A stretch of DNA of 64,000 nucleotides from Gammaproteobacteria bacterium. GTDB taxonomy: Bacteria; Pseudomonadota; Gammaproteobacteria; DRLM01. Location: positions 64,110 to 128,109 of the forward strand of contig JAHFRV010000001.1 in NCBI GenBank assembly GCA_023266095.1. Direction: 5' to 3'. Under the pieces are notes generated by a model, which was not told the DNA's origin, made no database searches, and saw nothing but the letters and a program-made list of their open reading frames with translations. Positions 1 through 64,000 of this stretch are shown in pieces (the first letter of the stretch is position 1; each line of letters starts with the position of its first letter). Made by a program: the position numbers and the translations under genes.

Positions 1-1
1 C

Positions 2-820
2 GGCAAATCGACTTCACTGGCTTCGCTCATCGATTTCCGCAATAGCAATAGTGCGGGCCACATCATCACCATCGAGGATCCGGTGGAGTTCATGCACCGT
101 CATAAAAAATCCATCGTCAATCAGCGCGAGGTGGGCATCGATACCCTCAGCTACACCGAGGCATTGAAAAACACCTTGCGTCAGGCGCCGGACGTGATTT
201 TAATCGGTGAGATACGCGACCGCGAAACCATGGATCACGCCATTGCCTTCGCCGAGACCGGCCACTTGTGCCTGTCTACTCTGCATGCCAACAGCGCCAA
301 CCAGGCTTTGGACCGTATCATCAACTTTTTTCCCGAAGAGCGGCGCAAACAATTGCTGATGGATTTGTCGCTCAATATCCGCGGCATCGTCTCGCAACGC
401 CTCATCCCCACCAAGGACGGCAAACGCACGGTGGCGGTCGAAGTGCTGCTGGGTACGCCGATGATCTGTGACCTCATTCTTAAAGGCGAGGTGCACAAAA
501 TCAAAGAGATCATGGACAAGTCGGAAAATATCGGCATGCAGACTTTCGACGGCGCCTTATACCGGCTCTACAAGGCCGGCAAGATTTCCATAGAAGAAGC
601 TTTGCGCAACGCCGATTCGCAGAATAATTTACGGCTGCGCATCAGCCTCGAGGAACGCGCCCTCGGCGGCGAAGCCGAGACCCCACCGCTTACTCCCAAC
701 GAGCCGGCCGCCGCGACGGCTAAACCCTCGCCAGGGCCGACGGCCGCCGCGGCGGCTAGCCCGTCCGGGCTGTCGCTCAGCCTGGTCGAAGACGATGACA
801 ATTCCAGCTTCGGCCGTTAA
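2..820 (+). CDS. pilU: Type IV pilus retraction ATPase, PilT/PilU family (PilU-like), 5'-truncated by window edge; C-terminal Ala/Pro-rich tail
   Basis: ORF in frame from position 2; conserved PilU-like core ...NTLRQAPDVILIGEIRDRETMDHAIAFAETGHLCLSTLHANSANQALDRIINFFP...; no start codon in window. Confidence 0.8.
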   Translation, partial: GKSTSLASLIDFRNSNSAGHIITIEDPVEFMHRHKKSIVNQREVGIDTLSYTEALKNTLRQAPDVILIGEIRDRETMDHAIAFAETGHLCLSTLHANSANQALDRIINFFPEERRKQLLMDLSLNIRGIVSQRLIPTKDGKRTVAVEVLLGTPMICDLILKGEVHKIKEIMDKSENIGMQTFDGALYRLYKAGKISIEEALRNADSQNNLRLRISLEERALGGEAETPPLTPNEPAAATAKPSPGPTAAAAASPSGLSLSLVEDDDNSSFGR

Positions 821-852
821 TCACCGCTCGATACGCAAAGAAATACGCAAAG

Positions 853-889
853 AAAAAGCCCCCGCCGGCTACCCGGCGGGGGCTTTTTT
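853..889. terminator. Bidirectional rho-independent terminator between convergent pilU and groEL (A-run, GCCCCCGCCGG stem, CTAC loop, T-run)
   Basis: Perfect 11-bp GC stem flanked by A5 and T6 runs, seen in sequence. Confidence 0.6.
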
Positions 890-919
890 AGGTCATGGCT
901 AAACGTCGAGAACCGACGA

Positions 920-2602
<1,683 letters not shown>

Positions 2603-2893
2603 TTAAGCTTCCAAAACGGCCATGATGTCGTCTTCACGCATCACCAGCAGCTCCTGGCCATCGACTTTCACTTCGGTGCCCGAGTACTTGCCGTACAGCA
2701 CCTTGTCGCCGACTTTCACATCCAGGGGACGCACGTCGCCGTTTTCGAGAATCTTACCCTTGCCCACGGCAATGATTTCGCCACGGACCGGCTTCTCGGC
2801 AGCGCTGTCGGGAATCACGATACCCCCAGCCGTTTTACGCTCTTCATCCAAACGGCGGACGATAACACGATCATGTAAAGGACGGACTTTCAT
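2603..2893 (-). CDS. groS: Co-chaperonin GroES
   Basis: 96-aa [38 protein letters not shown]...; 36 bp upstream of groEL. Confidence 0.97.
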
Positions 2894-2964
2894 TCTTGAT
2901 CTCCCTATAATTCAAAAATTTGAACAATGATGATCATTATTCGCCAAAGCGTGGCGAGCACTTG

Positions 2965-2991
2965 TTAGCACTCTCACCAAGTGAGTGCCAA
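2965..2991. promoter_or_regulatory. CIRCE inverted repeat (HrcA operator) TTAGCACTC-N9-GAGTGCCAA upstream of groES
   Basis: Near-perfect match to CIRCE consensus TTAGCACTC-N9-GAGTGCTAA in the groES leader. Confidence 0.7.
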
Positions 2992-3017
2992 TAATGATAG
3001 TGGCGAAAACCTGAGAG

Positions 3018-3047
3018 TCAAGGTGGGGGGACGAAAAAAACTTCAAG
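3018..3047 (-). promoter_or_regulatory. Putative sigma32-type heat-shock promoter for groESL (-35 CTTGAAG, -10-like CCCCCACCT on the minus strand)
   Basis: Reverse complement reads CTTGAAG-N12-CCCCCACCTT, resembling sigma32 consensus CTTGAA / CCCCATNT; lies upstream of CIRCE. Confidence 0.35.
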
Positions 3048-3501
3048 ACCGGGGCGGGCGGTCTTCCTCGCGGCTGAAGTCGCCCTCGATGGTGCGCTGG
3101 CTTTCCCCTGACGGGGAACCTGGCCCTTTATTCACGGGCACGAGTACCAGGCGGCTCAACAGCCAGCGCGCACCAGACCGGCGCAGCGTCGGGATCAGAC
3201 ACAGCAACCCCACGATATCGGTCGCGAAACCGGGAATCAGCAATAAAATACCCCCCAGCAGAACCATCCCCCCTTCCAACAAGTCCAGGGCGGGAAGTTG
3301 GCCGCGCGCCAGGGACGCACTCGTCCGCCGCCAGGCCAGAAAACCTTGTACGCGGATCAACAGCACGCCCAATACGGCGGAGAGCATCACCAATAACAAG
3401 GTCGGCCACGCGCCGATGAGACCGCCCACTTTGATCAATAGATAGATCTCCAGCGCCGGGACGACGATGAATAAGAGCAATAACCAACGAAGTACCTTCA
3501 T
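3043..3501 (-). CDS. fxsA: FxsA family inner-membrane protein
   Basis: MKVLRWLLLLFIVVPALEIYLLIKVGGLIGAWPTLLLVML... FxsA signature; start placed at internal Met (ORF-track start lies 21 codons upstream); groES-adjacent as in E. coli. Confidence 0.75.
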   Translation of the reverse strand: MKVLRWLLLLFIVVPALEIYLLIKVGGLIGAWPTLLLVMLSAVLGVLLIRVQGFLAWRRTSASLARGQLPALDLLEGGMVLLGGILLLIPGFATDIVGLLCLIPTLRRSGARWLLSRLVLVPVNKGPGSPSGESQRTIEGDFSREEDRPPRS

Positions 3502-3595
3502 GCGCGCCAAGGTACAGGGGTGGGCGGAGAAGCTCAAGGCGCGCGCATGGCCCCGGCGGCACACCCGCTGCCCTTCTCTGTTAATCTAGGCCACC

Positions 3596-3922
3596 ATGAA
3601 TCATAACCATTATGTCGTATTGACCACCTGCCCCAACGCCGACACCGCCGGTGCGATCGCCGACGCCCTGGTGGAACAGGGCCACGCCGCCTGCGTCAAT
3701 ATCGTCGGCGGCCTGCGTTCGATATATATGTGGAAGGGCGCGCGGGAAAGCGCGGAAGAATATCTGCTGATCATCAAGACCACTCAAAGCGCTTACCCAG
3801 CCCTGGAACAAGCCATCGTGGCCTTGCATCCCTACGAACTTCCTGAAATCATCGCGGTCCCAATGGCAGCCGGCCTGCCCGGCTATTTGGACTGGATCAC
3901 CACCGCCTGTGCGCGGTCATAA
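3596..3922 (+). CDS. cutA: Divalent-cation tolerance protein CutA
   Basis: 108 aa; CutA1-like ...CVNIVGGLRSIYMWKGARESAEEYLLIIKT...; immediately upstream of dsbD as in the E. coli cutA-dsbD operon. Confidence 0.85.
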   Translation: MNHNHYVVLTTCPNADTAGAIADALVEQGHAACVNIVGGLRSIYMWKGARESAEEYLLIIKTTQSAYPALEQAIVALHPYELPEIIAVPMAAGLPGYLDWITTACARS

Positions 3923-3952
3923 AATCAGCCGGAGCCAATCCGGCATTAATAT

Positions 3953-6316
3953 TTGTCAAGCATGCACAGCACATTAACCGGGATGCAGTCACAGGTGAGC
4001 GCAATCAAGCCAGCCACCACGAATCCGCCGCTACGGCGCACCCTCAGCCTTCGCAGCGGCTGGCGGGCCGCGTTGACGGTCATCGCACTTTGGTTATGCG
4101 GCTTCGGTCCCGCTCATGCCATTGACGCCAAAGACCTGTTGCCGCCGGACCAGGCTTATTCCTTCTCCGCCCGCAGCCTCGCCGCCGACATGGTGCGGGT
4201 GGAATGGCGCATCGCCGACGGCTATTACCTTTACCGCGACAAGCTGCGTTTTGAATCCGATCAGGGCGAGGTCGGGCTCGGCACACCGGTGCTGCCGCCG
4301 CCCACCGAGACCAAGACTGACGAGTTCTTCGGCAAAATGGCCATTTACCGCGGCACCCTCACCGTGGACATTCCCCTGCTGCGCGGCCGCGACGACCCCA
4401 CCAGCCAATTCACCCTGCGCGCCCATTCCCAAGGGTGCGCCGACGTCGGCGTGTGTTTCCCGCCCCACACTCAAACCGCCAACCTGCAATTGATCGACGC
4501 GCCCCCGGCGGCCGGCAATGGCGGCGGACTACGCGGCCTCTTTTCTTCGCTCGGCGACAAACTGGGGCTGAAATCCCAGCAGGAGGCATTTCTCGATCCA
4601 GAGCAGGCCTTTGTGGTCACCATCGATACCCCCGCCCCCGATCGCGCTGTCGCCCGCTGGCAAATCGCCGAAGGTTATTATCTTTACCGCGACAAATTCG
4701 CCTTCGCCTTGCATGACGCGGAAGGGGTAGCCCTCGGCAGTTACACCTTCCCGCCCGGCGTCGAAAAAGTAGACGAGAGCTTCGGCCGCAGCGAGGTTTA
4801 CCACAATCACGTCAGCTTCGAACTCCCCCTGACGCGTAATACCACGAGCGCGCAAGTGGTGACGCTGGAAGTCCGTTATCAAGGTTGTGCCGATGCGGGT
4901 TTGTGTTATCCGCCCATCATCAAAAACCTGCCGGTGAGTCTGCCGGCCGCAGGCAGCGCCGTCGCCGCGAACCCACCCGCCCTCCCGTCCAGCATCGGCG
5001 GATTCATCTCCGAGCAAGACCGCTACGCCCAATCGCTGCAAAGCGGCGACCGTCTCGCCACCCTCTTAAGTTTTTTCGGTGTAGGCATCCTGCTGGCCTT
5101 CACCCCCTGCATATTCCCCATGCTGCCCATCCTCTCGACACTAATAGTGGGTCAAGGCGCCGCTGTGACCACCCGGCGGGCCTTCAGCCTGTCGCTGGCC
5201 TATGTGCTGGCGATGGCCGTCACCTACACCATTGCGGGAATCTTGGCGGGCTTGTTCGGCGCCAACCTGCAAACAGCCTTTCAAAACCCATGGATCATCG
5301 GTGGCTTCAGCGTGTTATTCGTCGTGCTGGCGCTGGGCATGTTCGGTTTTTACAACCTGCAAGTGCCGGCCAGCTGGCAGACCAAGCTCAGCGAACTCAG
5401 CAATCGGCAAAAGAGTGGCACCCTGATCGGCGCCGCGGTGATGGGTTTCCTCTCCGCCCTCATCGTCGGCCCCTGCGTGGCCGCGCCACTGGCGGGTGCA
5501 TTGATCTACATCGGCCAGACCGGTGACGCGGTACTGGGCGGCTTCGCCTTATTCGCCATGAGCATGGGCATGGGCTTGCCCTTGTTGGCGATCGGCACCT
5601 CGGCCGGTAAGTGGCTGCCCAAGGTCAGCGGGTGGATGAATACCGTCAAGGCCATCTTCGGCGTCTTACTGTTGGCCCTTGCGATCTGGATGCTGGAGCG
5701 CGTCATCCCGCCGCAACTCGGCCTGGTGTTGTGGGGCATCCTGCTCATCATCACGGCGGTCTACATGGGTGCCTTCGACCGGTTGCTGCCCGACGCTACC
5801 GGCTGGCGCAAATTGTGGAAAGGCTCGGGCCTGGTGCTTATGTTATACGGCGCTTTGCTGCTGGTGGGCGCCGCCGGTGGCGGCAACGATGTATTGCAAC
5901 CCTTGCGCGGCGTCAGCTTCGCCTCATCGTCCGGCGCCAACGAAACACACGACCTCCGCTTCACCCGCATCAAGGGCCAGGACGGCCTCAACCAAGCCTT
6001 GGCCGGCGCCAACGGTAAAACCGTGATGCTGGACTTCTATGCTGACTGGTGCGTGAGCTGCAAAGAAATGGAGCGCAACACCTTCTCCGATGCCAAAGTG
6101 CAAGCCGCCTTGGCGAACACCCTTCTGTTACAGGCCGACGTCACCGCCAACGACCAGCAAGACCAAGCCCTGCTCAAACAATTCGGTCTGTTCGGTCCGC
6201 CCGGCATCGTCTTTTTCGACGCTCGCGGCACGGAACAGCGGCCCTATCGATTGGTGGGTTACCTCGGGCCCGAGGCCTTCGCGGCTCATATCCACCGAAC
6301 CTTCAACGGCTCATAA
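3953..6316 (+). CDS. dsbD: Thiol:disulfide interchange protein DsbD (N-terminal periplasmic domain, 8-TM core, C-terminal thioredoxin domain)
   Basis: 787 aa; signal peptide, central polytopic region, C-terminal ...FYADWCVSCKEMERNTF... thioredoxin motif; start may be an internal Met. Confidence 0.9.
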   Translation: MSSMHSTLTGMQSQVSAIKPATTNPPLRRTLSLRSGWRAALTVIALWLCGFGPAHAIDAKDLLPPDQAYSFSARSLAADMVRVEWRIADGYYLYRDKLRFESDQGEVGLGTPVLPPPTETKTDEFFGKMAIYRGTLTVDIPLLRGRDDPTSQFTLRAHSQGCADVGVCFPPHTQTANLQLIDAPPAAGNGGGLRGLFSSLGDKLGLKSQQEAFLDPEQAFVVTIDTPAPDRAVARWQIAEGYYLYRDKFAFALHDAEGVALGSYTFPPGVEKVDESFGRSEVYHNHVSFELPLTRNTTSAQVVTLEVRYQGCADAGLCYPPIIKNLPVSLPAAGSAVAANPPALPSSIGGFISEQDRYAQSLQSGDRLATLLSFFGVGILLAFTPCIFPMLPILSTLIVGQGAAVTTRRAFSLSLAYVLAMAVTYTIAGILAGLFGANLQTAFQNPWIIGGFSVLFVVLALGMFGFYNLQVPASWQTKLSELSNRQKSGTLIGAAVMGFLSALIVGPCVAAPLAGALIYIGQTGDAVLGGFALFAMSMGMGLPLLAIGTSAGKWLPKVSGWMNTVKAIFGVLLLALAIWMLERVIPPQLGLVLWGILLIITAVYMGAFDRLLPDATGWRKLWKGSGLVLMLYGALLLVGAAGGGNDVLQPLRGVSFASSSGANETHDLRFTRIKGQDGLNQALAGANGKTVMLDFYADWCVSCKEMERNTFSDAKVQAALANTLLLQADVTANDQQDQALLKQFGLFGPPGIVFFDARGTEQRPYRLVGYLGPEAFAAHIHRTFNGS

Positions 6317-6328
6317 CAGGGAATCAGC

Positions 6329-6895
6329 ATGGCCGTCAGCGACCTTCTCAAACGACCCGCCGTCGTTTTCTCCGCCATCGCCCTGATAGGTGTGGTGTTC
6401 GCGGCCGCCGGGATATTCAGCGAACTCTCGGACAAAAAACAACAGGCGCAGGATCCGGCCGCAGTGAAAGGTATCGTCAGCCAACCCCGCCCCGAGTTCA
6501 CCCTGCCCGACCTTACCGGCGCCCCGCACGCCATCAAAGAATGGGATGGCAAGGTAATCGCGATTAACTTCTGGGCTACCTGGTGTCCGCCCTGCAAACG
6601 GGAGATTCCCAGCTTCAACGCCTTGCAAGCGGAAATGGGCGCGGCCGGCCTGCAGTTCGTCGGCATCGCCATCGACGACCATAAATCCGTCGTGGAGTAC
6701 ACCCAAGACACTACTATCAGTTACCCGGTGCTGGTGAGCGAGGACGACGGCATCGCGGTCGCCCAGCAATACGGCAATACGACAGGGATACTGCCCTATA
6801 CTGTGATCATCGACCGCCAAGGTCGGGTTGCCTTCGCCCGTTACGGCGAGCTCAGCGAGGCTACGGCACGCCAAGTCATACTCTCCCTGCTCTAA
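6329..6895 (+). CDS. TlpA/ResA/DsbE-like membrane-anchored thiol-disulfide oxidoreductase (redoxin)
   Basis: N-terminal TM anchor, WATWCPPCKREIP thioredoxin active site. Confidence 0.8.
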   Translation: MAVSDLLKRPAVVFSAIALIGVVFAAAGIFSELSDKKQQAQDPAAVKGIVSQPRPEFTLPDLTGAPHAIKEWDGKVIAINFWATWCPPCKREIPSFNALQAEMGAAGLQFVGIAIDDHKSVVEYTQDTTISYPVLVSEDDGIAVAQQYGNTTGILPYTVIIDRQGRVAFARYGELSEATARQVILSLL

Positions 6896-7095
6896 TCTGC
6901 TCACTCAACTAAAAGAGACCAATTCGCAGCGATCTGCTGCGAAAGGCCGGTAATATTTATCCATGTGGACAAACTCAACCTCGCCATGCAGAATGATGGC
7001 GCGTGGTGGCAAGGCAAATCCTGCCGCATCGCAGACGGGGCGTGCTGCCTGTGCAAGGCACATAGTGCACGCCTGGAGGGAGAGCAAGGAAACCC

Positions 7096-7554
7096 ATGGC
7101 TAGATTGCTGGTATTGCACGGACCCAATTTGAATTTGCTCGGCAGCCGCGAGCCGAGCTTGTACGGCCACGTCACTCTGACCACCATCAATAACGAACTG
7201 GAGAGTGCCGCGCTAGCACAAGGCCACCAACTGCTGTGCTTCCAAAGTAACGCCGAACATGCCTTGATCGAACGCATTCACGCCGCCACACAGGAAGAGG
7301 TCGCCTTCATCATCTTCAATCCGGCGGCCTACACCCACACCAGCGTGGCGCTGCGCGACGCGCTCCTGGCGGTGAATATCCCGTTTATCGAAGTACATTT
7401 ATCGAACATCTACGCCCGCGAGGCCTTCCGCCACCACTCGTATTTTTCCGACGTGGCGGTGGCTGTGATCAGCGGCTGCGGGGCCCAGGGTTATCAATTA
7501 GCGTTGCAGGTCGCCCTGCAACGGCTTGTGCACAACACATCAGGTAGCGAATAG
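7096..7554 (+). CDS. aroQ: 3-dehydroquinate dehydratase type II
   Basis: [24 protein letters not shown]... and [19 protein letters not shown] motifs; aroQ-accBC synteny. Confidence 0.9.
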
Positions 7555-7558
7555 AAAC

Positions 7559-8008
7559 ATGGACATTCGTAAAGTCAAAAAACTCATAGAACTCATCGAG
7601 GAATCCGGCATCGCGGAGATCGAGATTCGCGAAGGGGAAGAATCGGTGCGTATCAGCCGTTATGCCCCGCCGAGCGCCCACGCCATGATGACCCCGGCCA
7701 TGTATGCTCCGCCGCCGGTCACGGCCTCTGCGCCGACCCCGGTGACCGAGGCCGCCAAGAGCGACATTCCGACCGGCCACGTCGTGATCAGCCCCATGGT
7801 AGGCACCTTTTACCGCTCCTCCGCGCCCGGCAATAAATCCTTTGTCGAAATCGGCCAGCGTGTGAATGTGGGCGATACGCTGTGCATCATCGAAGCAATG
7901 AAAATGTTCAATCAGATCGAAGCGGACCAAGCGGGGCCGATCAAAGCCATCCTGGTCGAAAACGGCCAGCCGGTTGAATACGGCCAGCCCCTGTTCATCA
8001 TTGAATAG
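7559..8008 (+). CDS. accB: Biotin carboxyl carrier protein of acetyl-CoA carboxylase
   Basis: [23 protein letters not shown]... and biotinyl EAMKM motif; start set at internal Met of the listed ORF. Confidence 0.92.
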
Positions 8009-8048
8009 CCAATAAACCGAGTCGGTCAGCTCACGGTGAATACATCTC

Positions 8049-9398
8049 ATGTTGGATAAAGTCGTCATCGCCAATCGCGGCGAAATCGCCCTGCGCATCT
8101 GGCGCGCCTGCAAAGAACTCGGCATCAAAACCGTCGCCGTGCACTCCACCGCCGACCGAGATCTCAAACACGTGCGGCTCGCCGATGAATCGGTGTGTAT
8201 CGGCCCGCCCGCCGCCGCCAAAAGTTATTTGAACATCCCGGCGGTGATCAGCGCCGCCGAAGTCACCGATGCGGTGGCCATCCATCCCGGTTACGGCTTC
8301 TTGTCGGAAAACGCCGACTTCGCCGAGGCGGTGGACCGCAGCGGCTTCATCTTCATCGGCCCCCGGCCCGACACCATCCGTCTGATGGGCGACAAGATCT
8401 CGGCCAAGGCGGCCATGAAAAAGGCCGGCATTCCCTGCGTGCCCGGCTCTGACGGCCCCATTCCGGAAAATCCCGACGAAGTCATCGCCATGGCCAGAGA
8501 CATCGGCTACCCGATCATCATCAAAGCCGCGGGCGGCGGCGGCGGTCGCGGCATGCGGGTGGTGCACGGCGAGGCCACCCTGCTCGATTCCCTGTCCCTC
8601 ACTAAAAGTGAGGCGGCCTCGGCCTTCGGCAATGACACGGTGTACATGGAGAAATTCCTGCAAACGCCGCGTCACATCGAATTCCAAGTATTGGCTGACG
8701 GCCAGGGCAACGCCATTCATTTGGGTGAACGCGACTGCTCGATGCAGCGCCGCCACCAAAAGGTCATCGAGGAATCCCCCGCGCCGGGTCTCTCGGAAAA
8801 ACTCCGCAACAAGATCGGCGAACGCTGCGCCGAGGCCTGCCGTAAAATCGGTTACCGCGGCGCCGGCACCTTCGAGTTCCTCTTCGAAAACGACGAATTC
8901 TATTTCATCGAAATGAACACCCGCCTGCAGGTCGAGCATCCGGTGACCGAGATGATCACCGGCGTGGACATCGTCAAGGAACAGCTTAAAATCGCCGCGG
9001 GCGAACCGCTTTCGTACAAACAAAAAGACATCCAATTCCGCGGCCACGCCATCGAGTGCCGCATCAACGCGGAAGATCCCAAGACTTTCACGCCCTCGCC
9101 GGGCGCGATCACGCTCTATCATCCGCCGGGCGGGCCGGGCATCCGAGTGGATTCCCATCTCTATTCCGGCTATGTCGTGCCGCCCTATTACGACTCGATG
9201 ATCGGCAAGATCATCGCCTACGGCGACGACCGCGAGCGGGCCCTGGCGCGCATGCGCACCGCGCTCACCGAAATGGTGGTGGAAGGCATCAAGACCAACA
9301 TCCTGCTGCACCGCGACATCCTCAACGACAACGCCTTCCAGGCCGGCGGCACCCACATCCATTTTCTGGAAAAGAAACTCAAACTCGCGGGGAGTTAA
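8049..9398 (+). CDS. accC: Biotin carboxylase
   Basis: 449 aa [17 protein letters not shown]... ATP-grasp biotin carboxylase. Confidence 0.97.
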
Positions 9399-9570
9399 AC
9401 ATCGTCCGGCTATTACCCACGGAAGCAAATCGACCGGCCCCTTACACCGCGCGGGCTGACCGAGGACGTACCGGCTAGGTTTCGAGTGAATACCGTGATG
9501 ATTTCTCTCGTAACCTTTACTCACTCACCGGCGGCAGCGAACACGCCCACTCCATACATCGAAACACAGC

Positions 9571-10464
9571 ATGCCTTGGCTACAAATCACCATTGAAACC
9601 CGCGAAACCGATGCGGAACGCCTCGCCGAGGCCCTGCACGAGGCGGGCGCGGCGGCGGTCACTCTGCAAGACGCTGCCGATCAGCCTTTGTTTCAACTCG
9701 AACCGGGCGACAGCCCGCTGTGGGCCAACACGCATGTGATCGGTCTGTTCGCCGCCGACAGCGACACCGCCGCGATACTGGCACAGCTGCGAAGCGGCGC
9801 GGCGGAGGCTCCTCCACTGCGCACCCGTGTCGACACGCTGCCCGATCAAGACTGGGAACGGGCCTGGATGGATCAATTTCATCCTATCCGCTTCGGCCGC
9901 CGGCTGTGGGTCTGTCCCCGCTGGCTCACCCCGCCGGACCCGGCCGCGGTGAACATCATGCTCGATCCGGGCCTGGCCTTCGGCACCGGCACCCACGCCA
10001 CCACCGCCCTTTGCCTGGAATGGCTGGACGGCGAGGATCTCGCCAATCAAACCGTCATCGATTTCGGCTGCGGCTCGGGCATACTCGCCATCGCCGCCGC
10101 CAAACTCGGCGCCGCCCGGGTGTGGGCGGTGGATCACGACCCGCAAGCCCTGCTCGCCACCCGCGACAACGCTGAGGTCAACGGCGTCGAAACCATCATC
10201 TCGGTCTGCACCGCGGAAAACTTGCCGGCGATGCACGCCGATGTGTTACTCGCCAACATCCTCGCCGCGCCGCTGATCAGCCTGAGGCCACGTTTCGCCC
10301 AATTGCTGCCGCCCGGCGGCCGCATCGTGCTGTCGGGCATCCTCGCCGAACAGGCCGAGGAGGTACTGGAAAATTACCGCGCTTGGTTTACCATGGCCCC
10401 CATCACCGTGCGCGAGGGTTGGGTCCGCGCCCACGGCCGACGCAACAACACACCCGCCGCGTAG
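9571..10464 (+). CDS. prmA: Ribosomal protein L11 methyltransferase
   Basis: 297 aa; MPWLQITIET..., DFGCGSGILAI SAM motif. Confidence 0.9.
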   Translation: MPWLQITIETRETDAERLAEALHEAGAAAVTLQDAADQPLFQLEPGDSPLWANTHVIGLFAADSDTAAILAQLRSGAAEAPPLRTRVDTLPDQDWERAWMDQFHPIRFGRRLWVCPRWLTPPDPAAVNIMLDPGLAFGTGTHATTALCLEWLDGEDLANQTVIDFGCGSGILAIAAAKLGAARVWAVDHDPQALLATRDNAEVNGVETIISVCTAENLPAMHADVLLANILAAPLISLRPRFAQLLPPGGRIVLSGILAEQAEEVLENYRAWFTMAPITVREGWVRAHGRRNNTPAA

Positions 10465-10491
10465 CGGACTTACAAGGAAGTCACCGCCGCC

Positions 10492-11637
10492 ATGTACACC
10501 CAGTGCCCCCAGTGCGCGACCGTCTTCCGCATCAACGCCGGCCAGCTCGCCCAAGCCCGCGGCCAGGTACGCTGCGGCGTATGCGAACACGGCTTCAATG
10601 CCCTGGAATCGCTCAGCGAACGGCCGGAACGCTATACCCAGGCCGCCGCCGGCATGACATCGTCCATCGATGCGCATGAATCCACCTCGATGGTGGCGAT
10701 CGCCGACACCGACCGCTCGACGCAACCGACGACCGATCATCGCAGCGGTCAAGAGACGCCCGCCATTTCATCCAGCACGGCGGCAACGACGTCCGGCCCA
10801 TCTCTTTATGAAAGACTGGCGGATTTCATTGTGCAAACCAATGGCACCGAATCTGCTAGCCCGTCAGCGGTGCATTCTGCGGCGCCCTTGCAAACCACAC
10901 CGACTGACGACACCGAACCGCTGCCGCCGGCCGCTCAAGCCGCCCCCGGCCTGCGCGAGATCAAACCCATCAGCGCCGGCGAACACGGCCGCGCCACCTA
11001 CGCGCCGTGGGTACCATTGGATCCATTGGTGGAGACAGCGCGCCGCGAACCGACGGTCAGCCCGCTGGACCCCGACCTGCTCCGCGATGAAAACACCGGC
11101 CTCACGCCCGTCAGCATCGAACCCCGGCCCAGCGCGGTGATGCCGGCGGCCAGTGAAACCGGTGGCGGGTGGAAAATCGCCGCCTGGGCGCTGGCCAATA
11201 TCGCGCTGATCGCGGTGCTACTCGGGCAATACGCCTACTTCAATCGCGAGGAACTGACGCAGTACCCCGACCTGCGCCCCTGGCTCACCCCGTTTTGCGA
11301 TGTCCTCGGCTGCGACGTGCCTCTGTTAAAAGACCCCAGCCGCATCAGTCTCGCCAATCGGGTGGTGCAATCCCATCCCGGCCACGAACATGCCTTGCTT
11401 ATCGACGCTACTCTGGTTAACGAAGCGGCCTTCACCCAGGCCTACCCGGAGCTGGAGCTACGCTTTTCCGACCTCGACAATCAACTGGTGGCCGGACGCC
11501 GCTTCCGTCCCGCCGAATACCTGCCGCCGGGTACCGATATCCCAAAAGGTATGACGCCGCGCCAACCCGTGAGATTTTCTTTGGAGATCGCCGATCCCGG
11601 CAAACAAGCGGTCAGCTTTCAATTCAACTTGTTATAA
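10492..11637 (+). CDS. MJ0042-type zinc-ribbon / DUF3426 membrane protein (conserved between prmA and dusB in Pseudomonas-like genomes)
   Basis: MYTQCPQCATVFRINAGQLAQARGQVRCGVCEHGFNA zinc ribbon, low-complexity linker, single TM, conserved C-terminal domain. Confidence 0.7.
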   Translation: MYTQCPQCATVFRINAGQLAQARGQVRCGVCEHGFNALESLSERPERYTQAAAGMTSSIDAHESTSMVAIADTDRSTQPTTDHRSGQETPAISSSTAATTSGPSLYERLADFIVQTNGTESASPSAVHSAAPLQTTPTDDTEPLPPAAQAAPGLREIKPISAGEHGRATYAPWVPLDPLVETARREPTVSPLDPDLLRDENTGLTPVSIEPRPSAVMPAASETGGGWKIAAWALANIALIAVLLGQYAYFNREELTQYPDLRPWLTPFCDVLGCDVPLLKDPSRISLANRVVQSHPGHEHALLIDATLVNEAAFTQAYPELELRFSDLDNQLVAGRRFRPAEYLPPGTDIPKGMTPRQPVRFSLEIADPGKQAVSFQFNLL

Positions 11638-11754
11638 AAACATCATGACGCGCGGGGCCAGATCGCGGAAAAAACACCACGATGCTAGCCCTTTATCCCC
11701 CCCGGGGTTGGGAGTATCATGCGCCGCTTTCCCCAGAACTATAGATAGCCCACC

Positions 11755-12741
11755 ATGCGCATTGGTCCCTACAGCTTGGCCAATAACGTCATCCTCGCTC
11801 CCATGGCGGGCGTCACCGATCGCCCCTTCCGCCAGTTGTGTAAAGAGCTGGGGGCCGGCATGGCGATTTCGGAAATGGTCTCCGCCAATTCGCTGCTGTG
11901 GGGCAGCATCAAAACCCAGCGCCGCATCAATCACGTCGGTGAAATGGAACCCCGTTCGGTGCAGATCGCCGGCGCCGATCCGCGGATGATGGCCGACGCC
12001 GCGCGCCTCAACGTCGACCACGGCGCCCAGATCATCGACATCAATATGGGTTGCCCCGCTAAGAAGGTCTGCAATGTGATGGCGGGCTCCGCCTTATTGC
12101 AACACGAAGATCTGGTCGCCCGCATATTGACAGCGGTGGTCGAGGCGGTCGACGTACCGGTGACCTTGAAAATCCGCACCGGCTGGGACCCGGACCACCG
12201 CAACGGCGTCGCCATCGCCCGCATCGCCGAACAGAGCGGCATCCAGGCTCTGGCGGTGCACGGCCGTACCCGCGCCTGCGCCTACCGCGGCGAGGCGGAA
12301 TACCAAACCATCGCCGCCATCAAGGCCAGTGTCGGCATTCCGGTGATCGCCAATGGCGATATCACCAGTCCGCCCAAGGCCAAGCAGGTGCTTGAGCAAA
12401 CCGGCGCCGACGCGGTGATGATAGGCCGCGCCGCCCAGGGCGCACCCTGGCTGTTCCGCGCCATCAGCCACTACCTCACCAGCGGCGAACTCTCGGCCGA
12501 ACCGCCGGCGAGCGAGATCCGCCGTATCCTGATTCACCATCTGCACCGCTTATACGATTTCTACGGAGAACACACCGGCGTGTTGGTGGCCCGCAAGCAC
12601 ATCGCCTGGTACAGTAAAGGACAGGAAGGCGGCGCCAGTTTCCGCCAACTTATCAACCAAGCCCACAGCGCGAACGTGCAACTTCAACTCATCGAAGCCT
12701 TCTTCGACGAGCTGGAAGAACGCCTCGCCCGCGCCGCCTAA
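11755..12741 (+). CDS. dusB: tRNA-dihydrouridine synthase B
   Basis: MRIGPYSLANNVILAPMAGVTDRPFRQLC...; dusB-fis operon. Confidence 0.9.
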   Translation: MRIGPYSLANNVILAPMAGVTDRPFRQLCKELGAGMAISEMVSANSLLWGSIKTQRRINHVGEMEPRSVQIAGADPRMMADAARLNVDHGAQIIDINMGCPAKKVCNVMAGSALLQHEDLVARILTAVVEAVDVPVTLKIRTGWDPDHRNGVAIARIAEQSGIQALAVHGRTRACAYRGEAEYQTIAAIKASVGIPVIANGDITSPPKAKQVLEQTGADAVMIGRAAQGAPWLFRAISHYLTSGELSAEPPASEIRRILIHHLHRLYDFYGEHTGVLVARKHIAWYSKGQEGGASFRQLINQAHSANVQLQLIEAFFDELEERLARAA

Positions 12742-12754
12742 GAAATAACGAACC

Positions 12755-13048
12755 ATGCCCATCACCGCAGAACAAAATACGCTACGTCCCGCCGAGCCTC
12801 ACCCCCAACAAGAACGGCGCAAGCAGCCTCTCGGCAGCGCCGTCGAAACAGCCCTGCGTCATTATTTTCGCGATATGGACGATCACCCGCCGGAGAACGT
12901 CTATGAGCTGGTGATCCGTGAAGTAGAACGTCCCTTGTTCGAGGCCGTGATGCACCACACGCGGGGCAACCAAAGCAAGGCCGCCAAGATCCTCGGCATC
13001 AACCGCAGCACCTTACGCAAAAAACTCGAACATTACGGCCTCGGCTGA
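12755..13048 (+). CDS. fis: DNA-binding protein Fis
   Basis: 97 aa ending ...KAAKILGINRSTLRKKLEHYGLG. Confidence 0.92.
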   Translation: MPITAEQNTLRPAEPHPQQERRKQPLGSAVETALRHYFRDMDDHPPENVYELVIREVERPLFEAVMHHTRGNQSKAAKILGINRSTLRKKLEHYGLG

Positions 13049-13132
13049 TACCCACGGCTACGCGGACCCGGCACGGCGTCTCGTAGCGGCGGTGCGGACA
13101 ATTCGTCGATAGACAACAGAGAGCAGCAACGC

Positions 13133-14701
13133 ATGAACAAAATTCAACGGGCATTGATCAGCGTGTCCGACAAGACCGGCGTGGTGGACTTCGCCCGTGC
13201 TTTGAGCGAACACGGCGTGGAGATCCTCTCCACCGGCGGCACCGCAAAATTACTGCGCGAGGCTGGCATTGCCGTCATCGATGTTGCCGAGCACACCGGC
13301 TTCCCGGAAATGATGGACGGCCGCATCAAGACCCTGCATCCCAAGATCCATGGCGGCCTGCTGGGACGGCGCGGCGCCGACGAGGCGGTGATGACGCAAC
13401 ACGGCATCGCGCCCATCGATTTGGTGGCGGTGAATCTCTATCCCTTCGAACAGACCGTAGCGAAAAAGGATTGCACACTCGCCGACGCCATCGAGAATAT
13501 CGACATCGGCGGCCCGACCATGCTGCGCAGCGCGGCGAAGAATCACGCGGCGGTCACCGTGGTGATGGACAGCGCCGATTACCCGCGGGTGTTGAACGAG
13601 ATGCGCGACCATCACGGTGCGGTGAGCGACGCCACCCGTTTCGATCTCGCGGTGAAAACCTTCGAGCACACCGCCCGCTACGACGGCGCCATCGCCAATT
13701 ACCTCGGCGCCATTCAACCCGGCGGCGAACATGCGCGTTTCCCCCGCACTTACAGCAGCCAATTCATCAAGGCGCAGGACTTGCGCTACGGCGAGAACCC
13801 CCATCAGGCTGCGGCGTTTTACGTCGAACAGCGGCCGGCGGAAGCCAGCGTGTCCACCGCGCGCCAACTGCAAGGCAAGGAACTCTCCTTCAACAACATC
13901 GCCGACACCGACGCCGCGCTGGAATGCGTGAAGAGTTTCGATGAAGACCCGGCCTGCGTCATCGTCAAACACGCCAATCCCTGCGGCGTGGCGGTGGGCA
14001 CCACCCTGCTCGACGCCTACAACCGCGCCTATCAAACCGATCCCACCTCCGCCTTCGGCGGCATCATCGCCTTCAATCAAACCTTGGACGCGCACACCGC
14101 CAAGACCATCATCGAACGGCAATTCGTCGAGGTGATCATCGCGCCCGCCGTCGCCGATGAAGCACTGACCATACTCGCCGCTAAAAAGAACGTGCGGGTA
14201 TTGAGCTGCGGCACATGGAGCAAACAGCCCGCCGCGGCTTTGGATTACAAACGCGTCAACGGCGGATTATTAATCCAGGACCGCGACACCGGCATGGCCA
14301 GCCGCGACGATCTGAAAGTGGTGACGCAACGCGCGCCCACCGAGGATGAGCTGCGCGATTTATTATTCGCCTGGAAAGTGGCGAAATTCGTCAAATCCAA
14401 TGCCATCGTCTACGCCAAAAACACCATGACCATCGGCGTCGGCGCGGGGCAGATGAGCCGCGTCTACAGCGCCCGCATCGCCGCCATCAAGGCCGCGGAC
14501 GCCGGCCTGCAAGTAAGCGGTTCGGTGATGGCCTCCGACGCCTTCTTTCCCTTCCGCGACGGCTTGGACAGCGCGGCGGATGTCGGCATATCCGCCGTCA
14601 TCCAACCCGGCGGCTCGCTGCGCGACGACGAAGTCATCCAAGCGGCCAACCAGCACGGCATCGCCATGGTCTTCACCGGCATGCGGCATTTCCGGCATTG
14701 A
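13133..14701 (+). CDS. purH: Bifunctional AICAR transformylase / IMP cyclohydrolase
   Basis: 522 aa [24 protein letters not shown]... Confidence 0.97.
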
Positions 14702-14915
14702 TTCAACGCATCAACAAGATCAGAGAGTGGTACGCCCGCTGGGCTTCCGCTCTATGATCTTATAAAGGAAGCTCTGAATAATTCCATTCTGGAATTCTCA
14801 GATGGCCGCGCCGTCGCCAGACTCAGGTCGTCTCCCACCCTCCCCTTAAACTGCGATAAAACATAATCGAAGCATGACGAGGCTGCTCAACCAAGCGGCA
14901 GGCCGAATCGTACAT

Positions 14916-14949
14916 AAAAAAAACCGGAGGTACATTGCTGTACCTCCGG
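14916..14949 (-). terminator. Rho-independent terminator downstream of the 921-aa lipoprotein gene (CCGGAGGTACA stem, TTGC loop, U-run on the minus strand)
   Basis: Perfect 11-bp stem; A8 run on plus strand gives T8 after the hairpin on the minus strand. Confidence 0.55.
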
Positions 14950-14988
14950 CCAAGGGGAGAGACACATCCGTGTCACTCCTAGGTTGGA

Positions 14989-17754
14989 TTATTCCACCAC
15001 TTTACCTTCCGAGTACTTCACCACCGTACCGGTGGGCAAGGCGCCCATATTGTGGTCGACGAAGGTAGGCATGCCGCTGTCCAATGACACGCCGGCCGCT
15101 TGATCGATGGCGGGTGCATTGACGGGCGTGCTGACCTCGTTGAGGAACACGCTCACCTCCAGTGGCTTCAGATAGTACTGGACGTTATCGCCGCCGGTAA
15201 CCAAGGTGCCCGCCGGGATATTGATCACCTTGCTGGAGATACTGGCGTCCATCACCCAGTTGTTCTTCGACAGTTCGTTGTACAGATCGGGCAGACCGTG
15301 CATCCAACCGTCGAATTGCAGCGACAAAGGTTTGTTGACCGGATCACCGGCGGCATTGACCGCACTGCCGGCAGCCACGGTGATCTGAATCGGATCGGAC
15401 AAAATCAGATAACTATTGCCGTTGACCAGGAACTGCTGCGTACCCCAACCGCCATCCTGCGAATACTCCCAATTGAATTCCACCGGACGTTGATCGGCAG
15501 TCAGCGTGAACGGATCCGCCGTCACCGGCGTGCCGTCCGCCTTCAGCGGTTTGTCATCCGTGAAATCACTGGGCGTGCCGTTGTCGTTGTAGGCGCGCAG
15601 ACCCCATTCGCCGCTGTCATGCACCGTGCCCACCTCGTCGTCCTGGGTATTGGGATCATCGGTGAGATTAACCAGTTTGAGGAAACTGGGGTTGGCCGTA
15701 TCACTCTCCAATTTAAACCGCACATCAGGCCGCCACGGTGCACGCAAATAACTGGTACCTGCCGGCAAGATGTCGCTGAAGTTCACCGGATTGGCGGCGG
15801 TCTGCAACTCGATCCACACCTCGTAGTCGCCGGCGACGATCGACGTATTGGCGTTTTTGCGTTTCACCACGAAGTTGGCGCCCTTGCTGTTGATGTAATA
15901 ATCACGGCCCGGCTCCGGGGTGAAAGCACTGTCACCGCCTTCGACGAAGGTGGCCGTCCAGGTCTGCTGGTCGAAGCTCGCGACTTGCTTCTGCACCCAA
16001 CCGGTGGTGGTGACGGGACCGGCGTAATCGCCCGTGTATTGAATGTAGACCGAACCGCCGATATTGACGCCGAGATTGTCGCCGTCATTGGGGACGAATT
16101 TTGCCGCAGGACTCACCGGACTCAGACGACCCATGTTGTCGCGATTGGCTTCATAGAAGCCCGTGTCGTTATAGCCGCTCAAAGTATCCGGATCAGCGGC
16201 GAGGTACATATAGTCCTTGGGCATTTGATTCAGGTTATCCCAACGACCGATGTGCACTTGCTTGCGGTCGTTCTCACTCATCACCAGTGCAGCGTAGTCA
16301 TCAAACGTGCTGAAGCCGATATTGGAATTATCACCGGGGTCTTTGCAGGTCGGTGACCCGTTGAAATCGATGTAGCCCGTGCAGTATTTCCAGGCGCCGG
16401 CGGTAGCGTCCCAGCGCAGATCGAAGTGTTTGCTGATGAAGGTTTCCACCGCGATATTTTGAATATCGCTGAATTCACCCGCCACCAGTCTGCGCTTGGT
16501 CAGCGTACCGGTGAAAGGCGCGGACACGGTGTAGGTCTCGGCGGTTTGGTTGGGACCCCGATCTTCGCGGGTCATCACCGTGCCGGCGGGAATCTCACCA
16601 TTGGGTCCGCCGCCCCAGATTTGATGACGACCCTGCCAGGCGCCGTAATAAGCGTGCTGGGTGGCGCCGTTGGCGTCGGTGTAACGCAGCGGAAAACCGA
16701 AGGCCCGGTGTTTCTGCACATCGTCACCGGCGGCGATGCCCGCGCCGGCATTGGCATCGGCGTAGAACAGGCCGTAGCGGCGCGCGAATTCAGTCTTGCC
16801 ATTGCGGTCTTTATACACCACCGGGCCGGCAACGGCGCCTTCGATTTTCTGTAAGGCGAGGTAATCGCCGTTGTAGGCGTAATTCACTTCATTCGTGACC
16901 TGCTGGCAAGGCCCACCGTTGCATTGCATGTCGGGAAACTGCACCTTGCCGTAACCCTGCGAGCCCGAGCGGTACATCACCGCCTTGGTGTCGAAGGTCA
17001 TGGTCTGACCTTGCTCTTCACGGTTTTGATGTTCATTGATCTTGAGCACGGTCTGGCCGTTGACCACACGCGCGCTGGCGGCGAAAAAGTCGCTGCCGCT
17101 GTCATTGAATTTGACGTTGAGATCCCATTCGCCGTAATTGGCGTAGGATCCATCGGCGTTCTGGGTAGCGGCGCTGTAAACTTTGAATTCGGCCTTAATC
17201 AGCTTGGGTGTGCCGCCTTCGTTCTCTTCGATCCAGGCCAGCAGGCGATTCACGTCCTGGCCGTTCACCACGATCATCCGCGACTCCACCACCCAGGGTT
17301 GCAGTTGCTTGATCTCCACCCCGTTCTGCTCGTCTTCCCAGGCGATCATCGCCGTGTAGGGACCGGCATTGATATTCGCCGGATCGGCATATTTGGTTTG
17401 CGCCAAAGCGCTCATGACTTGTTCGACGATATCGAACTGTTCCAAGGAGCGCTCTTCGACGAACTTGCGGGTGGAAACCTTGTTGTAATCCGATGTGGCG
17501 GGCAGATCGGCCACCGCGCTGGCCAAGGCACGCAAGCGTGAGGTCAGCCCACGCGCCAACTGCGCGGTGGTGCCACTGTTGTCCGCCGGCACGGCGGAAA
17601 TCTCGGTCGGCAGGGCATAACCGGTACTGAGGGACGACAATACCTCGCCATCGGCATTGGTGTTTTGGGTGTTATCGCTCACCGAGCTGCTGCCACCTCC
17701 GCATGCGGTCAAGCCCATGGCGGCGGTGATCAAAACTACAAGTTCTCGTTTCAT
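14989..17754 (-). CDS. Large (921 aa) predicted lipoprotein of unknown function (signal peptide + lipobox LTAC; no recognisable domain)
   Basis: Long uninterrupted ORF; N-terminus MKRELVVLITAAMGLTACGGGSS; good coding character; own terminator. Confidence 0.6.
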   Translation of the reverse strand: MKRELVVLITAAMGLTACGGGSSSVSDNTQNTNADGEVLSSLSTGYALPTEISAVPADNSGTTAQLARGLTSRLRALASAVADLPATSDYNKVSTRKFVEERSLEQFDIVEQVMSALAQTKYADPANINAGPYTAMIAWEDEQNGVEIKQLQPWVVESRMIVVNGQDVNRLLAWIEENEGGTPKLIKAEFKVYSAATQNADGSYANYGEWDLNVKFNDSGSDFFAASARVVNGQTVLKINEHQNREEQGQTMTFDTKAVMYRSGSQGYGKVQFPDMQCNGGPCQQVTNEVNYAYNGDYLALQKIEGAVAGPVVYKDRNGKTEFARRYGLFYADANAGAGIAAGDDVQKHRAFGFPLRYTDANGATQHAYYGAWQGRHQIWGGGPNGEIPAGTVMTREDRGPNQTAETYTVSAPFTGTLTKRRLVAGEFSDIQNIAVETFISKHFDLRWDATAGAWKYCTGYIDFNGSPTCKDPGDNSNIGFSTFDDYAALVMSENDRKQVHIGRWDNLNQMPKDYMYLAADPDTLSGYNDTGFYEANRDNMGRLSPVSPAAKFVPNDGDNLGVNIGGSVYIQYTGDYAGPVTTTGWVQKQVASFDQQTWTATFVEGGDSAFTPEPGRDYYINSKGANFVVKRKNANTSIVAGDYEVWIELQTAANPVNFSDILPAGTSYLRAPWRPDVRFKLESDTANPSFLKLVNLTDDPNTQDDEVGTVHDSGEWGLRAYNDNGTPSDFTDDKPLKADGTPVTADPFTLTADQRPVEFNWEYSQDGGWGTQQFLVNGNSYLILSDPIQITVAAGSAVNAAGDPVNKPLSLQFDGWMHGLPDLYNELSKNNWVMDASISSKVINIPAGTLVTGGDNVQYYLKPLEVSVFLNEVSTPVNAPAIDQAAGVSLDSGMPTFVDHNMGALPTGTVVKYSEGKVVE

Positions 17755-17949
17755 ATGTTTCTGGTCTCCTCATGTGATACACGACAAATGGATCGGTGGC
17801 GGCCCGTTATGAGCACGGTGATCAATTCTTGTTTATGGAACTCGCATCCAGAAGGGTTCCGAACGCGGCTGATGAACTAGCTGGGGTATCGGTAAGACGG
17901 GAATTTAAATTAAGGCGATTTTCTTAGTGGGTGTCTGGAAATCGGCGAT

Positions 17950-17965
17950 TTGTGATGGCTGTCAC
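17950..17965. promoter_or_regulatory. CRP/Vfr-type palindrome TGTGA-N6-TCACA about 195 bp upstream of the lipoprotein gene start
   Basis: Perfect TGTGATGGCTGTCACA in an intergenic region; function unverified. Confidence 0.3.
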
Positions 17966-18184
17966 AAATGAGTAACGATACGAGTCGGATAGAGAAAGGC
18001 GACGTGGAGGTCTTGGAGGAAGTGCAATAAGTATTCATGCTGGCGGAGACTCTGCCGCCCTGGGTAGACGATGTGCGCGAGGTTTTTAGGGGCCCGGCGG
18101 GAGCGGCGGACACTGCCAAGCTGGGGAGCGTCGCGCCTTTGCGGCGTCCCGCTTGAGCGCCGAGTTGGGCGTATCTTCATCTGC

Positions 18185-18616
18185 CTATTCAGCATGACGG
18201 ATAACCCACAAATACGGCGAAAGAAAAATCGCGATTAGTCCGATTGACTGAAGCGCTACAGCCAGAGTGCCTTTGGCTGGTTGTCGATTGAGCCATGTTA
18301 ATGACACAAAGAGAAGAATTGGCATTCCTACTATGAGCGACCAGCGGAGCCCAGATACGTTGGAAATTTGAACCGCGAATAGGGGCAACCACGATCCCAT
18401 GAACAATCCAGCGACTGCGCTGAGGGCGGCCAGTATGATTGTTAAGTTCCGGACGAAGGCGATCATGTGGTTCGCGATACCCAACACCCGATAGGCGCCG
18501 TCCATACCGGCGGCGCGATCACTCATCAGCAGATTGACGTAGTGAAACTCAGCGGCGAACGCGGGCGAAGCAGATAGGGCGAGCGCACCGGCCAGCCGCC
18601 CGTGCACCCGCCCCAA
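18185..18616 (-). CDS. Hypothetical small membrane protein (3-4 TM helices), possibly a gene fragment
   Basis: 143-aa ORF with hydrophobic helices; weak support. Confidence 0.3.
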   Translation of the reverse strand: MGRVHGRLAGALALSASPAFAAEFHYVNLLMSDRAAGMDGAYRVLGIANHMIAFVRNLTIILAALSAVAGLFMGSWLPLFAVQISNVSGLRWSLIVGMPILLFVSLTWLNRQPAKGTLAVALQSIGLIAIFLSPYLWVIRHAE

Positions 18617-18813
18617 AATCGTCTGACTTCTCTGCCGCGATCATTCATTACTTCGCGTCCTTGAGTCGTTGTCGCCGCAGGGATGTCGGCTGCCGGCCCT
18701 CGGAACATTAGGACAACCCTGATGCGTCCGACGCTCACGCGGGAAAACACCGCGCACAAGAAGTTACCAGCGATGCGGGCAGGGCGCTAATAAACGATCA
18801 TACACCCTCTCAC

Positions 18814-18842
18814 TTGACAACTCCCGCAAGCCCATCTATCTT
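18814..18842 (+). promoter_or_regulatory. Putative sigma70 promoter of the ncgA-like operon (-35 TTGACA, 17-bp spacer, -10 TATCTT)
   Basis: Perfect -35 hexamer and acceptable -10 about 125 bp upstream of the MCO start. Confidence 0.35.
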
Positions 18843-18854
18843 TTGTAGAACGTA

Positions 18855-18878
18855 AAGATGCATTTACTATATATCTTT
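18855..18878. promoter_or_regulatory. NsrR-like operator: half-site AAGATGCATTT inside an imperfect palindrome AAAGAT-N13-ATCTTT, just downstream of the -10
   Basis: Left half matches the gamma/beta-proteobacterial NsrR box (AAGATGCATTT...); positioned where a repressor would occlude the TSS. Confidence 0.4.
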
Positions 18879-18968
18879 ATGCTGGGTACTGGGTCCCATG
18901 GACGAGCCGCGGAGCAAAAGCCCGGATTGGACTCGTAATTTTCGGCAGCGGACGAGGAGCGGCGGCAC

Positions 18969-20045
18969 ATGCGGCGACTGAACAGCAGGTGCTTAACCTT
19001 GGTAGCGGCGCTGGTAGTAGCCATGCCGGCCTGGGCCGAGCCACGGGAATTTGATCTCACCATCGACGAGATGAAGATACGCGTCGCGCCCGACCTGGAA
19101 TACCAAGTGTTCGCCTTCAACGGCCAGGTGCCCGCCCCGCTGTTACACGTGAAAGAGGGCGATGACATCAGCGTCCACGTCACAAACAATACCACCCTGC
19201 CCCACACCATCCACTGGCATGGCCAGTATCAGCGCAACAACTGGCGCATGGACGGCATACCCGGCGTCACCCAGAAAGCCATCGAACCCGGCGAGACTTT
19301 CACCTATAAATTCAAGGCCGAAAAGACCGGCAGCACCTGGTATCACTGCCACGTCAATGTCAGCGAGCACGTCGGTATCCGCGGCATGTGGGGGCCCTTG
19401 ATCGTCGACCCGGCCAAACCTTCGGCGCTGGAGAAGAAGGTGACCAAGGACGTGATCATGATGCTGAGCTCGTGGGATTCCGAATACGCCGACAAGCTCG
19501 GTTCGGGCGGCGGTCCGCTGGACCGGCCCAATTATTTCTCCATCAACGGCCGTTCCTTTCCGCTGACCCAGCCCATCAATGTCAAAGAAGGTGATGTGGT
19601 GCGGCTGCGCCTGTTCGGCGCCGGCGCGGAGATCCACTCCATCCACACCCACGGCCACGACATGTTGATCACGCATAAGGACGGCCTCGCGCTACCGGCG
19701 CCCTATTACGCCGACACCCTGCTCATCGGCCCGGGCGAACGCTACGACGCCATCATCGAAATGAACAATCCCGGCCTGTGGATGGTGCACGACCACGTCG
19801 ACCCGCACGTCACCAACAACGGTAAACACGGCGGCGGCGTCATGACCCTCATCGCCTATGAAGGCATCGAGCCGGCCGTCGAGGACGATCCGCATGCCGG
19901 GCTCCCCAATGACGACGCCGATTTTTACTACAGCGAGTCGATGAAAAAGCCCCATGGTCTGCACAATAACCCGCACTTCAAAGGCACGCCCTTGCAGGGC
20001 CAGAGCCGGCGCGAACGCAAGCGAGGTGATCATGAGAGTCATTAA
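18969..20045 (+). CDS. ncgA: Two-domain multicopper oxidase (NcgA-like), secreted
   Basis: Signal peptide; copper ligand motifs HWHG, HCH, HTHGH, HDH; 358 aa as expected for a 2-domain MCO. Confidence 0.85.
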   Translation: MRRLNSRCLTLVAALVVAMPAWAEPREFDLTIDEMKIRVAPDLEYQVFAFNGQVPAPLLHVKEGDDISVHVTNNTTLPHTIHWHGQYQRNNWRMDGIPGVTQKAIEPGETFTYKFKAEKTGSTWYHCHVNVSEHVGIRGMWGPLIVDPAKPSALEKKVTKDVIMMLSSWDSEYADKLGSGGGPLDRPNYFSINGRSFPLTQPINVKEGDVVRLRLFGAGAEIHSIHTHGHDMLITHKDGLALPAPYYADTLLIGPGERYDAIIEMNNPGLWMVHDHVDPHVTNNGKHGGGVMTLIAYEGIEPAVEDDPHAGLPNDDADFYYSESMKKPHGLHNNPHFKGTPLQGQSRRERKRGDHESH

Positions 20046-20718
20046 TACATTATTGATCGTGACTGTGATGGGACTGTCTGCTGGCATTGCAACCGCGGAC
20101 GACGACCTGCTCCAGTCGCAGTGCGCGAGTTGCCACAACCTCACCGGTCCGGTGCCCGCCACGCTGAAAGCCTTGTGGGAACGCAAAGGGCCGGACCTGT
20201 TCTACGCCGGCGTGAAATACAAAGCCGACTGGATCGAGCAGTGGCTACAGAAGCCGGCGCGCATCCGCCCGGCCGGTATGTTTTACGCCGATCACATCCG
20301 CACCGAGAACGGCGCCGATGTCATCGACACTGCCACACTCACTGCGCACCCGAGCTTGAATGCGGAACAGGCCCGCGCCGCCGCCGCCACGCTGATGAAA
20401 CTGAAGGCCAACAGCGATCTGGTCAAGCCCGGCGAATTCAAATCCGGCCCCATGTCGCTCGCGAGCGGCGAGATGTTGTTCGACAAGTTCAAGGGCTGCC
20501 TCGCCTGCCATGAGATCGAACCCGGTTATGGTGGGCTGTCGGGACCCGAGATGTACAGCGCCGGCCATCGCCTGCAGGAGGACTACACGGTGAGTTATCT
20601 GCGCAATCCCCAGGCCTGGGATCCCAAGGGCTACATGCCCAACCGCCACCTCAGCGACACCGATCTGCAGAAACTGGTCAACTATCTGCGGGTATTGGCC
20701 GAGGAGAGCAAACCATGA
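20032..20718 (+). CDS. ncgB: Dihaem c-type cytochrome (NcgB-like)
   Basis: Signal peptide MRVINTLLIVTVMGLSAGIATA; two CxxCH motifs (CASCH, CLACH); start set at internal Met. Confidence 0.8.
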   Translation: MRVINTLLIVTVMGLSAGIATADDDLLQSQCASCHNLTGPVPATLKALWERKGPDLFYAGVKYKADWIEQWLQKPARIRPAGMFYADHIRTENGADVIDTATLTAHPSLNAEQARAAAATLMKLKANSDLVKPGEFKSGPMSLASGEMLFDKFKGCLACHEIEPGYGGLSGPEMYSAGHRLQEDYTVSYLRNPQAWDPKGYMPNRHLSDTDLQKLVNYLRVLAEESKP

Positions 20719-21083
20719 ATCGCATCGCCTATCGCCTCGTTTGCGGACTGGGCCTGAGCGCCGCCCTCATCGCCACACCAGCGCTGGCCAAGGAATCGGC
20801 CGCCGACAATTACCGCACCTACTGCGTGCAGTGTCATGGCGCGCAGGGCAACGGCAAGGGCATCAATGTCCGCGATATGTCGGTGTTACCGCGCGATCAC
20901 ACCGACGCCAAGGAGATGGGCGCGCGCTCCGACGCGGACATCTTCAAGGTCATCAAGCAAGGCGGCGTCGCCCTCAACAAGTCGGCGCTGATGCCGGCCT
21001 GGGGCGACATCCTGTCCGACGACGAGATTAACGATCTGGTCCAACACCTCAGAACGTTATGCAAGTGCAGTTACGGCAAGTAG
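20715..21083 (+). CDS. ncgC: Monohaem class I c-type cytochrome (NcgC-like)
   Basis: Signal peptide, single CVQCH haem-binding motif, 122 aa; 4-bp overlap with upstream gene. Confidence 0.8.
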   Translation: MNRIAYRLVCGLGLSAALIATPALAKESAADNYRTYCVQCHGAQGNGKGINVRDMSVLPRDHTDAKEMGARSDADIFKVIKQGGVALNKSALMPAWGDILSDDEINDLVQHLRTLCKCSYGK

Positions 21084-21114
21084 CCGGGTCATTCAGCAAC
21101 TGGAGGGAAGATAT

Positions 21115-22059
21115 ATGAGTATCGGTAATAGAACGACCATCGCTTTGGCATTGACGGCGCTGCTCGCCGCGCCCGCGGCGTGGTCCGCCACCGTCAAGGT
21201 GACGATGCACGCCAAAGAAACCAAGGTAACGATAGACAACAAAGGCACGGAGTATCCGGCCTGGACCTTCGACGGCACCATTCCCGGCCCCGTCATCCGC
21301 GTCACGCAGGGCGACACCGTCGAATTCGAGTTGATCAACGACGCCACCAACAAGGAAAGCCACTCCATGGACTTCCACGCCGCGGTGGTCGACGTGCTCG
21401 ACGAGTTCGCCCCGATCAAGCCCGGCCAGAGCAAGAAATTCAAGTTCGACGCCAAATACCCGGGCACCTTCATGTACCACTGCGGTTCCATGCCCATGCA
21501 CCAGCACATCGCTCGCGGCATGTACGGCGTCATCATCGTCGATCCCAAGGGCGGGTTCACCAAAGACTTCCCCAAACCGGATCGTGAATACGTCGTGGTG
21601 CAGGGCCAGTTCTTCCCCAACGCCGACGATCACCATGCCATGATGGACAATGTCGGTTACAGCAACACCCTCATCAACGGCAAGATCTTCCACTACGATC
21701 CGGTGCACGATCCAGATGCCAAGCTGGTGCTGGAGGCCAAGCCCGGTGAGCGTGTGCGCATTCACTACGTCAACGCCAACATCAACCTGCCGGCGGCCAT
21801 CCACCCCATCGCCGGCATCTGGGACAAGGTGTACCTCAACGGCAACCCCAAAAACGTCCTTGAGGGCATGGCCACGGTGCAACTCGGCGTGTCCGAGGCC
21901 GCCAGCCTCGACATCGTCTCGCCAGCCGACCACGCCACCAACAACGCCATCGTCGATCATACGATGGGGGCGGCGATGCGGGGCGCCATCACCGTGCTGA
22001 TGAACAAGCCGGATGCCGACCCCACGCTCGGCAAAGGCGACAAGATCATCCTGCGCTGA
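21115..22059 (+). CDS. nirK: Copper-containing nitrite reductase NirK-like cupredoxin protein
   Basis: Signal peptide; HSMDFHAA (T1/T2 Cu His pair) and YHCGSMPMHQHIARGM (His-Cys...His...Met) matching NirK copper-site spacing. Confidence 0.75.
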   Translation: MSIGNRTTIALALTALLAAPAAWSATVKVTMHAKETKVTIDNKGTEYPAWTFDGTIPGPVIRVTQGDTVEFELINDATNKESHSMDFHAAVVDVLDEFAPIKPGQSKKFKFDAKYPGTFMYHCGSMPMHQHIARGMYGVIIVDPKGGFTKDFPKPDREYVVVQGQFFPNADDHHAMMDNVGYSNTLINGKIFHYDPVHDPDAKLVLEAKPGERVRIHYVNANINLPAAIHPIAGIWDKVYLNGNPKNVLEGMATVQLGVSEAASLDIVSPADHATNNAIVDHTMGAAMRGAITVLMNKPDADPTLGKGDKIILR

Positions 22060-22065
22060 GCGGGT

Positions 22066-31565: not shown

Positions 31566-32612
31566 TCATCTATACGGCGATGGCTGCGCATACGCCATCG
31601 GGTCCAACACCAACTGATTCAGACAGGCCGCGGGCGGCGGATTCCCCAGCCAGGTCGTCCACCCCAATTGTTCGCCGCCGCCCAGGCTCAAGCCGGGCGC
31701 CTCTTCCCGTTTGAGGATCAGATTCACATCAAAGGCGAACTCATCGCCCACGTAGTTGCGCACCCAATCCTCCAGGCGCCGCAGGCCGGCGGCACCCGGC
31801 AACAGGTGCCGGTACTGCGACAGGCTCAAGGGGCCGAACACCAGGCGGAATTTATGCTGGCAACTCCATACGCTCGCGCCGACCACGGCCGATACGCCGA
31901 GCACGCCGGATTCGCCGCTGCCGGCGAGGCGCCAGCGTTGTCCCGTCTCGAGTTGCAGCCACTCGCCGACGAACTGCTCGATCGCCACTGGCAGGCGAAA
32001 GAAATCGGCGAGGATGGCGCGCAGACCCACTGCATTGCGTGCGGCACGGGCGTGCTGCCCGACGTAATACAGCTTGGCCGCATCCGGTACCGCGTCACGT
32101 CCGCGCAGCGCCTCCTGGCCCAGCCCGCACAATGCGCCGATGTACAGCACGAAACGATCTTGCTCCGGTCTATCCTGATTCACCGCCGGCTGGGCATTGG
32201 CCCAACTGCGATAGAAAAAACACAACATGCGGTGATGAAACAAATCGAGAAAGCGGGCGAAGGTGGGATCGTTGGCATTGCGCACGCGCTGCCGCACATA
32301 TTCGGTGAGGTGCACCGGCAGCGGTCCGTGCGCACCCAGCAGACCAAAGAAGTTGACCTGCAACCGCGCCGCACTGTCCTCGGTGGCCGGCTCGAAAGCA
32401 GCCAGGGTCGAGGAGGCGAAGGCCAGCGTCGGCTCCTGACCCAGCCGCAGCACATCATCCGCCGGACGCTGCGATTGTCCGAAGCGCGGACTGGCGCGGA
32501 ACAAGCACTCCACCTGGCGCAGCGCCGCGAAGAAGCCGAATTCATACGGCGTCTCGTGCAGCGCGCTCGCCAGGGCTATAGCGTCGGGCGTCGACCAATC
32601 CGTGCCGGCCAT
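31566..32612 (-). CDS. tssG: T6SS baseplate protein TssG
   Basis: 348 aa with RLQVNFFGLLGAHGPLP TssG signature. Confidence 0.9.
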   Translation of the reverse strand: MAGTDWSTPDAIALASALHETPYEFGFFAALRQVECLFRASPRFGQSQRPADDVLRLGQEPTLAFASSTLAAFEPATEDSAARLQVNFFGLLGAHGPLPVHLTEYVRQRVRNANDPTFARFLDLFHHRMLCFFYRSWANAQPAVNQDRPEQDRFVLYIGALCGLGQEALRGRDAVPDAAKLYYVGQHARAARNAVGLRAILADFFRLPVAIEQFVGEWLQLETGQRWRLAGSGESGVLGVSAVVGASVWSCQHKFRLVFGPLSLSQYRHLLPGAAGLRRLEDWVRNYVGDEFAFDVNLILKREEAPGLSLGGGEQLGWTTWLGNPPPAACLNQLVLDPMAYAQPSPYR

Positions 32613-34450
32613 CGCTTGATCTCCCCGCGTTCCATGGTTCTTAACACCGTCTCGGTGAACGAGTTGAGCGAGACATAGTGTGCGAAAAATTCTTCGAGCA
32701 CGGCACCCAGTAAAAAGGCGCCGGTCCCTTCGAAGGCCGCGTCCTCGCAGGTGAGCGTGACCTCCAGGCCGCGACCGAAGGTGATCGGCCCCGGCGTGGG
32801 TATGCGGCGGGTGACGGGACGCGTCGCCACGGAGCGCACCCCTTCCACTTGCCGGCGCACTGTGGCCTCGCCGAGATCACCGTACAACATCAACAGGTCA
32901 CGCAGCCCCGCCGCGCCCTGGCGCTGGTCGCTATCCACCAAAGACAGATAATTGAGCGATAAATGGCTGATCAAATGCCACGCGGTCTCACCCTCGGCCC
33001 GCGGCGGCACGGGCTTCGTCGGCCCGGCCACACAACGGATGGCGCGGACGGGCGCCCCGCTCTCGAGCGTGAAATCGGTCTCGGATGTGCCCAGCACCAT
33101 GTGCAAGGGCAGGTCGCGGTTGGTGCACAGGCAGGTGATCGCGAGCTGGCGCAGATCATGGCGATAAGGCGCCTGCTCCGCATCCACCAGCGCGGCGAAG
33201 ACCTCCGTCCCGATATAACTCGAACGCGCCCCGTGCAAGCGCTGGTGTTCGGACAAGCGGCGCGGTTCGCGGTGCACCGTGTAATAGGCGGGGTGATTTA
33301 GCGCATGATTCACGTCGCTGGCCGCATAAAACGGCAGGAATTCCTGCTGCTCATCGGCGCGCGTGCCTATCCCGGCCATGCCGGTGACGGCATAGACCTC
33401 GAAATCCATCGGCCGGGTCCGATCCGGTACGACGTGATACTCGGTCTCGCGCGCCGAGAGATGGATACGATCGGCGCGCTTGGGAAAGAGATTGATCACC
33501 GGGGCACAGAACAACGCGAAATTATCACGGCCGACGCGATGATCGAGACTCGCGTCGGCCTGGTCGAAAAGCACGAAGATTTCCAGGCTATCACCCCGAC
33601 ACCGCCGCAACGCCGGCGTGAGGCCGCGCAGCTCGGCGAACAGAAAACGTTCGGGAAAGGCGAAGTATTCGTACAGCAAGCGATAGCCGTGGAAAGAGCG
33701 CGGCCCGCTCGGCAACAGGGCCTCGTGCTCTTCGAAGCCCATGCGCCCCACGCCGGGTCCGGCCACCACTTCGTCGTGCCGGTCATCGGGACCGGACCGC
33801 AGCACCAGCGCCACCGTGTTGGCGAGCAGCAGTTCATAGAGCCGGCGGCGCACATCGCTGCCGCCGCAGAGGTACAAGGGCAACCGGTCCAGCGCCAACT
33901 TGTCGATACTCAGCCCCGCCGTGACCTTAAATCGGAGTCGGATGCCGGCCTTGACGGCGCGCTCGCCGAAACGATCCGTCGCGGGCAGGTTGATGGCGTT
34001 GGGGACATACTCCGCCTGCACCAATTCCAACGGCCACAGGGTGACGTCATGCGCGGTGCGGTATTCGTTGCAGGTCTGTTCGCCTTTCGTCAGTAGGCTG
34101 CGCAAGGCACTCGCCCGCGGCACGACCACCCCGCTCGCGAGGCCGCCCTCGCCGAGGTCGGGCTGAAACTGCACCACCGCCATCGAAGGCGTGGGTGCGA
34201 GAAAATGCGGATACACCATCTCCAGCAGGTGTTGGGTGAAGCGCGGAAACTCCTGATCGAGCCGCAAGTGCACCCGCGCCGCGAGGAAGGAGAATCCCTC
34301 TAGCAGCCGCTCGACATAGGGGTCGGCGCACTCCATGCCCTCCATGCCAAGACGCCCGGCGATCTTCGGAAAGGCCTTGGCGAACTCCGCGCCCATCTCG
34401 CGCATGTATTGCAGTTCGCGGTTGTAGTAATCGAGGAGACGGGGATCCAT
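32576..34450 (-). CDS. tssF: T6SS baseplate protein TssF
   Basis: 624 aa MDPRLLDYYNRELQYMREMGAEFAKAFPKIAGRLG... Confidence 0.92.
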   Translation of the reverse strand: MDPRLLDYYNRELQYMREMGAEFAKAFPKIAGRLGMEGMECADPYVERLLEGFSFLAARVHLRLDQEFPRFTQHLLEMVYPHFLAPTPSMAVVQFQPDLGEGGLASGVVVPRASALRSLLTKGEQTCNEYRTAHDVTLWPLELVQAEYVPNAINLPATDRFGERAVKAGIRLRFKVTAGLSIDKLALDRLPLYLCGGSDVRRRLYELLLANTVALVLRSGPDDRHDEVVAGPGVGRMGFEEHEALLPSGPRSFHGYRLLYEYFAFPERFLFAELRGLTPALRRCRGDSLEIFVLFDQADASLDHRVGRDNFALFCAPVINLFPKRADRIHLSARETEYHVVPDRTRPMDFEVYAVTGMAGIGTRADEQQEFLPFYAASDVNHALNHPAYYTVHREPRRLSEHQRLHGARSSYIGTEVFAALVDAEQAPYRHDLRQLAITCLCTNRDLPLHMVLGTSETDFTLESGAPVRAIRCVAGPTKPVPPRAEGETAWHLISHLSLNYLSLVDSDQRQGAAGLRDLLMLYGDLGEATVRRQVEGVRSVATRPVTRRIPTPGPITFGRGLEVTLTCEDAAFEGTGAFLLGAVLEEFFAHYVSLNSFTETVLRTMERGEIKRWPARIGRRPTL

Positions 34451-34628
34451 GGTTTTTCTCTGTGTTTGATCTCAGCCGCGGAAAAGGGTGATGTGCCGCA
34501 GTCTACAAATATTGCAGTCGCAACGTCTTTGCAATGGATGCATTATCAAGAACCGGCCTTCCTTATTTAAATTTAAGTGCGGTGTCCGGAAGTCAAAGTC
34601 CCCGGTTACCCGATTAAAATCTCGCTGC

Positions 34629-34994
34629 TCAAGGCAAGAGCTTTTTTTCACCATCGCTGAATACCGCGTCGATGGAGTGAAGACCGCCCGGAACAGTGAG
34701 AACCAACGTCCCTTCACCAATATTTTTTGCCGGCAGCGCTACAGCACACTTTTCCTTGATGCCACAGCGTATGAATTGCAACTTTTGGCGCCCATCGCTC
34801 AGCCCGATATTTGCCCCTGGTGAATAATGAACAGACTCCAGCATTGGACGGTAGGTTACTTTAATAGCCCCATCCTTCTCCTGCACAACAGAGAGAATTT
34901 CAACGTCTGATAGTTTGTATTGATCCATGGCTTGCCCACAAGAAGAAATGGCCATCATCGAGCTTATCACTATAATGATGGAGAGCCTGTTCAT
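34629..34994 (-). CDS. Small lipoprotein (121 aa), candidate periplasmic immunity protein
   Basis: Signal peptide + lipobox ISSCG; start overlaps the stop of the upstream candidate effector (ATGA); AT-richer. Confidence 0.5.
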   Translation of the reverse strand: MNRLSIIIVISSMMAISSCGQAMDQYKLSDVEILSVVQEKDGAIKVTYRPMLESVHYSPGANIGLSDGRQKLQFIRCGIKEKCAVALPAKNIGEGTLVLTVPGGLHSIDAVFSDGEKKLLP

Positions 34995-35488
34995 TTGGCA
35001 CCCGCCTTTTTCTTCATAAAGCTCGATGCCGGGTTTTGCTGAAGTGGCTTAGGGCTGAAGAGAGTGGTTGGCTGCTGCTTCTCAAGCAGAAGGATGTTTC
35101 TACCCAACTCACGAGGGGTTTCGAATCCGCCATAGTCGTCCGCATCGACATCCTCTCCCACCACCTCTTCGACGACTTCGCTTGCCCATGACGCGCAGGT
35201 GTTGGTGTAGCGCCAAGCGACGTTAGCCTGCATAAGCGCATTGAAGTGCCTCGCCTGCGCATCTGAAAGCCCATACTATCGGCTGGCGACGGCCTTCTGA
35301 GCAGCCTCCATTCCAATTCTGATATCCGACTTGTCGCCGTTATCAAGCACGTTCGGATGAGCGTCTGGCCAGAGCCCATAGACCGTTGTCTTTCCATCGT
35401 GGGTAATCGCTAGCCATGCATGTCCAGCCGTAATATCCTTATCGTTCCCGGCATCATTACTATGTATTCCAAAAACCATATTCCCCAT
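34991..35488 (-). pseudogene. Candidate T6SS effector (~165 codons) interrupted by an in-frame amber (TAG) codon after codon 70; His-before-Cys permuted papain-like (NlpC/P60-LRAT-type) motifs
   Basis: ORF track gives two same-frame ORFs (35276..35488 and 34991..35233) separated by one TAG; strong SD (AAAGGGGGTGAAGA) before the first ATG; motifs GHAWLAI and YTNTCASWA. Confidence 0.45.
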
Positions 35489-35528
35489 TCTTCACCCCCT
35501 TTGTTGATGCCATGGGCACGCATCAAAG

Positions 35529-36032
35529 CTAACCCGCGCGCTCGCTAATGGTGACTTTGCCCTCTTCGAGGTCCAGTTCGGTACGCAGGTACAGGCGCAG
35601 GGGGGTCGGCTGGGCCCACAACTCGCCCTCGATTTCGAACATCAGCGCGTTGTGGCTCTGGCTACGGGGGTCGGGGGCGTGGCGTATGCGCACGCTGTTA
35701 CGCAGGATGCGCGGCTCGTAATCCCACAAGGCCTGCCGCAAAATGCGCTCTACCATCAGCGGATCGATATTCGAGACCACCCGCCCCGAGATGTCCGGCA
35801 GGCCGTAGTTGAGTACCGAATGGCTAACCAGGGGGTAGGCCTCCAGATCTTCGACGGCGCTCAAATTGATGGAATTGAACAGCCAGGAGATATCACGCAG
35901 CACCGCGGCACGGAACTTGTGCAGGGAGAGCACGCGTTTGTCGCGCGCCTCTTGGCGGGTATCGCGCTCCTCATCGGTCAGGCGATCGAGCAGCGAGGGC
36001 TGGAGGCGTTCTTTTGATGTGAGTTCGGGCAT
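35529..36032 (-). CDS. tssE: T6SS baseplate protein TssE (gp25-like)
   Basis: 167 aa with LLDRLTDE signature. Confidence 0.9.
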   Translation of the reverse strand: MPELTSKERLQPSLLDRLTDEERDTRQEARDKRVLSLHKFRAAVLRDISWLFNSINLSAVEDLEAYPLVSHSVLNYGLPDISGRVVSNIDPLMVERILRQALWDYEPRILRNSVRIRHAPDPRSQSHNALMFEIEGELWAQPTPLRLYLRTELDLEEGKVTISERAG

Positions 36033-36160
36033 GTTGATCCGCGTTGATGTTGGTTTTTTAAGTTTCGCCGCTTTGCTCCGCTGGCTGTCGAGTTGGACAA
36101 TCGCGCCTCCAGCAGCGGATACTCACCCGCATCGGTGCCGAACATGCGTTGCCCCAAACC
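35957..36160. repeat. Direct repeat copy A (~204 bp, ~85% identity to copy B) spanning tssE 5' end, intergenic spacer and a residual tagJ 3' fragment
   Basis: Aligns with 37342..37546; encodes ...GEYPLLEARL tagJ-like remnant on the minus strand. Confidence 0.8.
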
Positions 36161-36311
36161 GGAGTCGACGGATGATAAGCAAATTCCACTTTTGCCAACG
36201 GGGTTTCTACAGCTCTCAACGCCGCCATTCAACCGGAGCGTGTCTTCACGATCGGCTGCTGCATTTCCAGCTGCGTACTTACGCTGGTACTCTTCTTCCT
36301 TGGTATTTCCT

Positions 36312-36716
36312 TCACTTTTTAACTGGCCTGCTGCCGGTGCACACGTCTCCCATGTCTATGCCATTTAGCCATTGCTCAAGAACCTTAATGCGGTCTGCCG
36401 TAAAGTCTCCCAATACTTGGCATCTGCACGTTGAATAAATCGAACCATACTCAGGGCTCGGGCCGTGAGGGTAGATTAGCTCTAATTGAGCTTCTTTGTA
36501 GGCCACCCAACTCTGTTGGGATTTTCTTAGCTTGCGAATGAATTGTTGATCATGCCTGTATTTCGAGATAAGTTGTTTGTAAATCGCAACTAACTTTGCC
36601 TCCGATGTTCTCAATTGGTTGCAGGTTGATTCTTCGGCCGTCTCGCCCGCAAAGCCAAAATAAGGATAGAAAAGTAGACTTGCGAATAACACAACACCTA
36701 TGTGAAGGGGTTTCAT
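36312..36716 (-). CDS. LprI/DUF1311-family (lysozyme-inhibitor-like) secreted protein, candidate immunity for the adjacent lysozyme effector
   Basis: Signal peptide; DUF1311 pattern C..Q..W..Y...C...C; directly downstream of the GH24 gene. Confidence 0.7.
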   Translation of the reverse strand: MKPLHIGVVLFASLLFYPYFGFAGETAEESTCNQLRTSEAKLVAIYKQLISKYRHDQQFIRKLRKSQQSWVAYKEAQLELIYPHGPSPEYGSIYSTCRCQVLGDFTADRIKVLEQWLNGIDMGDVCTGSRPVKK

Positions 36717-36725
36717 GATCTGTTC

Positions 36726-37220
36726 TCACTTGTTAAATAATTCCGTCTCTCTGCTGCGGCGCCTCGTTAGGCCAGCAAGTATTTTTCCAGAAGACTTATC
36801 GTAAAGTTTCATCTTATCTGGTACTTTCGATAGATCGAGTTTTCCATCTTTACCAGTGCAAGCGGCCAAAACGTTCGCCAGATTGCCCATCCCGACGTTG
36901 TATGTAAAAGAAACGAGGGCATCAAACTGGTTTTGTGTAAGAGTGGCCCCGAGCGCCCCCACCTTTGTATTGACTGCATCTTCTGCCGTCTTTGTATCCT
37001 TCGTTAATAGGCTATCCCCTTCGTTCTGAGTAATGCCCTTCTGAAAAATTTTCTCATTTTCTTTTCCATCGCATTTTCCCGGGTGAACCAAATGCCCCCA
37101 ACCGATGGTGCAATGACCGCCTCCATCGGTATCGTAGAGGTGGGCTTGAAAAGTCTCAAAATCTTGAATTAACTTTAGCCCCGCAGAGCCGAGGGTCATG
37201 CCTAGTGAAGTATTTGCCAT
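36726..37220 (-). CDS. GH24 phage-type lysozyme (muramidase), candidate T6SS peptidoglycan-targeting effector
   Basis: No signal peptide; LKLIQDFETFQAHLYDTDGGGHCTIGWGH (catalytic Glu/Asp/Thr spacing as in T4 lysozyme) and C-terminal RRRSRETELF. Confidence 0.8.
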   Translation of the reverse strand: MANTSLGMTLGSAGLKLIQDFETFQAHLYDTDGGGHCTIGWGHLVHPGKCDGKENEKIFQKGITQNEGDSLLTKDTKTAEDAVNTKVGALGATLTQNQFDALVSFTYNVGMGNLANVLAACTGKDGKLDLSKVPDKMKLYDKSSGKILAGLTRRRSRETELFNK

Positions 37221-37341
37221 TTAATCTTCTCCTGATTGAATGAGGTTGACCCATTACTAACGAATGGTTAGATCATTTGCAGGTGAACCTAATATTTCCC
37301 GTCTACAACAGTTGCAATGGCAGTCCTTTGGCAATGGAGCC

Positions 37342-37546
37342 GGGTATCGCGCTCCTCATCGGTCAGACGGTCGAGCAGCGAGGGCTGGAGGCGCTCTTTG
37401 GATGTAAGCTCGGGCATGACATCGATCCACCTTGGTGTTTATTAAGTTTCGTCGTCCTGCTCCGCCGGGCTGTCGAGCTGGATCAGCCGCGCTTCCAGCA
37501 ACGGATACTCACCCGTATCGGTGGCAAACATACGCTGCCCCAAACC
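37342..37546. repeat. Direct repeat copy B: intact tagJ 3' end plus a duplicated 26-codon tssE 5' fragment (MPELTSKERLQPSLLDRLTDEERDTR...) that runs into the lysozyme gene leader
   Basis: Aligns with 35957..36160; plus-strand ORFs at both loci share GIALLIGQ.VEQRGLEA. Confidence 0.8.
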
Positions 37547-38254
37547 AACAACATAGTCAGGTGCCAACGCCAGCCATTCGGTGCGCCGCGCCAGGCGTAT
37601 GCGCGCATCGTCGCTGTTTTCAGAGCCGGGGTAACGGGTCGGGATGAGTGCGACGGTTTCGCCGCCATTGGCAAAAGTGATATGCGCGGGCGCCCAGACC
37701 AGATCCCGCAAGTCGGCCGGCGCTTCGATATGCACGCTGCGCAGACGTTCGAACGGCACCCAGTAGTAACGCCCGTTGATGATGGCTTCGAGCATGGGCC
37801 CCAGGCGCGGATCGGCATCGGCGAACCAGGCGAAGTCTTGACGGTCGATGGCCCCCGCTATCGCGGTGGCCTGCTCGAAGGCCTCGGCGCGCAAGGACTG
37901 CGCACGCCCATACTGCCGCGCGGCATCCGTGCTCAAGGCCTCGATCAGCAGCGCCATCCACTGCTTCGGTTTGCCGAAGATCAGCGGCGAGTGCTCTCCC
38001 GCGAACACCCCGCGCCGCAACACTTCACAGCGCAGGGCCTCACGATAAGTCGATACCATGGCCAACGTGGCGGAATCCAACTCGCCGGCGACATTCAACT
38101 GGTTGAGTGCCCGATCCCAGTCGCCCATCACGGCCAACAACTGGAACAGAAACACCCGATGCTTGGCATCGGTCGGGGCCTTGCGCACCTCGGCCTGGAC
38201 TTCGGCCAGGGCATCGGCCAGTCGGCCGTCGTGGAGACTCATTTCTGCTGACAT
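37442..38254 (-). CDS. tagJ: T6SS accessory protein TagJ (ImpE/SciE family, TPR-like)
   Basis: 270 aa; size and position (between hcp and tssE) as for H1-T6SS TagJ1; ImpE-like sequence. Confidence 0.75.
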   Translation of the reverse strand: MSAEMSLHDGRLADALAEVQAEVRKAPTDAKHRVFLFQLLAVMGDWDRALNQLNVAGELDSATLAMVSTYREALRCEVLRRGVFAGEHSPLIFGKPKQWMALLIEALSTDAARQYGRAQSLRAEAFEQATAIAGAIDRQDFAWFADADPRLGPMLEAIINGRYYWVPFERLRSVHIEAPADLRDLVWAPAHITFANGGETVALIPTRYPGSENSDDARIRLARRTEWLALAPDYVVGLGQRMFATDTGEYPLLEARLIQLDSPAEQDDET

Positions 38255-38332
38255 CGCTGCCTCCGCATGATCACAGTGAGCGCGCCATCGCGCCGATCCT
38301 GTTGCCTTCCTGAATGCTCGCTCGATATCGCA

Positions 38333-38797
38333 CTAATCGAACAACTCCCAAAAAACATAACTGTCCCACTGAAAGGGTGGACAGGAAGCCACTAGATCCT
38401 TGTGCTGCGATATCTCAATACTCCGCCCAATCACCCGAATCGATCGAAGATGCGTCTCACAATCCCGCGACGTGGTGGGCTGGCGCTTTGAGGATTCGAT
38501 GAGAACATAACGATAGTCAGCTACCTCAACGATTCGGAAGTTCCCCGTCATGTCCCTGTGAAAATTGCATGGCCATGGAATATGCAGGTTGTAAATTTGG
38601 GTCTTGCCATCAGCAGTAGCGGCTGCAAAACAGGCTTCCCCGCGGCCCTCCAATCGTATCGAGAACTGACCTATGTTTAGCTCATCCTCTAAGTCATTTA
38701 TTTCACCCGCCGTACCACAGGATACGACGGCTAAACTAGTAATCGCGGCCATCACCAAACGCCTATGGATTTGACTCATGGCAGTTCCCAAAACCAA
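38333..38797 (-). CDS. Lipoprotein (154 aa), candidate Tai4-like immunity protein
   Basis: Signal peptide with VVSCG lipobox; 11 bp downstream of the Tae4-like gene; AT-richer. Confidence 0.5.
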   Translation of the reverse strand: MVLGTAMSQIHRRLVMAAITSLAVVSCGTAGEINDLEDELNIGQFSIRLEGRGEACFAAATADGKTQIYNLHIPWPCNFHRDMTGNFRIVEVADYRYVLIESSKRQPTTSRDCETHLRSIRVIGRSIEISQHKDLVASCPPFQWDSYVFWELFD

Positions 38798-38808
38798 ACC
38801 TGGGAAGA

Positions 38809-39207
38809 TTAGTTTGCCGGATCAGAAAACGTTTTTGTTAATCCTCGGTTCCATAAATCGATGTGATCGCCAGTTCTCGCGCGCTCGCCTGATCGCGCAA
38901 AGCAGTCTTTGAAGAAAATCATGCCAGCCTTGCGACTTAAAGCAATTTTGGCCTTGGCTCCCTCTGCATATATCATGGGCCGACCAAGACGATTTTTCCA
39001 AAGCCAGCTGGCCAACGACTCGGCTCCCCGAGCATGGCCATGACTGCATTTTGGCTCTGAATAAGTGTTTTTATTCACTTTGATTGTCTGCTCCGCGTTG
39101 AGGGCTATGCTCATACGAATTGAGCATTGGTTCTCCCAGTTGTCGTCGCACGGAAAAGATTCTGTTGGGTAGTTTGACCACAAATTAATGAAGCTGGGTT
39201 TTGACAT
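38809..39207 (-). CDS. tae4: Tae4-family T6SS peptidoglycan amidase effector (papain-like Cys-His)
   Basis: MSKPSFINLW..., ...NQCSIRMS..., ...GDHIDLWNRG... match the Tae4 N-terminus, catalytic Cys and His motifs; start set at Met with SD spacing 9. Confidence 0.7.
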   Translation of the reverse strand: MSKPSFINLWSNYPTESFPCDDNWENQCSIRMSIALNAEQTIKVNKNTYSEPKCSHGHARGAESLASWLWKNRLGRPMIYAEGAKAKIALSRKAGMIFFKDCFARSGERARTGDHIDLWNRGLTKTFSDPAN

Positions 39208-39299
39208 GTGACTCATCCTTCCCTGGGAAGAGGGCGATTTTAGCACTCCCACAAACCGCAGGATTTCCCTGGGGAGCGGCCGCAGCGCCGCTTCATAAC

Positions 39300-39330
39300 G
39301 CCCTGCGACCGGCCATTGCCGTCGCAGGGC
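39300..39330 (-). promoter_or_regulatory. Stable stem-loop (10-bp GCCCTGCGAC stem, 11-nt loop) 10 nt downstream of the hcp stop, without U-tract
   Basis: Perfect inverted repeat; likely mRNA 3' stabiliser or partial terminator allowing read-through into the Tae4 cassette. Confidence 0.4.
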
Positions 39331-39339
39331 CCACCGCGT

Positions 39340-39825
39340 TCAGAGCTTCTTGTTGGCGGAGATGTCCCACTTGAATTGCTTGGGCGCCTCGCCGGTGCCG
39401 TCGTCCTTCTGCTGAACATAGTCGACGTTGACTTCGGCGAAATTCAGCGAGACGTTCTCGGTGAGGCGGTCCTCACCGCCGCTGCCGCCGGTGGCTACCG
39501 AACTCACCATCACTTTCTTCATCACTATCTTGATGTATTCGAGCGGCCCCTTACCACCGGCCTTGCGGACCACCAGCGTGGCGTCCGGTATGTGCTCGCC
39601 GCTCGCACAATAGAGCATCAGCAGGGGCGAAGCCACGTCCACCCACTTGGTCAAGGTCAGGTCGTTGAAGTTGGCCTTGCCCGCGCCACCGCCGCCGCCG
39701 CTCTGAAAAGAACCCGACTGCGACAGCCCCCAACTCCAGGCCAATACATCGATCTCACCTTTGTGTTTGTCATCCGTCGACTCGCCCTTGATACCCGCAA
39801 CCTTGATGAACATATCTACGGCCAT
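39340..39825 (-). CDS. hcp: T6SS inner tube protein Hcp
   Basis: 161 aa MAVDMFIKVAGIKGESTDDKHKGEIDVLAWSWG... Confidence 0.95.
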   Translation of the reverse strand: MAVDMFIKVAGIKGESTDDKHKGEIDVLAWSWGLSQSGSFQSGGGGGAGKANFNDLTLTKWVDVASPLLMLYCASGEHIPDATLVVRKAGGKGPLEYIKIVMKKVMVSSVATGGSGGEDRLTENVSLNFAEVNVDYVQQKDDGTGEAPKQFKWDISANKKL

Positions 39826-39906
39826 GATCTTGTCTCCCTTTTCTGGTTAGTTCCTTTACACCGCGCTGACCGCCATGCTGTTGCGAGCCAGCGTATTCAT
39901 AAGCCA

Positions 39907-41406
39907 TCAACCACCACCTTTGACGGATGGCAACTTCGATACCAGTCGCAACGATACGGTCAGCCCCTCCAACTGATAATGAGGGCGCAAATAAAATTTG
40001 GACGAGTAATATCCTGGATTGCCCTCCACTTCTTCCACCACCACCTCGGCCGCCGCTAGCGGTCGCTGCGCCTTGGTAGTCTCGCTGGAATGCTCGGGAT
40101 CGCCATCGACGTACTGCATGATCCACCCCTGCAACCAGCGTTGCATCTCCTCCCGGCTCTTGAACGAGCCGATCTTGTCGCGGACGATGCATTTGAGGTA
40201 GTGCGCAAACCGGCAGATCGCGAACAAATAGGGCAGACGCGCGGCCAGGTTGGCGTTGGCTGTGGCATCCGGATCGGTATACTCCGCCGGTTTTTGCAGC
40301 GACTGTGCGCCGATGAAGGCGGCGAAATCGCTGTTCTTGCGATGGAGCAGCGGCATGAAGCCGTTTTTGGCCAGCTCCGCCTCGCGCCTATCACTGATTG
40401 CGATCTCGGTCGGACACTTCATGTCGACACCGCCGTCGTCGGTGGGGAAGGTGTGTGCCGGCAATCCTTCGACCGCGCCGCCGGACTCCACACCGCGGAT
40501 GCGCGAACACCAGCCATACAGTTTGTAGGAGCGATTGATGTTGACCGCCATCGCATATGCCGAATTGGCCCAGGTGTATTTGTCGTGCCGCGCGCCCTCG
40601 ACATCTTCTTCGAAATCGAATTCCTCGACGGGCTGGGTCTTCGCCCCATAAGGCAGGCGCGCCAGAAACCGCGGCAGGACCAGACCGATGTAACGTGCGT
40701 CCTCCGATTCACGCAACGAGCGCCAAGCGGCATATTCCGGAGTAGTGAATATCTTGGTGAGGTCGCGGGGATTACTGAGTTCCTGCCAGCTGTCCATTTG
40801 CATCACCGCGGGCGCGGCGCCGGCGATGAACGGCGCATGGGCCGCCGCCGAGATCTGGGCGATCTCACCCAGCAACTCGACATCCGGCGGGCTGTGATCA
40901 AAATAGTAGTCGCTCACCAGACACCCATAAGGCTCGCCGCCGAATTGCCCGAATTCCTGCTCATAGAGCTTTTTGAATATCGGGCTCTGATCCCATGCCG
41001 TACCCTTGAAGGTCTTTAACATCTTGGCGAGTTCCGCCTTGGAGATGTTCATCACCCGGATCTTTAGCATTTCGTCCGTTTCGGTATTGTTGACGAGATG
41101 ATGCAGCCCTCGCCATGCGCTCTCTATTTTCTGAAAATCGGCATGATGCAATATCTGATTAATCTGCTGACTGAGCTTTTTGTCAATTTCGGCGATGAGG
41201 GACTGAATAGTCTGCGAGACATCGGGCGAGATGATCACGGCACCGCGCAGCGCCTGCTCGGCCAGGGTGCGCACCGCGCCTTCGACTTCCTCACGCGAAC
41301 GTTCGCTCTTGGGCCGGAATTCCTTCTCTAGGAGTGTGGCGAAGTCACCGACTGCCGCCACCGACGACGCCGACGGGGCTTGGGTTTGAGTTTGCGGATC
41401 CGCCAT
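39907..41406 (-). CDS. tssC: T6SS sheath large subunit TssC
   Basis: 499 aa VipB/TssC family. Confidence 0.95.
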   Translation of the reverse strand: MADPQTQTQAPSASSVAAVGDFATLLEKEFRPKSERSREEVEGAVRTLAEQALRGAVIISPDVSQTIQSLIAEIDKKLSQQINQILHHADFQKIESAWRGLHHLVNNTETDEMLKIRVMNISKAELAKMLKTFKGTAWDQSPIFKKLYEQEFGQFGGEPYGCLVSDYYFDHSPPDVELLGEIAQISAAAHAPFIAGAAPAVMQMDSWQELSNPRDLTKIFTTPEYAAWRSLRESEDARYIGLVLPRFLARLPYGAKTQPVEEFDFEEDVEGARHDKYTWANSAYAMAVNINRSYKLYGWCSRIRGVESGGAVEGLPAHTFPTDDGGVDMKCPTEIAISDRREAELAKNGFMPLLHRKNSDFAAFIGAQSLQKPAEYTDPDATANANLAARLPYLFAICRFAHYLKCIVRDKIGSFKSREEMQRWLQGWIMQYVDGDPEHSSETTKAQRPLAAAEVVVEEVEGNPGYYSSKFYLRPHYQLEGLTVSLRLVSKLPSVKGGG

Positions 41407-41409
41407 AAA

Positions 41410-41949
41410 TTATTCCTCCTTGGGTGCCGCTGATTCGCCGGCTTGCGACTCGGGTTTGGGCTTGGGTGCGGATGCCAAGGCTTGCAGCAGCACCGGATCC
41501 TGTAGCAGTTTCGCCACCAGTTCCTCTGCGCCGCTCTTGCCATCCATATATGTAATGAGATTGGCCAACTGTGTGCGCGCCTCCAGCAACTGATTCAGCG
41601 CGCCCACTTTGCGCGCCACCGCCGCGGGCGAGAAGTCGTCCATGCTGTCAAAGGTGATATCGACGTTGAGATTGCCCTCACCGGTGAGCGTGTTCGGCAC
41701 CTGAAAAGCGACGCGCGGTTTCATCGCCTTGAGCCGCTCATTGAAATTGTCGACGTCGATTTCCAAAAACTTGCGGTCGGCCACCGGCGGCAAGGCCTCG
41801 GCGGGTTTGCCCGACAAATCGGACATCACCCCCATCACGAACGGCAGCTGAATCTTTTTTTCGGCGCCGTAGAGTTCGACGTCGTATTCGATCTGTACCC
41901 GCGGGGCGCGGTTCCGAGCGATGAATTTCTGACTGCTCATTTTCGCCAT
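41410..41949 (-). CDS. tssB: T6SS sheath small subunit TssB
   Basis: 179 aa; ...PRVQIEYDVELYGAEKKIQLPFVMGVMSDLSGK... Confidence 0.95.
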   Translation of the reverse strand: MAKMSSQKFIARNRAPRVQIEYDVELYGAEKKIQLPFVMGVMSDLSGKPAEALPPVADRKFLEIDVDNFNERLKAMKPRVAFQVPNTLTGEGNLNVDITFDSMDDFSPAAVARKVGALNQLLEARTQLANLITYMDGKSGAEELVAKLLQDPVLLQALASAPKPKPESQAGESAAPKEE

Positions 41950-42021
41950 AGTCTTGCTCCTTGGTTTGCTTGCACCGGCGGCGCCGTTCTCTGCCGTGTT
42001 GCCATGCAGCCGTCACCGCCA

Positions 42022-43038
42022 TTAATTCGGCTGTTTTGCTCCCAGACCGCCGATGAGCTCGATCCGCGCCATGGCATCGGGCGTCAGATCGCGAACGATA
42101 TCGACGAAACTCTTCGAGACCAACTGCTTCGCCCGCCGCAACAAAAGGGGTACGGGGCTGGAGGGCTCCCACTCATCATAGTACGCGCAAATCATGTCCA
42201 GGTTGATGATGACGTCTTGCCGGTTCCGAATGGAACTTGTCGATATTTGCCGCGCCAGTGTTTGATGGACCCCCGCGACGCTGGCCGCCACGGCCTCCCC
42301 GGCTAACGGGACGGCCAGCACGGTCTCGATCTGTTGCAGCAAACCGCGCACGCCACCCAGCTCAGGAACACGTTCGGCTCCCACCTTCTCTGCCAGCAAG
42401 GCGCCTATTTCCCGCACATACTGCAGCGCGTCTCGCGAGGCGGCATAGAGCTGCTGACGAAGCACGGGCTCAGCGGCGGCGAGCGCCGCATCGATCTCGG
42501 CCCGGACCGGCGGCAGCGGAGTACCCCCCGCCATGGGAAGCAGGCCGTGCGCCATCAACAGCGTGCGCACATCGAGACGGCCCAGACCGGGCAGGGTCAG
42601 CAAAAACGCTTCGCGGACGCCACGCAGCATGACAGGGTCATTGAGCCCCGCCAAGGCATTGAGCCGGAGAGCAGGATCGTTATTATCAGCGGGATCGAGC
42701 TGGGGGTGTACCTGATCCCAATAGTCTTTAAGCAGACCGTGGGTGACAGCGAGGCCGTCGCGCAGCCCTTCGAGACCGGCGGTATGCGCCGCCGCCGCGG
42801 TAAGATGCAGGGCGACGCGCAGGTCTTTGGTTCGAGTGAATACCTCGAGGGCGCGGCGCTGTACGTCTTGCCAATCCGGCTCCACGGCCGGAATGACCGT
42901 CTCGCCGTATTGCTGTTCCGGCTTGGCGACGGCGGCGCGTGCAAGCTCGGTATACGCCGCGTCATATTCAAGATTTTGGCCGCAGGGCGCCTGGAGAGAT
43001 ATCTCCCGTAGCAGCTTCTCTGTATCGATCGCACCCAT
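42022..43038 (-). CDS. tssA: T6SS protein TssA (short TssA1-type, ImpA N-domain)
   Basis: 338 aa; ...QAPCGQNLEYDAAYTEL... ImpA_N motif. Confidence 0.85.
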   Translation of the reverse strand: MGAIDTEKLLREISLQAPCGQNLEYDAAYTELARAAVAKPEQQYGETVIPAVEPDWQDVQRRALEVFTRTKDLRVALHLTAAAAHTAGLEGLRDGLAVTHGLLKDYWDQVHPQLDPADNNDPALRLNALAGLNDPVMLRGVREAFLLTLPGLGRLDVRTLLMAHGLLPMAGGTPLPPVRAEIDAALAAAEPVLRQQLYAASRDALQYVREIGALLAEKVGAERVPELGGVRGLLQQIETVLAVPLAGEAVAASVAGVHQTLARQISTSSIRNRQDVIINLDMICAYYDEWEPSSPVPLLLRRAKQLVSKSFVDIVRDLTPDAMARIELIGGLGAKQPN

Positions 43039-43307
43039 GCGTTCGCGCCCTGCGCTCGTAGTAAACTTTTAGCGCCTCCTCACCCTCGGTGCATTCCACT
43101 TCCCATGCCCCATGATTCGCGCCGTCCGCAACCTGCTACAACCTAAAGCAACAGCATAAATCTGAACCACCACCATAAGCAAGGAAAGGCTGTACCAGGA
43201 TTTGAGGCTATATTCCGACCGCATTGCGCCCGCTTAAACGCGGGAGCCTCACGCCCTCATCCTGCAGGCCCGGCTCGGCGACCGATTTAAGCGCGCGACC
43301 AGAAGAT

Positions 43308-43577
43308 TCAAGCCAGACTCCACATCACCACGGCCGCGCCGATCACCACGACAAAAATAAACAGCAGTATCACGGAGCGGTGACGCCGTCGCCGCGGTGA
43401 GAGGGATAGCGATGGCGTAGCATGCGGCAAGGTGACGTCAGCCGCCAGCATGTCGGCTCCAGCATCGAGACCGTCCAATAACTCCGCGCGCAGGCGGCGA
43501 TAGGCCTCGCTGCCGAGCGCGCCCGCCTGATAGCGCTGTACGATATGTTGCAATCTGTCGTTCGCCGTTTCTTCCAT
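43308..43577 (-). CDS. Hypothetical 89-aa protein with C-terminal TM anchor, between pppA and tssA
   Basis: ORF with helical N-terminus and RRRRHR + hydrophobic tail; no homology recognised. Confidence 0.35.
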   Translation of the reverse strand: MEETANDRLQHIVQRYQAGALGSEAYRRLRAELLDGLDAGADMLAADVTLPHATPSLSLSPRRRRHRSVILLFIFVVVIGAAVVMWSLA

Positions 43578-43715
43578 ATGCGAATTCCGCTGCTGTTAAC
43601 CCGCCGTGAACTACACCCCTTCTCCCCCGCGGGAGAGGCCGAGGGGGAATGGATGAATCAATTTCAGCAACTCGCCCCGTCCCTCTCCTGTTGATTGCCG
43701 GGTAGATAATGTTCT

Positions 43716-44486
43716 TTATACACGCGTGAAAAAATCCACCACCAACGCCGTGAGGTTGTCGCGCGCACGGCGTGCCAGCGCCGCGTCGATGAGAGCTTGG
43801 CACGCCGCGCTGCATTTACCGCGAGCGAGCAGCGCCTCGAGTTCCGTCGCCGCGAGCTCACGATACAAGCCATCACTGCACACCAGATAACGATCGCCTT
43901 CCTCGAGCGCTCGCAGCTCCATGTCCAGATGCAACAGCGGCTCGGCGCCGACGGCACGGGTGACGATATTCGCCGCCGGATGCCTATCGGCCTCTTCTTC
44001 AGACAAAAAACCTTGCGTCACCCATTGCTGGATCTGGCTGTGGTCACGGGTGATCTGTTGCAAGGTACCTGCACGCAAACGATACACCCGGCTGTCGCCG
44101 GCCCACATGCTGAGGCAATGACGCCTGTGCGCGAGCAGCACCGCCACCGTGCTGCCCATCACGGTGGGCGGCTGCTGGCCCGCGGCCAGATCGTGCATCA
44201 GCCGATTGGCGGCGAACAGGCGTTGTTCGACCTCATCAACCAGTGCGCTGAAATTGACGTGGGACTGGACCGCGGCCAGCTGCTCGACGATCGTGCGACT
44301 CGCCACATCGCCGGCGTGATGTCCACCCATGCCATCGGCCACGGCCCACAGACCACACTCGGCGCGTTCCAGAAACGCGTCCTCGTTGATGGTGCGCACC
44401 TTACCGACATGGGTGGCGGCCGCGGAAATCCACTGAAACGGAAACAACTGGTTCATGTATCCCACTGCCTTAAGATGGAGCCTCAC
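43716..44486 (-). CDS. pppA: PP2C-type Ser/Thr phosphatase PppA (TagG)
   Basis: 256 aa; ...AVADGMGGHHAGDVASR... PPM motif. Confidence 0.85.
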   Translation of the reverse strand: MRLHLKAVGYMNQLFPFQWISAAATHVGKVRTINEDAFLERAECGLWAVADGMGGHHAGDVASRTIVEQLAAVQSHVNFSALVDEVEQRLFAANRLMHDLAAGQQPPTVMGSTVAVLLAHRRHCLSMWAGDSRVYRLRAGTLQQITRDHSQIQQWVTQGFLSEEEADRHPAANIVTRAVGAEPLLHLDMELRALEEGDRYLVCSDGLYRELAATELEALLARGKCSAACQALIDAALARRARDNLTALVVDFFTRV

Positions 44487-45228
44487 CCCCGTCGGATGCC
44501 GCCGTCAGCGGCACCGCCCAATCCTGCCACGACCTGCGCCGCCACTCGCCGGCCAGCATGGCGGCGTAACCCTCGGCGGGCGGCAGTCCCGAACAGATCA
44601 ATAACGAAGGCTCGATCAATTCAGAACCGCTACTCCACCACAGACTATACGGCCCCCACTGCCGCACCAGCAATTGCCCGAGCAGTCCGGGCATCACCGC
44701 CGCCACGCCATTCACCATCGGCAGAGCGACCCGGCACGCGCCTATCGGCGCCGCGCCGTAAGCCTCTTCATGCGATAGATTCAACTCCGGCAGCGGTCCC
44801 AGCGTCATCGCGCGCGCGGCCAGTGTCTCGGGATCGCAAGCCTCTTCCTCCAGCACAGCTTGCATCAGCTCTTCGGCCTTATCGAACCAGGCCGTTGCCT
44901 GCTGCGCCACGGACACCAGGGCCGCGCCGGCGGTCAGCGGAGCGGCGAGGGTCAGGGGGAAATAACGTCCCACCCGATCGACGCTGGGCATCACTACCCC
45001 CGCCCACGCCGAGCTCCCGCACACCTGCGGCGACAAGACGAAACGCCACATCGGGCTTTCGAGATAGATCTTAAGCCAGTGCTCGCCGAGTTGCTGGCGA
45101 CTGCAGGCGATCGCGCGCTGCAGCCAACCGTCCCAAGGTTCGACGAAGGCGCGCGGCAGCGCGCGGGTGACGAAATCGCCCAAGCTCGGCAGCTTGCCGT
45201 GGAAACCGGGCAGGCCAAGCGCGGTCAC
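44470..45228 (-). CDS. tagF: T6SS-associated protein TagF (ImpM/DUF2094)
   Basis: 252 aa; MTALGLPGFHGKLPSLGDFVTR... TagF signature; overlaps pppA start. Confidence 0.85.
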   Translation of the reverse strand: MTALGLPGFHGKLPSLGDFVTRALPRAFVEPWDGWLQRAIACSRQQLGEHWLKIYLESPMWRFVLSPQVCGSSAWAGVVMPSVDRVGRYFPLTLAAPLTAGAALVSVAQQATAWFDKAEELMQAVLEEEACDPETLAARAMTLGPLPELNLSHEEAYGAAPIGACRVALPMVNGVAAVMPGLLGQLLVRQWGPYSLWWSSGSELIEPSLLICSGLPPAEGYAAMLAGEWRRRSWQDWAVPLTAASDGGEAPS

Positions 45229-45230
45229 GG

Positions 45231-48200
45231 CTACAACCTCGCCGGGCAGCGAAAGGCCTGCACGTCTTTATTGACGAAAGGATTGAACACACTGCTGGCC
45301 TGGAGCTCATAGCGCGCCTTGCGGCCCTCGACCTCGAAGCTCACGGCGATGCGATCCGGAGCCAGCACCTCGACCCGCGACTGATCCAGCACCCGGAACC
45401 AGGCCCAGGTTCCTTCTTTGCTCAGGCTCGCACGCTGCCCGCCGCCTTCGAATATCACCCGGGTCTGGGGCGGACCGGCACTGCCGGGCCACTGCGCAGA
45501 CTCGGGGCGGGCAGGACCATGGCGGTAAGTAAACTGCTGGCCATCGATGTCCAGCAGGAACTGGCTGACCTCGGCATCGAGATAGAGCGGCTTGAGCGCA
45601 AAACGCACCCCTGGCCGGTTGCCGCCACCTTGAAAATAAGTCTGTTTGATCGCCTGGGCACGGCGGAACTGGCGCAAGGCCTCGTCGGAGAACACCAGCC
45701 CCGCTCCCGCGGCGACACGCCATTGTCCTCCCGAGGTATCGATGAAGGGCTGAAGATTCTCCATGAAAAACTTGTCGAGCAGCCCGCCGGGGCCGAAGAG
45801 CTGAGCGAAGTCGTCCAACGTGACTTCGCGCGTACCGTTGGGGAAAAACGGATAGCGACCGGCCAAGGCCCGCTCGCATTGCGGCAAGATCGTGCCCGTC
45901 CATTTCGCGTTGAGTTCGCCGCGCGCCCCGCCCACGGTCGCCGCGCGGCTACCGCCGCCCAACTCCGCCAGCCAAGCGCTGAGCGGCGCGGGCTGGCGGG
46001 CGGCCTCGATCTGCACCCGCCGCAGAATGTCGCCGCCACCCTGCTGCGCCGCTTGTAGGCTCGCGCCGGGCAGTGCTCCGCTCAGACTATTGAGATAGCC
46101 ATACAGATCCGACAGCAGCGCCATCACCTGATCGAGCGGCGGCGCGCCGCCCTCACCACGCACCAGCCGGCTGAGGCGGACATAGTGGCGCTCGATGACT
46201 TGTTCCGGCGGCAATTCGGCGACCTCGGTCTTCTTACCCGTCAAACCCTCGACCAGGCGCGAAAGCTGGGTCTTCTCGGCCGCCTGCTTGGCGAGATCGC
46301 CGACCGTCTTCTTGCCGCCGGGCCGCTCCGTCAAGGTGGTGTTGCGCACCACGGCATCCAGCAGCGCCCGCAGCGGCGAAGTCGGTCCCGACAGGATGCC
46401 CACCACCTCGGCCGCCTGGCCCACACTGGTGAAGGGTACGATACGCAGGTCGCTCAGCAGTTCGTCCCAGTAGCGTTCATAATCGGCCTGATACAGTTTG
46501 TTGATATTGGTTTCGAGCTCCTGCAACTCCGCCTGGCTCAGCGGATGCTCCGCCGTACCCAACACCCAGCTCTCGTCCTGGATCTGGCGGGCGCGATCCT
46601 CGCTCTGTGGCAGATAGACCTCGTAATAGCCGCGATAGGTATATAACCCCGGTATGGGTGCATCCAAGCCCGCGCCGCTCTTGCGCGCAAACACTTTTTG
46701 GCCGGACTCGCCCACCACATCGATCACCCGGAAAGGGATTTCGTCCCGCGCGAGATAATCGCGCTTGAGACGGCCGTAGACCAATTGCGCCAAGGACACC
46801 TGACGCAAACCCAGCCGCGCATCGTGCACCAGACCTTGGTCCAAGCCGACGGGCCGCACGCCTTCCTTGAGTAGGGTCTGAAAATGCTCCTCGAGCGGGC
46901 CATATTGATTGGGCGGCAGCGTAGTCTCCCAATCCAGACTCATCCACGCCCCCAGTTGGGCCGGATCCAAACGCGCCGGCACATTAAGCATGAGATAAAG
47001 TTTGAGCAGCTGATACTGTGCATCGGGATTACCCGCCGCCGCGCGCAACTGCTGTTCGATGCGCGTCGCGACCCGGGGTCGCAGCAGGGCATTGAGTTCA
47101 CGCACATAGGCATCCTGCGCACTCTCGCCGATGGCATTACCCTGATAAAGCCATAATCGCATATACCACGGCACATGGTCGGCATGGGCCTGTGCCATGG
47201 CAACCACCTGTTTGAGTGCATCCAGCCGCGGCAGCAGCGCACTGAAGTCCGCGTCATCCGGCAAGAGTTTGTTTGCTTCCGCTTGATAAGCGGCCAGGCT
47301 GGCCTGCACCTCGCCGACATAACGCTTGTTGGCGGTAAAGCTCGCCGACCAGGCGACGGCCGCGACCACGGTGACGAGCAGCGCCGCGGCATAGGCGCCG
47401 CGTTGCAACCAGGCACGCTGGATCTCGAAGCGCCGGTTGCTGCCGACGATGCGCGCTTCCGGAAACACCACCCGTTTGAGCAGATCGGTCAAAAAATAAC
47501 TGCGGCCGTGGCCGGTGAACGAGGCCAGCATCTGACGTTCTAGCCTGAAGGTACGGGCGACACCGGCGACCAGCCGGTCGATGGGTGCGCCCTCTTGAGT
47601 GCCGCTGGTAAAGTAGACGCCGCGCAGCAGGCTCGCCTCTTCGAAACGACTGACGCCGAATACCGCCCGCAGAAATTCGCTCATGGCCGGTTTGAGCGCG
47701 GCCAGCTGCTGCGGAAAACCGTAGATCAAGGCACGCCGCTGCAAATCGCGCTCCTGCTGCAAACGCGGCCACAGGCGCTGATCCAGCCGCGTCATCAACG
47801 CGTCGAACTCGGCGCCGAACTGATCCACCGCGCCGGCCTCGCTCGCGGCGAGCGCAAAGCTCATGCCCCACACCTGGGCCCGCTCCTCCTTGCCGAGGTC
47901 TTCGAAAAACTCGGTGAAGCCCGCCAGCAAGTCGCATTTGGTGAACATGAAATAGACGGGGAAACGCACGCCCAGCGACTGCCGCAATTCGAGGATACGT
48001 TGATGGATGGCGCGCGCATGCGCCAGGCGTTCTTCGGGGCTTTGGGTCAAAAGATCGGCAAGGCTCATTGCTACCAGTGCGCCATTGATGGGCTGCCGCC
48101 GCCGATATTTCTTCAATAAGCCGAGAAAACCTTGCCAGGCGGCGCTGTCAACCGCAGCCTGACTGTCTTGGGTGGTATAGCGTCCGGCGGTATCGAGTAA

Positions 48201-48737
48201 CACTGCTTCGTTGGTGAACCACCAGTCGCAGTTGCGCGTGCCGCCGACGCCGCGCACCGCATCCTTGCCGTAACGCTCCGCCAGCGGGAATTCCAGGCCG
48301 GAATTGCGCAGCGCCGTGGTCTTGCCGCTACCGGGCGGACCGATGATGATGTACCAGGGCAAGTCATACAGACTGGGGCCCTGGCCTTTGCGCGCCGCCT
48401 TCTTGAGCAGGCTGACCGCCTCTTCGAAGCGCTCCTTCAAGGCGGCCACCTCTTCCACCGACTGCGTCTCTTCGGGGGAGGGCGGGGGTGCTTGCGAAAT
48501 GCCCTGCATGATCTGCTCGCTCGCCTTCGCGGCGCGCAGACGCTTCCAGAGCCGATGCAGCCCGAAGCCGAGGAACACTAGGCCGATGCACACCAGCCGG
48601 GCGATCAGTCCTTCCAGCGGCCGGTAATCGGCGAAGGCGAGATAAGGCCCTGCGAACAGGATGATTAGGGCGAGCGCGCTCAGGCCCAGCAGCGTCATCA
48701 CCCAACGTCGTTTGAAAATACCCAAGAGTTTTTTCAT
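45231..48737 (-). CDS. tssM: T6SS membrane complex protein TssM (IcmF)
   Basis: 1168 aa; N-terminal TMs, Walker A GPPGSGKTT, IcmF-related domains. Confidence 0.95.
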   Translation of the reverse strand: MKKLLGIFKRRWVMTLLGLSALALIILFAGPYLAFADYRPLEGLIARLVCIGLVFLGFGLHRLWKRLRAAKASEQIMQGISQAPPPSPEETQSVEEVAALKERFEEAVSLLKKAARKGQGPSLYDLPWYIIIGPPGSGKTTALRNSGLEFPLAERYGKDAVRGVGGTRNCDWWFTNEAVLLDTAGRYTTQDSQAAVDSAAWQGFLGLLKKYRRRQPINGALVAMSLADLLTQSPEERLAHARAIHQRILELRQSLGVRFPVYFMFTKCDLLAGFTEFFEDLGKEERAQVWGMSFALAASEAGAVDQFGAEFDALMTRLDQRLWPRLQQERDLQRRALIYGFPQQLAALKPAMSEFLRAVFGVSRFEEASLLRGVYFTSGTQEGAPIDRLVAGVARTFRLERQMLASFTGHGRSYFLTDLLKRVVFPEARIVGSNRRFEIQRAWLQRGAYAAALLVTVVAAVAWSASFTANKRYVGEVQASLAAYQAEANKLLPDDADFSALLPRLDALKQVVAMAQAHADHVPWYMRLWLYQGNAIGESAQDAYVRELNALLRPRVATRIEQQLRAAAGNPDAQYQLLKLYLMLNVPARLDPAQLGAWMSLDWETTLPPNQYGPLEEHFQTLLKEGVRPVGLDQGLVHDARLGLRQVSLAQLVYGRLKRDYLARDEIPFRVIDVVGESGQKVFARKSGAGLDAPIPGLYTYRGYYEVYLPQSEDRARQIQDESWVLGTAEHPLSQAELQELETNINKLYQADYERYWDELLSDLRIVPFTSVGQAAEVVGILSGPTSPLRALLDAVVRNTTLTERPGGKKTVGDLAKQAAEKTQLSRLVEGLTGKKTEVAELPPEQVIERHYVRLSRLVRGEGGAPPLDQVMALLSDLYGYLNSLSGALPGASLQAAQQGGGDILRRVQIEAARQPAPLSAWLAELGGGSRAATVGGARGELNAKWTGTILPQCERALAGRYPFFPNGTREVTLDDFAQLFGPGGLLDKFFMENLQPFIDTSGGQWRVAAGAGLVFSDEALRQFRRAQAIKQTYFQGGGNRPGVRFALKPLYLDAEVSQFLLDIDGQQFTYRHGPARPESAQWPGSAGPPQTRVIFEGGGQRASLSKEGTWAWFRVLDQSRVEVLAPDRIAVSFEVEGRKARYELQASSVFNPFVNKDVQAFRCPARL

Positions 48738-48739
48738 GA

Positions 48740-50050
48740 CTACGGCGAACCCCCCGCCAAGAGCGCGATCTCGACCCGCCGATTGCGGGCACGGTTGGCG
48801 GCACTGTCATTGGGCGCCAGGGGCTCGGTATCGGCGCGTCCCTCGGCGAGCAAGCGTCCCGGTGCGTGCATCGCGGCCGCCAGAACCTTCACTACCTCCG
48901 CCGCGCGCGCGCGCGACAGTTCCCAGTTCGACTGGAAGTTCAACGAGCGGATCGGGATATCATCGCTGTGGCCCGTCACCACGACCTGCCCCGGCACCTG
49001 CGCCAGCGCCTGCGCGATGCGCTCAAGAAGAGGCAGATAGCCGGCCTCCACCCGCGCGCTGCCCGAGGCGAAGAGGCCGTCACCCCGTAATGTGATAGTG
49101 GCGCTGGCCGACTCTTCACGCAGTTCGATCTTTCCTTCCGCGATCTCGGACCGCAGCAGATCGGCCAGCAGCAGCCGAGTGGGCGCGACGGGGAACGCCG
49201 GTTCCGCTTTGGGCGCAACACGGCCGACGCCGTCGAGCGCGCGGAATACCGGATCGGTGTCGTTGCCGAGACTGAAACGGAAGGCAAGGTAGATGGCCAG
49301 CAGCAGCGACGCCGCCAGGACACCGACCACCCACAGCGGCACATAACGCGCAAGGTCGGCGCGCGGTTCTTCAATCCCGCGCCAATGCGGCGAGAGTTCA
49401 CGTTCGACCTCGCCGCGCTGGGTACGCAACAGACGGAACAACGCCTCGCGGATCTCTTCGAGCTTAGCCCGGCCCCGCTCCATGATGCGGTATTTGCCTT
49501 CGAAACCCAGCGTCAGGCAGAGCGCCATGAATTCGAGCAGCTGCAGGTGCCGCGCCGGTTCCCGACCAAGACTTTCCAAGATAAGGAAAAACCGCTCGCC
49601 GCCCTTGGCTTCGTTGTGGAAAGTAATGAGCAGACTGTGCTGTCCCCATAAACTGGTGCTGCCCCAGGGTGTGTTGAGCACGGTCTCGTCGATCAGACTG
49701 CACAAGGCATAACGCGCGGCGGCCACCGACTCCGGCGTCGCCCCCCCGGCACGGGCCTTTTGTTCGAATTCTTTTATTTCCTGGACGACCCGCGCCCGCA
49801 GTCCTTCCACATCGGGATGACTGGCCGCAATACGCAACTGACCAGTCAGGGACAACAAGATGGCGGCGGCGCTGATCAGCGGATTTTGATTCGCCGTCGT
49901 CCACGCCGGCAGGGCGGTGTCGTAATTATTAACGGAAGCCGGCGGCGGTAGGGGGGGTATGCCCGGCGGCGGACGACGCCCTCCCGGCGTGGGCCGGATG
50001 ATGGTGCGGTCGGCGTCGCCGGGGCCGAATACGCTATCGTCGGTGGCCAT
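48740..50050 (-). CDS. tssL: T6SS membrane complex protein TssL (DotU) with C-terminal OmpA/MotB-like peptidoglycan-binding extension
   Basis: 436 aa; DotU domain then TM then ...VVVTGHSDDIPIRSLNFQSNWELSRARAAEV...RNRRVEI OmpA-like. Confidence 0.9.
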   Translation of the reverse strand: MATDDSVFGPGDADRTIIRPTPGGRRPPPGIPPLPPPASVNNYDTALPAWTTANQNPLISAAAILLSLTGQLRIAASHPDVEGLRARVVQEIKEFEQKARAGGATPESVAAARYALCSLIDETVLNTPWGSTSLWGQHSLLITFHNEAKGGERFFLILESLGREPARHLQLLEFMALCLTLGFEGKYRIMERGRAKLEEIREALFRLLRTQRGEVERELSPHWRGIEEPRADLARYVPLWVVGVLAASLLLAIYLAFRFSLGNDTDPVFRALDGVGRVAPKAEPAFPVAPTRLLLADLLRSEIAEGKIELREESASATITLRGDGLFASGSARVEAGYLPLLERIAQALAQVPGQVVVTGHSDDIPIRSLNFQSNWELSRARAAEVVKVLAAAMHAPGRLLAEGRADTEPLAPNDSAANRARNRRVEIALLAGGSP

Positions 50051-50072
50051 CGCAGAGCTAAGCGGCGCGACG

Positions 50073-50366
50073 CTAGGAGCGTCCGCTTGAGCGCCGGGTT
50101 AGCACTCTTGATGCACGTTTATATATAAGAATTGCCGCCATTGTTATGCATGTAACCAATATAAGCGATACCACTAGTCCAAATATTATTCCTACCGTTG
50201 CTACATCCTCGGCCGTTTTAGCAGAAGCGGCATCCGTAATCCATATTGAAAGAGATTCTGGTATTTGTGGAAATAAGTTTGGGTTGTAGTACCACGTATA
50301 CGCCAGCGTTACAGACGAAGCCAGAATCCAAGTTGCCAGAATTGACTTTTTATGCGCGGAAGTCAT
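50073..50366 (-). CDS. Small 2-TM membrane protein (97 aa), candidate immunity for the Tlde1-like effector
   Basis: Start overlaps the effector stop (ATGA); AT-rich; two hydrophobic helices. Confidence 0.45.
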   Translation of the reverse strand: MTSAHKKSILATWILASSVTLAYTWYYNPNLFPQIPESLSIWITDAASAKTAEDVATVGIIFGLVVSLILVTCITMAAILIYKRASRVLTRRSSGRS

Positions 50367-50848
50367 TTAACCACCACAGTTCCATAGGCCAATATGTCGG
50401 TGTCTTTTATCTTCATTGGCTTGCTGGACTTCAACAGTGCACGGATGTGGTTAAAGTGGCTCGGATTTTCAATGGTGATACATCCTTTGCTGATACCAAA
50501 ACCCGTCTTTGGGTGCAGTCTGAAATTTCCACGCCCGACGTGATTGCAATATGTTTTATCATCAATGCGCCCGTCATTAGCATAGAGGGAGAACCAATCC
50601 TTGTGACCCTTTATGCGATCCCATAGCGGGCCAAGAAAACCTCCGGATTGGCGATCAAGAATAAAATACGTTCCGGGAGGGATAGGTCCAAGGTCTGGAG
50701 TACAAGCAAATATTCGTTTATTCACGTAGCTCCCAAGACCAGAGAATGCGGAAAATGACATTGCTCCAATCTTGAATTGGCTCAATGGCTGGTTGTTCAG
50801 TTCAAAACTACATTGTTGCATTGGGAGAGCCTCCTTTGGTGTTGGCAA
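50363..50848 (-). CDS. tlde1: Tlde1-family (DUF2778) L,D-transpeptidase-like T6SS effector
   Basis: ...MQQCSFELNNQPLSQF...GPIPPGTYFILDRQSGG...FRLHPKTGFGISKGCITI... with the His-x(n)-S-x-G-C LDT catalytic motif; no signal peptide; AT-rich. Confidence 0.7.
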   Translation of the reverse strand: MPTPKEALPMQQCSFELNNQPLSQFKIGAMSFSAFSGLGSYVNKRIFACTPDLGPIPPGTYFILDRQSGGFLGPLWDRIKGHKDWFSLYANDGRIDDKTYCNHVGRGNFRLHPKTGFGISKGCITIENPSHFNHIRALLKSSKPMKIKDTDILAYGTVVVK

Positions 50849-50864
50849 AAAGCGCTAACTGTAC

Positions 50865-52196
50865 CTAACTCCGTATCGCCCACAACTCCAGTTTCAAACC
50901 GGGAAACTCGCCGGCCACATGAAAGGCGATGTCGCCGGTCTCTTCGATCTGCCGCCAATATTCGTTGGGCCGTTCCAATTCCAGATAGACATAGCCCGCG
51001 TAAAAAGGCAGCTGGCGCGGCGCCACCGCCAGCGGCCGCATGCCGATGCCCGGCAAGGCCAGATTGACCAGTTCGTGGATGCGCTCCTTGGGTCCGATCT
51101 TGACCTGCGCCGGGAAACGGCTGCGCAACTCCTCCGTGGTGATATCCGCCTTCACCGCTAACACGAACACCGCCTGCGCCAGCAGACTGCGATCGGCCAC
51201 CGTCGCCACCCGGATGCCGTAACGGTGTTCTTGCAGTACGATGGGCACGGCCGCCTGTGCCAGCACCTTGCTGAGCGCCGTGCGCAATTCCGCCATCACG
51301 GGCTCATAACTCGCCCGCAATTTTTCGTGCTCGTAGGGCGGAAAGGCGATCGGGCGTTTGCTGTCGCTGGTGAAGGTCGCCAGCTCTCCCGCCATCGCCA
51401 CGGCCAGACCGAAGAAATCCGCGGGATGCACACCGCCCAAGCTCGCATAGTGGGCCACCACTGGCTCATAGCGGTTGATGGCTTGCAACAATAGAAAATC
51501 GGCGATCTCCGCCGCCCCGCCCTTGCCAGTGGCGGATACCCTTACCGCCAAGCTGTCGGCACGATGGTGCAGACGTCCCTGCAATTCCTTGATGAAGCCG
51601 GTCAGCACCGTCGCGGCCTGCACGTCGAGTACCGGCGGGATGTAGCCCTCATCGAGCACCACCTGTTTGTCGGCACGACGTTCAACGATGCGCGCCACAC
51701 CGAGACACACATAGTCGTCGCGCCGCTCCCGCTCCAGCAACAGACGGGTGCGCAAACTGGCCACCTGCACCGGCGCGGTGGTACCGGGCGCGGGCGTGGT
51801 GTCGCGCAGCTCTTCTTCGCGGAGCACGGCACGCGCCGCGGACGAACCCGTACCGCCGTCGATCTCCAACTGCCCCGGCCGCCGCACGGGGAGGGCGAGA
51901 AAGACTTCGACGCCCTGCACATCGGCGGGAATGTCCAGCGGCGCCGGCAGCAGATCGTCGACGGGAATATTGAAAGGCGTACCGTCGGGGAACACCCCGC
52001 GCGCGGCGGCGATACCCAGTTTGCCGAGCCCGAGCAGGCCGTCGTCGAGTTTGATATCCCGATAACCCCAGCCATAGGGACGCAAGCCGCCGCAGCGTCC
52101 TTCCACCAGGGCTTCCACATAACGCGCCTCCTGCTGGAAGTGCTGCGGCCGCAGAAACATGCCCTCCGACCAGACGATTTTGTTATTCCATGACAT
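50865..52196 (-). CDS. tssK: T6SS baseplate protein TssK
   Basis: MSWNNKIVWSEGMFLRPQHFQQ... TssK N-terminus; start set at internal ATG (ORF-track start is an upstream GTG). Confidence 0.9.
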   Translation of the reverse strand: MSWNNKIVWSEGMFLRPQHFQQEARYVEALVEGRCGGLRPYGWGYRDIKLDDGLLGLGKLGIAAARGVFPDGTPFNIPVDDLLPAPLDIPADVQGVEVFLALPVRRPGQLEIDGGTGSSAARAVLREEELRDTTPAPGTTAPVQVASLRTRLLLERERRDDYVCLGVARIVERRADKQVVLDEGYIPPVLDVQAATVLTGFIKELQGRLHHRADSLAVRVSATGKGGAAEIADFLLLQAINRYEPVVAHYASLGGVHPADFFGLAVAMAGELATFTSDSKRPIAFPPYEHEKLRASYEPVMAELRTALSKVLAQAAVPIVLQEHRYGIRVATVADRSLLAQAVFVLAVKADITTEELRSRFPAQVKIGPKERIHELVNLALPGIGMRPLAVAPRQLPFYAGYVYLELERPNEYWRQIEETGDIAFHVAGEFPGLKLELWAIRS

Positions 52197-52213
52197 CCCG
52201 TTACCGTCCGTGT

Positions 52214-52744
52214 TTATTTTTCGGCGAATACCGCCTGCACGGCGAGGCGCTCGATGCTGATGTTCAACACCCGTTCCTTCTTGGCGAAGGGATTGAGCTT
52301 GCTCATGAGACCGGCTTTCTTCTCGCCCACCTCGACCAACCCACGCCACTGTGATTGATCGATATCGCGAAAAGCCACGGCAACGCCGAGAAAATGCGTC
52401 TCCGCATCGAGTTCGAGGGGGAGATCACGGCTCTCGGCCGGGCGCAGCGTGATTTCGTCGCGACGGACCAGCTCCGCGCCTAGGGTCGCCTGCTCCTGTT
52501 CGTAGAGGGGAAAGAAATCCGTCTTCTGAAAGGCGCTCGCACCGCGCAATTGATAGATGCGCACCACCACCGGTGAGGCGCGGCCGTCGTGATCGGGATT
52601 GACCGTGCTTGCCGCCACGACATGCGTAGCGAGTTTTTCCACCACGGCACCGGACCGCCCGGACTTCGCGCCGCCCGCACAACCACCGATCAGGGCCACA
52701 CCCAGACACAAGCTTGCCAAACCGATGAGTCCACGCGCACTCAC
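52214..52744 (-). CDS. tssJ: T6SS outer-membrane lipoprotein TssJ
   Basis: 176 aa; lipobox LIGGC; ...PVVVRIYQLRG... TssJ signature. Confidence 0.85.
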   Translation of the reverse strand: MSARGLIGLASLCLGVALIGGCAGGAKSGRSGAVVEKLATHVVAASTVNPDHDGRASPVVVRIYQLRGASAFQKTDFFPLYEQEQATLGAELVRRDEITLRPAESRDLPLELDAETHFLGVAVAFRDIDQSQWRGLVEVGEKKAGLMSKLNPFAKKERVLNISIERLAVQAVFAEK

Positions 52745-53175
52745 TTCTACCTCCTTAAATTTTTCTATGACCCCAGCTCGTCCACGGCATGGATATTCCC
52801 CCGCAACCGGAGCGCCATCCTTCTTTTCCCGTGCGCCACCTGCGGCTAAAGGCCCGCACGACTTTCTCTATCTGTTGTTGTACTTCATATCGACATTGGG
52901 CAAATATACGCCTCCCCTCACGGCGGCGCCAGCCAACCCAGCCGCATCTCGACAGCGATCATCATCACTGCCGCACTGCCCCGACCATGTCTCATAGAGC
53001 TCGTAAGATGAGATGAGTATCTCGAATCGCATCCATCGGGAATCGTGCGGGTAGTGGCTCACCGCGCCCTCATCAAATCGACTCCCCTCGTTTGACCTGC
53101 CCCGTCAACAATAGACATGCTCACTGCAAACACCGGCCTGTTGTTTTAGAAATTACCCGCAACTATAGCCGGCCG

Positions 53176-53451
53176 CCCCAGTGAAACCGATAACATGAAA
53201 ATCAAAATCGACGCCGACACGGGTCGATCCATGATCACCCGTCGTTTCGCTACGGTCGGCCGGTGTTCGGCAATATACTGGGCAACAAACGGCTGCACTG
53301 CTGCACGCTGCGCGGAAAGACCAAGGTGGATGGACAATGGAAGCTGTATTACCTGATGCACAATATTGAGAAACTGGCAGCGTCATGGGTATGCTGCACA
53401 CAATATGATCAATCGGGACGCGGAAAAACGCCACGCTCAGCATCGAACTGA
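53176..53451 (+). mobile_element. IS5/IS1182-family transposase remnant (internally deleted C-terminal fragment)
   Basis: ...KIKIDADTGSIHD... fused to ...VFGNILGNKRLHCCTLRGKTKVDGQWKLYYLMHNIEKL transposase C-terminal motif. Confidence 0.45.
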
Positions 53452-53495
53452 ATCCAAGAGGGACCGGGCGCCATGCAATATGACCTTTTCAAAAA

Positions 53496-53741
53496 ATGCC
53501 TTCCCAATATAGGGCGCCCAGAGCGGGCGCATTGCTGGCTGACCAAGGCTACGATACTGATGCGCTGCTGGAGACACTCAGGGAAAGCAATATCGATGCG
53601 GTAATTCCGCCCAAAGCCAAGCGCAAGATGCAGCATCCCTGTGACTGGCATGTATACAAGGAGCGCCACCTGATACAGTGTTTTTTCGGCAAGAGTAAAC
53701 ACTATCGCCGAATCTTTCACCTTACGAGAAAGGGGCGGTGA
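53496..53741 (+). mobile_element. IS5-family (IS427-group-like) transposase C-terminal remnant
   Basis: ...LLADQGYDTDALLETLRESNIDAVIPPKAKRK...YKERHLIQCFFGKSKHYRRIFHLTRK matches the DDE transposase C-terminus; no N-terminal part. Confidence 0.6.
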
Positions 53742-54163
53742 ACCACTTTGAGTTTTTTGTCTTTCGTCGGTGCGCTTATTTGGCTTCGGTAAATGTCAAC
53801 AGAACCTAGGAGAAAAGTATCTATGCCAAGCTTCAAGACACTTTAGTGGGATAATTTTCCTGACCATGAGGAAATGAAAAAGAAATGTGTAAACAAACAG
53901 GCAAAAGGCGAAAGTAAACCCTTTGACAAAGATGTAGCGTGGGCGGCGTACACGCATCCGCCCTACGGCTACCCGCCGCGTGGCCAGCGACCCAGGGGCT
54001 CTACGCTTTTGCGGGTTGATGCTGCGCCCTCACCACCCCGCCCCTGCGGGGCACCCATCCTCGGAGAGGAGGGGAGAAAGTGTCATACCCGATCTGCACT
54101 TGCCAATACCCAGGAGCCCATATCCACGAGGAATAAAGCCAGCCTTCGTCGGGCCTGAGTTGA

Positions 54164-55180
<1,017 letters not shown>

Positions 55181-55300
55181 ACTAAAATTAAAATACAAGG
55201 CGCATGGAATTTAACGCCTTACCTCTGGACCAAGCATTGAAATCAATCTAGTAGCGGGGTCTTCAAATTTCAGCGTCGACACTCAAGAAGGACCTTCCTC

Positions 55301-56344
55301 ATGAAACTCAAAAACTTTCTGATTCATTCCAGTACCACCCTCTTGCTCGCAGCGGGCATGGCTGCCCAGGCCTTTGAACCGCTGCCGGACAAGGTACCAA
55401 CCCCGGCCGACAATCCCATGACCCCGGCCAAAATCGAATTGGGCAAACAACTCTTCTTCGATCCGCGGCTGTCGGTGGATGGCACGGTCTCCTGCAATTC
55501 CTGCCACAACGTGATGAGCAGCGGCACCGACAACCGGCCGGTGTCGGCCGGCGTGGACGGCAAACGCGGCGGACGCAGCGCCCCCACCGTGTGGAACGCC
55601 GCCTTCTTGACCGCTCAATTCTGGGACGGCCGCGCCGCCACCCTGGAAGACCAGGCCAAAGGCCCTATCCTCAATCCCATAGAAATGGGCATGCCCTCGG
55701 CCCAGATGGCCGTTGAGCGCATCAAGGCCATTCCGGAATACCGGGACCAGTTCGCCAAGGTGTTCGGCGGCGGCGACCCGGTCAACTACGACAACATCGC
55801 CAAGGCCATCGCCACTTACGAGCGGGTCTTGATCACACCCAACAGCCCCTTCGACCGTTACATCAAAGGCGATAAAAAGGCCCTCGACGCACCGGCGCAA
55901 CGCGGCATGAATCTGGTTAAGGATCTCGGTTGCACGGGCTGCCACACCGGCCCCAATTTCGCGGGCCCCGCCACGCTGCACTCCGGCGAAGGTTTCTTCC
56001 AAAAATTTCCAGTGGTGGCCGGCACGGACTATGAGAAGAAGTTCGACCTCACTGGCGACACCGGCCGCCATGAAAGCACCAAGCAGGAAGCGGACAAAAA
56101 TATGTGGCGGGTTCCAACCTGGCGCAACGTGGCTTTGACCGCGCCCTATTTTCACAACGGCTCGGTGGCGACCCTGGATGAAGCGGTACGAGTGATGGCG
56201 AAGACCCAGCTCAACCAAGAATTGAACGAGGCCCAGGTGGCGGACATCGTGGCCTTTCTCAACAGCCTGACCGGCGAGTTCCCGCAGCAAACCATGCCGC
56301 GGCTGCCCGGCACGCCCAATCGCACGTCGTTCGCCACCAAATAA
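55301..56344 (+). CDS. ccp: Dihaem bacterial cytochrome c peroxidase (CcpA/MauG family)
   Basis: Signal peptide; two CxxCH (CNSCH, CTGCH); ...FWDGRAATLEDQAKGPILNPIEMG... CCP motif. Confidence 0.88.
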   Translation: MKLKNFLIHSSTTLLLAAGMAAQAFEPLPDKVPTPADNPMTPAKIELGKQLFFDPRLSVDGTVSCNSCHNVMSSGTDNRPVSAGVDGKRGGRSAPTVWNAAFLTAQFWDGRAATLEDQAKGPILNPIEMGMPSAQMAVERIKAIPEYRDQFAKVFGGGDPVNYDNIAKAIATYERVLITPNSPFDRYIKGDKKALDAPAQRGMNLVKDLGCTGCHTGPNFAGPATLHSGEGFFQKFPVVAGTDYEKKFDLTGDTGRHESTKQEADKNMWRVPTWRNVALTAPYFHNGSVATLDEAVRVMAKTQLNQELNEAQVADIVAFLNSLTGEFPQQTMPRLPGTPNRTSFATK

Positions 56345-56438
56345 GGTCAGCCCTGCTGGTCGGTATATTCCAATTTGAGCGCCCGGCACCGGGCGCTTTT
56401 TGATTGTCTTGCTGATTCCGCACCAAACTGCGCGGCGT

Positions 56439-57269
56439 TCAATCTTCTCCCGGTTCGCACGCCCCTTCGCATGACACGCTGAACCATCGGCGGTCATCGA
56501 GCCGCAAGGCGGTGAGCGCGGCGCCCCACACGCAGCCGGTGTCCAGACAGGTCACGCCACGGCCTTCGTAACGGCCGAGAGTGGACCAGTGACCGAACAG
56601 GATATTTAAATCCGCGCTGCGCCGGTCGGCGACCTCGAACCACGGCACTTGTCTGGCGGCTTGCGTGCCCGGCGCGCCTTTACAAGTGAAGGCCAGACTG
56701 CCGTCGGCTTCGCAATAACGCAGCCGGGTAAAACTGTTGGTGATGAACCGCAGACGTTCCCAGCCCCGCAGATCGTCGCGCCAGCGCGCGGGCTGGGCGC
56801 CGTACATCTGTTGAAAAAAAGGCAGCGCATCGGCGCCGCGCAACACGTGCTCCACTTCGGCGGCACAAACCTGGGCCGTGGCGAGGTCCCACTGCGGCGG
56901 CAGTCCGGCGTGAACCAGGGTGTACCCCAACTCCGCATCGTGATGCAGCAATGCTTGCCGCCGCAGCCAGACGAGCAGCGTGTCGCGGTCAGGCGCCTCC
57001 AACACGTCCATGAAGCTGTCCTTGGGCCGCAGTTTGGCCGCGCCGGCCGCCACCGCCAGCAGATGCAGATCGTGATTGCCGAGCACCGTCACCGCGCGGT
57101 CGCCCAGACTCTTCACGAAGCGCAGCACCTCCAGCGACTGCGTGCCGCGGTTGACCAAATCGCCGGTGAACCAAACCTGATCGTGTTTGGGCGAGAAGTG
57201 TATCGCCTCGAACAGCGCGAGCAATTCGTCGAAACAACCTTGCACGTCGCCTATTGCGTAAACGGCCAT
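56439..57269 (-). CDS. apaH: Bis(5'-nucleosyl)-tetraphosphatase (symmetrical) ApaH
   Basis: MAVYAIGDVQGCFDELLALFEAI... GDLVNRG, GNHD metallophosphatase motifs. Confidence 0.9.
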   Translation of the reverse strand: MAVYAIGDVQGCFDELLALFEAIHFSPKHDQVWFTGDLVNRGTQSLEVLRFVKSLGDRAVTVLGNHDLHLLAVAAGAAKLRPKDSFMDVLEAPDRDTLLVWLRRQALLHHDAELGYTLVHAGLPPQWDLATAQVCAAEVEHVLRGADALPFFQQMYGAQPARWRDDLRGWERLRFITNSFTRLRYCEADGSLAFTCKGAPGTQAARQVPWFEVADRRSADLNILFGHWSTLGRYEGRGVTCLDTGCVWGAALTALRLDDRRWFSVSCEGACEPGED

Positions 57270-57476
57270 GGCGGTTTAAATCCGCTCGCTTCGCTGCACG
57301 CGTCCTGCCGCCAAAGAGGCCCGGCAAAACCCGATGAGATTTTCACTTGGCGATCTTGGCGGTTGAATATACGTTCGGATTGATTGCAAATCCGTTTCCC
57401 GAACTAACTCACACCGCATCAAACGCGAAGTACCCATTAAATTCTGCGTGCTCGACGGCCGGATATGGGTATTCAT

Positions 57477-57935
57477 CTATACGTTTTCCGCGCCGGGCGG
57501 CACGCGTAAATTAAACGTCACCGGCCCGTCGTTGATCAGGTTCACTTGCATGTCGGCGCCGAAGCGGCCGGCGGCGACCGGCGAGTATTCGCTGCGCGCT
57601 AGCGTCACCAGATAATCGAACCAGTGTTCGCCGTCGGCCGGCGGCGCGGCGGGTGTGAAGCTGGGACGCATGCCATGCTGGGTGTCGGCGGCGAGCGTGA
57701 ATTGCGGCACCAGCAGCAACCCGCCCTCGATGTCGCGCAAGCTCAGATTCATTTTGCCTGCCTGGTCGGGAAAAACGCGGTAACCGAGCAGGCGTTCCAG
57801 CAAACGCCGCGCTTGCGGCTCGCCATCACCGCGCTCCACCGCCACCAGCGCCAGGATGCCGCGCTCGATCGCGCCGATGGGTTCGCCGGCTACCGTCACC
57901 GCCGCGGCGCTGACGCGCTGCAACAGTCCGATCAT
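57477..57935 (-). CDS. dtd: D-aminoacyl-tRNA deacylase
   Basis: [34 protein letters not shown]...; 152 aa; start at internal Met overlapping the pip stop. Confidence 0.9.
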
Positions 57936-58903
57936 CTCACCCGTTCCGCCATGGCGCGGGTGGCGTTGACCAGTGCGCTGACGATGCCTGGCTCGGTGGC
58001 GGAATGGCCGGCATCGGCGACGATCTTCAATTCCGCGGCGGGCCAGGCCTGCTGCAAACGCCAGGCGTTTTCGACCGGGCAGACCACATCGTAGCGGCCG
58101 TGGACGATGACGCCGGGGATGTCTTTGAGGCGATACGCGTCGCGGAGGATTTGCTCCGGCGCGAGAAAACTGTCGTGCATGAAATAGTGGCACTCGATGC
58201 GCGCCAGGCTCAGCGCCGTGTGCGCATCGCTGAAGTGGTTGACGACTTCGGGCTTGGGCCGCAGGGTGGAGCAGCGCCCTTCCCAGGTCGACCACGCCTT
58301 GGCGGCGGACATGCGGGCGATCTCATTGCCGCCGGTGAGCAGCCGGTAATAGGCGCCCACCATATCGCCGCGCTCCTCGGGCGCCACCGGCTTCAGATAA
58401 TCCTCCCAATAATCGGGGAAGAGATGATTGGCGCCTTCCTGGTAAAACCAGTGGATCTCCCAGGGCGCGCAGAGAAAGATGCCGCGCAGAATCAGACCGC
58501 GCACCCGCGCGGGATGGGTCTCGGCATACACCAGACCCAAGGTCGATCCCCAGGAACCGCCGAACACCACCCAGCGTTCGATGCCGAGCAGGGCCCGGAT
58601 TTTTTCCATGTCCGCCACCAAGTGCTGGGTGGTGTTGTCGATCAATTCCGCGTGCGGCGTGGAACGCCCCGCGCCGCGCTGATCGAACAGGACGATGCGA
58701 TAAACATTGGGATCGAAAAAACGGCGATGATACGCCTCGCAACCGGCGCCGGGGCCGCCATGCACGAACACCACCGGCACGCCCTGCGGATTGCCGCACT
58801 CTTCTACATGCAAAGTATGCAGCCCATCCACTTTGAGACTGTGACTGAGATAAGGCTTAATATCCGGATAGAGCGCTGTCATCATCAACTCCCGAAAAAT
58901 CAC
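57932..58903 (-). CDS. pip: Proline iminopeptidase (alpha/beta hydrolase)
   Basis: ...[10 protein letters not shown]...[10 protein letters not shown]... prolyl aminopeptidase motifs. Confidence 0.85.
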
Positions 58904-58931
58904 TGCATCACATCATACCCGCAAAGCGGGG

Positions 58932-60260
58932 CTAAGGCAGCGAACACCCTTCCGCGTTGCGCGAACCACTCGCCGCGCAAGCTTCGGGCGACACGCCCGG
59001 CCCGGGAAAATACACCGGCGCGAAGCCGCCGCCGGGGGTACGAAAATTGGTGGTCTGGCCTTGATAAAGGCGCGCGGCAAACAACTGCACGCGGCCCGCA
59101 TAGGCATAGGCCCGCACATCGAATTTCAGCGCGGCGTCAGTGCCGTCCCGTTTGAGAGCCCGCTGCCCCGGCGATGCGTATTCTTGCGCCACATAACCGC
59201 CCGCGAGTATTTCCTGCCACACCCGGCGCGTGAGTTTATCGCCGCGATAAACCGCCTTGCTGCCGTAACCGGCCGCCGGTTTGAAAAACCAGCGGCGCCG
59301 CTCCGCCCACAAACCTTCGGCCGCCGCCGGCTCCACCAGCACGGTGGGTGCAATACCGTCCCGCACAGCCGCCAGCGTCTCCTCGTCCGCACCCCAGGCG
59401 CGCAGGGCCGTCGCGTCGCTCAACAACACCAGATTGCGTTTATCGGCATACAACGCGTGGGCATGGGGGTGGGGTGTCACCACCACGGCGCCCGCCGCAT
59501 AGGCCGCGCGCAAGGTGGCGTGAGCGGGGTCGTCAAAATAAAAATCCGTGAGTCGATTGTACACCGAATCCACGCTTAGCCCGGCGTGATAAAGCCCCCC
59601 GTCGCGCCACTCCAATTCATCCGCGGCGACGATCACCGCCTCGATGCCGTGGTGAGTGAACAAGCGCTGGAACAAAATGAATTCCGGATAGAGGTACTGT
59701 TCGGCGGGGGCGTCATCGACTATCGCCACCCGTCGCAAAGGTGCATCGCCGCGCTGGCGCCGCCATTCGTCGCGGAATATCGCCACGAATTCCGCTTCCC
59801 GCGCGGCGAGCTCATCCGTCCCGGCCAGCTCCGCCCAGCCCTGACAGCAACTGAGCTGTGCGCGGGCGAGCACGCAGTTGAGCAGCGCGCCGCCGGCGTT
59901 GGTGTTGATCTCGATCAGCCGCGGCCCGGCGGCGGTGAGGTGAAAGTCGTAACCGAAAAACACCCCGCGCGGACCGGGATCGCGCCGGGCGATCGCGGGG
60001 GCCCGGGCCAAGACGCGGTCCTGATAGCCCGGCAGCGCCACCACGGTTTCCACCGCCCGCACCAGCGCCCGCATCTGTTGCGCCCAGTGCGGGGCGGCGA
60101 AGACGGCGGTATCGGAAAAGAGGTGGGGCCGGGTCTCCCTCAGCCATTGGTAGAACGTGTCGTCTTCCAGTTCTTCCGCCAGCGCGCGGGCCAAGGCGCC
60201 GTGATCGACGGTGGTACACCGGCAGGATCGGTTCAGCGCCTCGGCCAGCGTGTTCGACAT
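58932..60260 (-). CDS. Hypothetical protein, possibly circularly permuted ATP-grasp (type 2)-like
   Basis: 442-aa ORF; weak RPH...PHW and ...FFKPAAGYGSKAVY... ATP-grasp-like motifs; low-confidence family assignment. Confidence 0.4.
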   Translation of the reverse strand: MSNTLAEALNRSCRCTTVDHGALARALAEELEDDTFYQWLRETRPHLFSDTAVFAAPHWAQQMRALVRAVETVVALPGYQDRVLARAPAIARRDPGPRGVFFGYDFHLTAAGPRLIEINTNAGGALLNCVLARAQLSCCQGWAELAGTDELAAREAEFVAIFRDEWRRQRGDAPLRRVAIVDDAPAEQYLYPEFILFQRLFTHHGIEAVIVAADELEWRDGGLYHAGLSVDSVYNRLTDFYFDDPAHATLRAAYAAGAVVVTPHPHAHALYADKRNLVLLSDATALRAWGADEETLAAVRDGIAPTVLVEPAAAEGLWAERRRWFFKPAAGYGSKAVYRGDKLTRRVWQEILAGGYVAQEYASPGQRALKRDGTDAALKFDVRAYAYAGRVQLFAARLYQGQTTNFRTPGGGFAPVYFPGPGVSPEACAASGSRNAEGCSLP

Positions 60261-60290
60261 CGCGTTACGGCATCACTTGCAAACGCCTGG

Positions 60291-62099
60291 CTAACGCGAG
60301 GCGCGCTTGCGGTCGTTTTCCGACAACATCTTTTTGCGCAGCCGGATGAAGTTCGGCGTGACTTCCACCAACTCGTCGTCGTCGATGAATTCCAGTGCCT
60401 GTTCCAAACTCATGCGGATGGGCGGAGTGAGGATCAGCGCTTCGTCGGTGCCCGCGGCGCGAATGTTGGTGAGCTGCTTGGCCTTGAGGGCGTTCACCAC
60501 CAGATCGTTGTCGCGGGAGTGAATGCCGATGATCATGCCTTCGTAGACCTCTTCGCCATGACCGATGAACAAACGGCCGCGCTCTTGCAGATTGAACAAG
60601 GCGTAGGCCAGGGCCTTGCCCATGGCGTTGGCGATCAACACGCCGTTGAGGCGCTGGCCGAAAGAACCTTTTTTCATGGGGCCGTAGTGATCGAAGACGT
60701 TGTACAGCAGGCCGGTGCCCTGGGTGGCGGTGAGAAACTCCGTGCGGAAACCGATCAGGCCCCGCGAGGGGATGATGAAGTCCAGACGCACTCGGCCCTT
60801 GCCGTCCGGCATCATGTTCTGCAAATCGCCGCCGCGGGTGCCGAGCCGTTCCATGACCGTGCCCTGGTGTTGTTCTTCCACGTCGACGGTGAGCTGTTCG
60901 AAGGGTTCGTGTTTCTCGCCGTTCACGTCCTTGATGATGACCTCGGGGCGCGAGACGCCGAGTTCGTAACCTTCGCGGCGCATGTTCTCGATGAGGATGC
61001 CGAGGTGCAATTCGCCGCGGCCGGCGACGCGGAATTTATCCGGGTCTTCGGTTTCGTCTACCCGTAGCGCGACGTTGTGCAGGAGTTCGCGCTGCAGGCG
61101 GTCGCGGATCTGGCGCGAGGTGACGAACTTGCCGTCGCGGCTGGAGAAGGGCGAGGTGTTGACCTGGAAGGTCATCCGCACCGTGGGCTCATCCACCATC
61201 AGGGGCGGCAGGGCCTCGGGGACTTTGGGGTCGCACAAGGTATCGGAGATATTGAGTTCTTCAACGCCGGTGAAGGCGATGATGTCACCGGCCTGCGCGT
61301 CTTGGGTCTCGACGCGGTCAAGGCCGAGGAAGCCCAGCACCTGCAGGATGCGGCCGTTGCGCTTGCGGCCTTCGCGGTCGAGGATCACCACCGGGGTATT
61401 GGGTTTGATGTGGCCGCGGGCGATGCGGCCGATGCCGATGACACCGACATAGCTGTTGTAGTCGAGCTGGGAGACCTGCATCTGGAACGGGCCTTCCATG
61501 TCCACTTTCGGCGGCGAGACATGTTTGAGTATGGCCTCGAACAGCGGCGTCATGTCACCACTGCGCACGTCGGAGCTCAGGCCGGCATAACCGTTGAGCG
61601 CCGAGGTGTAAATCACCGGAAAATCCAGTTGCTCGTCAGTGGCGCCCAAACGGTCGAAGAGGTCGAAGGTCTGGTCCAGCACCCAATCGGGCCGCGCGCC
61701 GGGACGGTCGATCTTGTTGATGACCACGATGGGCTTCAGGCCCTGGGCGAAGGCCTTTTGGGTGACGAAACGGGTCTGCGGCATGGGGCCGTCCACCGCG
61801 TCCACCAGCAGCAGCACCGAGTCCACCATCGACAACACCCGCTCCACCTCGCCGCCGAAGTCGGCGTGACCGGGGGTGTCGACGATGTTGATGCGGTAAT
61901 CGCGCCAGCGCACCGCGGTGTTTTTCGCCAGAATGGTGATGCCGCGCTCTTTTTCCAGCGCGTTGGAATCCATCACCCGCTCCGTCGCAGGACCGCGCGA
62001 GGCCAGCGTGCCGGATTGCTGAAGGAGTTTATCCACCAGGGTGGTCTTACCATGGTCGACGTGGGCGATGATGGCGATATTGCGCAGATTCTCAATCAC
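60291..62099 (-). CDS. typA: Translational GTPase BipA/TypA
   Basis: [26 protein letters not shown]... 602 aa. Confidence 0.95.
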
Positions 62100-62277
62100 G
62101 GGGGAAACCTCGAATTTAACCGCTTATCACGGGGGGCGCTAAAGGCGCTAAAGGGGAATTAAAAAATGCTTACTGGATTACTCAAAATCGGCCGCCGGCC
62201 CAGCGCGGCAAAAAAGGTGGGGTATTATACTTGTCTCGCCATCACTTAATCCACCTCGGGTTAGCGGCAAGCGATAT

Positions 62278-63312
62278 TCAGGTCAAAACCGTCCCCATCA
62301 GCCCGCCGATCAAATAGGTGGCCAGGCCCGCCGCGCCGCCGATCAGCACCATCCGCAACCCGCTCCACCACGCCCCCTTGCCGGTGAACAGGCTAAGGGT
62401 CGCGCCTACGGCGAACAAGGCGGCGCCGGTCACCACCACGATGGCCGTCAGCAAATAAGGCCCCGGCCCGAACAGAAACGGGATCAGCGGCACCATGCCG
62501 CCCACCGCGAAGGCGGCGAAAGACGAGATCGCCGCGCCCCACGGTGAGCCCAGTTCATCTGGGTTCAGACCCAACTCCTCGCGGGCCAGGGTATCGAGGG
62601 CCTGTTCAGGATTCTTCATCAAGCCCGCGGCGACCTCATCCGCCTGCACTTTGGTCAGGCCGCGCGCCTTATAGATCAGCGCCAGCTCTTCTTGCTCCTC
62701 GATGGGATATTCTTCCAGCTCTTCGCGCTCAAGAGCGATCTGATATTCGAACAGCTCGCGCTGGGAACGCATGGAGACGTATTCCCCCGCCGCCATGGAA
62801 AAGGCCCCGGCCAGCAGACCGGCGATACCGGTGAGTAGCACAACCTTGGGTTCCTGAGTGGCACCCGCCACCCCCATGATCAAAGCGGCGTTCGACACCA
62901 AACCATCATTAACCCCGAACACGGCAGCGCGCAGATTGCCGCCCGCCTCCACGCCCTGGTGGCGATGCCCGAGCTCGCTGAGCGAGGTGGGCATAGGGTG
63001 GCCGCCGTGCACCGGCCCGCCGCGGTACACCGACATGCCACGCACTTTCATCGCCACCAACACTGGCCGCAGCGCATGGGGACCCATAATGCGGATCAAC
63101 CACGCCACCAGCCGCGCGCGCAGGCCAGGATGAAATTCGGGTACCTTTCCGCCGGCCCGCTCGATCTGCTGCTGCCAGATGCGGGCCTGAGCCTCGGCCA
63201 TGTCGGCCAGCTCGGCGAACAAGGTGCTTTTGACGGGGTCGGGCTCGGCCCGGGTGACGAGGCGGTATAACCAGGCCGATTGCTTTTCTTCGAACCAATT
63301 TTTTATGGACAT
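62278..63312 (-). CDS. VIT1/CCC1-family iron/manganese transporter with N-terminal cytoplasmic helical domain
   Basis: C-terminal polytopic region ...GVNDGLVSNAALIMGVAGA... typical of VIT family. Confidence 0.65.
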   Translation of the reverse strand: MSIKNWFEEKQSAWLYRLVTRAEPDPVKSTLFAELADMAEAQARIWQQQIERAGGKVPEFHPGLRARLVAWLIRIMGPHALRPVLVAMKVRGMSVYRGGPVHGGHPMPTSLSELGHRHQGVEAGGNLRAAVFGVNDGLVSNAALIMGVAGATQEPKVVLLTGIAGLLAGAFSMAAGEYVSMRSQRELFEYQIALEREELEEYPIEEQEELALIYKARGLTKVQADEVAAGLMKNPEQALDTLAREELGLNPDELGSPWGAAISSFAAFAVGGMVPLIPFLFGPGPYLLTAIVVVTGAALFAVGATLSLFTGKGAWWSGLRMVLIGGAAGLATYLIGGLMGTVLT

Positions 63313-63336
63313 AGTGATTTCCGTGTACGGACCCGC

Positions 63337-64000
63337 TCAGGCCGGCAGCGCCGTGACCTCGGTCAGCGGCCAGCGCGGCCAGGCGGTGAAGGCCAAGGGT
63401 TCGACTTGACCGGCGCGTAAGCGTTGATAACCGGCATAGGCGATCATCGCGCCATTGTCGGTACAAAACTCCAGGCGCGGATAATACACCGTCGCGCCGA
63501 GGGGCAACGCCATTTCGCGCAAACGCGCCCGTAAGCGCCGGTTGGCGCTCACCCCGCCGGCGACGACTAGACGCGTCAAGCCGGTCTCCTCGAGGGCACG
63601 CCGGCATTTGATGGCGAGGGTATCCACCACGGCGTCCTCGAAGGCGCGGGCGATGTCGGCGCGGGTCTGCTCATCGGCCAGCGGCGCGGCCCGCAACGTG
63701 GTAAGCGCGTGGGTCTTGAGCCCGCTGAAGCTGAACTCCAAACCCGGCCGGTTGACCATGGGCCGCGGGAAGTGAAACCGTGCCGGGTCGCCGTGTTCGG
63801 CGAGCTGGGCCAAGGCCGGCCCGCCGGGATAACCCAGCCCCAACAACTTGGCGGTCTTGTCGAAGGCCTCCCCCGCGGCGTCGTCGAGGGTGTCGCCGAG
63901 CAAGGCATAACGCCCCACGCCGTCCACTCGCATTAATTGGGTATGGCCGCCGGACACCAGCAAGGCGACGAAAGGAAAGGCCGGCGGATCGTCTTCCAGC
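63337..64000 (-). CDS. tsaD: tRNA N6-adenosine threonylcarbamoyltransferase TsaD (Gcp/Kae1), N-terminus beyond window end
   Basis: ...[30 protein letters not shown]...; reading frame continues to position 64000. Confidence 0.9.

Follow-up and report, generated by a model that had tools for sequence, protein, structure and literature searches.

An in-frame amber codon in a predicted papain-like effector gene beside an intact lipoprotein gene: probable recent inactivation in an unnamed family of putative toxins

In the T6SS cluster of the window (the whole stretch of 64,000 nt of DNA that was analyzed), the slot between tssE and tssF is occupied by a reading frame that is broken by one in-frame TAG and runs on into the start of a lipoprotein gene. 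What such a frame encodes is the question raised by this locus, and the original prediction had offered three answers: a recently inactivated toxin with a retained immunity gene, an amber-suppressed gene, or a split gene. Its description of the locus is borne out by the sequence. The frame, located on the minus strand between tssE and tssF, is led by a Shine-Dalgarno region, AAAGGGGGTGAAGA, directly before the ATG at 35488; 70 codons, the in-frame TAG and 94 more codons follow one another in a single frame (35488-34991), and its stop overlaps the start of the lipoprotein gene as ATGA (34994-34991). The TAG, codon 71, is placed between the motifs GHAWLAI (residues 22-28) and YTNTCASWA (residues 94-102), separating the putative catalytic residues His23 and Cys98. 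Of the three options, the evidence favors the recently inactivated toxin.

The effector frame, the lipoprotein gene and the flanking tssE and tssF genes are all encoded on the minus strand, at the following positions of the 64,000-nt window:

35529..36032, minus strand: tssE, gp25-like baseplate wedge, upstream flank (Pfam GPW_gp25, E 4e-19; stop codon TAG)
35489..35502, minus strand: Shine-Dalgarno region AAAGGGGGTGAAGA (read from the sequence; abuts the effector ATG at 35488)
35279..35488, minus strand: putative effector pseudogene, N-terminal part, codons 1-70 (from the translation; holds His9, Gly22-His23, Asp42 and Asp55)
35276..35278, minus strand: in-frame TAG, codon 71 (CTA on the plus strand; codon alignment with six relatives)
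34991..35275, minus strand: putative effector pseudogene, C-terminal part, codons 72-165 and TGA (from the translation; holds the invariant Cys98)
34629..34994, minus strand: 121-aa lipoprotein, predicted cognate immunity protein, intact (ORF; its start shares ATGA with the effector TGA)
34451..35528, minus strand: low-GC cargo island filling the tssE-tssF slot (from composition and the comparison with contig L072)
32576..34450, minus strand: tssF, downstream flank (ORF list; PF05947 T6SS_TssF on the identical gene in L001; stop codon TAG)

The Shine-Dalgarno region sits 26 nt past the tssE stop codon, and tssF, which is homologous to the PF05947 T6SS_TssF genes of related loci (L001, L069), starts (34450) 178 nt beyond the end of the lipoprotein ORF. 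Within the effector frame, the codon of His23 is found at 35422-35420 and that of Cys98 at 35197-35195; codons 72-165 occupy 35275-34994, in a frame unchanged after the TAG, and the TGA lies at 34993-34991. The C-terminal part also contains an acidic loop (GEDVDADD...ETPRELG). The public annotation lists only Met86-Lys165 (35233-34991), as a protein of 80 aa, whereas the 70-aa N-terminal piece appears only in the Logan gene calls. The island measures 1.08 kb and has a GC content of 48-55%, in comparison with 62-65% in the flanking core genes (the GC3 of the core genes is ~0.79). No repeats were found in a check of the island flanks. A promoter and terminator scan of the island gave nothing above background except one hairpin, a weak terminator-like one at the end of the lipoprotein gene. 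The window contains no tRNA gene, and no vgrG gene is present in it beside this T6SS cluster.

With the stop masked, the read-through protein matches 147 proteins (E down to 3e-87, best identity 83%), nearly all of which are 155-180 aa long, encoded by a single ORF and aligned over 92-100% of the query; all of them are unnamed and without a Pfam domain. Comparison with relatives had been set as a test beforehand, and it found relatives with one intact ORF in place of a conserved pair of small genes. As both halves jointly match single-ORF proteins of ~160 aa, over 96-100% of the query, the pattern is no coincidence. Two alignments, with 27 and 95 members, show Tyr, or Phe in a few members, in the column of the TAG, and no homologue has a stop there. 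Six relatives read TAT, TAC or TTT at this codon; therefore, one base change (a transversion) made the stop. In respect to columns conserved at 90% or more, the window copy deviates at one only (L6F), the family mean being 1.17. Against the closest relative (83% identity), pN is 0.11 for the N-terminal part and 0.09 for the C-terminal part, with pS values of 0.60 and 0.89, respectively, which are near or beyond saturation, and both halves were under purifying selection until very recently. The nonsense mutation would be very recent, because the rest of the effector gene is undecayed.

The stop falls at codon 71 of 165, upstream of the invariant Cys98, so an effector truncated at residue 70 cannot contain the nucleophile. 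In the predicted model, the break is located inside strand 5 (residues 67-73) and sets the beta-sheet with the conserved His apart from the Cys helix. An independent Logan assembly of the run SRR14366785 agrees with the window at 100% identity along 15.5 kb and also has the TAG. The Logan contig and the 129-kb NCBI/ENA contig are two assemblies, probably of one sample or run; the identical TAG excludes an assembler artefact, but not polymorphism among the reads. An exact-pattern scan of the JGI metagenomes for a stop-free version of the allele found nothing, and the protein closest to the read-through product anywhere in the homologue search is only 83% identical, leaving no true orthologue for comparison.

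The family has no Pfam or NCBIfam model, and the matches given by the read-through protein and the lipoprotein (DUF6950 with E 0.03, LPD15, blaBIM) were only sub-threshold noise and were discarded. In 248 domain sequences, spanning 31-100% identity to the closest intact member (P0001), the Cys is conserved at 100% and the Gly-His pair at 99%, while Asp55, Asp42 and His9 (window numbering) are conserved at 92-98%. The only residues invariant among the 109 multi-domain members are the G, H and C. The AlphaFold2 model, which was made of P0001 and not of the window copy (pLDDT 88, pTM 0.84), consists of five strands followed by helices; strand 2 begins with the His, and helix 97-109 has the Cys at its N-terminal end (His22 and Cys97 of P0001 correspond to His23 and Cys98 of the window protein). 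His23 and Cys98 would form the catalytic dyad, and the active site may be completed by Asp42, Asp55 or His9.

In a Foldseek search of the PDB, TseH (6v98) is the first match (probability 0.90, E 0.027, TM 0.44, identity 11%), and the next one has a probability of 0.06. The weak lower matches are papain-like as well: SseI, a transglutaminase, CLN5, vasohibin and an arylamine N-acyltransferase. Among viral structures, the top positions are taken by polyproteins of kobuvirus, salivirus, parechovirus and other picornaviruses (probability 0.94-0.99 for the best). Foldseek itself reports a polyprotein only; we presume that the matched parts belong with the H-box/NC 2A proteins that these genera encode, which are related to LRAT/H-rev107. 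Lower viral matches include a Catovirus "lecithin retinol acyltransferase" (0.30) and a phage "permuted papain-like amidase, YaeF/YiiX C92" (0.16). All Foldseek E-values are above 0.001, and the fold matches are remote.

At the sequence level, a Pfam search of 95 members with E up to 10 gave no LRAT, C92, C97, DUF4105 or DUF6695 match, and 6v98 was not among the matches of a profile search of PDB sequences. The designed ankyrin repeats found in the latter (E 0.045 or worse) were rejected as a chance match to the acidic loop (GEDVDADD..ETPReL). An hhalign comparison of the family with E. coli YiiX was not significant (probability <1%, with a single-sequence template, which makes it a weak test); the 248-sequence alignment compared with YiiX and human PLAAT3 (template sequence verified against PDB 4FA0) likewise gave <1%, again a weak test with single-sequence templates. 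In these non-significant alignments, the family Cys is nevertheless paired with the catalytic Cys, both of PLAAT3 and of YiiX. Because of the structure prediction and the His-then-Cys signature, the family is assigned to the permuted NlpC/P60 fold class, in which it is predicted to be a separate family. The resemblance to permuted NlpC/P60-LRAT hydrolases, noticed originally from the two motifs, is in agreement with this assignment, and the fold check, which asked for a hydrolase fold or none, yielded the permuted papain-like fold of TseH, as a remote match.

The N-terminus of the 121-aa lipoprotein, MNRLSIIIVISSMMAISSCG, is a signal peptide with a lipobox (ISSC). The protein is full length and has the lipobox Cys19, an LESVHYSPG motif and the pair Cys77/Cys83. 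The homologue search with the window lipoprotein returned the protein itself only, and its relatives came from tblastn of the fetched loci. In about half of these, the toxin gene has a homologue of the lipoprotein gene as its direct neighbor, on the downstream side or, in the XVIPCD forms, on the upstream side. In most of the others, the toxin gene is next to another small ORF that is lipoprotein-like, with a signal peptide and a lipobox. By tblastn and the context survey, the effector is accompanied by an adjacent gene that carries an export signal and co-varies with it. All of 26 aligned partners have the lipobox Cys, and an LESLYYSPG-like motif and the Cys pair (RCxIxxxC) are nearly invariant; this suggests that the pair may form a disulfide in the periplasm. 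From the lipoprotein partner with its conserved Cys pair we infer that the toxin would act in the periplasm. The window lipoprotein is 59% identical to the partner in L069 (multiple alignment), versus 83% for the toxins; immunity proteins usually diverge faster.

An exhaustive profile search found 532 clusters of the toxin domain at 50% identity, 319 of them with E of 1e-10 or better. The family is widespread and unnamed, with domains of ~150 aa; a literature search found no paper on it. Its members show three architectures: stand-alone proteins of ~160 aa, as the window copy; proteins of ~290-330 aa with a C-terminal extension; and longer proteins with the toxin domain at the C-terminus. XVIPCD, the secretion signal of the bacteria-killing T4SS of Xanthomonadales type (PMC6536674), is present in 11 of the 109 multi-domain members. 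Of the loci tested for XVIPCD, Stenotrophomonas gives a clear match (E 5e-27) and Hydrogenophaga and Ottowia give weak ones; the Xanthomonas and Neisseria proteins tested give none. The window protein, which ends 20-30 residues after the toxin domain and has no Pfam match, is without XVIPCD. The toxin domain also ends Rhs-repeat proteins (of 1616, 1648 and 2308 aa) and giant PKD/fn3 surface proteins, and other fusions are with eCIS_core in one member, LysM in two and PG_binding_1 in one.

In respect to gene context, a T6SS cluster of similar organization (L069) holds the closest intact homologue, together with a 121-aa partner, in its tssG-clpV slot. The vgrG gene is found directly upstream of the toxin gene in five loci (L012, L016, L026, L034 and L066), which belong to Undibacterium, a Thiobacillaceae MAG, Polaromonas and two Psychrobacter genomes. 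The window copy, that of L069 and those of the five vgrG loci are thus encoded in or next to core or vgrG genes, as would be expected of T6SS cargo. Elsewhere, the toxin pair is an orphan between housekeeping genes (e.g. L008, L011).

Every intergenic slot of the T6SS cluster in the window holds a low-GC cargo pair, as follows:

Slot hcp-tagJ: Tae4-like protein and partner
Slot tagJ-tssE: GH24 lysozyme and LprI
Slot tssE-tssF: amber-interrupted effector and lipoprotein
Slot tssG-clpV: Tse2-like ADP-ribosyltransferase and Tsi2-like protein (weak Tsi2 match)

The effector is 83% identical to that of L069, while the core proteins are less similar, within a range of 45-76% (TssE 45%, TssF 54%, TssC 76%), which, with the low GC of the island, indicates horizontal transfer of the cassette. 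The contig L072, the only close relative of the host, has 93-95% DNA identity to the window in tagJ and tssE. In L072, these two genes are directly adjacent and a different gene pair comes after tssE; the homology to the window stops just past the tssE stop codon. Damage to the toxin gene is found also in other members. In L064, the toxin is reduced to its first 45 codons, which form a fusion with the lipoprotein gene, and L065 and L057 have kept no more than the C-terminal part of it; the partner gene is intact in all three. Further truncated toxin products are P0111 and P0088. Toxin decay beside an intact partner recurs in this family.

Taken as a whole, the locus is probably a recently inactivated, horizontally acquired effector-immunity cassette of the permuted papain-like type, in the tssE-tssF slot of an H1-type T6SS of an uncultured bacterium. 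An intact copy would be loaded on the VgrG/Hcp spike (a presumed delivery route) and injected into the periplasm of a neighboring cell, where it would hydrolyze an envelope substrate, the candidates being an amide bond of peptidoglycan and an acyl ester of a phospholipid. The membrane-anchored periplasmic lipoprotein encoded by the adjacent gene would guard kin cells. In the window copy, the change of TAY to TAG at codon 71 would halt translation after four of the five predicted beta-strands and before the helix of the catalytic Cys. No active toxin would then be made and the immunity gene stays intact, so that the cell would no longer fire the toxin, yet should still resist it.

Since the effector gene is unblemished apart from the TAG, as it would look in the case of an error, one may suppose that the gene is really intact and that the stop arose as an error of sequencing or of the consensus. 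To judge from the Logan contig number of about 260,000 and from the nearest PurH relatives (89%), which are MAGs, a metagenome-assembled genome is the probable source, and the TAG could also be one allele of a mixed population binned together. We hold this to be unlikely, as the NCBI/ENA and Logan contigs share the TAG base, consensus substitution errors are rare, and the other decayed effector copies beside intact immunity genes point to real inactivation as common for the family. Much less probable is that the TAG is decoded, by a suppressor tRNA encoded elsewhere, by its context or by programmed read-through, so that a little full-length toxin is made, at a low level or under certain conditions, with full immunity kept; the effector would then be dosage-limited or re-armable. 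The frame is open for 94 codons past the TAG with all conserved residues kept, and the immunity gene, its start overlapping the effector stop, is retained, but a very recent mutation accounts for the open frame equally well. In addition, 7 of the 27 window genes examined end in TAG, tssE, tssF, tssM and tssK among them, and the products of tssE and tssF are within 1-3 residues of the lengths of their homologues in L069; judged from the stops of the window genes, TAG is not reassigned in the host. The lack of a tRNA gene within the window and of a stop at this column in any homologue also speaks against suppression, as does the base after the stop, which is T and in E. coli favors efficient termination. 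The amber-suppressed gene considered originally is disfavored on these grounds, and the split gene even more so. In the latter case, a 70-aa His fragment and an 80-aa Cys fragment starting at Met86 would assemble into an active enzyme, and the ATG at 35233 indeed opens the 80-aa ORF that the public annotation lists as a protein. This sole in-frame restart, however, has no Shine-Dalgarno sequence within 5-10 nt (the nearest AGG ends 15 nt upstream), the break inside a predicted beta-strand would deprive the model of helix 1 and of the greater part of strand 5, and no relative is built as two genes, the short ones looking like truncations or contig ends, which makes an active split enzyme scarcely credible.

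The remaining alternative concerns the function and not the stop: the pair could be a housekeeping envelope enzyme with a lipoprotein regulator, found in the cluster by chance and not a weapon. Many family members are indeed far from T6SS genes, among housekeeping genes, and the toxicity, secretion and activity of family members are only predicted. Against this stand the fusions of the domain to the XVIPCD, Rhs and eCIS delivery modules, its position adjoining vgrG, the low-GC islands that differ between closely related strains and the repeated decay of the toxin with the partner gene kept. Such delivery fusions, vgrG adjacency, variable islands and recurrent decay are hallmarks of polymorphic toxins, and a housekeeping pair is accordingly very improbable.

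For the preferred reading of a recently inactivated effector-immunity cassette, peptidoglycan and lipid are about equally likely as the substrate of the intact enzyme. Peptidoglycan is favored because of the fusions to LysM and PG_binding_1 and because the neighboring cargo is directed to peptidoglycan, namely Tae4 and the GH24 lysozyme in the cluster of the window and an M23 peptidase next to the pair of L069. A lipid ester is favored because Tox-Act1 and TseH are reported phospholipases (PMC12994826) and permuted NlpC/P60 enzymes have lipid-binding pockets (PMC12994826, PMC3142127).

As an event, the amber-interrupted copy is a routine loss of an effector with retention of immunity, an ordinary recent pseudogenization; a cell of this kind would be a defensive "cheater", protected against a toxin that it no longer fires. 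Its greater value is as a pointer to an unnamed toxin domain of ~150 aa, with at least 532 clusters and no Pfam or NCBIfam model, for which four delivery routes can be proposed (T6SS cargo, XVIPCD-dependent T4SS, Rhs tips and eCIS). The toxin is usually paired with a small lipoprotein, which in about half of the loci is demonstrably of one family. The domain would represent a further clade of permuted NlpC/P60 toxins, next to TseH and Tox-Act1, for which it is currently debated if the substrate is peptidoglycan or phospholipid. Some T4SS effectors that are at present listed as of "unknown function" may gain from it a fold and a predicted catalytic dyad. With intact homologues in the culturable Rhodocyclus, Motiliproteus, Stenotrophomonas and Xanthomonas, the prediction is directly testable.

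Among the known systems, TseH of Vibrio cholerae (6v98), which is paired with TsiH, is the best PDB fold match of the toxin model. TseH has been classed as a permuted NlpC/P60 enzyme, and its homologues carry the Pfam domain DUF6695 (PMC12994826, S3B Table). It differs from the window family in having no detectable sequence relationship to it (the TM is only 0.44 and the Foldseek identity 11%), and a further difference is the His-to-Cys spacing, which is 75 residues in the window family. None of eleven genera carrying the window family is given for TseH-type homologues in the supplementary tables of the Salmonella effector survey (PMC12994826), where Lysobacter alone of the eleven is listed, for DUF4105 only. 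Judged from the sequences, the window family is separate from the TseH family (DUF6695). Tox-Act1 (the Salmonella SPI-6 T6SS effector), LRAT/PLAAT and YaeF/YiiX (C92) share with the model the permuted topology, in which a helix begins with the catalytic Cys. Lipids are the substrates of these enzymes, which are phospholipases or acyltransferases (PMC12994826, PMC3142127); unlike them, the window family has some members fused to LysM and PG_binding_1, so its substrate may be peptidoglycan.

The canonical NlpC/P60 effectors Tae1/Tse1 and Tae4 (a Tae4 homologue is located two slots away in the same T6SS cluster) are likewise small Cys-His periplasmic effectors with periplasmic immunity proteins, features that on the side of the window are predicted. 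In the Tae proteins the Cys comes before the His, whereas the window family has the permuted order and is not matched by any Tae model of Pfam. In the case of the X-Tfe/X-Tfi pairs of the Xanthomonadales T4SS, the relatives from Stenotrophomonas, Hydrogenophaga and Ottowia consist of the toxin domain followed by XVIPCD, and the homologous lipoprotein is encoded upstream of them, in the arrangement typical of X-Tfi (PMC6536674). The window copy, without XVIPCD and inside a T6SS cluster, is the stand-alone T6SS form.

The interrupted toxin gene is recorded in pieces: its 80-aa C-terminal fragment (window 34991-35233) is a separate protein in the public sets (NCBI, ENA), while the only record of the 70-aa N-terminal fragment is in the Logan gene calls, so that the protein records hide one interrupted gene. 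In the family alignment, numbered by the read-through protein of the window, an acidic loop, GEDVDADDxxGxETPRELG, is conserved at residues 111-128 and possibly serves in metal or substrate binding. The designed ankyrin repeat proteins that matched this loop in a PDB sequence search were rejected as spurious.

Remnants of the toxin gene adjoin an intact lipoprotein gene at three loci of other species:
L064, 9379-9915: in-frame fusion of a 45-codon N-terminal stub with the lipoprotein gene
L065, 9489-10038: only the C-terminal half of the toxin gene, lipoprotein gene intact
L057, 1661-2343: only the C-terminal half of the toxin gene, lipoprotein gene intact
Loss of the effector with retention of the immunity gene is a recurrent event in the toxin family.

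Besides the tssE-tssF pair, the T6SS cluster of the window carries three low-GC cargo pairs in its remaining intergenic slots, all of which appear intact:
30760-31491: Tse2-like ADP-ribosyltransferase and its partner (weak Tsi2-family match)
36312-37220: phage-type (GH24) lysozyme and LprI inhibitor
38333-39252: Tae4 amidase and a 154-aa partner
No spike protein for carrying this cargo was found in the window, and no vgrG follows clpV within it. In its place, beyond clpV, are:
27269-27793: 174-aa ORF without a family match
22066-26100: large surface-protein gene (DUF7948/SBBP/DUF11)

The lysozyme and LprI island is bracketed by a direct duplication of ~200 bp (copies 88-92% identical), which comprises the 3' end of tagJ, the spacer, and tssE codons 1-26:
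35956-36160 and 37341-37546: the two copies
37417-37289: 42-aa pseudo-start ORF, product of the duplicated tssE start
Because L072, a contig of a close host relative, keeps a single, undisrupted tagJ-tssE junction, we infer that the island was inserted and the junction duplicated in the process.

In L072, tagJ and tssE are 93-95% identical to those of the window at the DNA level, and the tssE-tssF slot (938-1875) is filled by a gene pair unlike that of the window:
within 938-1875: lipoprotein-like protein, 161 aa
within 938-1875: protein of 136 aa that contains the motifs SRHMQHKGVD and HGDHLH
By these two motifs, the 136-aa protein looks like a candidate LAS-type metallopeptidase.

Follow-up and report, generated by a model that had tools for sequence, protein, structure and literature searches.

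A lysozyme-LprI gene cassette between two diverged copies of the tagJ-tssE junction in a gammaproteobacterial type VI secretion operon

[quoted passage not shown] We think it quite probable that homology-anchored recombination with a T6SS allele of a congeneric lineage has brought in a candidate effector/immunity cassette, which would thus have been acquired horizontally into an otherwise compact H1/i3-like operon. A first-pass annotation of the window, that is, the whole 64-kb stretch of DNA that we analysed, had interpreted the arrangement as an insertion scar. This interpretation is supported by a repeat beyond chance, by the empty junction in 42 of 42 related loci, by the foreign composition of the insert and by the modular character of the gene pair that it carries.

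The direct repeat of about 205 bp reported by the first-pass annotation is present at 35957-36160 and 37342-37546, and was recovered by a repeat search, blastn and MAFFT. All genes discussed here are on the minus strand, so that the copy at 37342-37546 (R1) is upstream in the sense of transcription and the copy at 35957-36160 (R2) is downstream, as the annotation had it. In a blastn self-comparison, one of the checks that had been proposed, the two segments are homologous far above chance (83.3% identity over 210 columns, E 4.5e-56). In the MAFFT alignment 174 of 209 columns are identical, or 87.0% once the 9 gap columns are left out; the identity of about 85% first given is therefore 83% with gaps and 87% without. 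Three collinear blocks of 78, 59 and 32 nt, with identities of 92%, 88% and 81%, respectively, were found in the repeat search. R1/R2 is the sole off-diagonal blastn match across the 19 kb from 26 to 45 kb, and blastn found no third copy within the 64-kb window.

R1 has the functional tail of tagJ (34 codons and TAA), a 24-nt spacer that carries the Shine-Dalgarno-like AAGGTGGA, and a stub of tssE codons 1-26. R2 has an orphan tagJ tail, a 25-nt spacer and the real tssE codons 1-26. The spacer and the first 26 tssE codons are as originally described, but the tagJ portion is 34 codons plus the stop rather than about 25 codons. The intact tagJ gene (37442-38254, minus strand), whose last 34 codons fall inside R1, encodes a T6SS accessory protein of 270 aa that matches Pfam ImpE (PF07024, E 4.1e-47) and is 50-71% identical to the TagJ proteins of the 42 related loci. 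The intact tssE gene (35529-36032, minus strand) encodes a gp25-like baseplate subunit of 167 aa (Pfam GPW_gp25, E 4.3e-19), which scores 79.9 bits against the NCBIfam TssE model TIGR03357 (cut-off 53.2). The partition made by the first-pass annotation is correct: the upstream copy joins the real tagJ tail to a tssE stub, and the downstream copy joins a decayed tagJ tail to the real tssE start. The decay of the orphan tail (36058-36160, minus strand) consists of two 1-nt deletions, and hence two frameshifts. The stub forms an ORF of 42 aa (37289-37417, minus strand): its 26 TssE codons encode the same peptide as the real gene and are followed by 16 codons of unrelated sequence before the stop. 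Contrary to what had been thought, this ORF does not extend into the ribosome binding site of the lysozyme gene, since it ends 68 nt short of the lysozyme ATG. In public contigs the stub is annotated as a 42-aa gene.

The segment between the copies (36161-37341) had been estimated at 1.18 kb, and profile searches in Pfam and NCBIfam uphold the identification of its two genes as a GH24 lysozyme and an LprI-like protein, as they do for tagJ and tssE. It begins with a left flank of 121 bp (37221-37341, minus strand, GC 0.42), which includes the lysozyme ribosome binding site (AGGAG) and has no homologue in other lysozyme-LprI loci. The lysozyme gene (36726-37220, minus strand) encodes 164 aa, of which residues 20-158 align with positions 2-125 of the 125-position Pfam Phage_lysozyme profile (PF00959; E 4.7e-28, 98.5 bits, cut-off 22.3). 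The protein also matches the PDB GH24 lysozymes 9kbq, 6et6 and 8b2s with E values from 7e-21 to 2.5e-11. The GH24 catalytic motif is Glu...Asp...Thr (E11/D20/T26 in T4 lysozyme), and the translation contains DFE22-TFQAHLYD30TD32GGGHCT38IGWGH, which aligns with FE...YD.DG...TIG of 9kbq; the choice between D30 and D32 as the counterpart of T4 D20 was judged by eye. Profile and motif together make this protein a predicted muramidase. No signal peptide or membrane anchor was found in its sequence. The lprI gene (36312-36716, minus strand) starts 9 nt past the lysozyme stop on the same strand and encodes an LprI/DUF1311-family protein of 134 aa, with residues 31-113 aligned to positions 18-106 of the 106-position PF07007 profile (E 3.9e-12, 46.9 bits, cut-off 22). 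Its N-terminus, MKPLHIGVVLFASLLFYPYFGFA|GE, combines a basic n-region with a hydrophobic core and has a small residue at -1, which by eye predicts a signal peptide. Between lprI and R2 is a right flank of 151 bp (36161-36311, minus strand, GC 0.52), for which neither a homologue elsewhere nor a terminator nor an unusual RNA fold was found.

The intervening DNA is compositionally foreign. Its GC content is 0.46, and the GC content at third codon positions is 0.47 in the lysozyme gene and 0.48 in lprI, as against 0.71-0.80 in 13 T6SS core genes. A scan for promoters and terminators found nothing above shuffle expectation. As the cassette is on the operon strand and has no predicted terminator, it is probably transcribed by read-through with tagJ and tssE.

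In a comparison with 42 related hcp-tagJ-tssE-tssF loci, which had also been suggested as a check, the tagJ-tssE junction is empty in all 42, and none of them carries a different cassette there. The gap between the two genes has a median of 13.5 bp and a maximum of 278 bp in these loci, compared with 1409 bp here. In the nearest relatives (L052-L054; TssC 95%, TssE 82% and TagJ 71% identical to the window) the junction is empty and tagJ and tssE overlap by 13 nt. The databases searched contain neither an empty-site nor an alternative-cassette allele at more than 82% TssE identity. Exact look-ups of TagJ, TssE, the lysozyme and LprI found a single genotype, represented by three public contigs 100% identical to the window, and no variant contig without the cassette.

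The window is of metagenomic origin, the public copies are all probably from one sample, and R1 and R2 resemble the alleles of two strains. All of this is what would be expected of a metagenomic chimera in which the T6SS operons of two strains had been joined through an unrelated low-GC fragment. The identical arrangement is, however, present in three assemblies, from Logan, from ENA (k141) and from a 129-kb NCBI record, that were made with different pipelines, and the joints leave tagJ and tssE in frame and intact around a coherent, same-strand cassette with ribosome binding sites. De Bruijn assemblers, moreover, collapse or break at repeats; an ordered duplication with 83% identity on both sides of a 1.2-kb insert is not something that they produce. 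We regard an assembly artefact as extremely improbable.

The divergence of the two copies is allele-like. There are 17 synonymous and 5 non-synonymous codon differences between R1 and R2, based on 59-60 codons: 7 synonymous and none non-synonymous in tssE codons 1-26, and 10 and 5, respectively, in the tagJ tail (dS about 0.5-0.6, dN 0-0.07). That the differences are almost all synonymous indicates that R1 and R2 are alleles from two lineages, which diverged as working genes, rather than the products of an in-place duplication, and this argues for recombination with foreign homologous DNA. A direct repeat that exactly brackets an insert is nevertheless the classic picture of a target duplication, and the orphan tagJ tail does show decay in the form of its two 1-nt deletions. 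The 205-bp junction might on this basis have been duplicated in place as the cassette inserted, whether by a staggered break, by template switching or as a long target-site duplication. Or the cassette might have inserted into the joint of a small tandem duplication that already existed. In either case the difference of 13-17% would be later decay. With one copy neutral ever since the duplication, the observed dS would lead one to expect about 14 non-synonymous changes in one fragment and 23 in the other. Instead, of the 22 codon differences, 17 are synonymous, and the seven in the tssE stub all leave the peptide unchanged; in a conservative conditional test of in-place duplication with one neutral copy, the probability of at least 17 synonymous differences out of 22 is 3.5e-4. 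The repeat is also much longer than transposase-type target duplications, and terminal inverted repeats, a transposase and an integrase are all absent nearby. We therefore consider duplication in place to be unlikely. A transposon or IS target-site duplication was rejected because the repeat, at 205 bp and 83% identity, is neither short nor identical. The repeat search found no inverted-repeat pairs in 35-38.5 kb, and the insert contains no transposase-like ORF. An integron gene cassette was rejected as well, because inverted repeats are absent and the 3' flank downstream of lprI folds no more stably than its shuffles (z = 0.67).

Mostly synonymous differences could also be explained without any foreign junction if the whole tagJ-tssE pair had once been duplicated in tandem and both copies had remained functional while diverging under purifying selection. 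An insertion and deletions would then have left only tssE(1-26) of the first copy and tagJ(236-270) of the second. Tandem duplication does occur in this part of the operon, in that 11 related loci have tandem Hcp paralogues between hcp and tagJ. No second tagJ or tssE is found in any of the 42 related loci, however, and this history needs more events: the pair would have to be duplicated and both copies kept for a long time, and an insertion and two precise deletions would have to follow. We give it very little credence.

The preferred reading is thus a capture in which the recombination partner would have been DNA of a related, roughly congeneric lineage with its own tagJ-tssE junction. R1 and R2 have in common a derived stop position and a spacer that are absent in the outgroup, which indicates that the donor was a close relative. 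The donor lineage itself is absent from the databases searched, in which the next-best TagJ is 71% identical. Attempts to polarise the differences between R1 and R2 with the nearest outgroup (L052-L054) were uninformative, and no recombination breakpoint is visible in the TagJ identity profile. Compared with the nearest relative, TagJ (71%) is less conserved than TssE (82%), opposite to the trend in distant loci, and a partial ClpV alignment (243 aa, 80%) is likewise relatively divergent. A simple double crossover with a cassette-bearing donor gives no duplication, and so at least one illegitimate event has to be assumed. We propose that one side of the capture may have been a homologous exchange and that the remaining joints, which fall at codon 26/27 of tssE and codon 235/236 of tagJ, would be illegitimate. 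This might occur by homology-facilitated illegitimate recombination, or by single-crossover integration of a circular molecule made up of the junction and the cassette. Either route would preserve tagJ and tssE as whole genes that each have their own translation start context. A tssE stub would be left on the upstream side of the cassette and, on the downstream side, an orphan tagJ tail that would have gained its two frameshifts after the capture.

A more speculative possibility, to which we attach only a small probability, is that the duplicated junction is the footprint of an integrase-free 'pop-in/pop-out' exchange of effectors by means of circular molecules containing a gene junction and an effector/immunity cassette. 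If so, circles excised between the junction copies would spread among related T6SS operons, a single crossover at a conserved structural-gene junction would always keep both machine genes, and the five low-GC cargo slots of the cluster would be older, healed products. The other four slots have no such repeat by tblastn or, for those within 26-45 kb, by blastn at word size 7, and therefore the mechanism is not demonstrably general. No sequence is shared among the cargo slots in 26-45 kb by blastn.

The lysozyme and LprI genes are a modular unit that recurs in unrelated contexts. Homologues of the lysozyme with 67-86% identity were found in seven different, unrelated neighbourhoods, each with a PF07007 gene directly 3', so that including the window the two genes are adjacent in 8 of 8 contexts. 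Another T6SS cluster (L044) has one such homologous pair at its end; across the seven other contexts the pair is mostly far from T6SS genes and never beside phage genes. DNA homology between the cassettes is bounded by the lysozyme ATG on one side and by a point near the lprI stop codon on the other, and in a comparison with six other lysozyme-LprI loci no cassette boundaries were shared, homology being limited to the coding region. Repeats flank two of the homologous cassettes, L138 and L045; those of L138 were rejected as gene-junction duplications, as they look rather like dispersed REP-type elements. A metagenome scan with the lysozyme gave only matches of 28-53% identity, mostly of phage type, and the close homologues were not among them.

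From its context, the lysozyme is a candidate T6SS effector. The bicistronic pair is linked to T6SS genes, being located between tagJ and tssE on the same strand. The small cytoplasmic muramidase would most likely be delivered by the T6SS into the periplasm of a rival, where it would be toxic by cutting peptidoglycan, and the periplasmic LprI/DUF1311-family protein would protect the producer cell as a candidate immunity protein. No marker of delivery was found (PAAR, VgrG fusion, MIX/FIX/WHIX or an adaptor gene), the 164-aa protein being nearly all GH24 domain with no adaptor adjacent. This is compatible with its being cargo of the Hcp lumen, for which there is no sequence marker, and we tentatively place it there. 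The strict adjacency of the two genes is suggestive of an inhibitor role of LprI toward the lysozyme. The cassette may also be a real acquisition whose lysozyme is no secreted effector. The enzyme might instead remodel peptidoglycan for T6SS assembly, as MltE or TagX do, or be a phage endolysin, since domesticated and accompanied by its regulator; a GH24 fold is characteristic of endolysins from phages, and T6SS assembly requires local peptidoglycan cleavage. We find this unlikely. A signal peptide or membrane anchor, with which the lysozyme could reach the periplasm alone, is missing from it, whereas its partner has a signal peptide, and in the seven other contexts the pair is mostly away from T6SS genes and never beside those of phage. 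In addition, the 42 related T6SS operons all do without such a gene, and Tae4, Tlde1 and Tse2-like toxins occupy equivalent low-GC slots of the same cluster.

Cargo effectors interleaved with structural genes are also known from Salmonella SPI-6, where Tae4-Tai4 and Tlde1 are small, periplasm-acting effectors between T6SS core genes, each with an adjacent immunity gene; genes of the Tae4 and Tlde1 families are found in the present cluster too. We know of no duplication of a flanking structural-gene junction described for cargo effectors of the SPI-6 type, and no tagJ-tssE junction duplication was found in the literature searched. The Tse3/Tsi3 (Tge1/Tgi1) pair of the Pseudomonas aeruginosa H1-T6SS, which Whitney et al. 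are said to have described in 2013 as a muramidase effector with its immunity protein, is similar in that a tagJ-containing, H1-like system delivers a muramidase to the periplasm, where a periplasmic immunity protein neutralises it. Tge/Tgi are, however, unrelated in family to GH24/LprI and are encoded outside the structural operon. In the orphan toxin/immunity arrays downstream of rhs and cdiA genes, which are also cited in PMC5361080, conserved coding direct repeats flank newly acquired toxin/immunity DNA and can recombine to swap or delete modules. There the repeat is part of the toxin gene, while here it is part of two machine genes, tagJ and tssE, and the effector is a small protein in its own right. 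Pairs of a lysozyme-like effector and an LprI immunity protein have been predicted in hcp islands of Pantoea and in SPI-19 of Salmonella Dublin (PMC9796082, PMC8867033), and LprI-domain proteins have been proposed more generally as immunity partners of lysozyme-like T6SS effectors (PMC9796082, PMC8867033, PMC12135965), with DUF1311/LprI given as an immunity domain in PMC12135965. What the present locus shares with those systems is a peptidoglycan hydrolase gene, located in or close to a T6SS cluster, with a PF07007 gene for a signal-peptide protein after it; in all three the pair is a predicted cognate inhibitor pair. The enzymes differ: a lysozyme-like protein in Pantoea, a LysM/transglycosylase type in SPI-19 and a minimal GH24 domain of 164 aa here.

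The closest parallel for the recombination event is in Vibrio cholerae, in whose T6SS clusters homology-facilitated illegitimate recombination has been proposed for the insertion of effector-immunity modules (Kirchberger et al. 2017, PMC5361080). In both cases a foreign pair is inserted, conserved neighbouring sequence would act as the homologous anchor and no integrase is involved. In V. cholerae what is left of the earlier occupant, namely 3' ends of effector genes and orphan immunity genes, is pushed downstream at the cluster end (PMC5361080). Here, in contrast, the mid-operon junction of two structural genes is duplicated, nothing is displaced and both genes are intact; in addition, the allele-like, synonymous divergence of the copies is directly visible. 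The present case is therefore clear yet not unprecedented, a variant of the known scars of effector-module exchange, and as a single uncultured genotype it is an illustrative case from which no general rule follows.

The entry of effector/immunity genes into packed T6SS operons is usually read from presence and absence, whereas here the joints are still readable. The mostly synonymous divergence of the junction copies indicates that the cassette arrived together with part of the T6SS operon of a related lineage, and points to machine-gene homology as a vehicle for the exchange of weapons. This would explain how an insertion between adjacent genes, which overlap in the nearest relatives, could leave both intact. 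We nominate the minimal GH24 and LprI pair as a widespread, mobile candidate effector/immunity module, and the arrangement around it predicts a low-frequency product of precise excision.

Every gene of the region is encoded on the minus strand, and the type VI secretion (T6SS) genes, listed in order of transcription, are tssK (50865-52349), tssL (48740-50050), tssM (45231-48737), tagF (44470-45228), a PP2C phosphatase gene (43716-44486), tssA (42022-43038), tssB (41410-41949), tssC (39907-41406), hcp (39340-39825), tagJ (37442-38254), tssE (35529-36032), tssF (32576-34450), tssG (31566-32612) and clpV (27947-30697). The cluster contains tagJ and is H1/i3-like, and all the core genes checked are present and intact. 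Between tagJ and tssE lie a lysozyme gene (36726-37220) and an LprI gene (36312-36716), bracketed by two copies of the tagJ-tssE junction. A repeat search found three collinear direct-repeat blocks (78 nt, 92%; 59 nt, 88%; 32 nt, 81%) whose copies start 1384-1386 bp apart. A blastn self-comparison of 26-45 kb (word size 7) gave a single off-diagonal match, 35956-36160 against 37341-37546 (83.3% over 210 columns, E 4.5e-56), and there is no third copy in the 64-kb window. In a MAFFT alignment 174 of 209 columns are identical (87.0% once the 9 gap columns are set aside), and the longest stretches of perfect identity are 25 and 23 nt. The repeat that the first-pass annotation placed at 35957-37546 is therefore real. 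Each copy contains the final 34 codons of tagJ (about 25 had been estimated) with the stop, then a spacer of 24-25 nt and tssE codons 1-26. R1 (37342-37546), the upstream copy with respect to transcription, holds the 3' end of the intact tagJ and the start of a 42-aa stub ORF, in which 26 TssE codons are followed by 16 unrelated ones. The stub had been thought to read into the ribosome-binding site of the lysozyme gene, but it stops 68 nt ahead of that gene's ATG. R2 (35957-36160), the downstream copy, holds the start of the intact tssE and an orphan tagJ tail. The non-functional stub has a Shine-Dalgarno-like AAGGTGGA 8 nt before its ATG (37418-37441), better than the GCGGA found 5 nt before the ATG of the functional tssE (36033-36057).

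The way in which the two copies differ bears on how they arose. Over tssE codons 1-26 both encode MPELTSKERLQPSLLDRLTDEERDTR, and their 7 differences are all third-position and synonymous. The tagJ tails differ by 10 synonymous and 5 non-synonymous changes, and the orphan tail has in addition two 1-nt deletions. By the Nei-Gojobori method the tssE and tagJ parts have dS values of 0.48 and 0.62 and dN values of 0 and 0.07, respectively. After a duplication in place neither the stub nor the orphan tail would have been under constraint, and at this dS about 14 and about 23 non-synonymous changes would be expected. The probability of at least 17 synonymous changes among 22 is 3.5e-4 in a conditional test, which is conservative in taking one copy as constrained and the other as neutral. 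The codon pattern thus speaks against duplication in place, which is disfavoured. The mostly synonymous differences instead indicate that R1 and R2 diverged in two lineages, as parts of working genes, and that their joining is recent. The stop codon has the same position in both copies, and both have a spacer not present in the outgroup (L052-L054, the nearest relatives), which points to a close, roughly congeneric donor. The outgroup does not polarise the R1/R2 differences, no recombination breakpoint is visible within TagJ, and gene-by-gene identity ranks against relatives are ambiguous as to the native copy.

Three public contigs are the only ones found to carry the exact proteins of the window. 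As they match it at 100% identity, they represent one genotype assembled three ways, and it is in this single uncultured genotype that the R1-cassette-R2 arrangement is seen. An assembly chimera, which would make the arrangement an artefact, is unlikely since the three assemblies are concordant and the genes are intact and in frame. A TagJ scan of species-representative genomes gave 39 usable T6SS loci (TagJ identity 49-62%) from Gammaproteobacteria, Betaproteobacteria and Planctomycetota. The nearest TagJ proteins in a search of 5.8 billion proteins (71% and 67%) are carried by L052-L054, and in every gene these contigs are the ones closest to the window (TssC 92-95%, Hcp 83-84%, TssE 79-82%, TssF 78%). 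The order hcp-tagJ-tssE-tssF-tssG-clpV is kept in 42 of 42 loci. Their projected tagJ-tssE gaps have a median length of 13.5 bp and none exceeds 278 bp, while that of the window measures 1409 bp. An empty site is thus the rule among relatives; in L052-L054 the two genes overlap by 13 nt. The comparison with related genomes proposed in the first-pass annotation thus finds an empty junction in all 42, and neither this cassette nor any of the alternative ones that it envisaged was found there. An ancient tandem duplication of tagJ-tssE, reduced later, has no support among the 42 loci and is unparsimonious.

The 1181 bp between R1 and R2 (36161-37341) contain two genes 9 nt apart. The first encodes a 164-aa protein of the GH24 muramidase family (PF00959, 98.5 bits; PDB lysozymes match at E 7e-21) which shows an E22 / D30-D32 / T38 motif and lacks a signal peptide. 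The product of the second is a 134-aa protein of the PF07007 (LprI/DUF1311) family, and this one does carry a typical signal peptide. The GC content of the segment is 0.46. The lysozyme and LprI genes have GC3 values of 0.47 and 0.48, respectively, compared with 0.71-0.80 in 13 T6SS core genes. There are no terminator-like or promoter-like sites above shuffle expectation in the cassette region and the RNA fold of the 151 nt after lprI is no better than that of shuffles, so it is plausible that the cassette is read through with operon transcription. Proteins with an LprI domain have been proposed to confer immunity to lysozyme-like T6SS effectors (PMC9796082, PMC8867033, PMC12135965); in gene content the cassette is therefore a new member of an already predicted kind. 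The lysozyme homologues (50-86% identity) form a distinct group of ~160-aa proteins, and a PF07007 gene lies directly 3' of the lysozyme in all seven other neighbourhoods inspected. These are the end of another T6SS cluster (L044), a toxin-antitoxin island (L045-47), four housekeeping contexts (L048-51, L138, L139, L140/141) and one short Logan contig (gene calls only). That the lysozyme is not an effector, serving instead in assembly of the machine or being a phage remnant, is unlikely, since the enzyme lacks an export signal, the pair mostly occurs away from T6SS genes, and phage genes are found in none of the seven contexts. DNA similarity to the nearest cassette (L138, 73.7%) begins 2 nt before the lysozyme ATG and ends 12 nt before the lprI stop, with none beyond, and the 121-bp and 151-bp cassette flanks lie outside it. 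The L138 lysozyme (2932-3366; 86%, the closest homologue) has an in-frame TGA at the window's Gly (…DKSS*KILVG…) and may be a decaying copy. This pair is bracketed by three REP-like palindromic elements (2105-2181, 2683-2758 and 3991-4071). In L140 a 133-bp direct repeat of the kduI 3' end (2137-2269 and 3408-3538, 88% identical) flanks an inserted methyltransferase gene of opposite orientation, the second copy being a 60-aa fragment of the KduI C-terminus whose changes are mostly conservative. The scar, of the same duplicated-gene-end kind as that at tagJ-tssE, lies outside any T6SS and ~2.5 kb from a lysozyme-LprI cassette.

Four further core-gene junctions of the window carry low-GC cargo (GC3 0.46-0.63 against 0.71-0.80 in the core). 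These are tssG-clpV (30700-31500), with a Tse2-like ADP-ribosyltransferase (31003-31491) and a 76-aa ORF; tssE-tssF (34629-35488), with three small ORFs; hcp-tagJ (38333-39252), with a Tae4-family gene and a signal-peptide ORF; and tssK-tssL, with a Tlde1-domain protein (50363-50848). No flanking repeats were found at the three of these slots that the 26-45 kb self-comparison covers. At four of the window's five cargo junctions (all but tssK-tssL, which lay outside the fetched loci), related clusters are compact, except for cargo in L052 and a paralogous Hcp in the hcp-tagJ gap of 11 loci. This second, divergent Hcp-like gene (29-36% identical; L019, L022, L023, L025, L028-L032, L036, L038; mostly betaproteobacterial) lies ~500-700 bp upstream of tagJ, a position held in the window by Tae4/Tai4-like genes. 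In L052, the closest relative, the tssE-tssF junction (1390-3473) holds ~2.1 kb of small ORFs that lack annotation. The corresponding slot is filled in the window too, and this junction may be a recurrent cargo slot of the lineage; the closest relative has no cargo at hcp-tagJ (as seen in its sister contig L053) or at tagJ-tssE. In the window's tssE-tssF slot, 70-aa and 80-aa ORFs (34991-35488) share one frame with a single in-frame stop (…KAVASR*YGLSDAQ…NTCASWASEVV…). They look like a candidate effector of ~165 aa that a nonsense codon has inactivated, or like a sequencing error. An intact lipoprotein-like 121-aa ORF (34629-34994) that follows is possibly a retained immunity gene; neither it nor the split ORF has a Pfam or NCBIfam match. 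Just outside the cluster, an 872-aa protein (22066-24684) with DUF7948, SBBP beta-propeller repeats and DUF11 is encoded by a gene with internal DNA repeats spaced roughly 190-615 bp.

The divergence of R1 and R2 fits a homology-anchored capture of the cassette. One way in which this could occur is homology-facilitated illegitimate recombination, as has been proposed for V. cholerae effector-immunity modules (PMC5361080). Alternatively, a circular molecule of junction plus cassette could integrate by a single crossover. Both would involve illegitimate joints at tssE codon 26/27 and tagJ codon 235/236. In an economical two-step version, the cassette would land illegitimately in tssE or tagJ, which would be tolerated because the immunity gene is useful, and a related allele would then repair the broken gene. 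Transposon and integron mechanisms were considered and rejected, the features that define them being absent. The earlier interpretation as an insertion scar is thus supported and can be sharpened: the junction copies would be xenologous, from homology-anchored acquisition of the GH24/LprI cassette as a predicted effector-immunity module. The tagJ-tssE scar is a variant of known T6SS module-exchange scars, since what is duplicated here is the junction of two structural genes and neither of these machine genes is lost.

Follow-up and report, generated by a model that had tools for sequence, protein, structure and literature searches.

A compact GH24 muramidase and a DUF1311/LprI-fold protein between tagJ and tssE form a probable T6SS effector–immunity pair

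The DNA analyzed here, a 64-kb stretch of gammaproteobacterial origin that we term the window, carries a T6SS operon in which two small genes, one for a phage-type lysozyme and one for a secreted LprI-like protein, stand between tagJ and tssE. This raises the question of what such a pair does among the genes of a secretion apparatus: it could be a toxin with its cognate immunity protein, a module unrelated to the T6SS, a relic of a phage or a component serving the apparatus itself. The initial annotation read it as a T6SS-delivered muramidase with an immunity protein of the lysozyme-inhibitor fold. Our examination of the protein families, folds, intact catalytic triad, localization signals, operon position and conserved pairing, joined by the foreign base composition and an insertion scar, supports this as the probable interpretation, as far as sequences and structural models can tell.

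The operon is H1-like and comprises, on the minus strand, tssJ, tssK, tssL, tssM, tagF, pppA, tssA, tssB, tssC, hcp, tagJ, tssE, tssF, tssG and clpV; 12 of the 13 T6SS core genes are present in the window, in which neither a vgrG nor a PAAR gene was found. Proteins of tubeworm endosymbionts and of uncultured Gammaproteobacteria match its TssC at 81-82% identity. The pair shares the strand of the operon, and the genes central to the argument are the following:

36726-37220, minus strand: GH24 (Phage_lysozyme) muramidase gene, predicted T6SS cargo effector; 164 aa, 17.6 kDa, Pfam PF00959
36312-36716, minus strand: LprI/DUF1311-fold protein gene, predicted periplasmic immunity protein; 134 aa, Pfam PF07007
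37442-38254, minus strand: tagJ (ImpE), the upstream T6SS gene; Pfam PF07024, E=4.1e-47
35529-36032, minus strand: tssE (gp25-like baseplate), the downstream T6SS gene; Pfam PF04965, E=4.3e-19
39340-39825, minus strand: hcp, presumed carrier of small cargo effectors; PF05638 annotation

Both open reading frames of the pair have exactly the boundaries and strand first assigned to them. The lysozyme frame begins with an ATG, with AGGAGA 7 nt upstream, and the ATG of the LprI-like gene follows 9 nt beyond the lysozyme TGA; given this short gap, the second gene is probably translationally coupled to the first. No sigma-70-like promoter was detected in the 120-nt leader that precedes them, and no T6SS adaptor gene accompanies them in their cassette.

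The 164-aa protein matches the Phage_lysozyme profile PF00959 over nearly its full length (98.5 bits, E=4.7e-28, profile positions 2-125 of 125) against a curated gathering threshold of 22.3 bits, which places it in a lysozyme family and not in a non-lysozyme one. This domain is its sole Pfam match, and there is no MIX, FIX, WHIX, PAAR or DUF4123 domain and no VgrG fusion; at 17.6 kDa, the protein amounts to the catalytic domain and nothing more. As a general matter, neither a delivery marker nor an adaptor is required for cargo of the Hcp lumen. A phmmer search against all PDB chains at E<=0.01 retrieved 13 chains, all of them lysozymes or endolysins, with no T6SS effector and no pesticin-named chain among them. 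The nearest solved relatives are the globular GH24 endolysins PHAb10 (9kbq, E=7e-21) and 6et6, and the further matches include a fungal GH24 muramidase, the SpmX muramidase domain and the P22 lysozyme. The AF2 model, built from an input of 30 relatives (pLDDT 93.6, pTM 0.87), displays the two-lobed T4-lysozyme-like fold; in Foldseek searches it retrieves 9kbq, 6et6, the SpmX muramidase and P22 lysozyme, and then T4 lysozyme, with a probability of 1.00 and TM scores of 0.75-0.84 for 9kbq and 6et6, and no T6SS effector figures among its top 50 fold matches.

The catalytic residues Glu22, Asp32 and Thr38, equivalent to E11, D20 and T26 of T4 lysozyme, are all present; across 30 aligned relatives D32 and T38 never vary and E22 is retained in at least 90%. 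The initial annotation had rightly recognized the T4-lysozyme-like catalytic region, including the motif CTIGWGH (residues 37-43), but its Glu-x8-Asp spacing needs correction. An Asp occurs at x7 (Asp30) and at x9 (Asp32) after Glu22, and the invariant one is Asp32, x5 ahead of Thr38; the actual spacing is E-x9-D-x5-T, with a one-residue insertion between E and D relative to the endolysin 9kbq. With the triad, family and modeled fold intact, the protein is predicted to act as a GH24 muramidase on peptidoglycan. The absence of an export signal, also claimed at the outset, holds: the N-terminus leaves room for no Sec signal or SAR anchor, because only about 11 residues precede the canonical first helix (H12-21), which ends just ahead of Glu22.

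One feature that sets this clade apart from the globular GH24 endolysins is the combination of Cys37, Cys50 and His46. A Zn site formed by C37, H43, H46 and C50 was considered and rejected, since in other relatives C37 and C50 are jointly swapped for Ala/Ile and the His residues are retained, a pattern that better fits a disulfide or a packing pair. The joint behavior of the two cysteines in the alignment suggests that they might form a disulfide, which would be formable only in the oxidizing periplasm. The Cys37/Cys50 subfamily of GH24 is also found in Actinomycetota and Chloroflexota, phyla for which we know of no T6SS.

The 134-aa partner belongs to the LprI family (PF07007, 46.9 bits, E=3.9e-12, profile positions 18-106 of 106; gathering threshold 22 bits). 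As the initial annotation had it, the protein bears the Cys-Gln-Trp-Tyr-Cys pattern of DUF1311/LprI (C32, Q67, W70, Y73/Y90 and C97, to which C99 and C126 can be added) and is predicted to be secreted: by eye, its N-terminus, MKPLHIGVVLFASLLFYPYFGFA|GE, reads as a signal of the Sec type whose h-region spans residues 6-23 and whose cleavage falls at about A23|G24, and all five aligned homologues likewise bear a signal. Unlike the LprI of Mycobacterium tuberculosis, which is a lipoprotein, the partner is not one, since its signal is devoid of a lipobox. The AF2 model (pLDDT 88.8, residues 1-30 at low confidence) is a bundle of three long helices with a Cys-containing tail, and its best and sole convincing fold match in the PDB is 3gi7, the DUF1311 protein PP0307 (Foldseek probability 1.00, TM 0.71 normalized by target, rmsd 2.5 A, with an E-value of only 0.12). 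A word-indexed homologue search with this protein returned the self-match only, and the family was recovered by an exhaustive HMMER search, which yielded 1093 cluster representatives at E<=1e-3, just one of them more than 50% identical; fast divergence of this kind would be expected for immunity proteins. No lysozyme–LprI complex was met in the PDB searches of either protein. Thus, the layout is a signal-less toxin candidate followed by a gene whose Sec signal would direct its product to the periplasm, the site of peptidoglycan.

The next question is how the pair came to lie within the operon. Comparison of the sequences around it revealed a cassette bracketed by a duplication of the junction between the two flanking genes:

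36164-37340, minus strand: inserted cassette of 1177 bp, with a 5' leader, the lysozyme gene, the immunity gene and a 3' tail
37338-37549, minus strand: distal junction repeat, with the 3' end of the intact tagJ, a spacer and a dead tssE 5' fragment (ATG at 37418); direct-repeat families D1, D2 and D6
35953-36163, minus strand: proximal junction repeat, with a dead tagJ 3' fragment, a spacer and the 5' end of the intact tssE; from the repeat search and pairwise alignment

Each copy of this roughly 210-bp direct repeat runs from the tagJ 3' end across the intergenic spacer into tssE, of which it holds the first 78 nt, and the copies are 88-92% identical by pairwise alignment. In tblastn searches the distal copy yields a TssE fragment (68% over 34 aa) and the proximal one a TagJ fragment (90% over 21 aa), giving the gene order tagJ, dead tssE 5' fragment, lysozyme, LprI, dead tagJ 3' fragment, tssE. 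The GC fraction of the cassette is 0.462, as compared to 0.62-0.64 for tagJ, tssE and tssF and about 0.62 for the operon core. Four further low-GC effector–immunity bicistrons occupy other core-gene junctions of the same operon:

Between tssK and tssL: a Tlde1-domain protein and a 97-aa membrane protein
Between hcp and tagJ: a Tae4 amidase and a signal-peptide protein
Between tssE and tssF: an unknown effector (with an in-frame TAG) and a lipoprotein
Between tssG and clpV: a Tse2-like ADP-ribosyltransferase and an acidic 80-aa protein

Three of these four (Tae4, Tlde1 and Tse2) are recognized T6SS effector families; the remaining one, read past its in-frame stop, has no Pfam match and no PDB match. 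In three related clusters (L253, L254 and L255) tagJ abuts tssE, and the core genes abut or overlap at the cassette-bearing junctions in general, with no cargo. Because these clusters carry none at the said junctions, the cassettes are to be read as insertions into a formerly compact operon, and the best explanation of the lysozyme–LprI cassette, judged from composition and scar, is that it is foreign and was horizontally acquired. Transposon- or integron-like mobility is unsupported, as the cassette has no terminal inverted repeats and shares no non-coding flank with homologous cassettes elsewhere, the blastn similarity being limited to coding regions. Homology-driven duplicative integration would fit the tagJ/tssE duplication better than transposition.

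Taken together, we consider it likely that the pair encodes a T6SS-delivered GH24 cargo muramidase and its periplasmic LprI-fold immunity protein. The muramidase gene would be transcribed together with the T6SS operon and its product, lacking a signal peptide, synthesized in the cytoplasm. It is probably carried inside the Hcp tube, because it consists of the catalytic domain alone, has a size suited to Hcp cargo and bears no adaptor or marker domain. It would then be fired into the periplasm of neighboring Gram-negative cells, where it may cut the MurNAc-(beta-1,4)-GlcNAc bonds of their peptidoglycan and bring about lysis. The LprI-like product would be exported via Sec to the periplasm of the producer, and its DUF1311/LprI three-helix bundle is predicted to bind and block lysozyme arriving from sister cells. 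Thus, we infer Hcp-mediated, T6SS-dependent export, toxicity in the periplasm and direct inhibition by the LprI-like protein.

The conservation of the pair beyond the window bears on this proposal in two ways. Metagenomes and Limnobacter supply the close homologues of the lysozyme, at 56-83% identity. Of the close clade, the contig scans of genomes and metagenomes recovered Limnobacter alone, most of their GH24 genes being distant (<=49% identity), and the other close relatives were obtained only through exact-protein look-ups. Outside the window, five independent contexts of the close clade (L003-6, L087, L088/89, L090/91 and Limnobacter L007/L031) have a signal-bearing LprI-family gene directly after the lysozyme gene, and a close homologue in one further locus (L092) has no LprI neighbor. 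In one of the five (L087), from another metagenome, the 78%-identical homologue pair adjoins tssM/tssA; three others (L003-6, L088/89 and L090/91) have no T6SS gene within 8-10 kb. The GH24–LprI module is hence not intrinsically tied to T6SS clusters, because most homologous pairs lie without T6SS genes within that distance.

The latter observation favors the alternative that the pair is a T6SS-independent, bacteriocin-like toxin–immunity module that happened to land in a T6SS operon, with the lysozyme freed by another route or by lysis and the LprI-like protein protecting kin. Consistent with it, most homologous pairs sit in ordinary chromosomal neighborhoods, distant GH24–LprI pairs occur in Nitrosomonas, Terriglobia and Blastocatellia, and Pfam finds no T6SS targeting motif in the lysozyme. 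However, an orphan location is normal among Hcp-cargo effectors, and here the cassette is on the operon strand between two essential T6SS genes, with no detectable promoter of its own and with four other cassettes, three of them of recognized effector families, alongside; moreover, a signal-less lysozyme would have no other evident way into the periplasm. On balance we hold this alternative to be unlikely, and a T6SS effector–immunity pair remains the better account.

The second consequence of the wider survey concerns the partner. A distinct possibility is that the LprI-like protein is a general defense against exogenous lysozymes of hosts or competitors and not a cognate immunity protein. 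As cited in PMC12135965 and PMC12981562, Sethi 2016 describes the LprI of M. tuberculosis as an inhibitor of lysozymes, binding those of macrophages and blocking their activity, and orphan LprI genes occur in Pantoea hcp islands (PMC9796082). A search of the 22,088 ORFs in 252 fetched loci (2.7 Mb) with an HMM of the immunity family speaks against it: 18 of the loci, spread over Gamma- and Betaproteobacteria and Acidobacteriota, contain an LprI-like ORF, in each case as the same-strand gene directly 3' of the GH24 gene, and the HMM found none elsewhere in the 2.7 Mb of flanks. The junctions of the paired genes are likewise tight, with either a short gap, as with the 9 nt here, or an overlap. 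A general defensive role is accordingly very unlikely. Across pairs, the lysozyme/partner identities are 79/44, 75/46, 68/51, 67/34 and 56/30%; by these sequence comparisons the putative effector is consistently better conserved than the putative immunity protein, as is usual in effector–immunity pairs.

A remnant lysis gene of a phage or tailocin, that is, an endolysin with an accessory lysis or anti-lysis protein, is suggested by the closest solved structures and named families, which are phage or GTA endolysins, and by the bare globular GH24 domain without a signal, which is the architecture of holin-dependent endolysins. Against this, no phage, holin or spanin genes were found around the pair, which has T6SS genes on both flanks; the best of the lysozyme's 593 viral relatives, from 2.9 million viral contigs, is just 41-43% identical; and the 80 viral loci yielded no LprI-like ORF. 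That the 134-aa protein might act like a spanin was also considered and set aside, its fold being a compact DUF1311 bundle and not a coiled-coil. We regard a phage origin of this kind as highly improbable. Finally, dedicated wall-remodeling enzymes are known for some T6SSs, and the location of the lysozyme gene inside a T6SS structural operon might point to an enzyme of the TagX or MltE kind, a peptidoglycan hydrolase with a housekeeping task, which makes room in the producer's own wall for the T6SS to assemble and is regulated by the LprI-like protein; but the absence of a signal peptide or membrane anchor directing it to its own periplasm, the lack of the lysozyme in the three related T6SS clusters, the foreign GC and insertion scar, and the mobility of the pair, which elsewhere lies far from T6SS genes, leave this with scarcely any probability. 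All four alternatives are weaker than the interpretation of the pair as a T6SS effector with its immunity protein.

If that interpretation is true, the locus provides a minimal T6SS muramidase effector, a 164-aa GH24 domain fit for Hcp loading with a cognate DUF1311 inhibitor, and the pair, being tightly linked and highly conserved, would lend itself well to studying how the widespread DUF1311 fold blocks lysozyme. It also shows foreign effector cassettes wedged between essential T6SS genes. A bolder generalization, which is conceivable but which we hold to be doubtful, is that the cassette and its four neighbors record a general, unrecognized mode of T6SS arsenal exchange, in which effector–immunity bicistrons are inserted at core-gene junctions by homology-driven duplicative recombination, with the 210-bp duplication as the scar. 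GH24–LprI would then be a phylum-crossing toxin–immunity unit (Gamma- and Betaproteobacteria and Acidobacteriota), and the ancestral role of DUF1311 would be that of an inhibitor of bacterial GH24 muramidases.

With respect to known systems, the classic T6SS glycoside hydrolase effectors are reportedly Tge1 (Tse3)/Tgi1 and Tge2/Tgi2, said to stem from the 2013 work of Whitney. Tge1 and Tge2 are periplasm-acting peptidoglycan glycoside hydrolases of H1-type T6SSs, each neutralized by a periplasmic immunity protein; to our knowledge, the Tgi proteins are not of the DUF1311 family. Structures of Tse3 and Tge2 are present in the PDB, and the lysozyme of the window has no detectable similarity to these solved members (phmmer, PDB, E<=0.01). 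It resembles the Gram-negative phage endolysins PHAb10 (9kbq), the AB5075 prophage muramidase (6et6) and P22 lysozyme (2anv) in fold, size and catalytic triad, at 36-37% identity, from which it differs in the absence of a phage context, the longer E-to-D spacing, Cys37/Cys50 with His46, and the dedicated LprI partner.

The closest functional parallels come from T6SS effectors with LprI-type immunity. In Pantoea, LprI/DUF1311 genes lie beside the lysozyme-like T6SS effectors Pme and Ame, and Pme has been called pesticin-like by an HHpred match to PDB 4AQN (bioRxiv 10.1101/2023.03.17.533219). In a surrogate Pantoea strain, the Pse15/Psi15 pair of Pantoea agglomerans, a pesticin-type muramidase with LprI immunity, brought about killing in competition that depended on T6SS1 (bioRxiv 10.64898/2026.08.01.741415). 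As in Pse15/Psi15 and Pme, the pair studied here has a muramidase effector gene followed by a signal-peptide LprI-domain gene, and the residence of those pairs in variable hotspots or hcp islands can be counted as a further likeness; unlike the lysozyme of the window, however, Pse15 and Pme are larger, with an N-terminal region ahead of a C-terminal pesticin domain. Similarly, both Etse4/Etsi4 of EHEC, for which rescue of periplasmic toxicity by a DUF1311/LprI protein is experimental (PMC12981562), and SED_RS06235/SED_RS06230 of Salmonella Dublin, an effector with DUF1311/LprI immunity (Amaya 2022, PMC8867033), share with it the bicistron of a peptidoglycan-targeting effector and a Sec-exported DUF1311/LprI protein, but an effector of this kind is a 290-aa LysM and transglycosylase-like protein, not a GH24 lysozyme.

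A third set was predicted computationally: effectors with lysozyme-like or "endolysin" domains in Pantoea hcp islands, followed by genes for LprI or lysozyme-inhibitor-like proteins (Carobbi 2022, PMC9796082), and WHIX effectors with lysozyme-type C-termini and LprI-domain immunity (Fridman 2025, PMC12135965). Like our pair, these feature small cargo genes with a toxin domain of the lysozyme superfamily followed by LprI-domain immunity, and in the likeness as drawn the cargo genes adjoin hcp; they differ in occurring in other genera and in delivery via a WHIX domain or an hcp island, and the comparison is by description only.

The claim that DUF1311 proteins recur as T6SS immunity is borne out by these reports. 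The accompanying suggestion of a less-described muramidase effector class goes too far: although the lysozyme appears distinct from the Tge1/Tge2 structures, and full-text literature searches on GH24/Phage_lysozyme and the T6SS found no characterized stand-alone GH24 T6SS effector, the association of LprI with lysozyme-like effectors has already been published. New here are the use of a GH24 domain on its own as the putative toxin and an operon studded with cassettes, one of them flanked by a duplicated junction. The principle is known, and with lysozyme-type effectors and LprI immunity already established, the pair adds to the known catalogue and leaves the overall picture unchanged.

The T6SS operon of the window, which lies on the minus strand, is a single operon accommodating five effector–immunity bicistrons, each at a different core-gene junction:

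30760-31491, Tse2-like ADPRT bicistron
34629-35488, minus strand, unknown-effector bicistron
36164-37340, minus strand, GH24–LprI bicistron
38333-39252, Tae4 bicistron
50073-50848, Tlde1 bicistron

All five are of low GC content (0.45-0.51), and in three related T6SS clusters (L253-L255), whose TssC proteins are 81-82% identical to that of the window, the same core genes abut and the cargo is absent. At the GH24 cassette, the junction itself has been duplicated: a direct repeat of ~210 bp flanks the cassette on both sides (35953-36163 and 37338-37549; copies 88-92% identical), the unit comprising the tagJ 3′ end, the spacer and the tssE 5′ end, and it has left behind dead tssE and tagJ fragments. 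Searches around this cassette for inverted repeats and for shared non-coding flanks returned none, and none of the operon's four remaining cassettes showed a comparable repeat scar.

In the tssE–tssF cassette, the putative effector occupies a 165-codon frame (34991-35488, minus strand), which is split by one in-frame TAG (35276-35278) into ORFs of 70 aa and 80 aa and followed by a gene for a 121-aa lipoprotein (34629-34994). Neither the interrupted nor the read-through version of this effector matched Pfam, NCBIfam or the PDB. This cassette may represent a pseudogenised novel effector whose immunity gene has been kept.

Among the loci carrying lysozyme homologs, that of Limnobacter sp. MED105 (L031, 9878-10707) has an apparently truncated lysozyme frame, with only about 68 residues aligning in one ORF, and an intact LprI-like ORF downstream; it may be a decayed effector with a retained orphan immunity gene. 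The sole close homolog lacking an LprI partner (L092, 1-16462) is surrounded by several genes for caspase-like Peptidase_C14 domains, along with DUF4384 and CsgG genes, and in L087 a Sel1/Peptidase_C14 gene directly follows the lysozyme–LprI pair.

Scanning the ORFs of the 64-kb window (1-64000) recovered neither a vgrG nor a PAAR gene, and no Fha gene was seen from tssJ to the flanking genes. The 174-aa ORF next after clpV (27269-27793) matched no family.

Cys37, His43, His46 and Cys50 of the lysozyme (about 37071-37112; loci L008-L029) are invariant across its close clade, with the cyanobacterial relatives displaying Ala/Ile in place of both cysteines, which are changed together. The Cys-pair version is also encoded, without an LprI neighbor, in genomes of Actinomycetota, Chloroflexota and Bacteroidota; thus, this GH24 subfamily is broader than the T6SS-bearing bacteria.

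Follow-up and report, generated by a model that had tools for sequence, protein, structure and literature searches.

A probable acquired Tlde1-type effector-immunity cassette between tssK and tssL of a gammaproteobacterial T6SS cluster

What are two small, AT-rich genes doing between tssK and tssL of a T6SS cluster, and does the second of them, which encodes a membrane protein, protect the producer from the product of the first? The window analysed here, a stretch of 64,000 nucleotides from a gammaproteobacterial contig, contains a complete T6SS cluster (tssJ, tssK, tssL, tssM, tagF, pppA, tssA, tssB, tssC, hcp, tagJ, tssE, tssF, tssG and clpV); a scan of the window's larger ORFs yielded neither vgrG nor a PAAR gene. 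A sequence-only reading of this DNA had placed a Tlde1 (DUF2778) L,D-transpeptidase-like effector and an overlapping membrane immunity gene between tssL and tssK. The location holds, since the flanking genes are tssK (PF05936, TIGR03353) and tssL (DotU and OmpA domains), with tssJ and tssM beyond, and the gap between them contains, on the minus strand, a Tlde1-domain gene and an overlapping gene for a 97-aa membrane protein (Table 1). Taken as a whole, the locus is best explained, with high probability, as an acquired T6SS effector-immunity cassette composed of a Tlde1 wall enzyme and its cognate membrane immunity protein. The observed or computed basis of this explanation comprises the domain, fold and catalytic residues of the enzyme, the two-gene architecture and its coupling, the topology signals of the partner, purifying selection, the insertion state of the junction and the mobility of the cassette.

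Table 1. Features of the cassette and of the surrounding T6SS genes, in window coordinates
Feature	Coordinates	Strand	Evidence
hcp, likely carrier of the 17-kDa single-domain effector	39340..39825	-	PF05638, E 2.4e-41
tssM	45231..48737	-	IcmF-related domains
tssL, long form, with DotU and OmpA-like peptidoglycan-binding domains	48740..50050	-	Domain matches
Low-GC cassette, about 0.8 kb, effector and putative immunity genes with own RBS	50054..50851	-	blastn, GC profile, repeat and promoter/terminator scans
Putative immunity gene (Tldi1c-like), 97 aa	50073..50366	-	Downstream family, charge distribution, AF2, dN/dS
Tlde1-family (DUF2778) L,D-transpeptidase-like effector gene, 152 aa	50363..50821	-	PF10908, homologs, hhalign, AF2/Foldseek, dN/dS
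Stretch of the maximal ORF (from TTG) that precedes the ATG, probably untranslated	50822..50848	-	Sequence, homolog starts
tssK (baseplate), next gene 5' of the cassette	50865..52196	-	PF05936, E 1e-153; TIGR03353; 443-aa homologs
tssJ (lipoprotein), which opens the tssJKLM block	52214..52744	-	PF12790, TIGR03352

The maximal ORF of the first gene (50363-50848) runs for 161 aa from a TTG codon and contains RLHPKTGFGISKGCIT, so that the His ... Ser-x-Gly-Cys motif described earlier is present. The 161-aa ORF itself exists as reported, but the protein is probably shorter: the true start is almost certainly the ATG at 50821, giving 152 aa, because close homologs, all of about 152 aa, begin at the equivalent Met and a Shine-Dalgarno sequence (AAGGAGG) lies 8 nt 5' of this codon, inside the extension. 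The gene call of the source contig is likewise 152 aa long.

An HMM search for DUF2778 had been put forward as the check on the family assignment, and it returned Pfam Tlde1_dom (PF10908) with 110 bits (cutoff 30.1) and an E-value of 1.2e-31 over profile positions 3-117 of 120, a match far beyond chance. In the 152-aa numbering, the catalytic residues are H103 and C114 and the D-amino-acid pocket residues are R97 and G113; the motif H103...S111-K-G113-C114-I is of the H..(S/T)xGC-h type, with a His-Cys spacing shorter than that of YkuD, and all four residues are invariant among 26 homologs. Using hhalign, the segment RGNFRLHP..GISKGCITI was aligned with RGGFYIHD..GYSHGCIEV of Salmonella Tlde1a, matching R97, H103, G113 and C114 to R115, H121, G130 and C131. 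In Tlde1a, H121 and C131 are needed for toxicity (bioRxiv 10.1101/2020.02.18.954545), and R115 and G130 belong to the D-amino-acid pocket (PMC9638812). Identity between the two proteins is only 19–20%, and a phmmer search of PDB sequences failed to retrieve Tlde1a, the connection requiring profile alignment and a fold search. The AF2 model (pLDDT 81.8, pTM 0.80) retrieved the Tlde1a structures 7UMA, 7UO3 and 7UO8 as its top Foldseek hits (E ~6e-6, TM ~0.6, probability 1.00), followed by L,D-transpeptidases of A. baumannii and V. cholerae. For neither protein of the cassette did NCBIfam yield a meaningful match, and PADLOC returned none. As previously read from the letters, the protein has no signal peptide, nor has it a lipobox: the N-terminus lacks a hydrophobic segment, with a 19-aa Kyte-Doolittle maximum of 0.71 in windows starting at residues 1–20 and of 0.93 overall. 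By domain, profile alignment and modelled fold, the L,D-transpeptidase-like assignment stands, and the protein is a predicted cell-wall-attacking member of the Tlde1 family. In Pantoea, DUF2778 proteins have been detected among those secreted by the T6SS (preprint 10.64898/2026.08.01.741415).

The start of the 97-aa gene overlaps the stop of the Tlde1 gene through an ATGA junction (tcat on the plus strand, 50363-50366), and tssL starts 22 nt past the stop of the 97-aa gene. The overlap and the two-TM nature of its product were both borne out. A strongly hydrophobic segment covers residues 63–81 (Kyte-Doolittle 2.69) and a weaker one residues ~8–24 (15-aa peak 1.69), the first TM being only moderately hydrophobic, and the AF2 model, of modest confidence (pLDDT 68.5), places helices at 4–27, 37–47 and 52–94. 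The resulting layout consists of a basic N-tail, TM1 (~8–25), an acidic loop of ~37 aa that includes a short helix, TM2 (~58–82) and a basic C-tail. Charge counts are 2.3 K/R in the N-tail, 5.2 D/E against 1.95 K/R in the loop and 4.0 K/R in the C-tail; this distribution obeys the positive-inside rule and signals a probable N-in/C-in topology with a periplasmic loop, leaving only ~7 and ~16–23 residues to face the cytoplasm.

A word-index search that returned three homologs had suggested the 97-aa ORF to be an orphan, a suggestion overturned by the DNA that follows 80 Tlde1 homologs and by an HMM search. When that downstream DNA was searched with an HMM derived from the unambiguous loci, a member of the partner family was found directly after the Tlde1 homolog in all 80 assessable loci, spanning Beta-, Gamma- and Deltaproteobacteria, and the ATGA (-4) overlap recurred in 69 of them. 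The partners are two-TM proteins of 81–105 aa with a basic C-tail. A full HMM search with a 4-sequence profile raised the family to 81 clusters at 50% identity. The family is uncurated, with no relative in Pfam, NCBIfam or the PDB; the 97-aa ORF is absent from the gene calls of the source contig, and in three of the plasmid gene tables examined no gene is listed where the partner lies.

Selection acts on both genes. The dN/dS of the partner, 0.11–0.39, is well below 1 and the protein is under purifying selection, while the toxin gives 0.05–0.06, the usual asymmetry between effector and immunity gene. At one locus (L145), the toxin has lost its catalytic core and carries frameshifts, whereas the partner is intact at 82% identity, as would be expected if it were an orphan immunity gene. 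Considering the strict co-occurrence and coupling in 80 of 80 loci, the purifying selection and the intact copy beside a decayed toxin, an immunity role is strongly supported, and the sequence evidence makes the 97-aa protein most likely the cognate immunity protein that protects the producer. The general marks of effector-immunity pairs are found here, namely adjacent and co-oriented genes, a partner predicted to face the periplasm, its faster evolution and its persistence as an orphan.

We regard it as very unlikely that the toxin is a real Tlde1-type effector whose immunity lies elsewhere, the 97-aa ORF being an adaptor or chaperone, a T6SS membrane accessory or non-functional. Its uncalled status, the few word-index homologs, the lack of Pfam, NCBIfam and PDB matches, and the example of Tldi1a, a soluble DUF2195 protein encoded upstream of its toxin, would suit that reading. 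They are outweighed by the conservation of the protein and of the start-stop overlap across the 80 loci, by the number of clusters in the family, by a dN/dS well below 1 and by the retention of the partner without a functional toxin in L145. Moreover, a chaperone would be expected in the cytoplasm, where so few residues of the partner are exposed, and the founding paper of the family assigns TM-containing neighbours as Tai7 (bioRxiv 10.1101/2020.02.18.954545).

The cassette fills the entire tssK-tssL intergenic gap, and the AT-richness remarked on earlier is confirmed by the GC profile, which falls to 0.43–0.46 (~50150-50900) against 0.60–0.68 in both flanks. By blastn, positions 50844-50054 are 81% identical to one independent cassette (L144) and positions 50851-50124 are 78% identical to another (L002), both in unrelated contexts; no match to plasmids was obtained by blastn. 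In the closest long relative of the cluster (TssK 79%), tssK and tssL are only 6 nt apart, and in about 40 further relatives (TssK 44–57%) tssL follows tssK with no match to Tlde1 or its partner between them. The junction appears to be polymorphic between near-identical strains, those with a TssK of 98% identity coming from samples ERZ27235094, JGI 3300005992 and SRR5580867. A repeat search of the flanks found no convincing target-site duplications or inverted repeats. The best explanation is a foreign-looking, horizontally acquired segment inserted precisely between tssK and tssL. When the cassette was scanned, neither strand had a promoter-like site and the coding strand lacked terminator-like ones, the sole match being a weak one on the plus strand (50823-50835). 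The two genes are probably co-transcribed with tssJKLM. The same T6SS operon carries three other low-GC islands, two of which are clear wall-effector/immunity pairs (one Tae4-like, one lysozyme plus LprI).

Outside this cluster, the module has a patchy distribution. Toxin homologs come from Burkholderiales, Pseudomonas, Ralstonia and Enterobacterales, many of them lying among ordinary metabolic genes. None of the 80 nearest cassette relatives adjoins T6SS core genes and their neighbourhoods are unrelated, one of them having an Hcp gene; T6SS linkage is therefore exceptional in this sub-clade. OmpA-domain matches to TssL around these loci proved not to be T6SS genes. An Hcp gene lies upstream of Tlde1 in L073, the order Hcp-Tlde1-immunity is found in both L147 and L073, and a more distant member on a Pseudomonas plasmid has the order Hcp-Tlde1-two-TM protein. 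Pseudomonas coronafaciens is one host with a plasmid-borne, Hcp-linked homolog. The module is also present on plasmids, at scattered chromosomal sites and in 95 phage records, matching phrog_14093 (E 6e-46), including temperate phages of Burkholderia (JC1, phiBtTUL1a and vB_PR2c) and of Ralstonia. In vB_PR2c its immediate downstream neighbour is the lysis cassette, with separately annotated holin and endolysin genes adjoining. Its locations in JC1 (gp41-42) and phiBtTUL1a resemble those of morons, between the terminase subunits and next to the integrase.

Presence in temperate phages leaves room for another primary role. One such role would be that of a T6SS-independent phage or mobile-element module, in which the two-TM protein, being N-in/C-in with a basic C-tail, acts like a class II holin or pinholin and releases a signal-less wall enzyme to the periplasm for lysis, release or exclusion, the T6SS location being incidental or a recent co-option. 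The holin-plus-enzyme architecture is matched in the overlapping genes, in the lack of a signal peptide on the enzyme and in the small basic-tailed membrane protein of 81–105 aa, and the phage records, the vB_PR2c position and the 79 of 80 chromosomal relatives without T6SS neighbours point the same way. We nevertheless consider this reading decidedly unlikely. The vB_PR2c phage has its own holin and endolysin, the other two positions are moron-like, and the small protein matched no PHROG holin family at E ≤ 1. Retention of the membrane protein under purifying selection after decay of the enzyme in L145 fits immunity and not a holin; Hcp-linked copies exist; and the cassette here is embedded in tssJKLM, apparently with no promoter or coding-strand terminator of its own. 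Furthermore, experiments have shown members of the family to be T6SS substrates, or toxins that a neighbouring gene neutralises (bioRxiv 10.1101/2020.02.18.954545; 10.64898/2026.08.01.741415). It is also unlikely, if somewhat less so, that the module is primarily self-sufficient and spread by phages and plasmids, its partner doing more than bind toxin passively, either by gating export of the enzyme in a holin-like manner or by protecting at the inner-membrane face by way of lipid-linked precursors rather than against the toxin itself, and that this genome captured it into the tssK-tssL junction.

A housekeeping role in peptidoglycan remodelling, an idea raised for some DUF2778 proteins from outside the taxa that have a T6SS, would be in keeping with the L,D-transpeptidase fold and with the many homologs among ordinary metabolic genes. 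We hold it to be extremely improbable, given that without a signal peptide or lipobox a Sec route to the substrate in the producer is impossible, and that the gene has a small membrane-protein gene as its strict partner in a low-GC mobile cassette of patchy occurrence, shared with phages and plasmids. The wall-effector/immunity pairs among the other low-GC islands of the operon also argue against it.

For the preferred reading, an acquired effector with its membrane immunity protein, the following mechanism can be proposed. The toxin would be loaded into Hcp, a route that we infer from the founding paper (bioRxiv 10.1101/2020.02.18.954545) and from the Hcp-Tlde1-immunity arrangements in L147 and L073, and it would then be secreted by firing into the periplasm of neighbouring Gram-negative cells. 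There, the His/Cys site may trim off or exchange the D-Ala that ends tetrapeptide stems, acting as an L,D-carboxypeptidase or by D-amino-acid exchange, so that D,D-transpeptidases would be starved of acceptor stems and the sacculus weakened. In the producer, the 97-aa inner-membrane hairpin (N-in/C-in) would serve as cognate immunity, and its acidic periplasmic loop of ~37 residues would protect the cell by directly binding and blocking the basic toxin arriving from sister cells.

The value of the locus lies chiefly in annotation and in the choice of experiments. The cap-less branch of Tlde1 has a strictly conserved two-TM partner that is uncurated and often unannotated, which explains reports beside DUF2778 genes that an immunity gene was not found. 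The compact pair also offers a way to probe how a membrane hairpin with a short loop may neutralise a periplasmic peptidoglycan enzyme; no experimental test of such neutralisation was found in the searchable literature. Together with the low-GC islands of the T6SS operon, a 0.8-kb cassette found in phages, plasmids and chromosomal sites offers an example of the way in which effector repertoires are built up.

Immunity proteins with two TM segments more typically accompany toxins that target membranes than enzymes that act on peptidoglycan. Other T6SS effectors have small integral-membrane immunity proteins that are likewise anchored in the inner membrane with a short periplasmic segment, although their sequences are unrelated to the partner described here. 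Among homologs of the DUF4157 VgrG2b-type toxin, the localisation signals of immunity proteins vary (cited in bioRxiv 10.1101/2020.02.18.954545). Phage class II holin/endolysin cassettes similarly overlap a signal-less wall enzyme with an N-in/C-in, basic-tailed two-TM protein, and the module occurs in phages; they differ in that the enzyme gene comes first here, the membrane protein matches no holin family and outlives a decayed enzyme (L145), and the carrier phages have separate lysis genes. The two-TM N-in/C-in architecture is all that is common to both, and the cassette does not belong to the class II holins.

In the core T6SS-1 cluster of Paraburkholderia, the putative DUF2778 effector paras_007252 of P. 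sabiae also lies beside tssL, a likeness of position and annotation; its authors did not find an immunity gene. That gene follows tssL and is in turn followed by a GNAT gene, in another T6SS lineage, whereas the cassette here lies between tssK and tssL.

The characterized relative is Tlde1a/Tldi1a of the Salmonella Typhimurium SPI-6 cluster (STM14_0336/STM14_0335; PDB 7UMA), with which the toxin shares PF10908, the L,D-transpeptidase-like fold, the Arg, His and Gly-Cys active-site residues and those of the D-amino-acid pocket. Tlde1a is also a small single-domain protein lacking a signal peptide, encoded in a bicistron with a small partner inside a T6SS cluster. However, at 173 aa against 152 aa it has a capping-subdomain insert (beta6-7/alpha1) that is absent from the toxin here by hhalign, and Tldi1a is encoded upstream and is soluble, Sec-exported and of the DUF2195 family, whereas the partner here is encoded downstream in an overlapping gene, is membrane-embedded and has no DUF2195 match. 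Lacking both the capping insert and an upstream DUF2195 immunity gene, the pair falls outside the Tlde1a subfamily.

The toxin is most consistent with the compact, cap-less Tlde1c/Tae7 branch, as judged by its TM partner, the missing cap and the taxon range, which in that subfamily includes Burkholderiaceae and Pseudomonadaceae; the choice of Tlde1c over Tlde1b uses these indirect criteria from the founding paper (bioRxiv 10.1101/2020.02.18.954545). Described in silico (Sibinelli-Sousa et al. 2020), Tae7/Tlde1c likewise has no capping insert, has TM immunity proteins and occurs in Burkholderiales, Pseudomonas and Enterobacterales, and its members are often orphan or Hcp-linked, with a minority near T6SS genes, as are the relatives found here. 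The Discussion of that paper (bioRxiv 10.1101/2020.02.18.954545) had already noted transmembrane segments in the immunity proteins of this third subfamily. The earlier proposal of an integral membrane rather than a soluble periplasmic immunity protein is supported by comparison, but it is typical of the branch and no anomaly. The two TM helices, the acidic loop motif and the ATGA coupling of the Tai7/Tldi1c partner are detailed here beyond the literature found. The cassette adds a new case to a known type of system, a Tlde1 toxin with membrane immunity, and what is particular to it is its position between tssK and tssL: none of its 80 nearest relatives lies within a tssJKLM core operon, as the copy in the window does.

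Everything that a sequence-only reading had described between tssL and tssK is present in the window: a toxin ORF and, joined to it by an ATGA overlap, a downstream gene of 97 aa, both in DNA with a GC content of 0.43–0.46 (about 50150–50900), against 0.60–0.68 on either side. The toxin ORF stands, though not its proposed length of 161 aa, which requires a TTG start at 50848: close homologues are all about 152 aa long, their first Met corresponding to the codon at 50821; an AAGGAGG lies upstream of this ATG at the right spacing for a ribosome-binding site; and 152 aa is also the length called for this gene in the source metagenome contig.

Features of the tssJ–tssM region in the window
Feature	Position	Strand
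tssJ	52214-52744	-
tssK	50865-52196; maximal ORF up to 52349	-
Tlde1 toxin ORF, maximal	50363-50848	-
Partner ORF	50073-50366	-
tssL, long form	48740-50050	-
tssM	45231-48737	-

The proposed DUF2778 assignment, for which an HMM search had been suggested, was borne out by a match to Pfam Tlde1_dom (PF10908, formerly DUF2778) at 110 bits (E 1.2e-31; cutoff 30.1 bits). A sequence search of the toxin against PDB chains did not reach Tlde1a. A profile of 26 homologues aligned with the Tlde1a sequence across 109 columns, pairing the family motif RGNFRLHPKxxxGISKGCITI with RGGFYIHDSTKGYSHGCIEV, so that R97, H103, G113 and C114 of the toxin, all invariant across the family, correspond to R115, H121, G130 and C131 of Tlde1a. 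The L,D-transpeptidase-like His...Cys motif is thereby upheld as H103/C114; H121 and C131 are needed for Tlde1a toxicity (preprint 10.1101/2020.02.18.954545), and R115 and G130 form its D-amino-acid pocket (PMC9638812). The best PDB matches of an AlphaFold2 model of the toxin (pLDDT 81.8, pTM 0.80) were the three crystal structures of Tlde1a (E about 6e-6, probability 1.00, TM about 0.6, 19–20% identity), followed by bona fide L,D-transpeptidases. The toxin has no hydrophobic N-terminal segment, in line with the reported lack of a signal peptide, and is basic (19 K/R versus 11 D/E, counted from the sequence).

The 97-aa partner has no relative in Pfam, NCBIfam, PHROG, PADLOC or PDB, a word-index search returned only three homologues, and the gene caller skipped the ORF in the source contig (L001 6456–6749). 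A spurious ORF could be read from such scarcity, but comparative data counter this. A partner HMM, built from clear cases, was run on the DNA downstream of Tlde1 homologues in 80 loci from species-representative genomes with the nearest Tlde1 relatives. A partner homologue lies directly 3' of Tlde1 on the same strand in every one of these loci, as well as in the source contig and in an independent cassette (L002), the only exceptions being two loci cut off by a contig end no more than 120 nt past the Tlde1 stop. Of the 80 loci with a partner match, 69 show a 4-nt overlap between the Tlde1 stop and the partner start. Two outliers aside, family members are 81–106 aa long, with a basic N-tail (mean 2.3 K/R, 0 D/E), a first hydrophobic helix carrying a nearly invariant Trp, an acidic loop of about 38 residues (5.2 D/E versus 1.95 K/R) with the motif NPDxFPxxPExFxxWLxxLYGAxNAEExADLE, a stronger second hydrophobic helix and a basic C-tail (4.0 K/R). 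By the positive-inside rule, the partner is predicted to be an N-in/C-in hairpin with a periplasmic loop. AlphaFold2, on a shallow alignment and with modest confidence, places helices at 4–27, 37–47 and 52–94. A four-sequence partner profile matched 81 clusters (50% identity) among 1.84 billion representatives.

The T6SS cluster in the window is complete. Its closest relative on a long contig (TssK 79% identical) has the order fha, tssJ, tssK, tssL, tssM, tagF, pppA, tssK and tssL being just 6 nt apart. tssL also comes next after tssK in about 40 further relatives (TssK 44–57%), at tblastn gaps of 9–30 nt wherever the TssL match begins at the N-terminus, and tblastn found no Tlde1 or partner match between the two genes in any of them. 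Homology with two independent cassettes in contexts unrelated to the window, L144, which is flanked by AT-rich DNA, and L002, which lies next to an IS, covers window positions 50054–50851, the whole gap from the tssK stop (50865) to the tssL start (50050). These comparisons indicate that the window's copy is a precise insertion at the tssK–tssL junction; no flanking repeats were found. Since a scan of the cassette found neither a promoter-like site nor, on the coding strand, a terminator-like one, it is probably read within the tssJKLM transcript. Such a core-operon location is unusual: within 6 kb of the 80 nearest cassette relatives there are no T6SS core genes; hcp lies upstream in one, and the neighbours are unrelated housekeeping genes and a few transposases. 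In strains with 98% identical TssK (L083 2263–2424; L137 3234–3393), the DNA differs from the window directly after the tssK stop, where a 17-codon remnant resembling the tssL 5' end (SKDGSVITVGETDAYA*) is followed by a new ORF with a strong ribosome-binding site (MGKPLSRKQCIAQNMKTCKFV…). Four independent contigs stop at the tssK stop or up to about 160 nt beyond. These short contigs hint that the junction is polymorphic.

Other low-GC stretches interrupt the cluster on the minus strand. Between hcp and tagJ/ImpE (38333–39252, GC about 0.46–0.51), a 147-aa Tae4-family amidase effector (PF14113, E 1.4e-14) comes before a 154-aa protein whose N-terminus resembles that of a lipoprotein (…AVVSCG…), presumably its immunity protein. 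Between tagJ and tssE (36312–37220, GC about 0.42–0.49), a 164-aa Phage_lysozyme-domain protein (E 4.7e-28) precedes a 134-aa protein that has a signal peptide and matches the lysozyme inhibitor LprI (E 3.9e-12), likely a muramidase effector/immunity pair. A fourth stretch, between tssE and tssF (34472–35488, GC 0.46–0.56), holds small ORFs without family matches, including a 121-aa ORF with a lipoprotein-like N-terminus (34629–34994) and adjacent ORFs (35276–35488 and 34991–35233) that might be one split gene; it may be another effector/immunity pair, possibly decayed. Just upstream of tssJ lies an IS5-type transposase fragment (53496–53741, plus strand; DDE_Tnp_1_2, weak), followed by a housekeeping coproporphyrinogen oxidase gene. 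In the closest relative (L140), fha and a divergent vgrG-Rhs region take this position. Among the larger ORFs of the window that were scanned, neither a vgrG nor a PAAR gene turned up. Near the clpV end, minus-strand ORFs of 921, 506, 303 and 174 aa (14989–17754, 24548–26068, 21049–21960 and 27269–27793) had no Pfam match at E <= 0.001; beside them, an 872-aa protein (22066–24684) carries DUF7948, SBBP beta-propeller and DUF11 domains.

The two-gene architecture also occurs on plasmids and in temperate phages, at a toxin identity of about 40%. It directly follows an hcp gene on a conjugative Pseudomonas coronafaciens plasmid, and is carried by Robbsia and Enterobacter plasmids whose gene tables list no gene at the partner ORF (L146 about 4471–4755; L148 about 4488–4745). 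In the Burkholderia temperate phages JC1 (L149 5001–5752), phiBtTUL1a (L150 4992–5731) and vB_PR2c (L151 4992–5743), the module keeps the ATGA overlap and occupies moron-like positions: it is gp41/gp42 in JC1, adjoins the integrase in phiBtTUL1a and lies upstream of the phage's own holin-endolysin genes in vB_PR2c. The JC1 publication names gp41 as a DUF2778 protein but does not comment on it (PMC9144972). In total, 95 phage records (88 Ralstonia, 7 Burkholderia) match the module; for the toxin, the PHROG match is phrog_14093 ('unknown function', E 6e-46). About 3.6 kb from its module, phiBtTUL1a has a gene whose annotation reads T6SS PAAR-repeat protein. The main alternative, a holin-like, T6SS-independent phage module, shares this architecture and gains some weight from the phage copies; against it, vB_PR2c has separate lysis genes, the partner matches no holin family, some copies are Hcp-linked and, above all, the membrane gene has been kept where the toxin decayed.

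This last case is a cassette in another GC-rich genome (L145 243–798), whose toxin is broken into three out-of-frame fragments with the whole catalytic core gone, while the partner is intact (92 aa, 82% identical to the window's, dN/dS 0.13). This is the classic pattern of an orphan immunity gene and offers the most telling evidence on the partner's role. When the window is compared with independent cassettes, dN/dS comes to 0.05–0.06 for the toxin and 0.11–0.39 for the partner, so both are under purifying selection; the partner evolves faster, as is usual for immunity genes. These selection data, the strict pairing, the missing export signal and the mobile, patchy distribution contradict two weaker alternatives: a small ORF with some role other than immunity, and an enzyme with a housekeeping function.

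The cassette is most probably a horizontally acquired Tlde1c-type effector-immunity pair, a T6SS-delivered toxin with a membrane-hairpin immunity protein. The T6SS would carry the toxin into prey, probably packed in Hcp, and once in the periplasm the toxin would attack tetrapeptide stems; sister cells would be shielded by the hairpin, whose acidic loop would be offered to the basic toxin. The observation made in the sequence-only reading is confirmed and its interpretation supported; our analysis adds a clear definition of a conserved, largely unannotated two-TM partner family and the precise tssK–tssL insertion of the window's copy, and it ties the module to temperate phages and plasmids. Annotation often overlooks the partner family, so a DUF2778 effector can seem to have no immunity gene.

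No experimental characterisation of a Tlde1c/Tldi1c pair and no description of the partner family were found in the literature searched. In Paraburkholderia T6SS-1, a DUF2778 gene lies beside tssL, and the authors did not find its immunity gene (PMC10434147); in Pantoea, T6SS secretion of DUF2778 proteins has recently been detected (preprint 10.64898/2026.08.01.741415). Unlike Tlde1a, the window's toxin lacks the long insert of the capping subdomain, which is also absent from Tlde1b and Tlde1c (PMC9638812). The founding study (preprint 10.1101/2020.02.18.954545) described Tae5, Tae6 and Tae7, later Tlde1a, b and c, in bicistrons with divergent immunity proteins, and considered small members probable Hcp cargo. 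Tae7 was the most widespread family, including in Burkholderiaceae and Pseudomonadaceae, and lay near T6SS genes in only 42.6% of the genomes bearing it. The immunity protein had been singled out as membrane-integral rather than soluble; it does appear to be a membrane protein, but this is no anomaly, being expected for the Tae7/Tlde1c branch, whose immunity proteins carry transmembrane segments according to in silico analysis in the same preprint. All findings on the cassette fit that study's description of Tae7.
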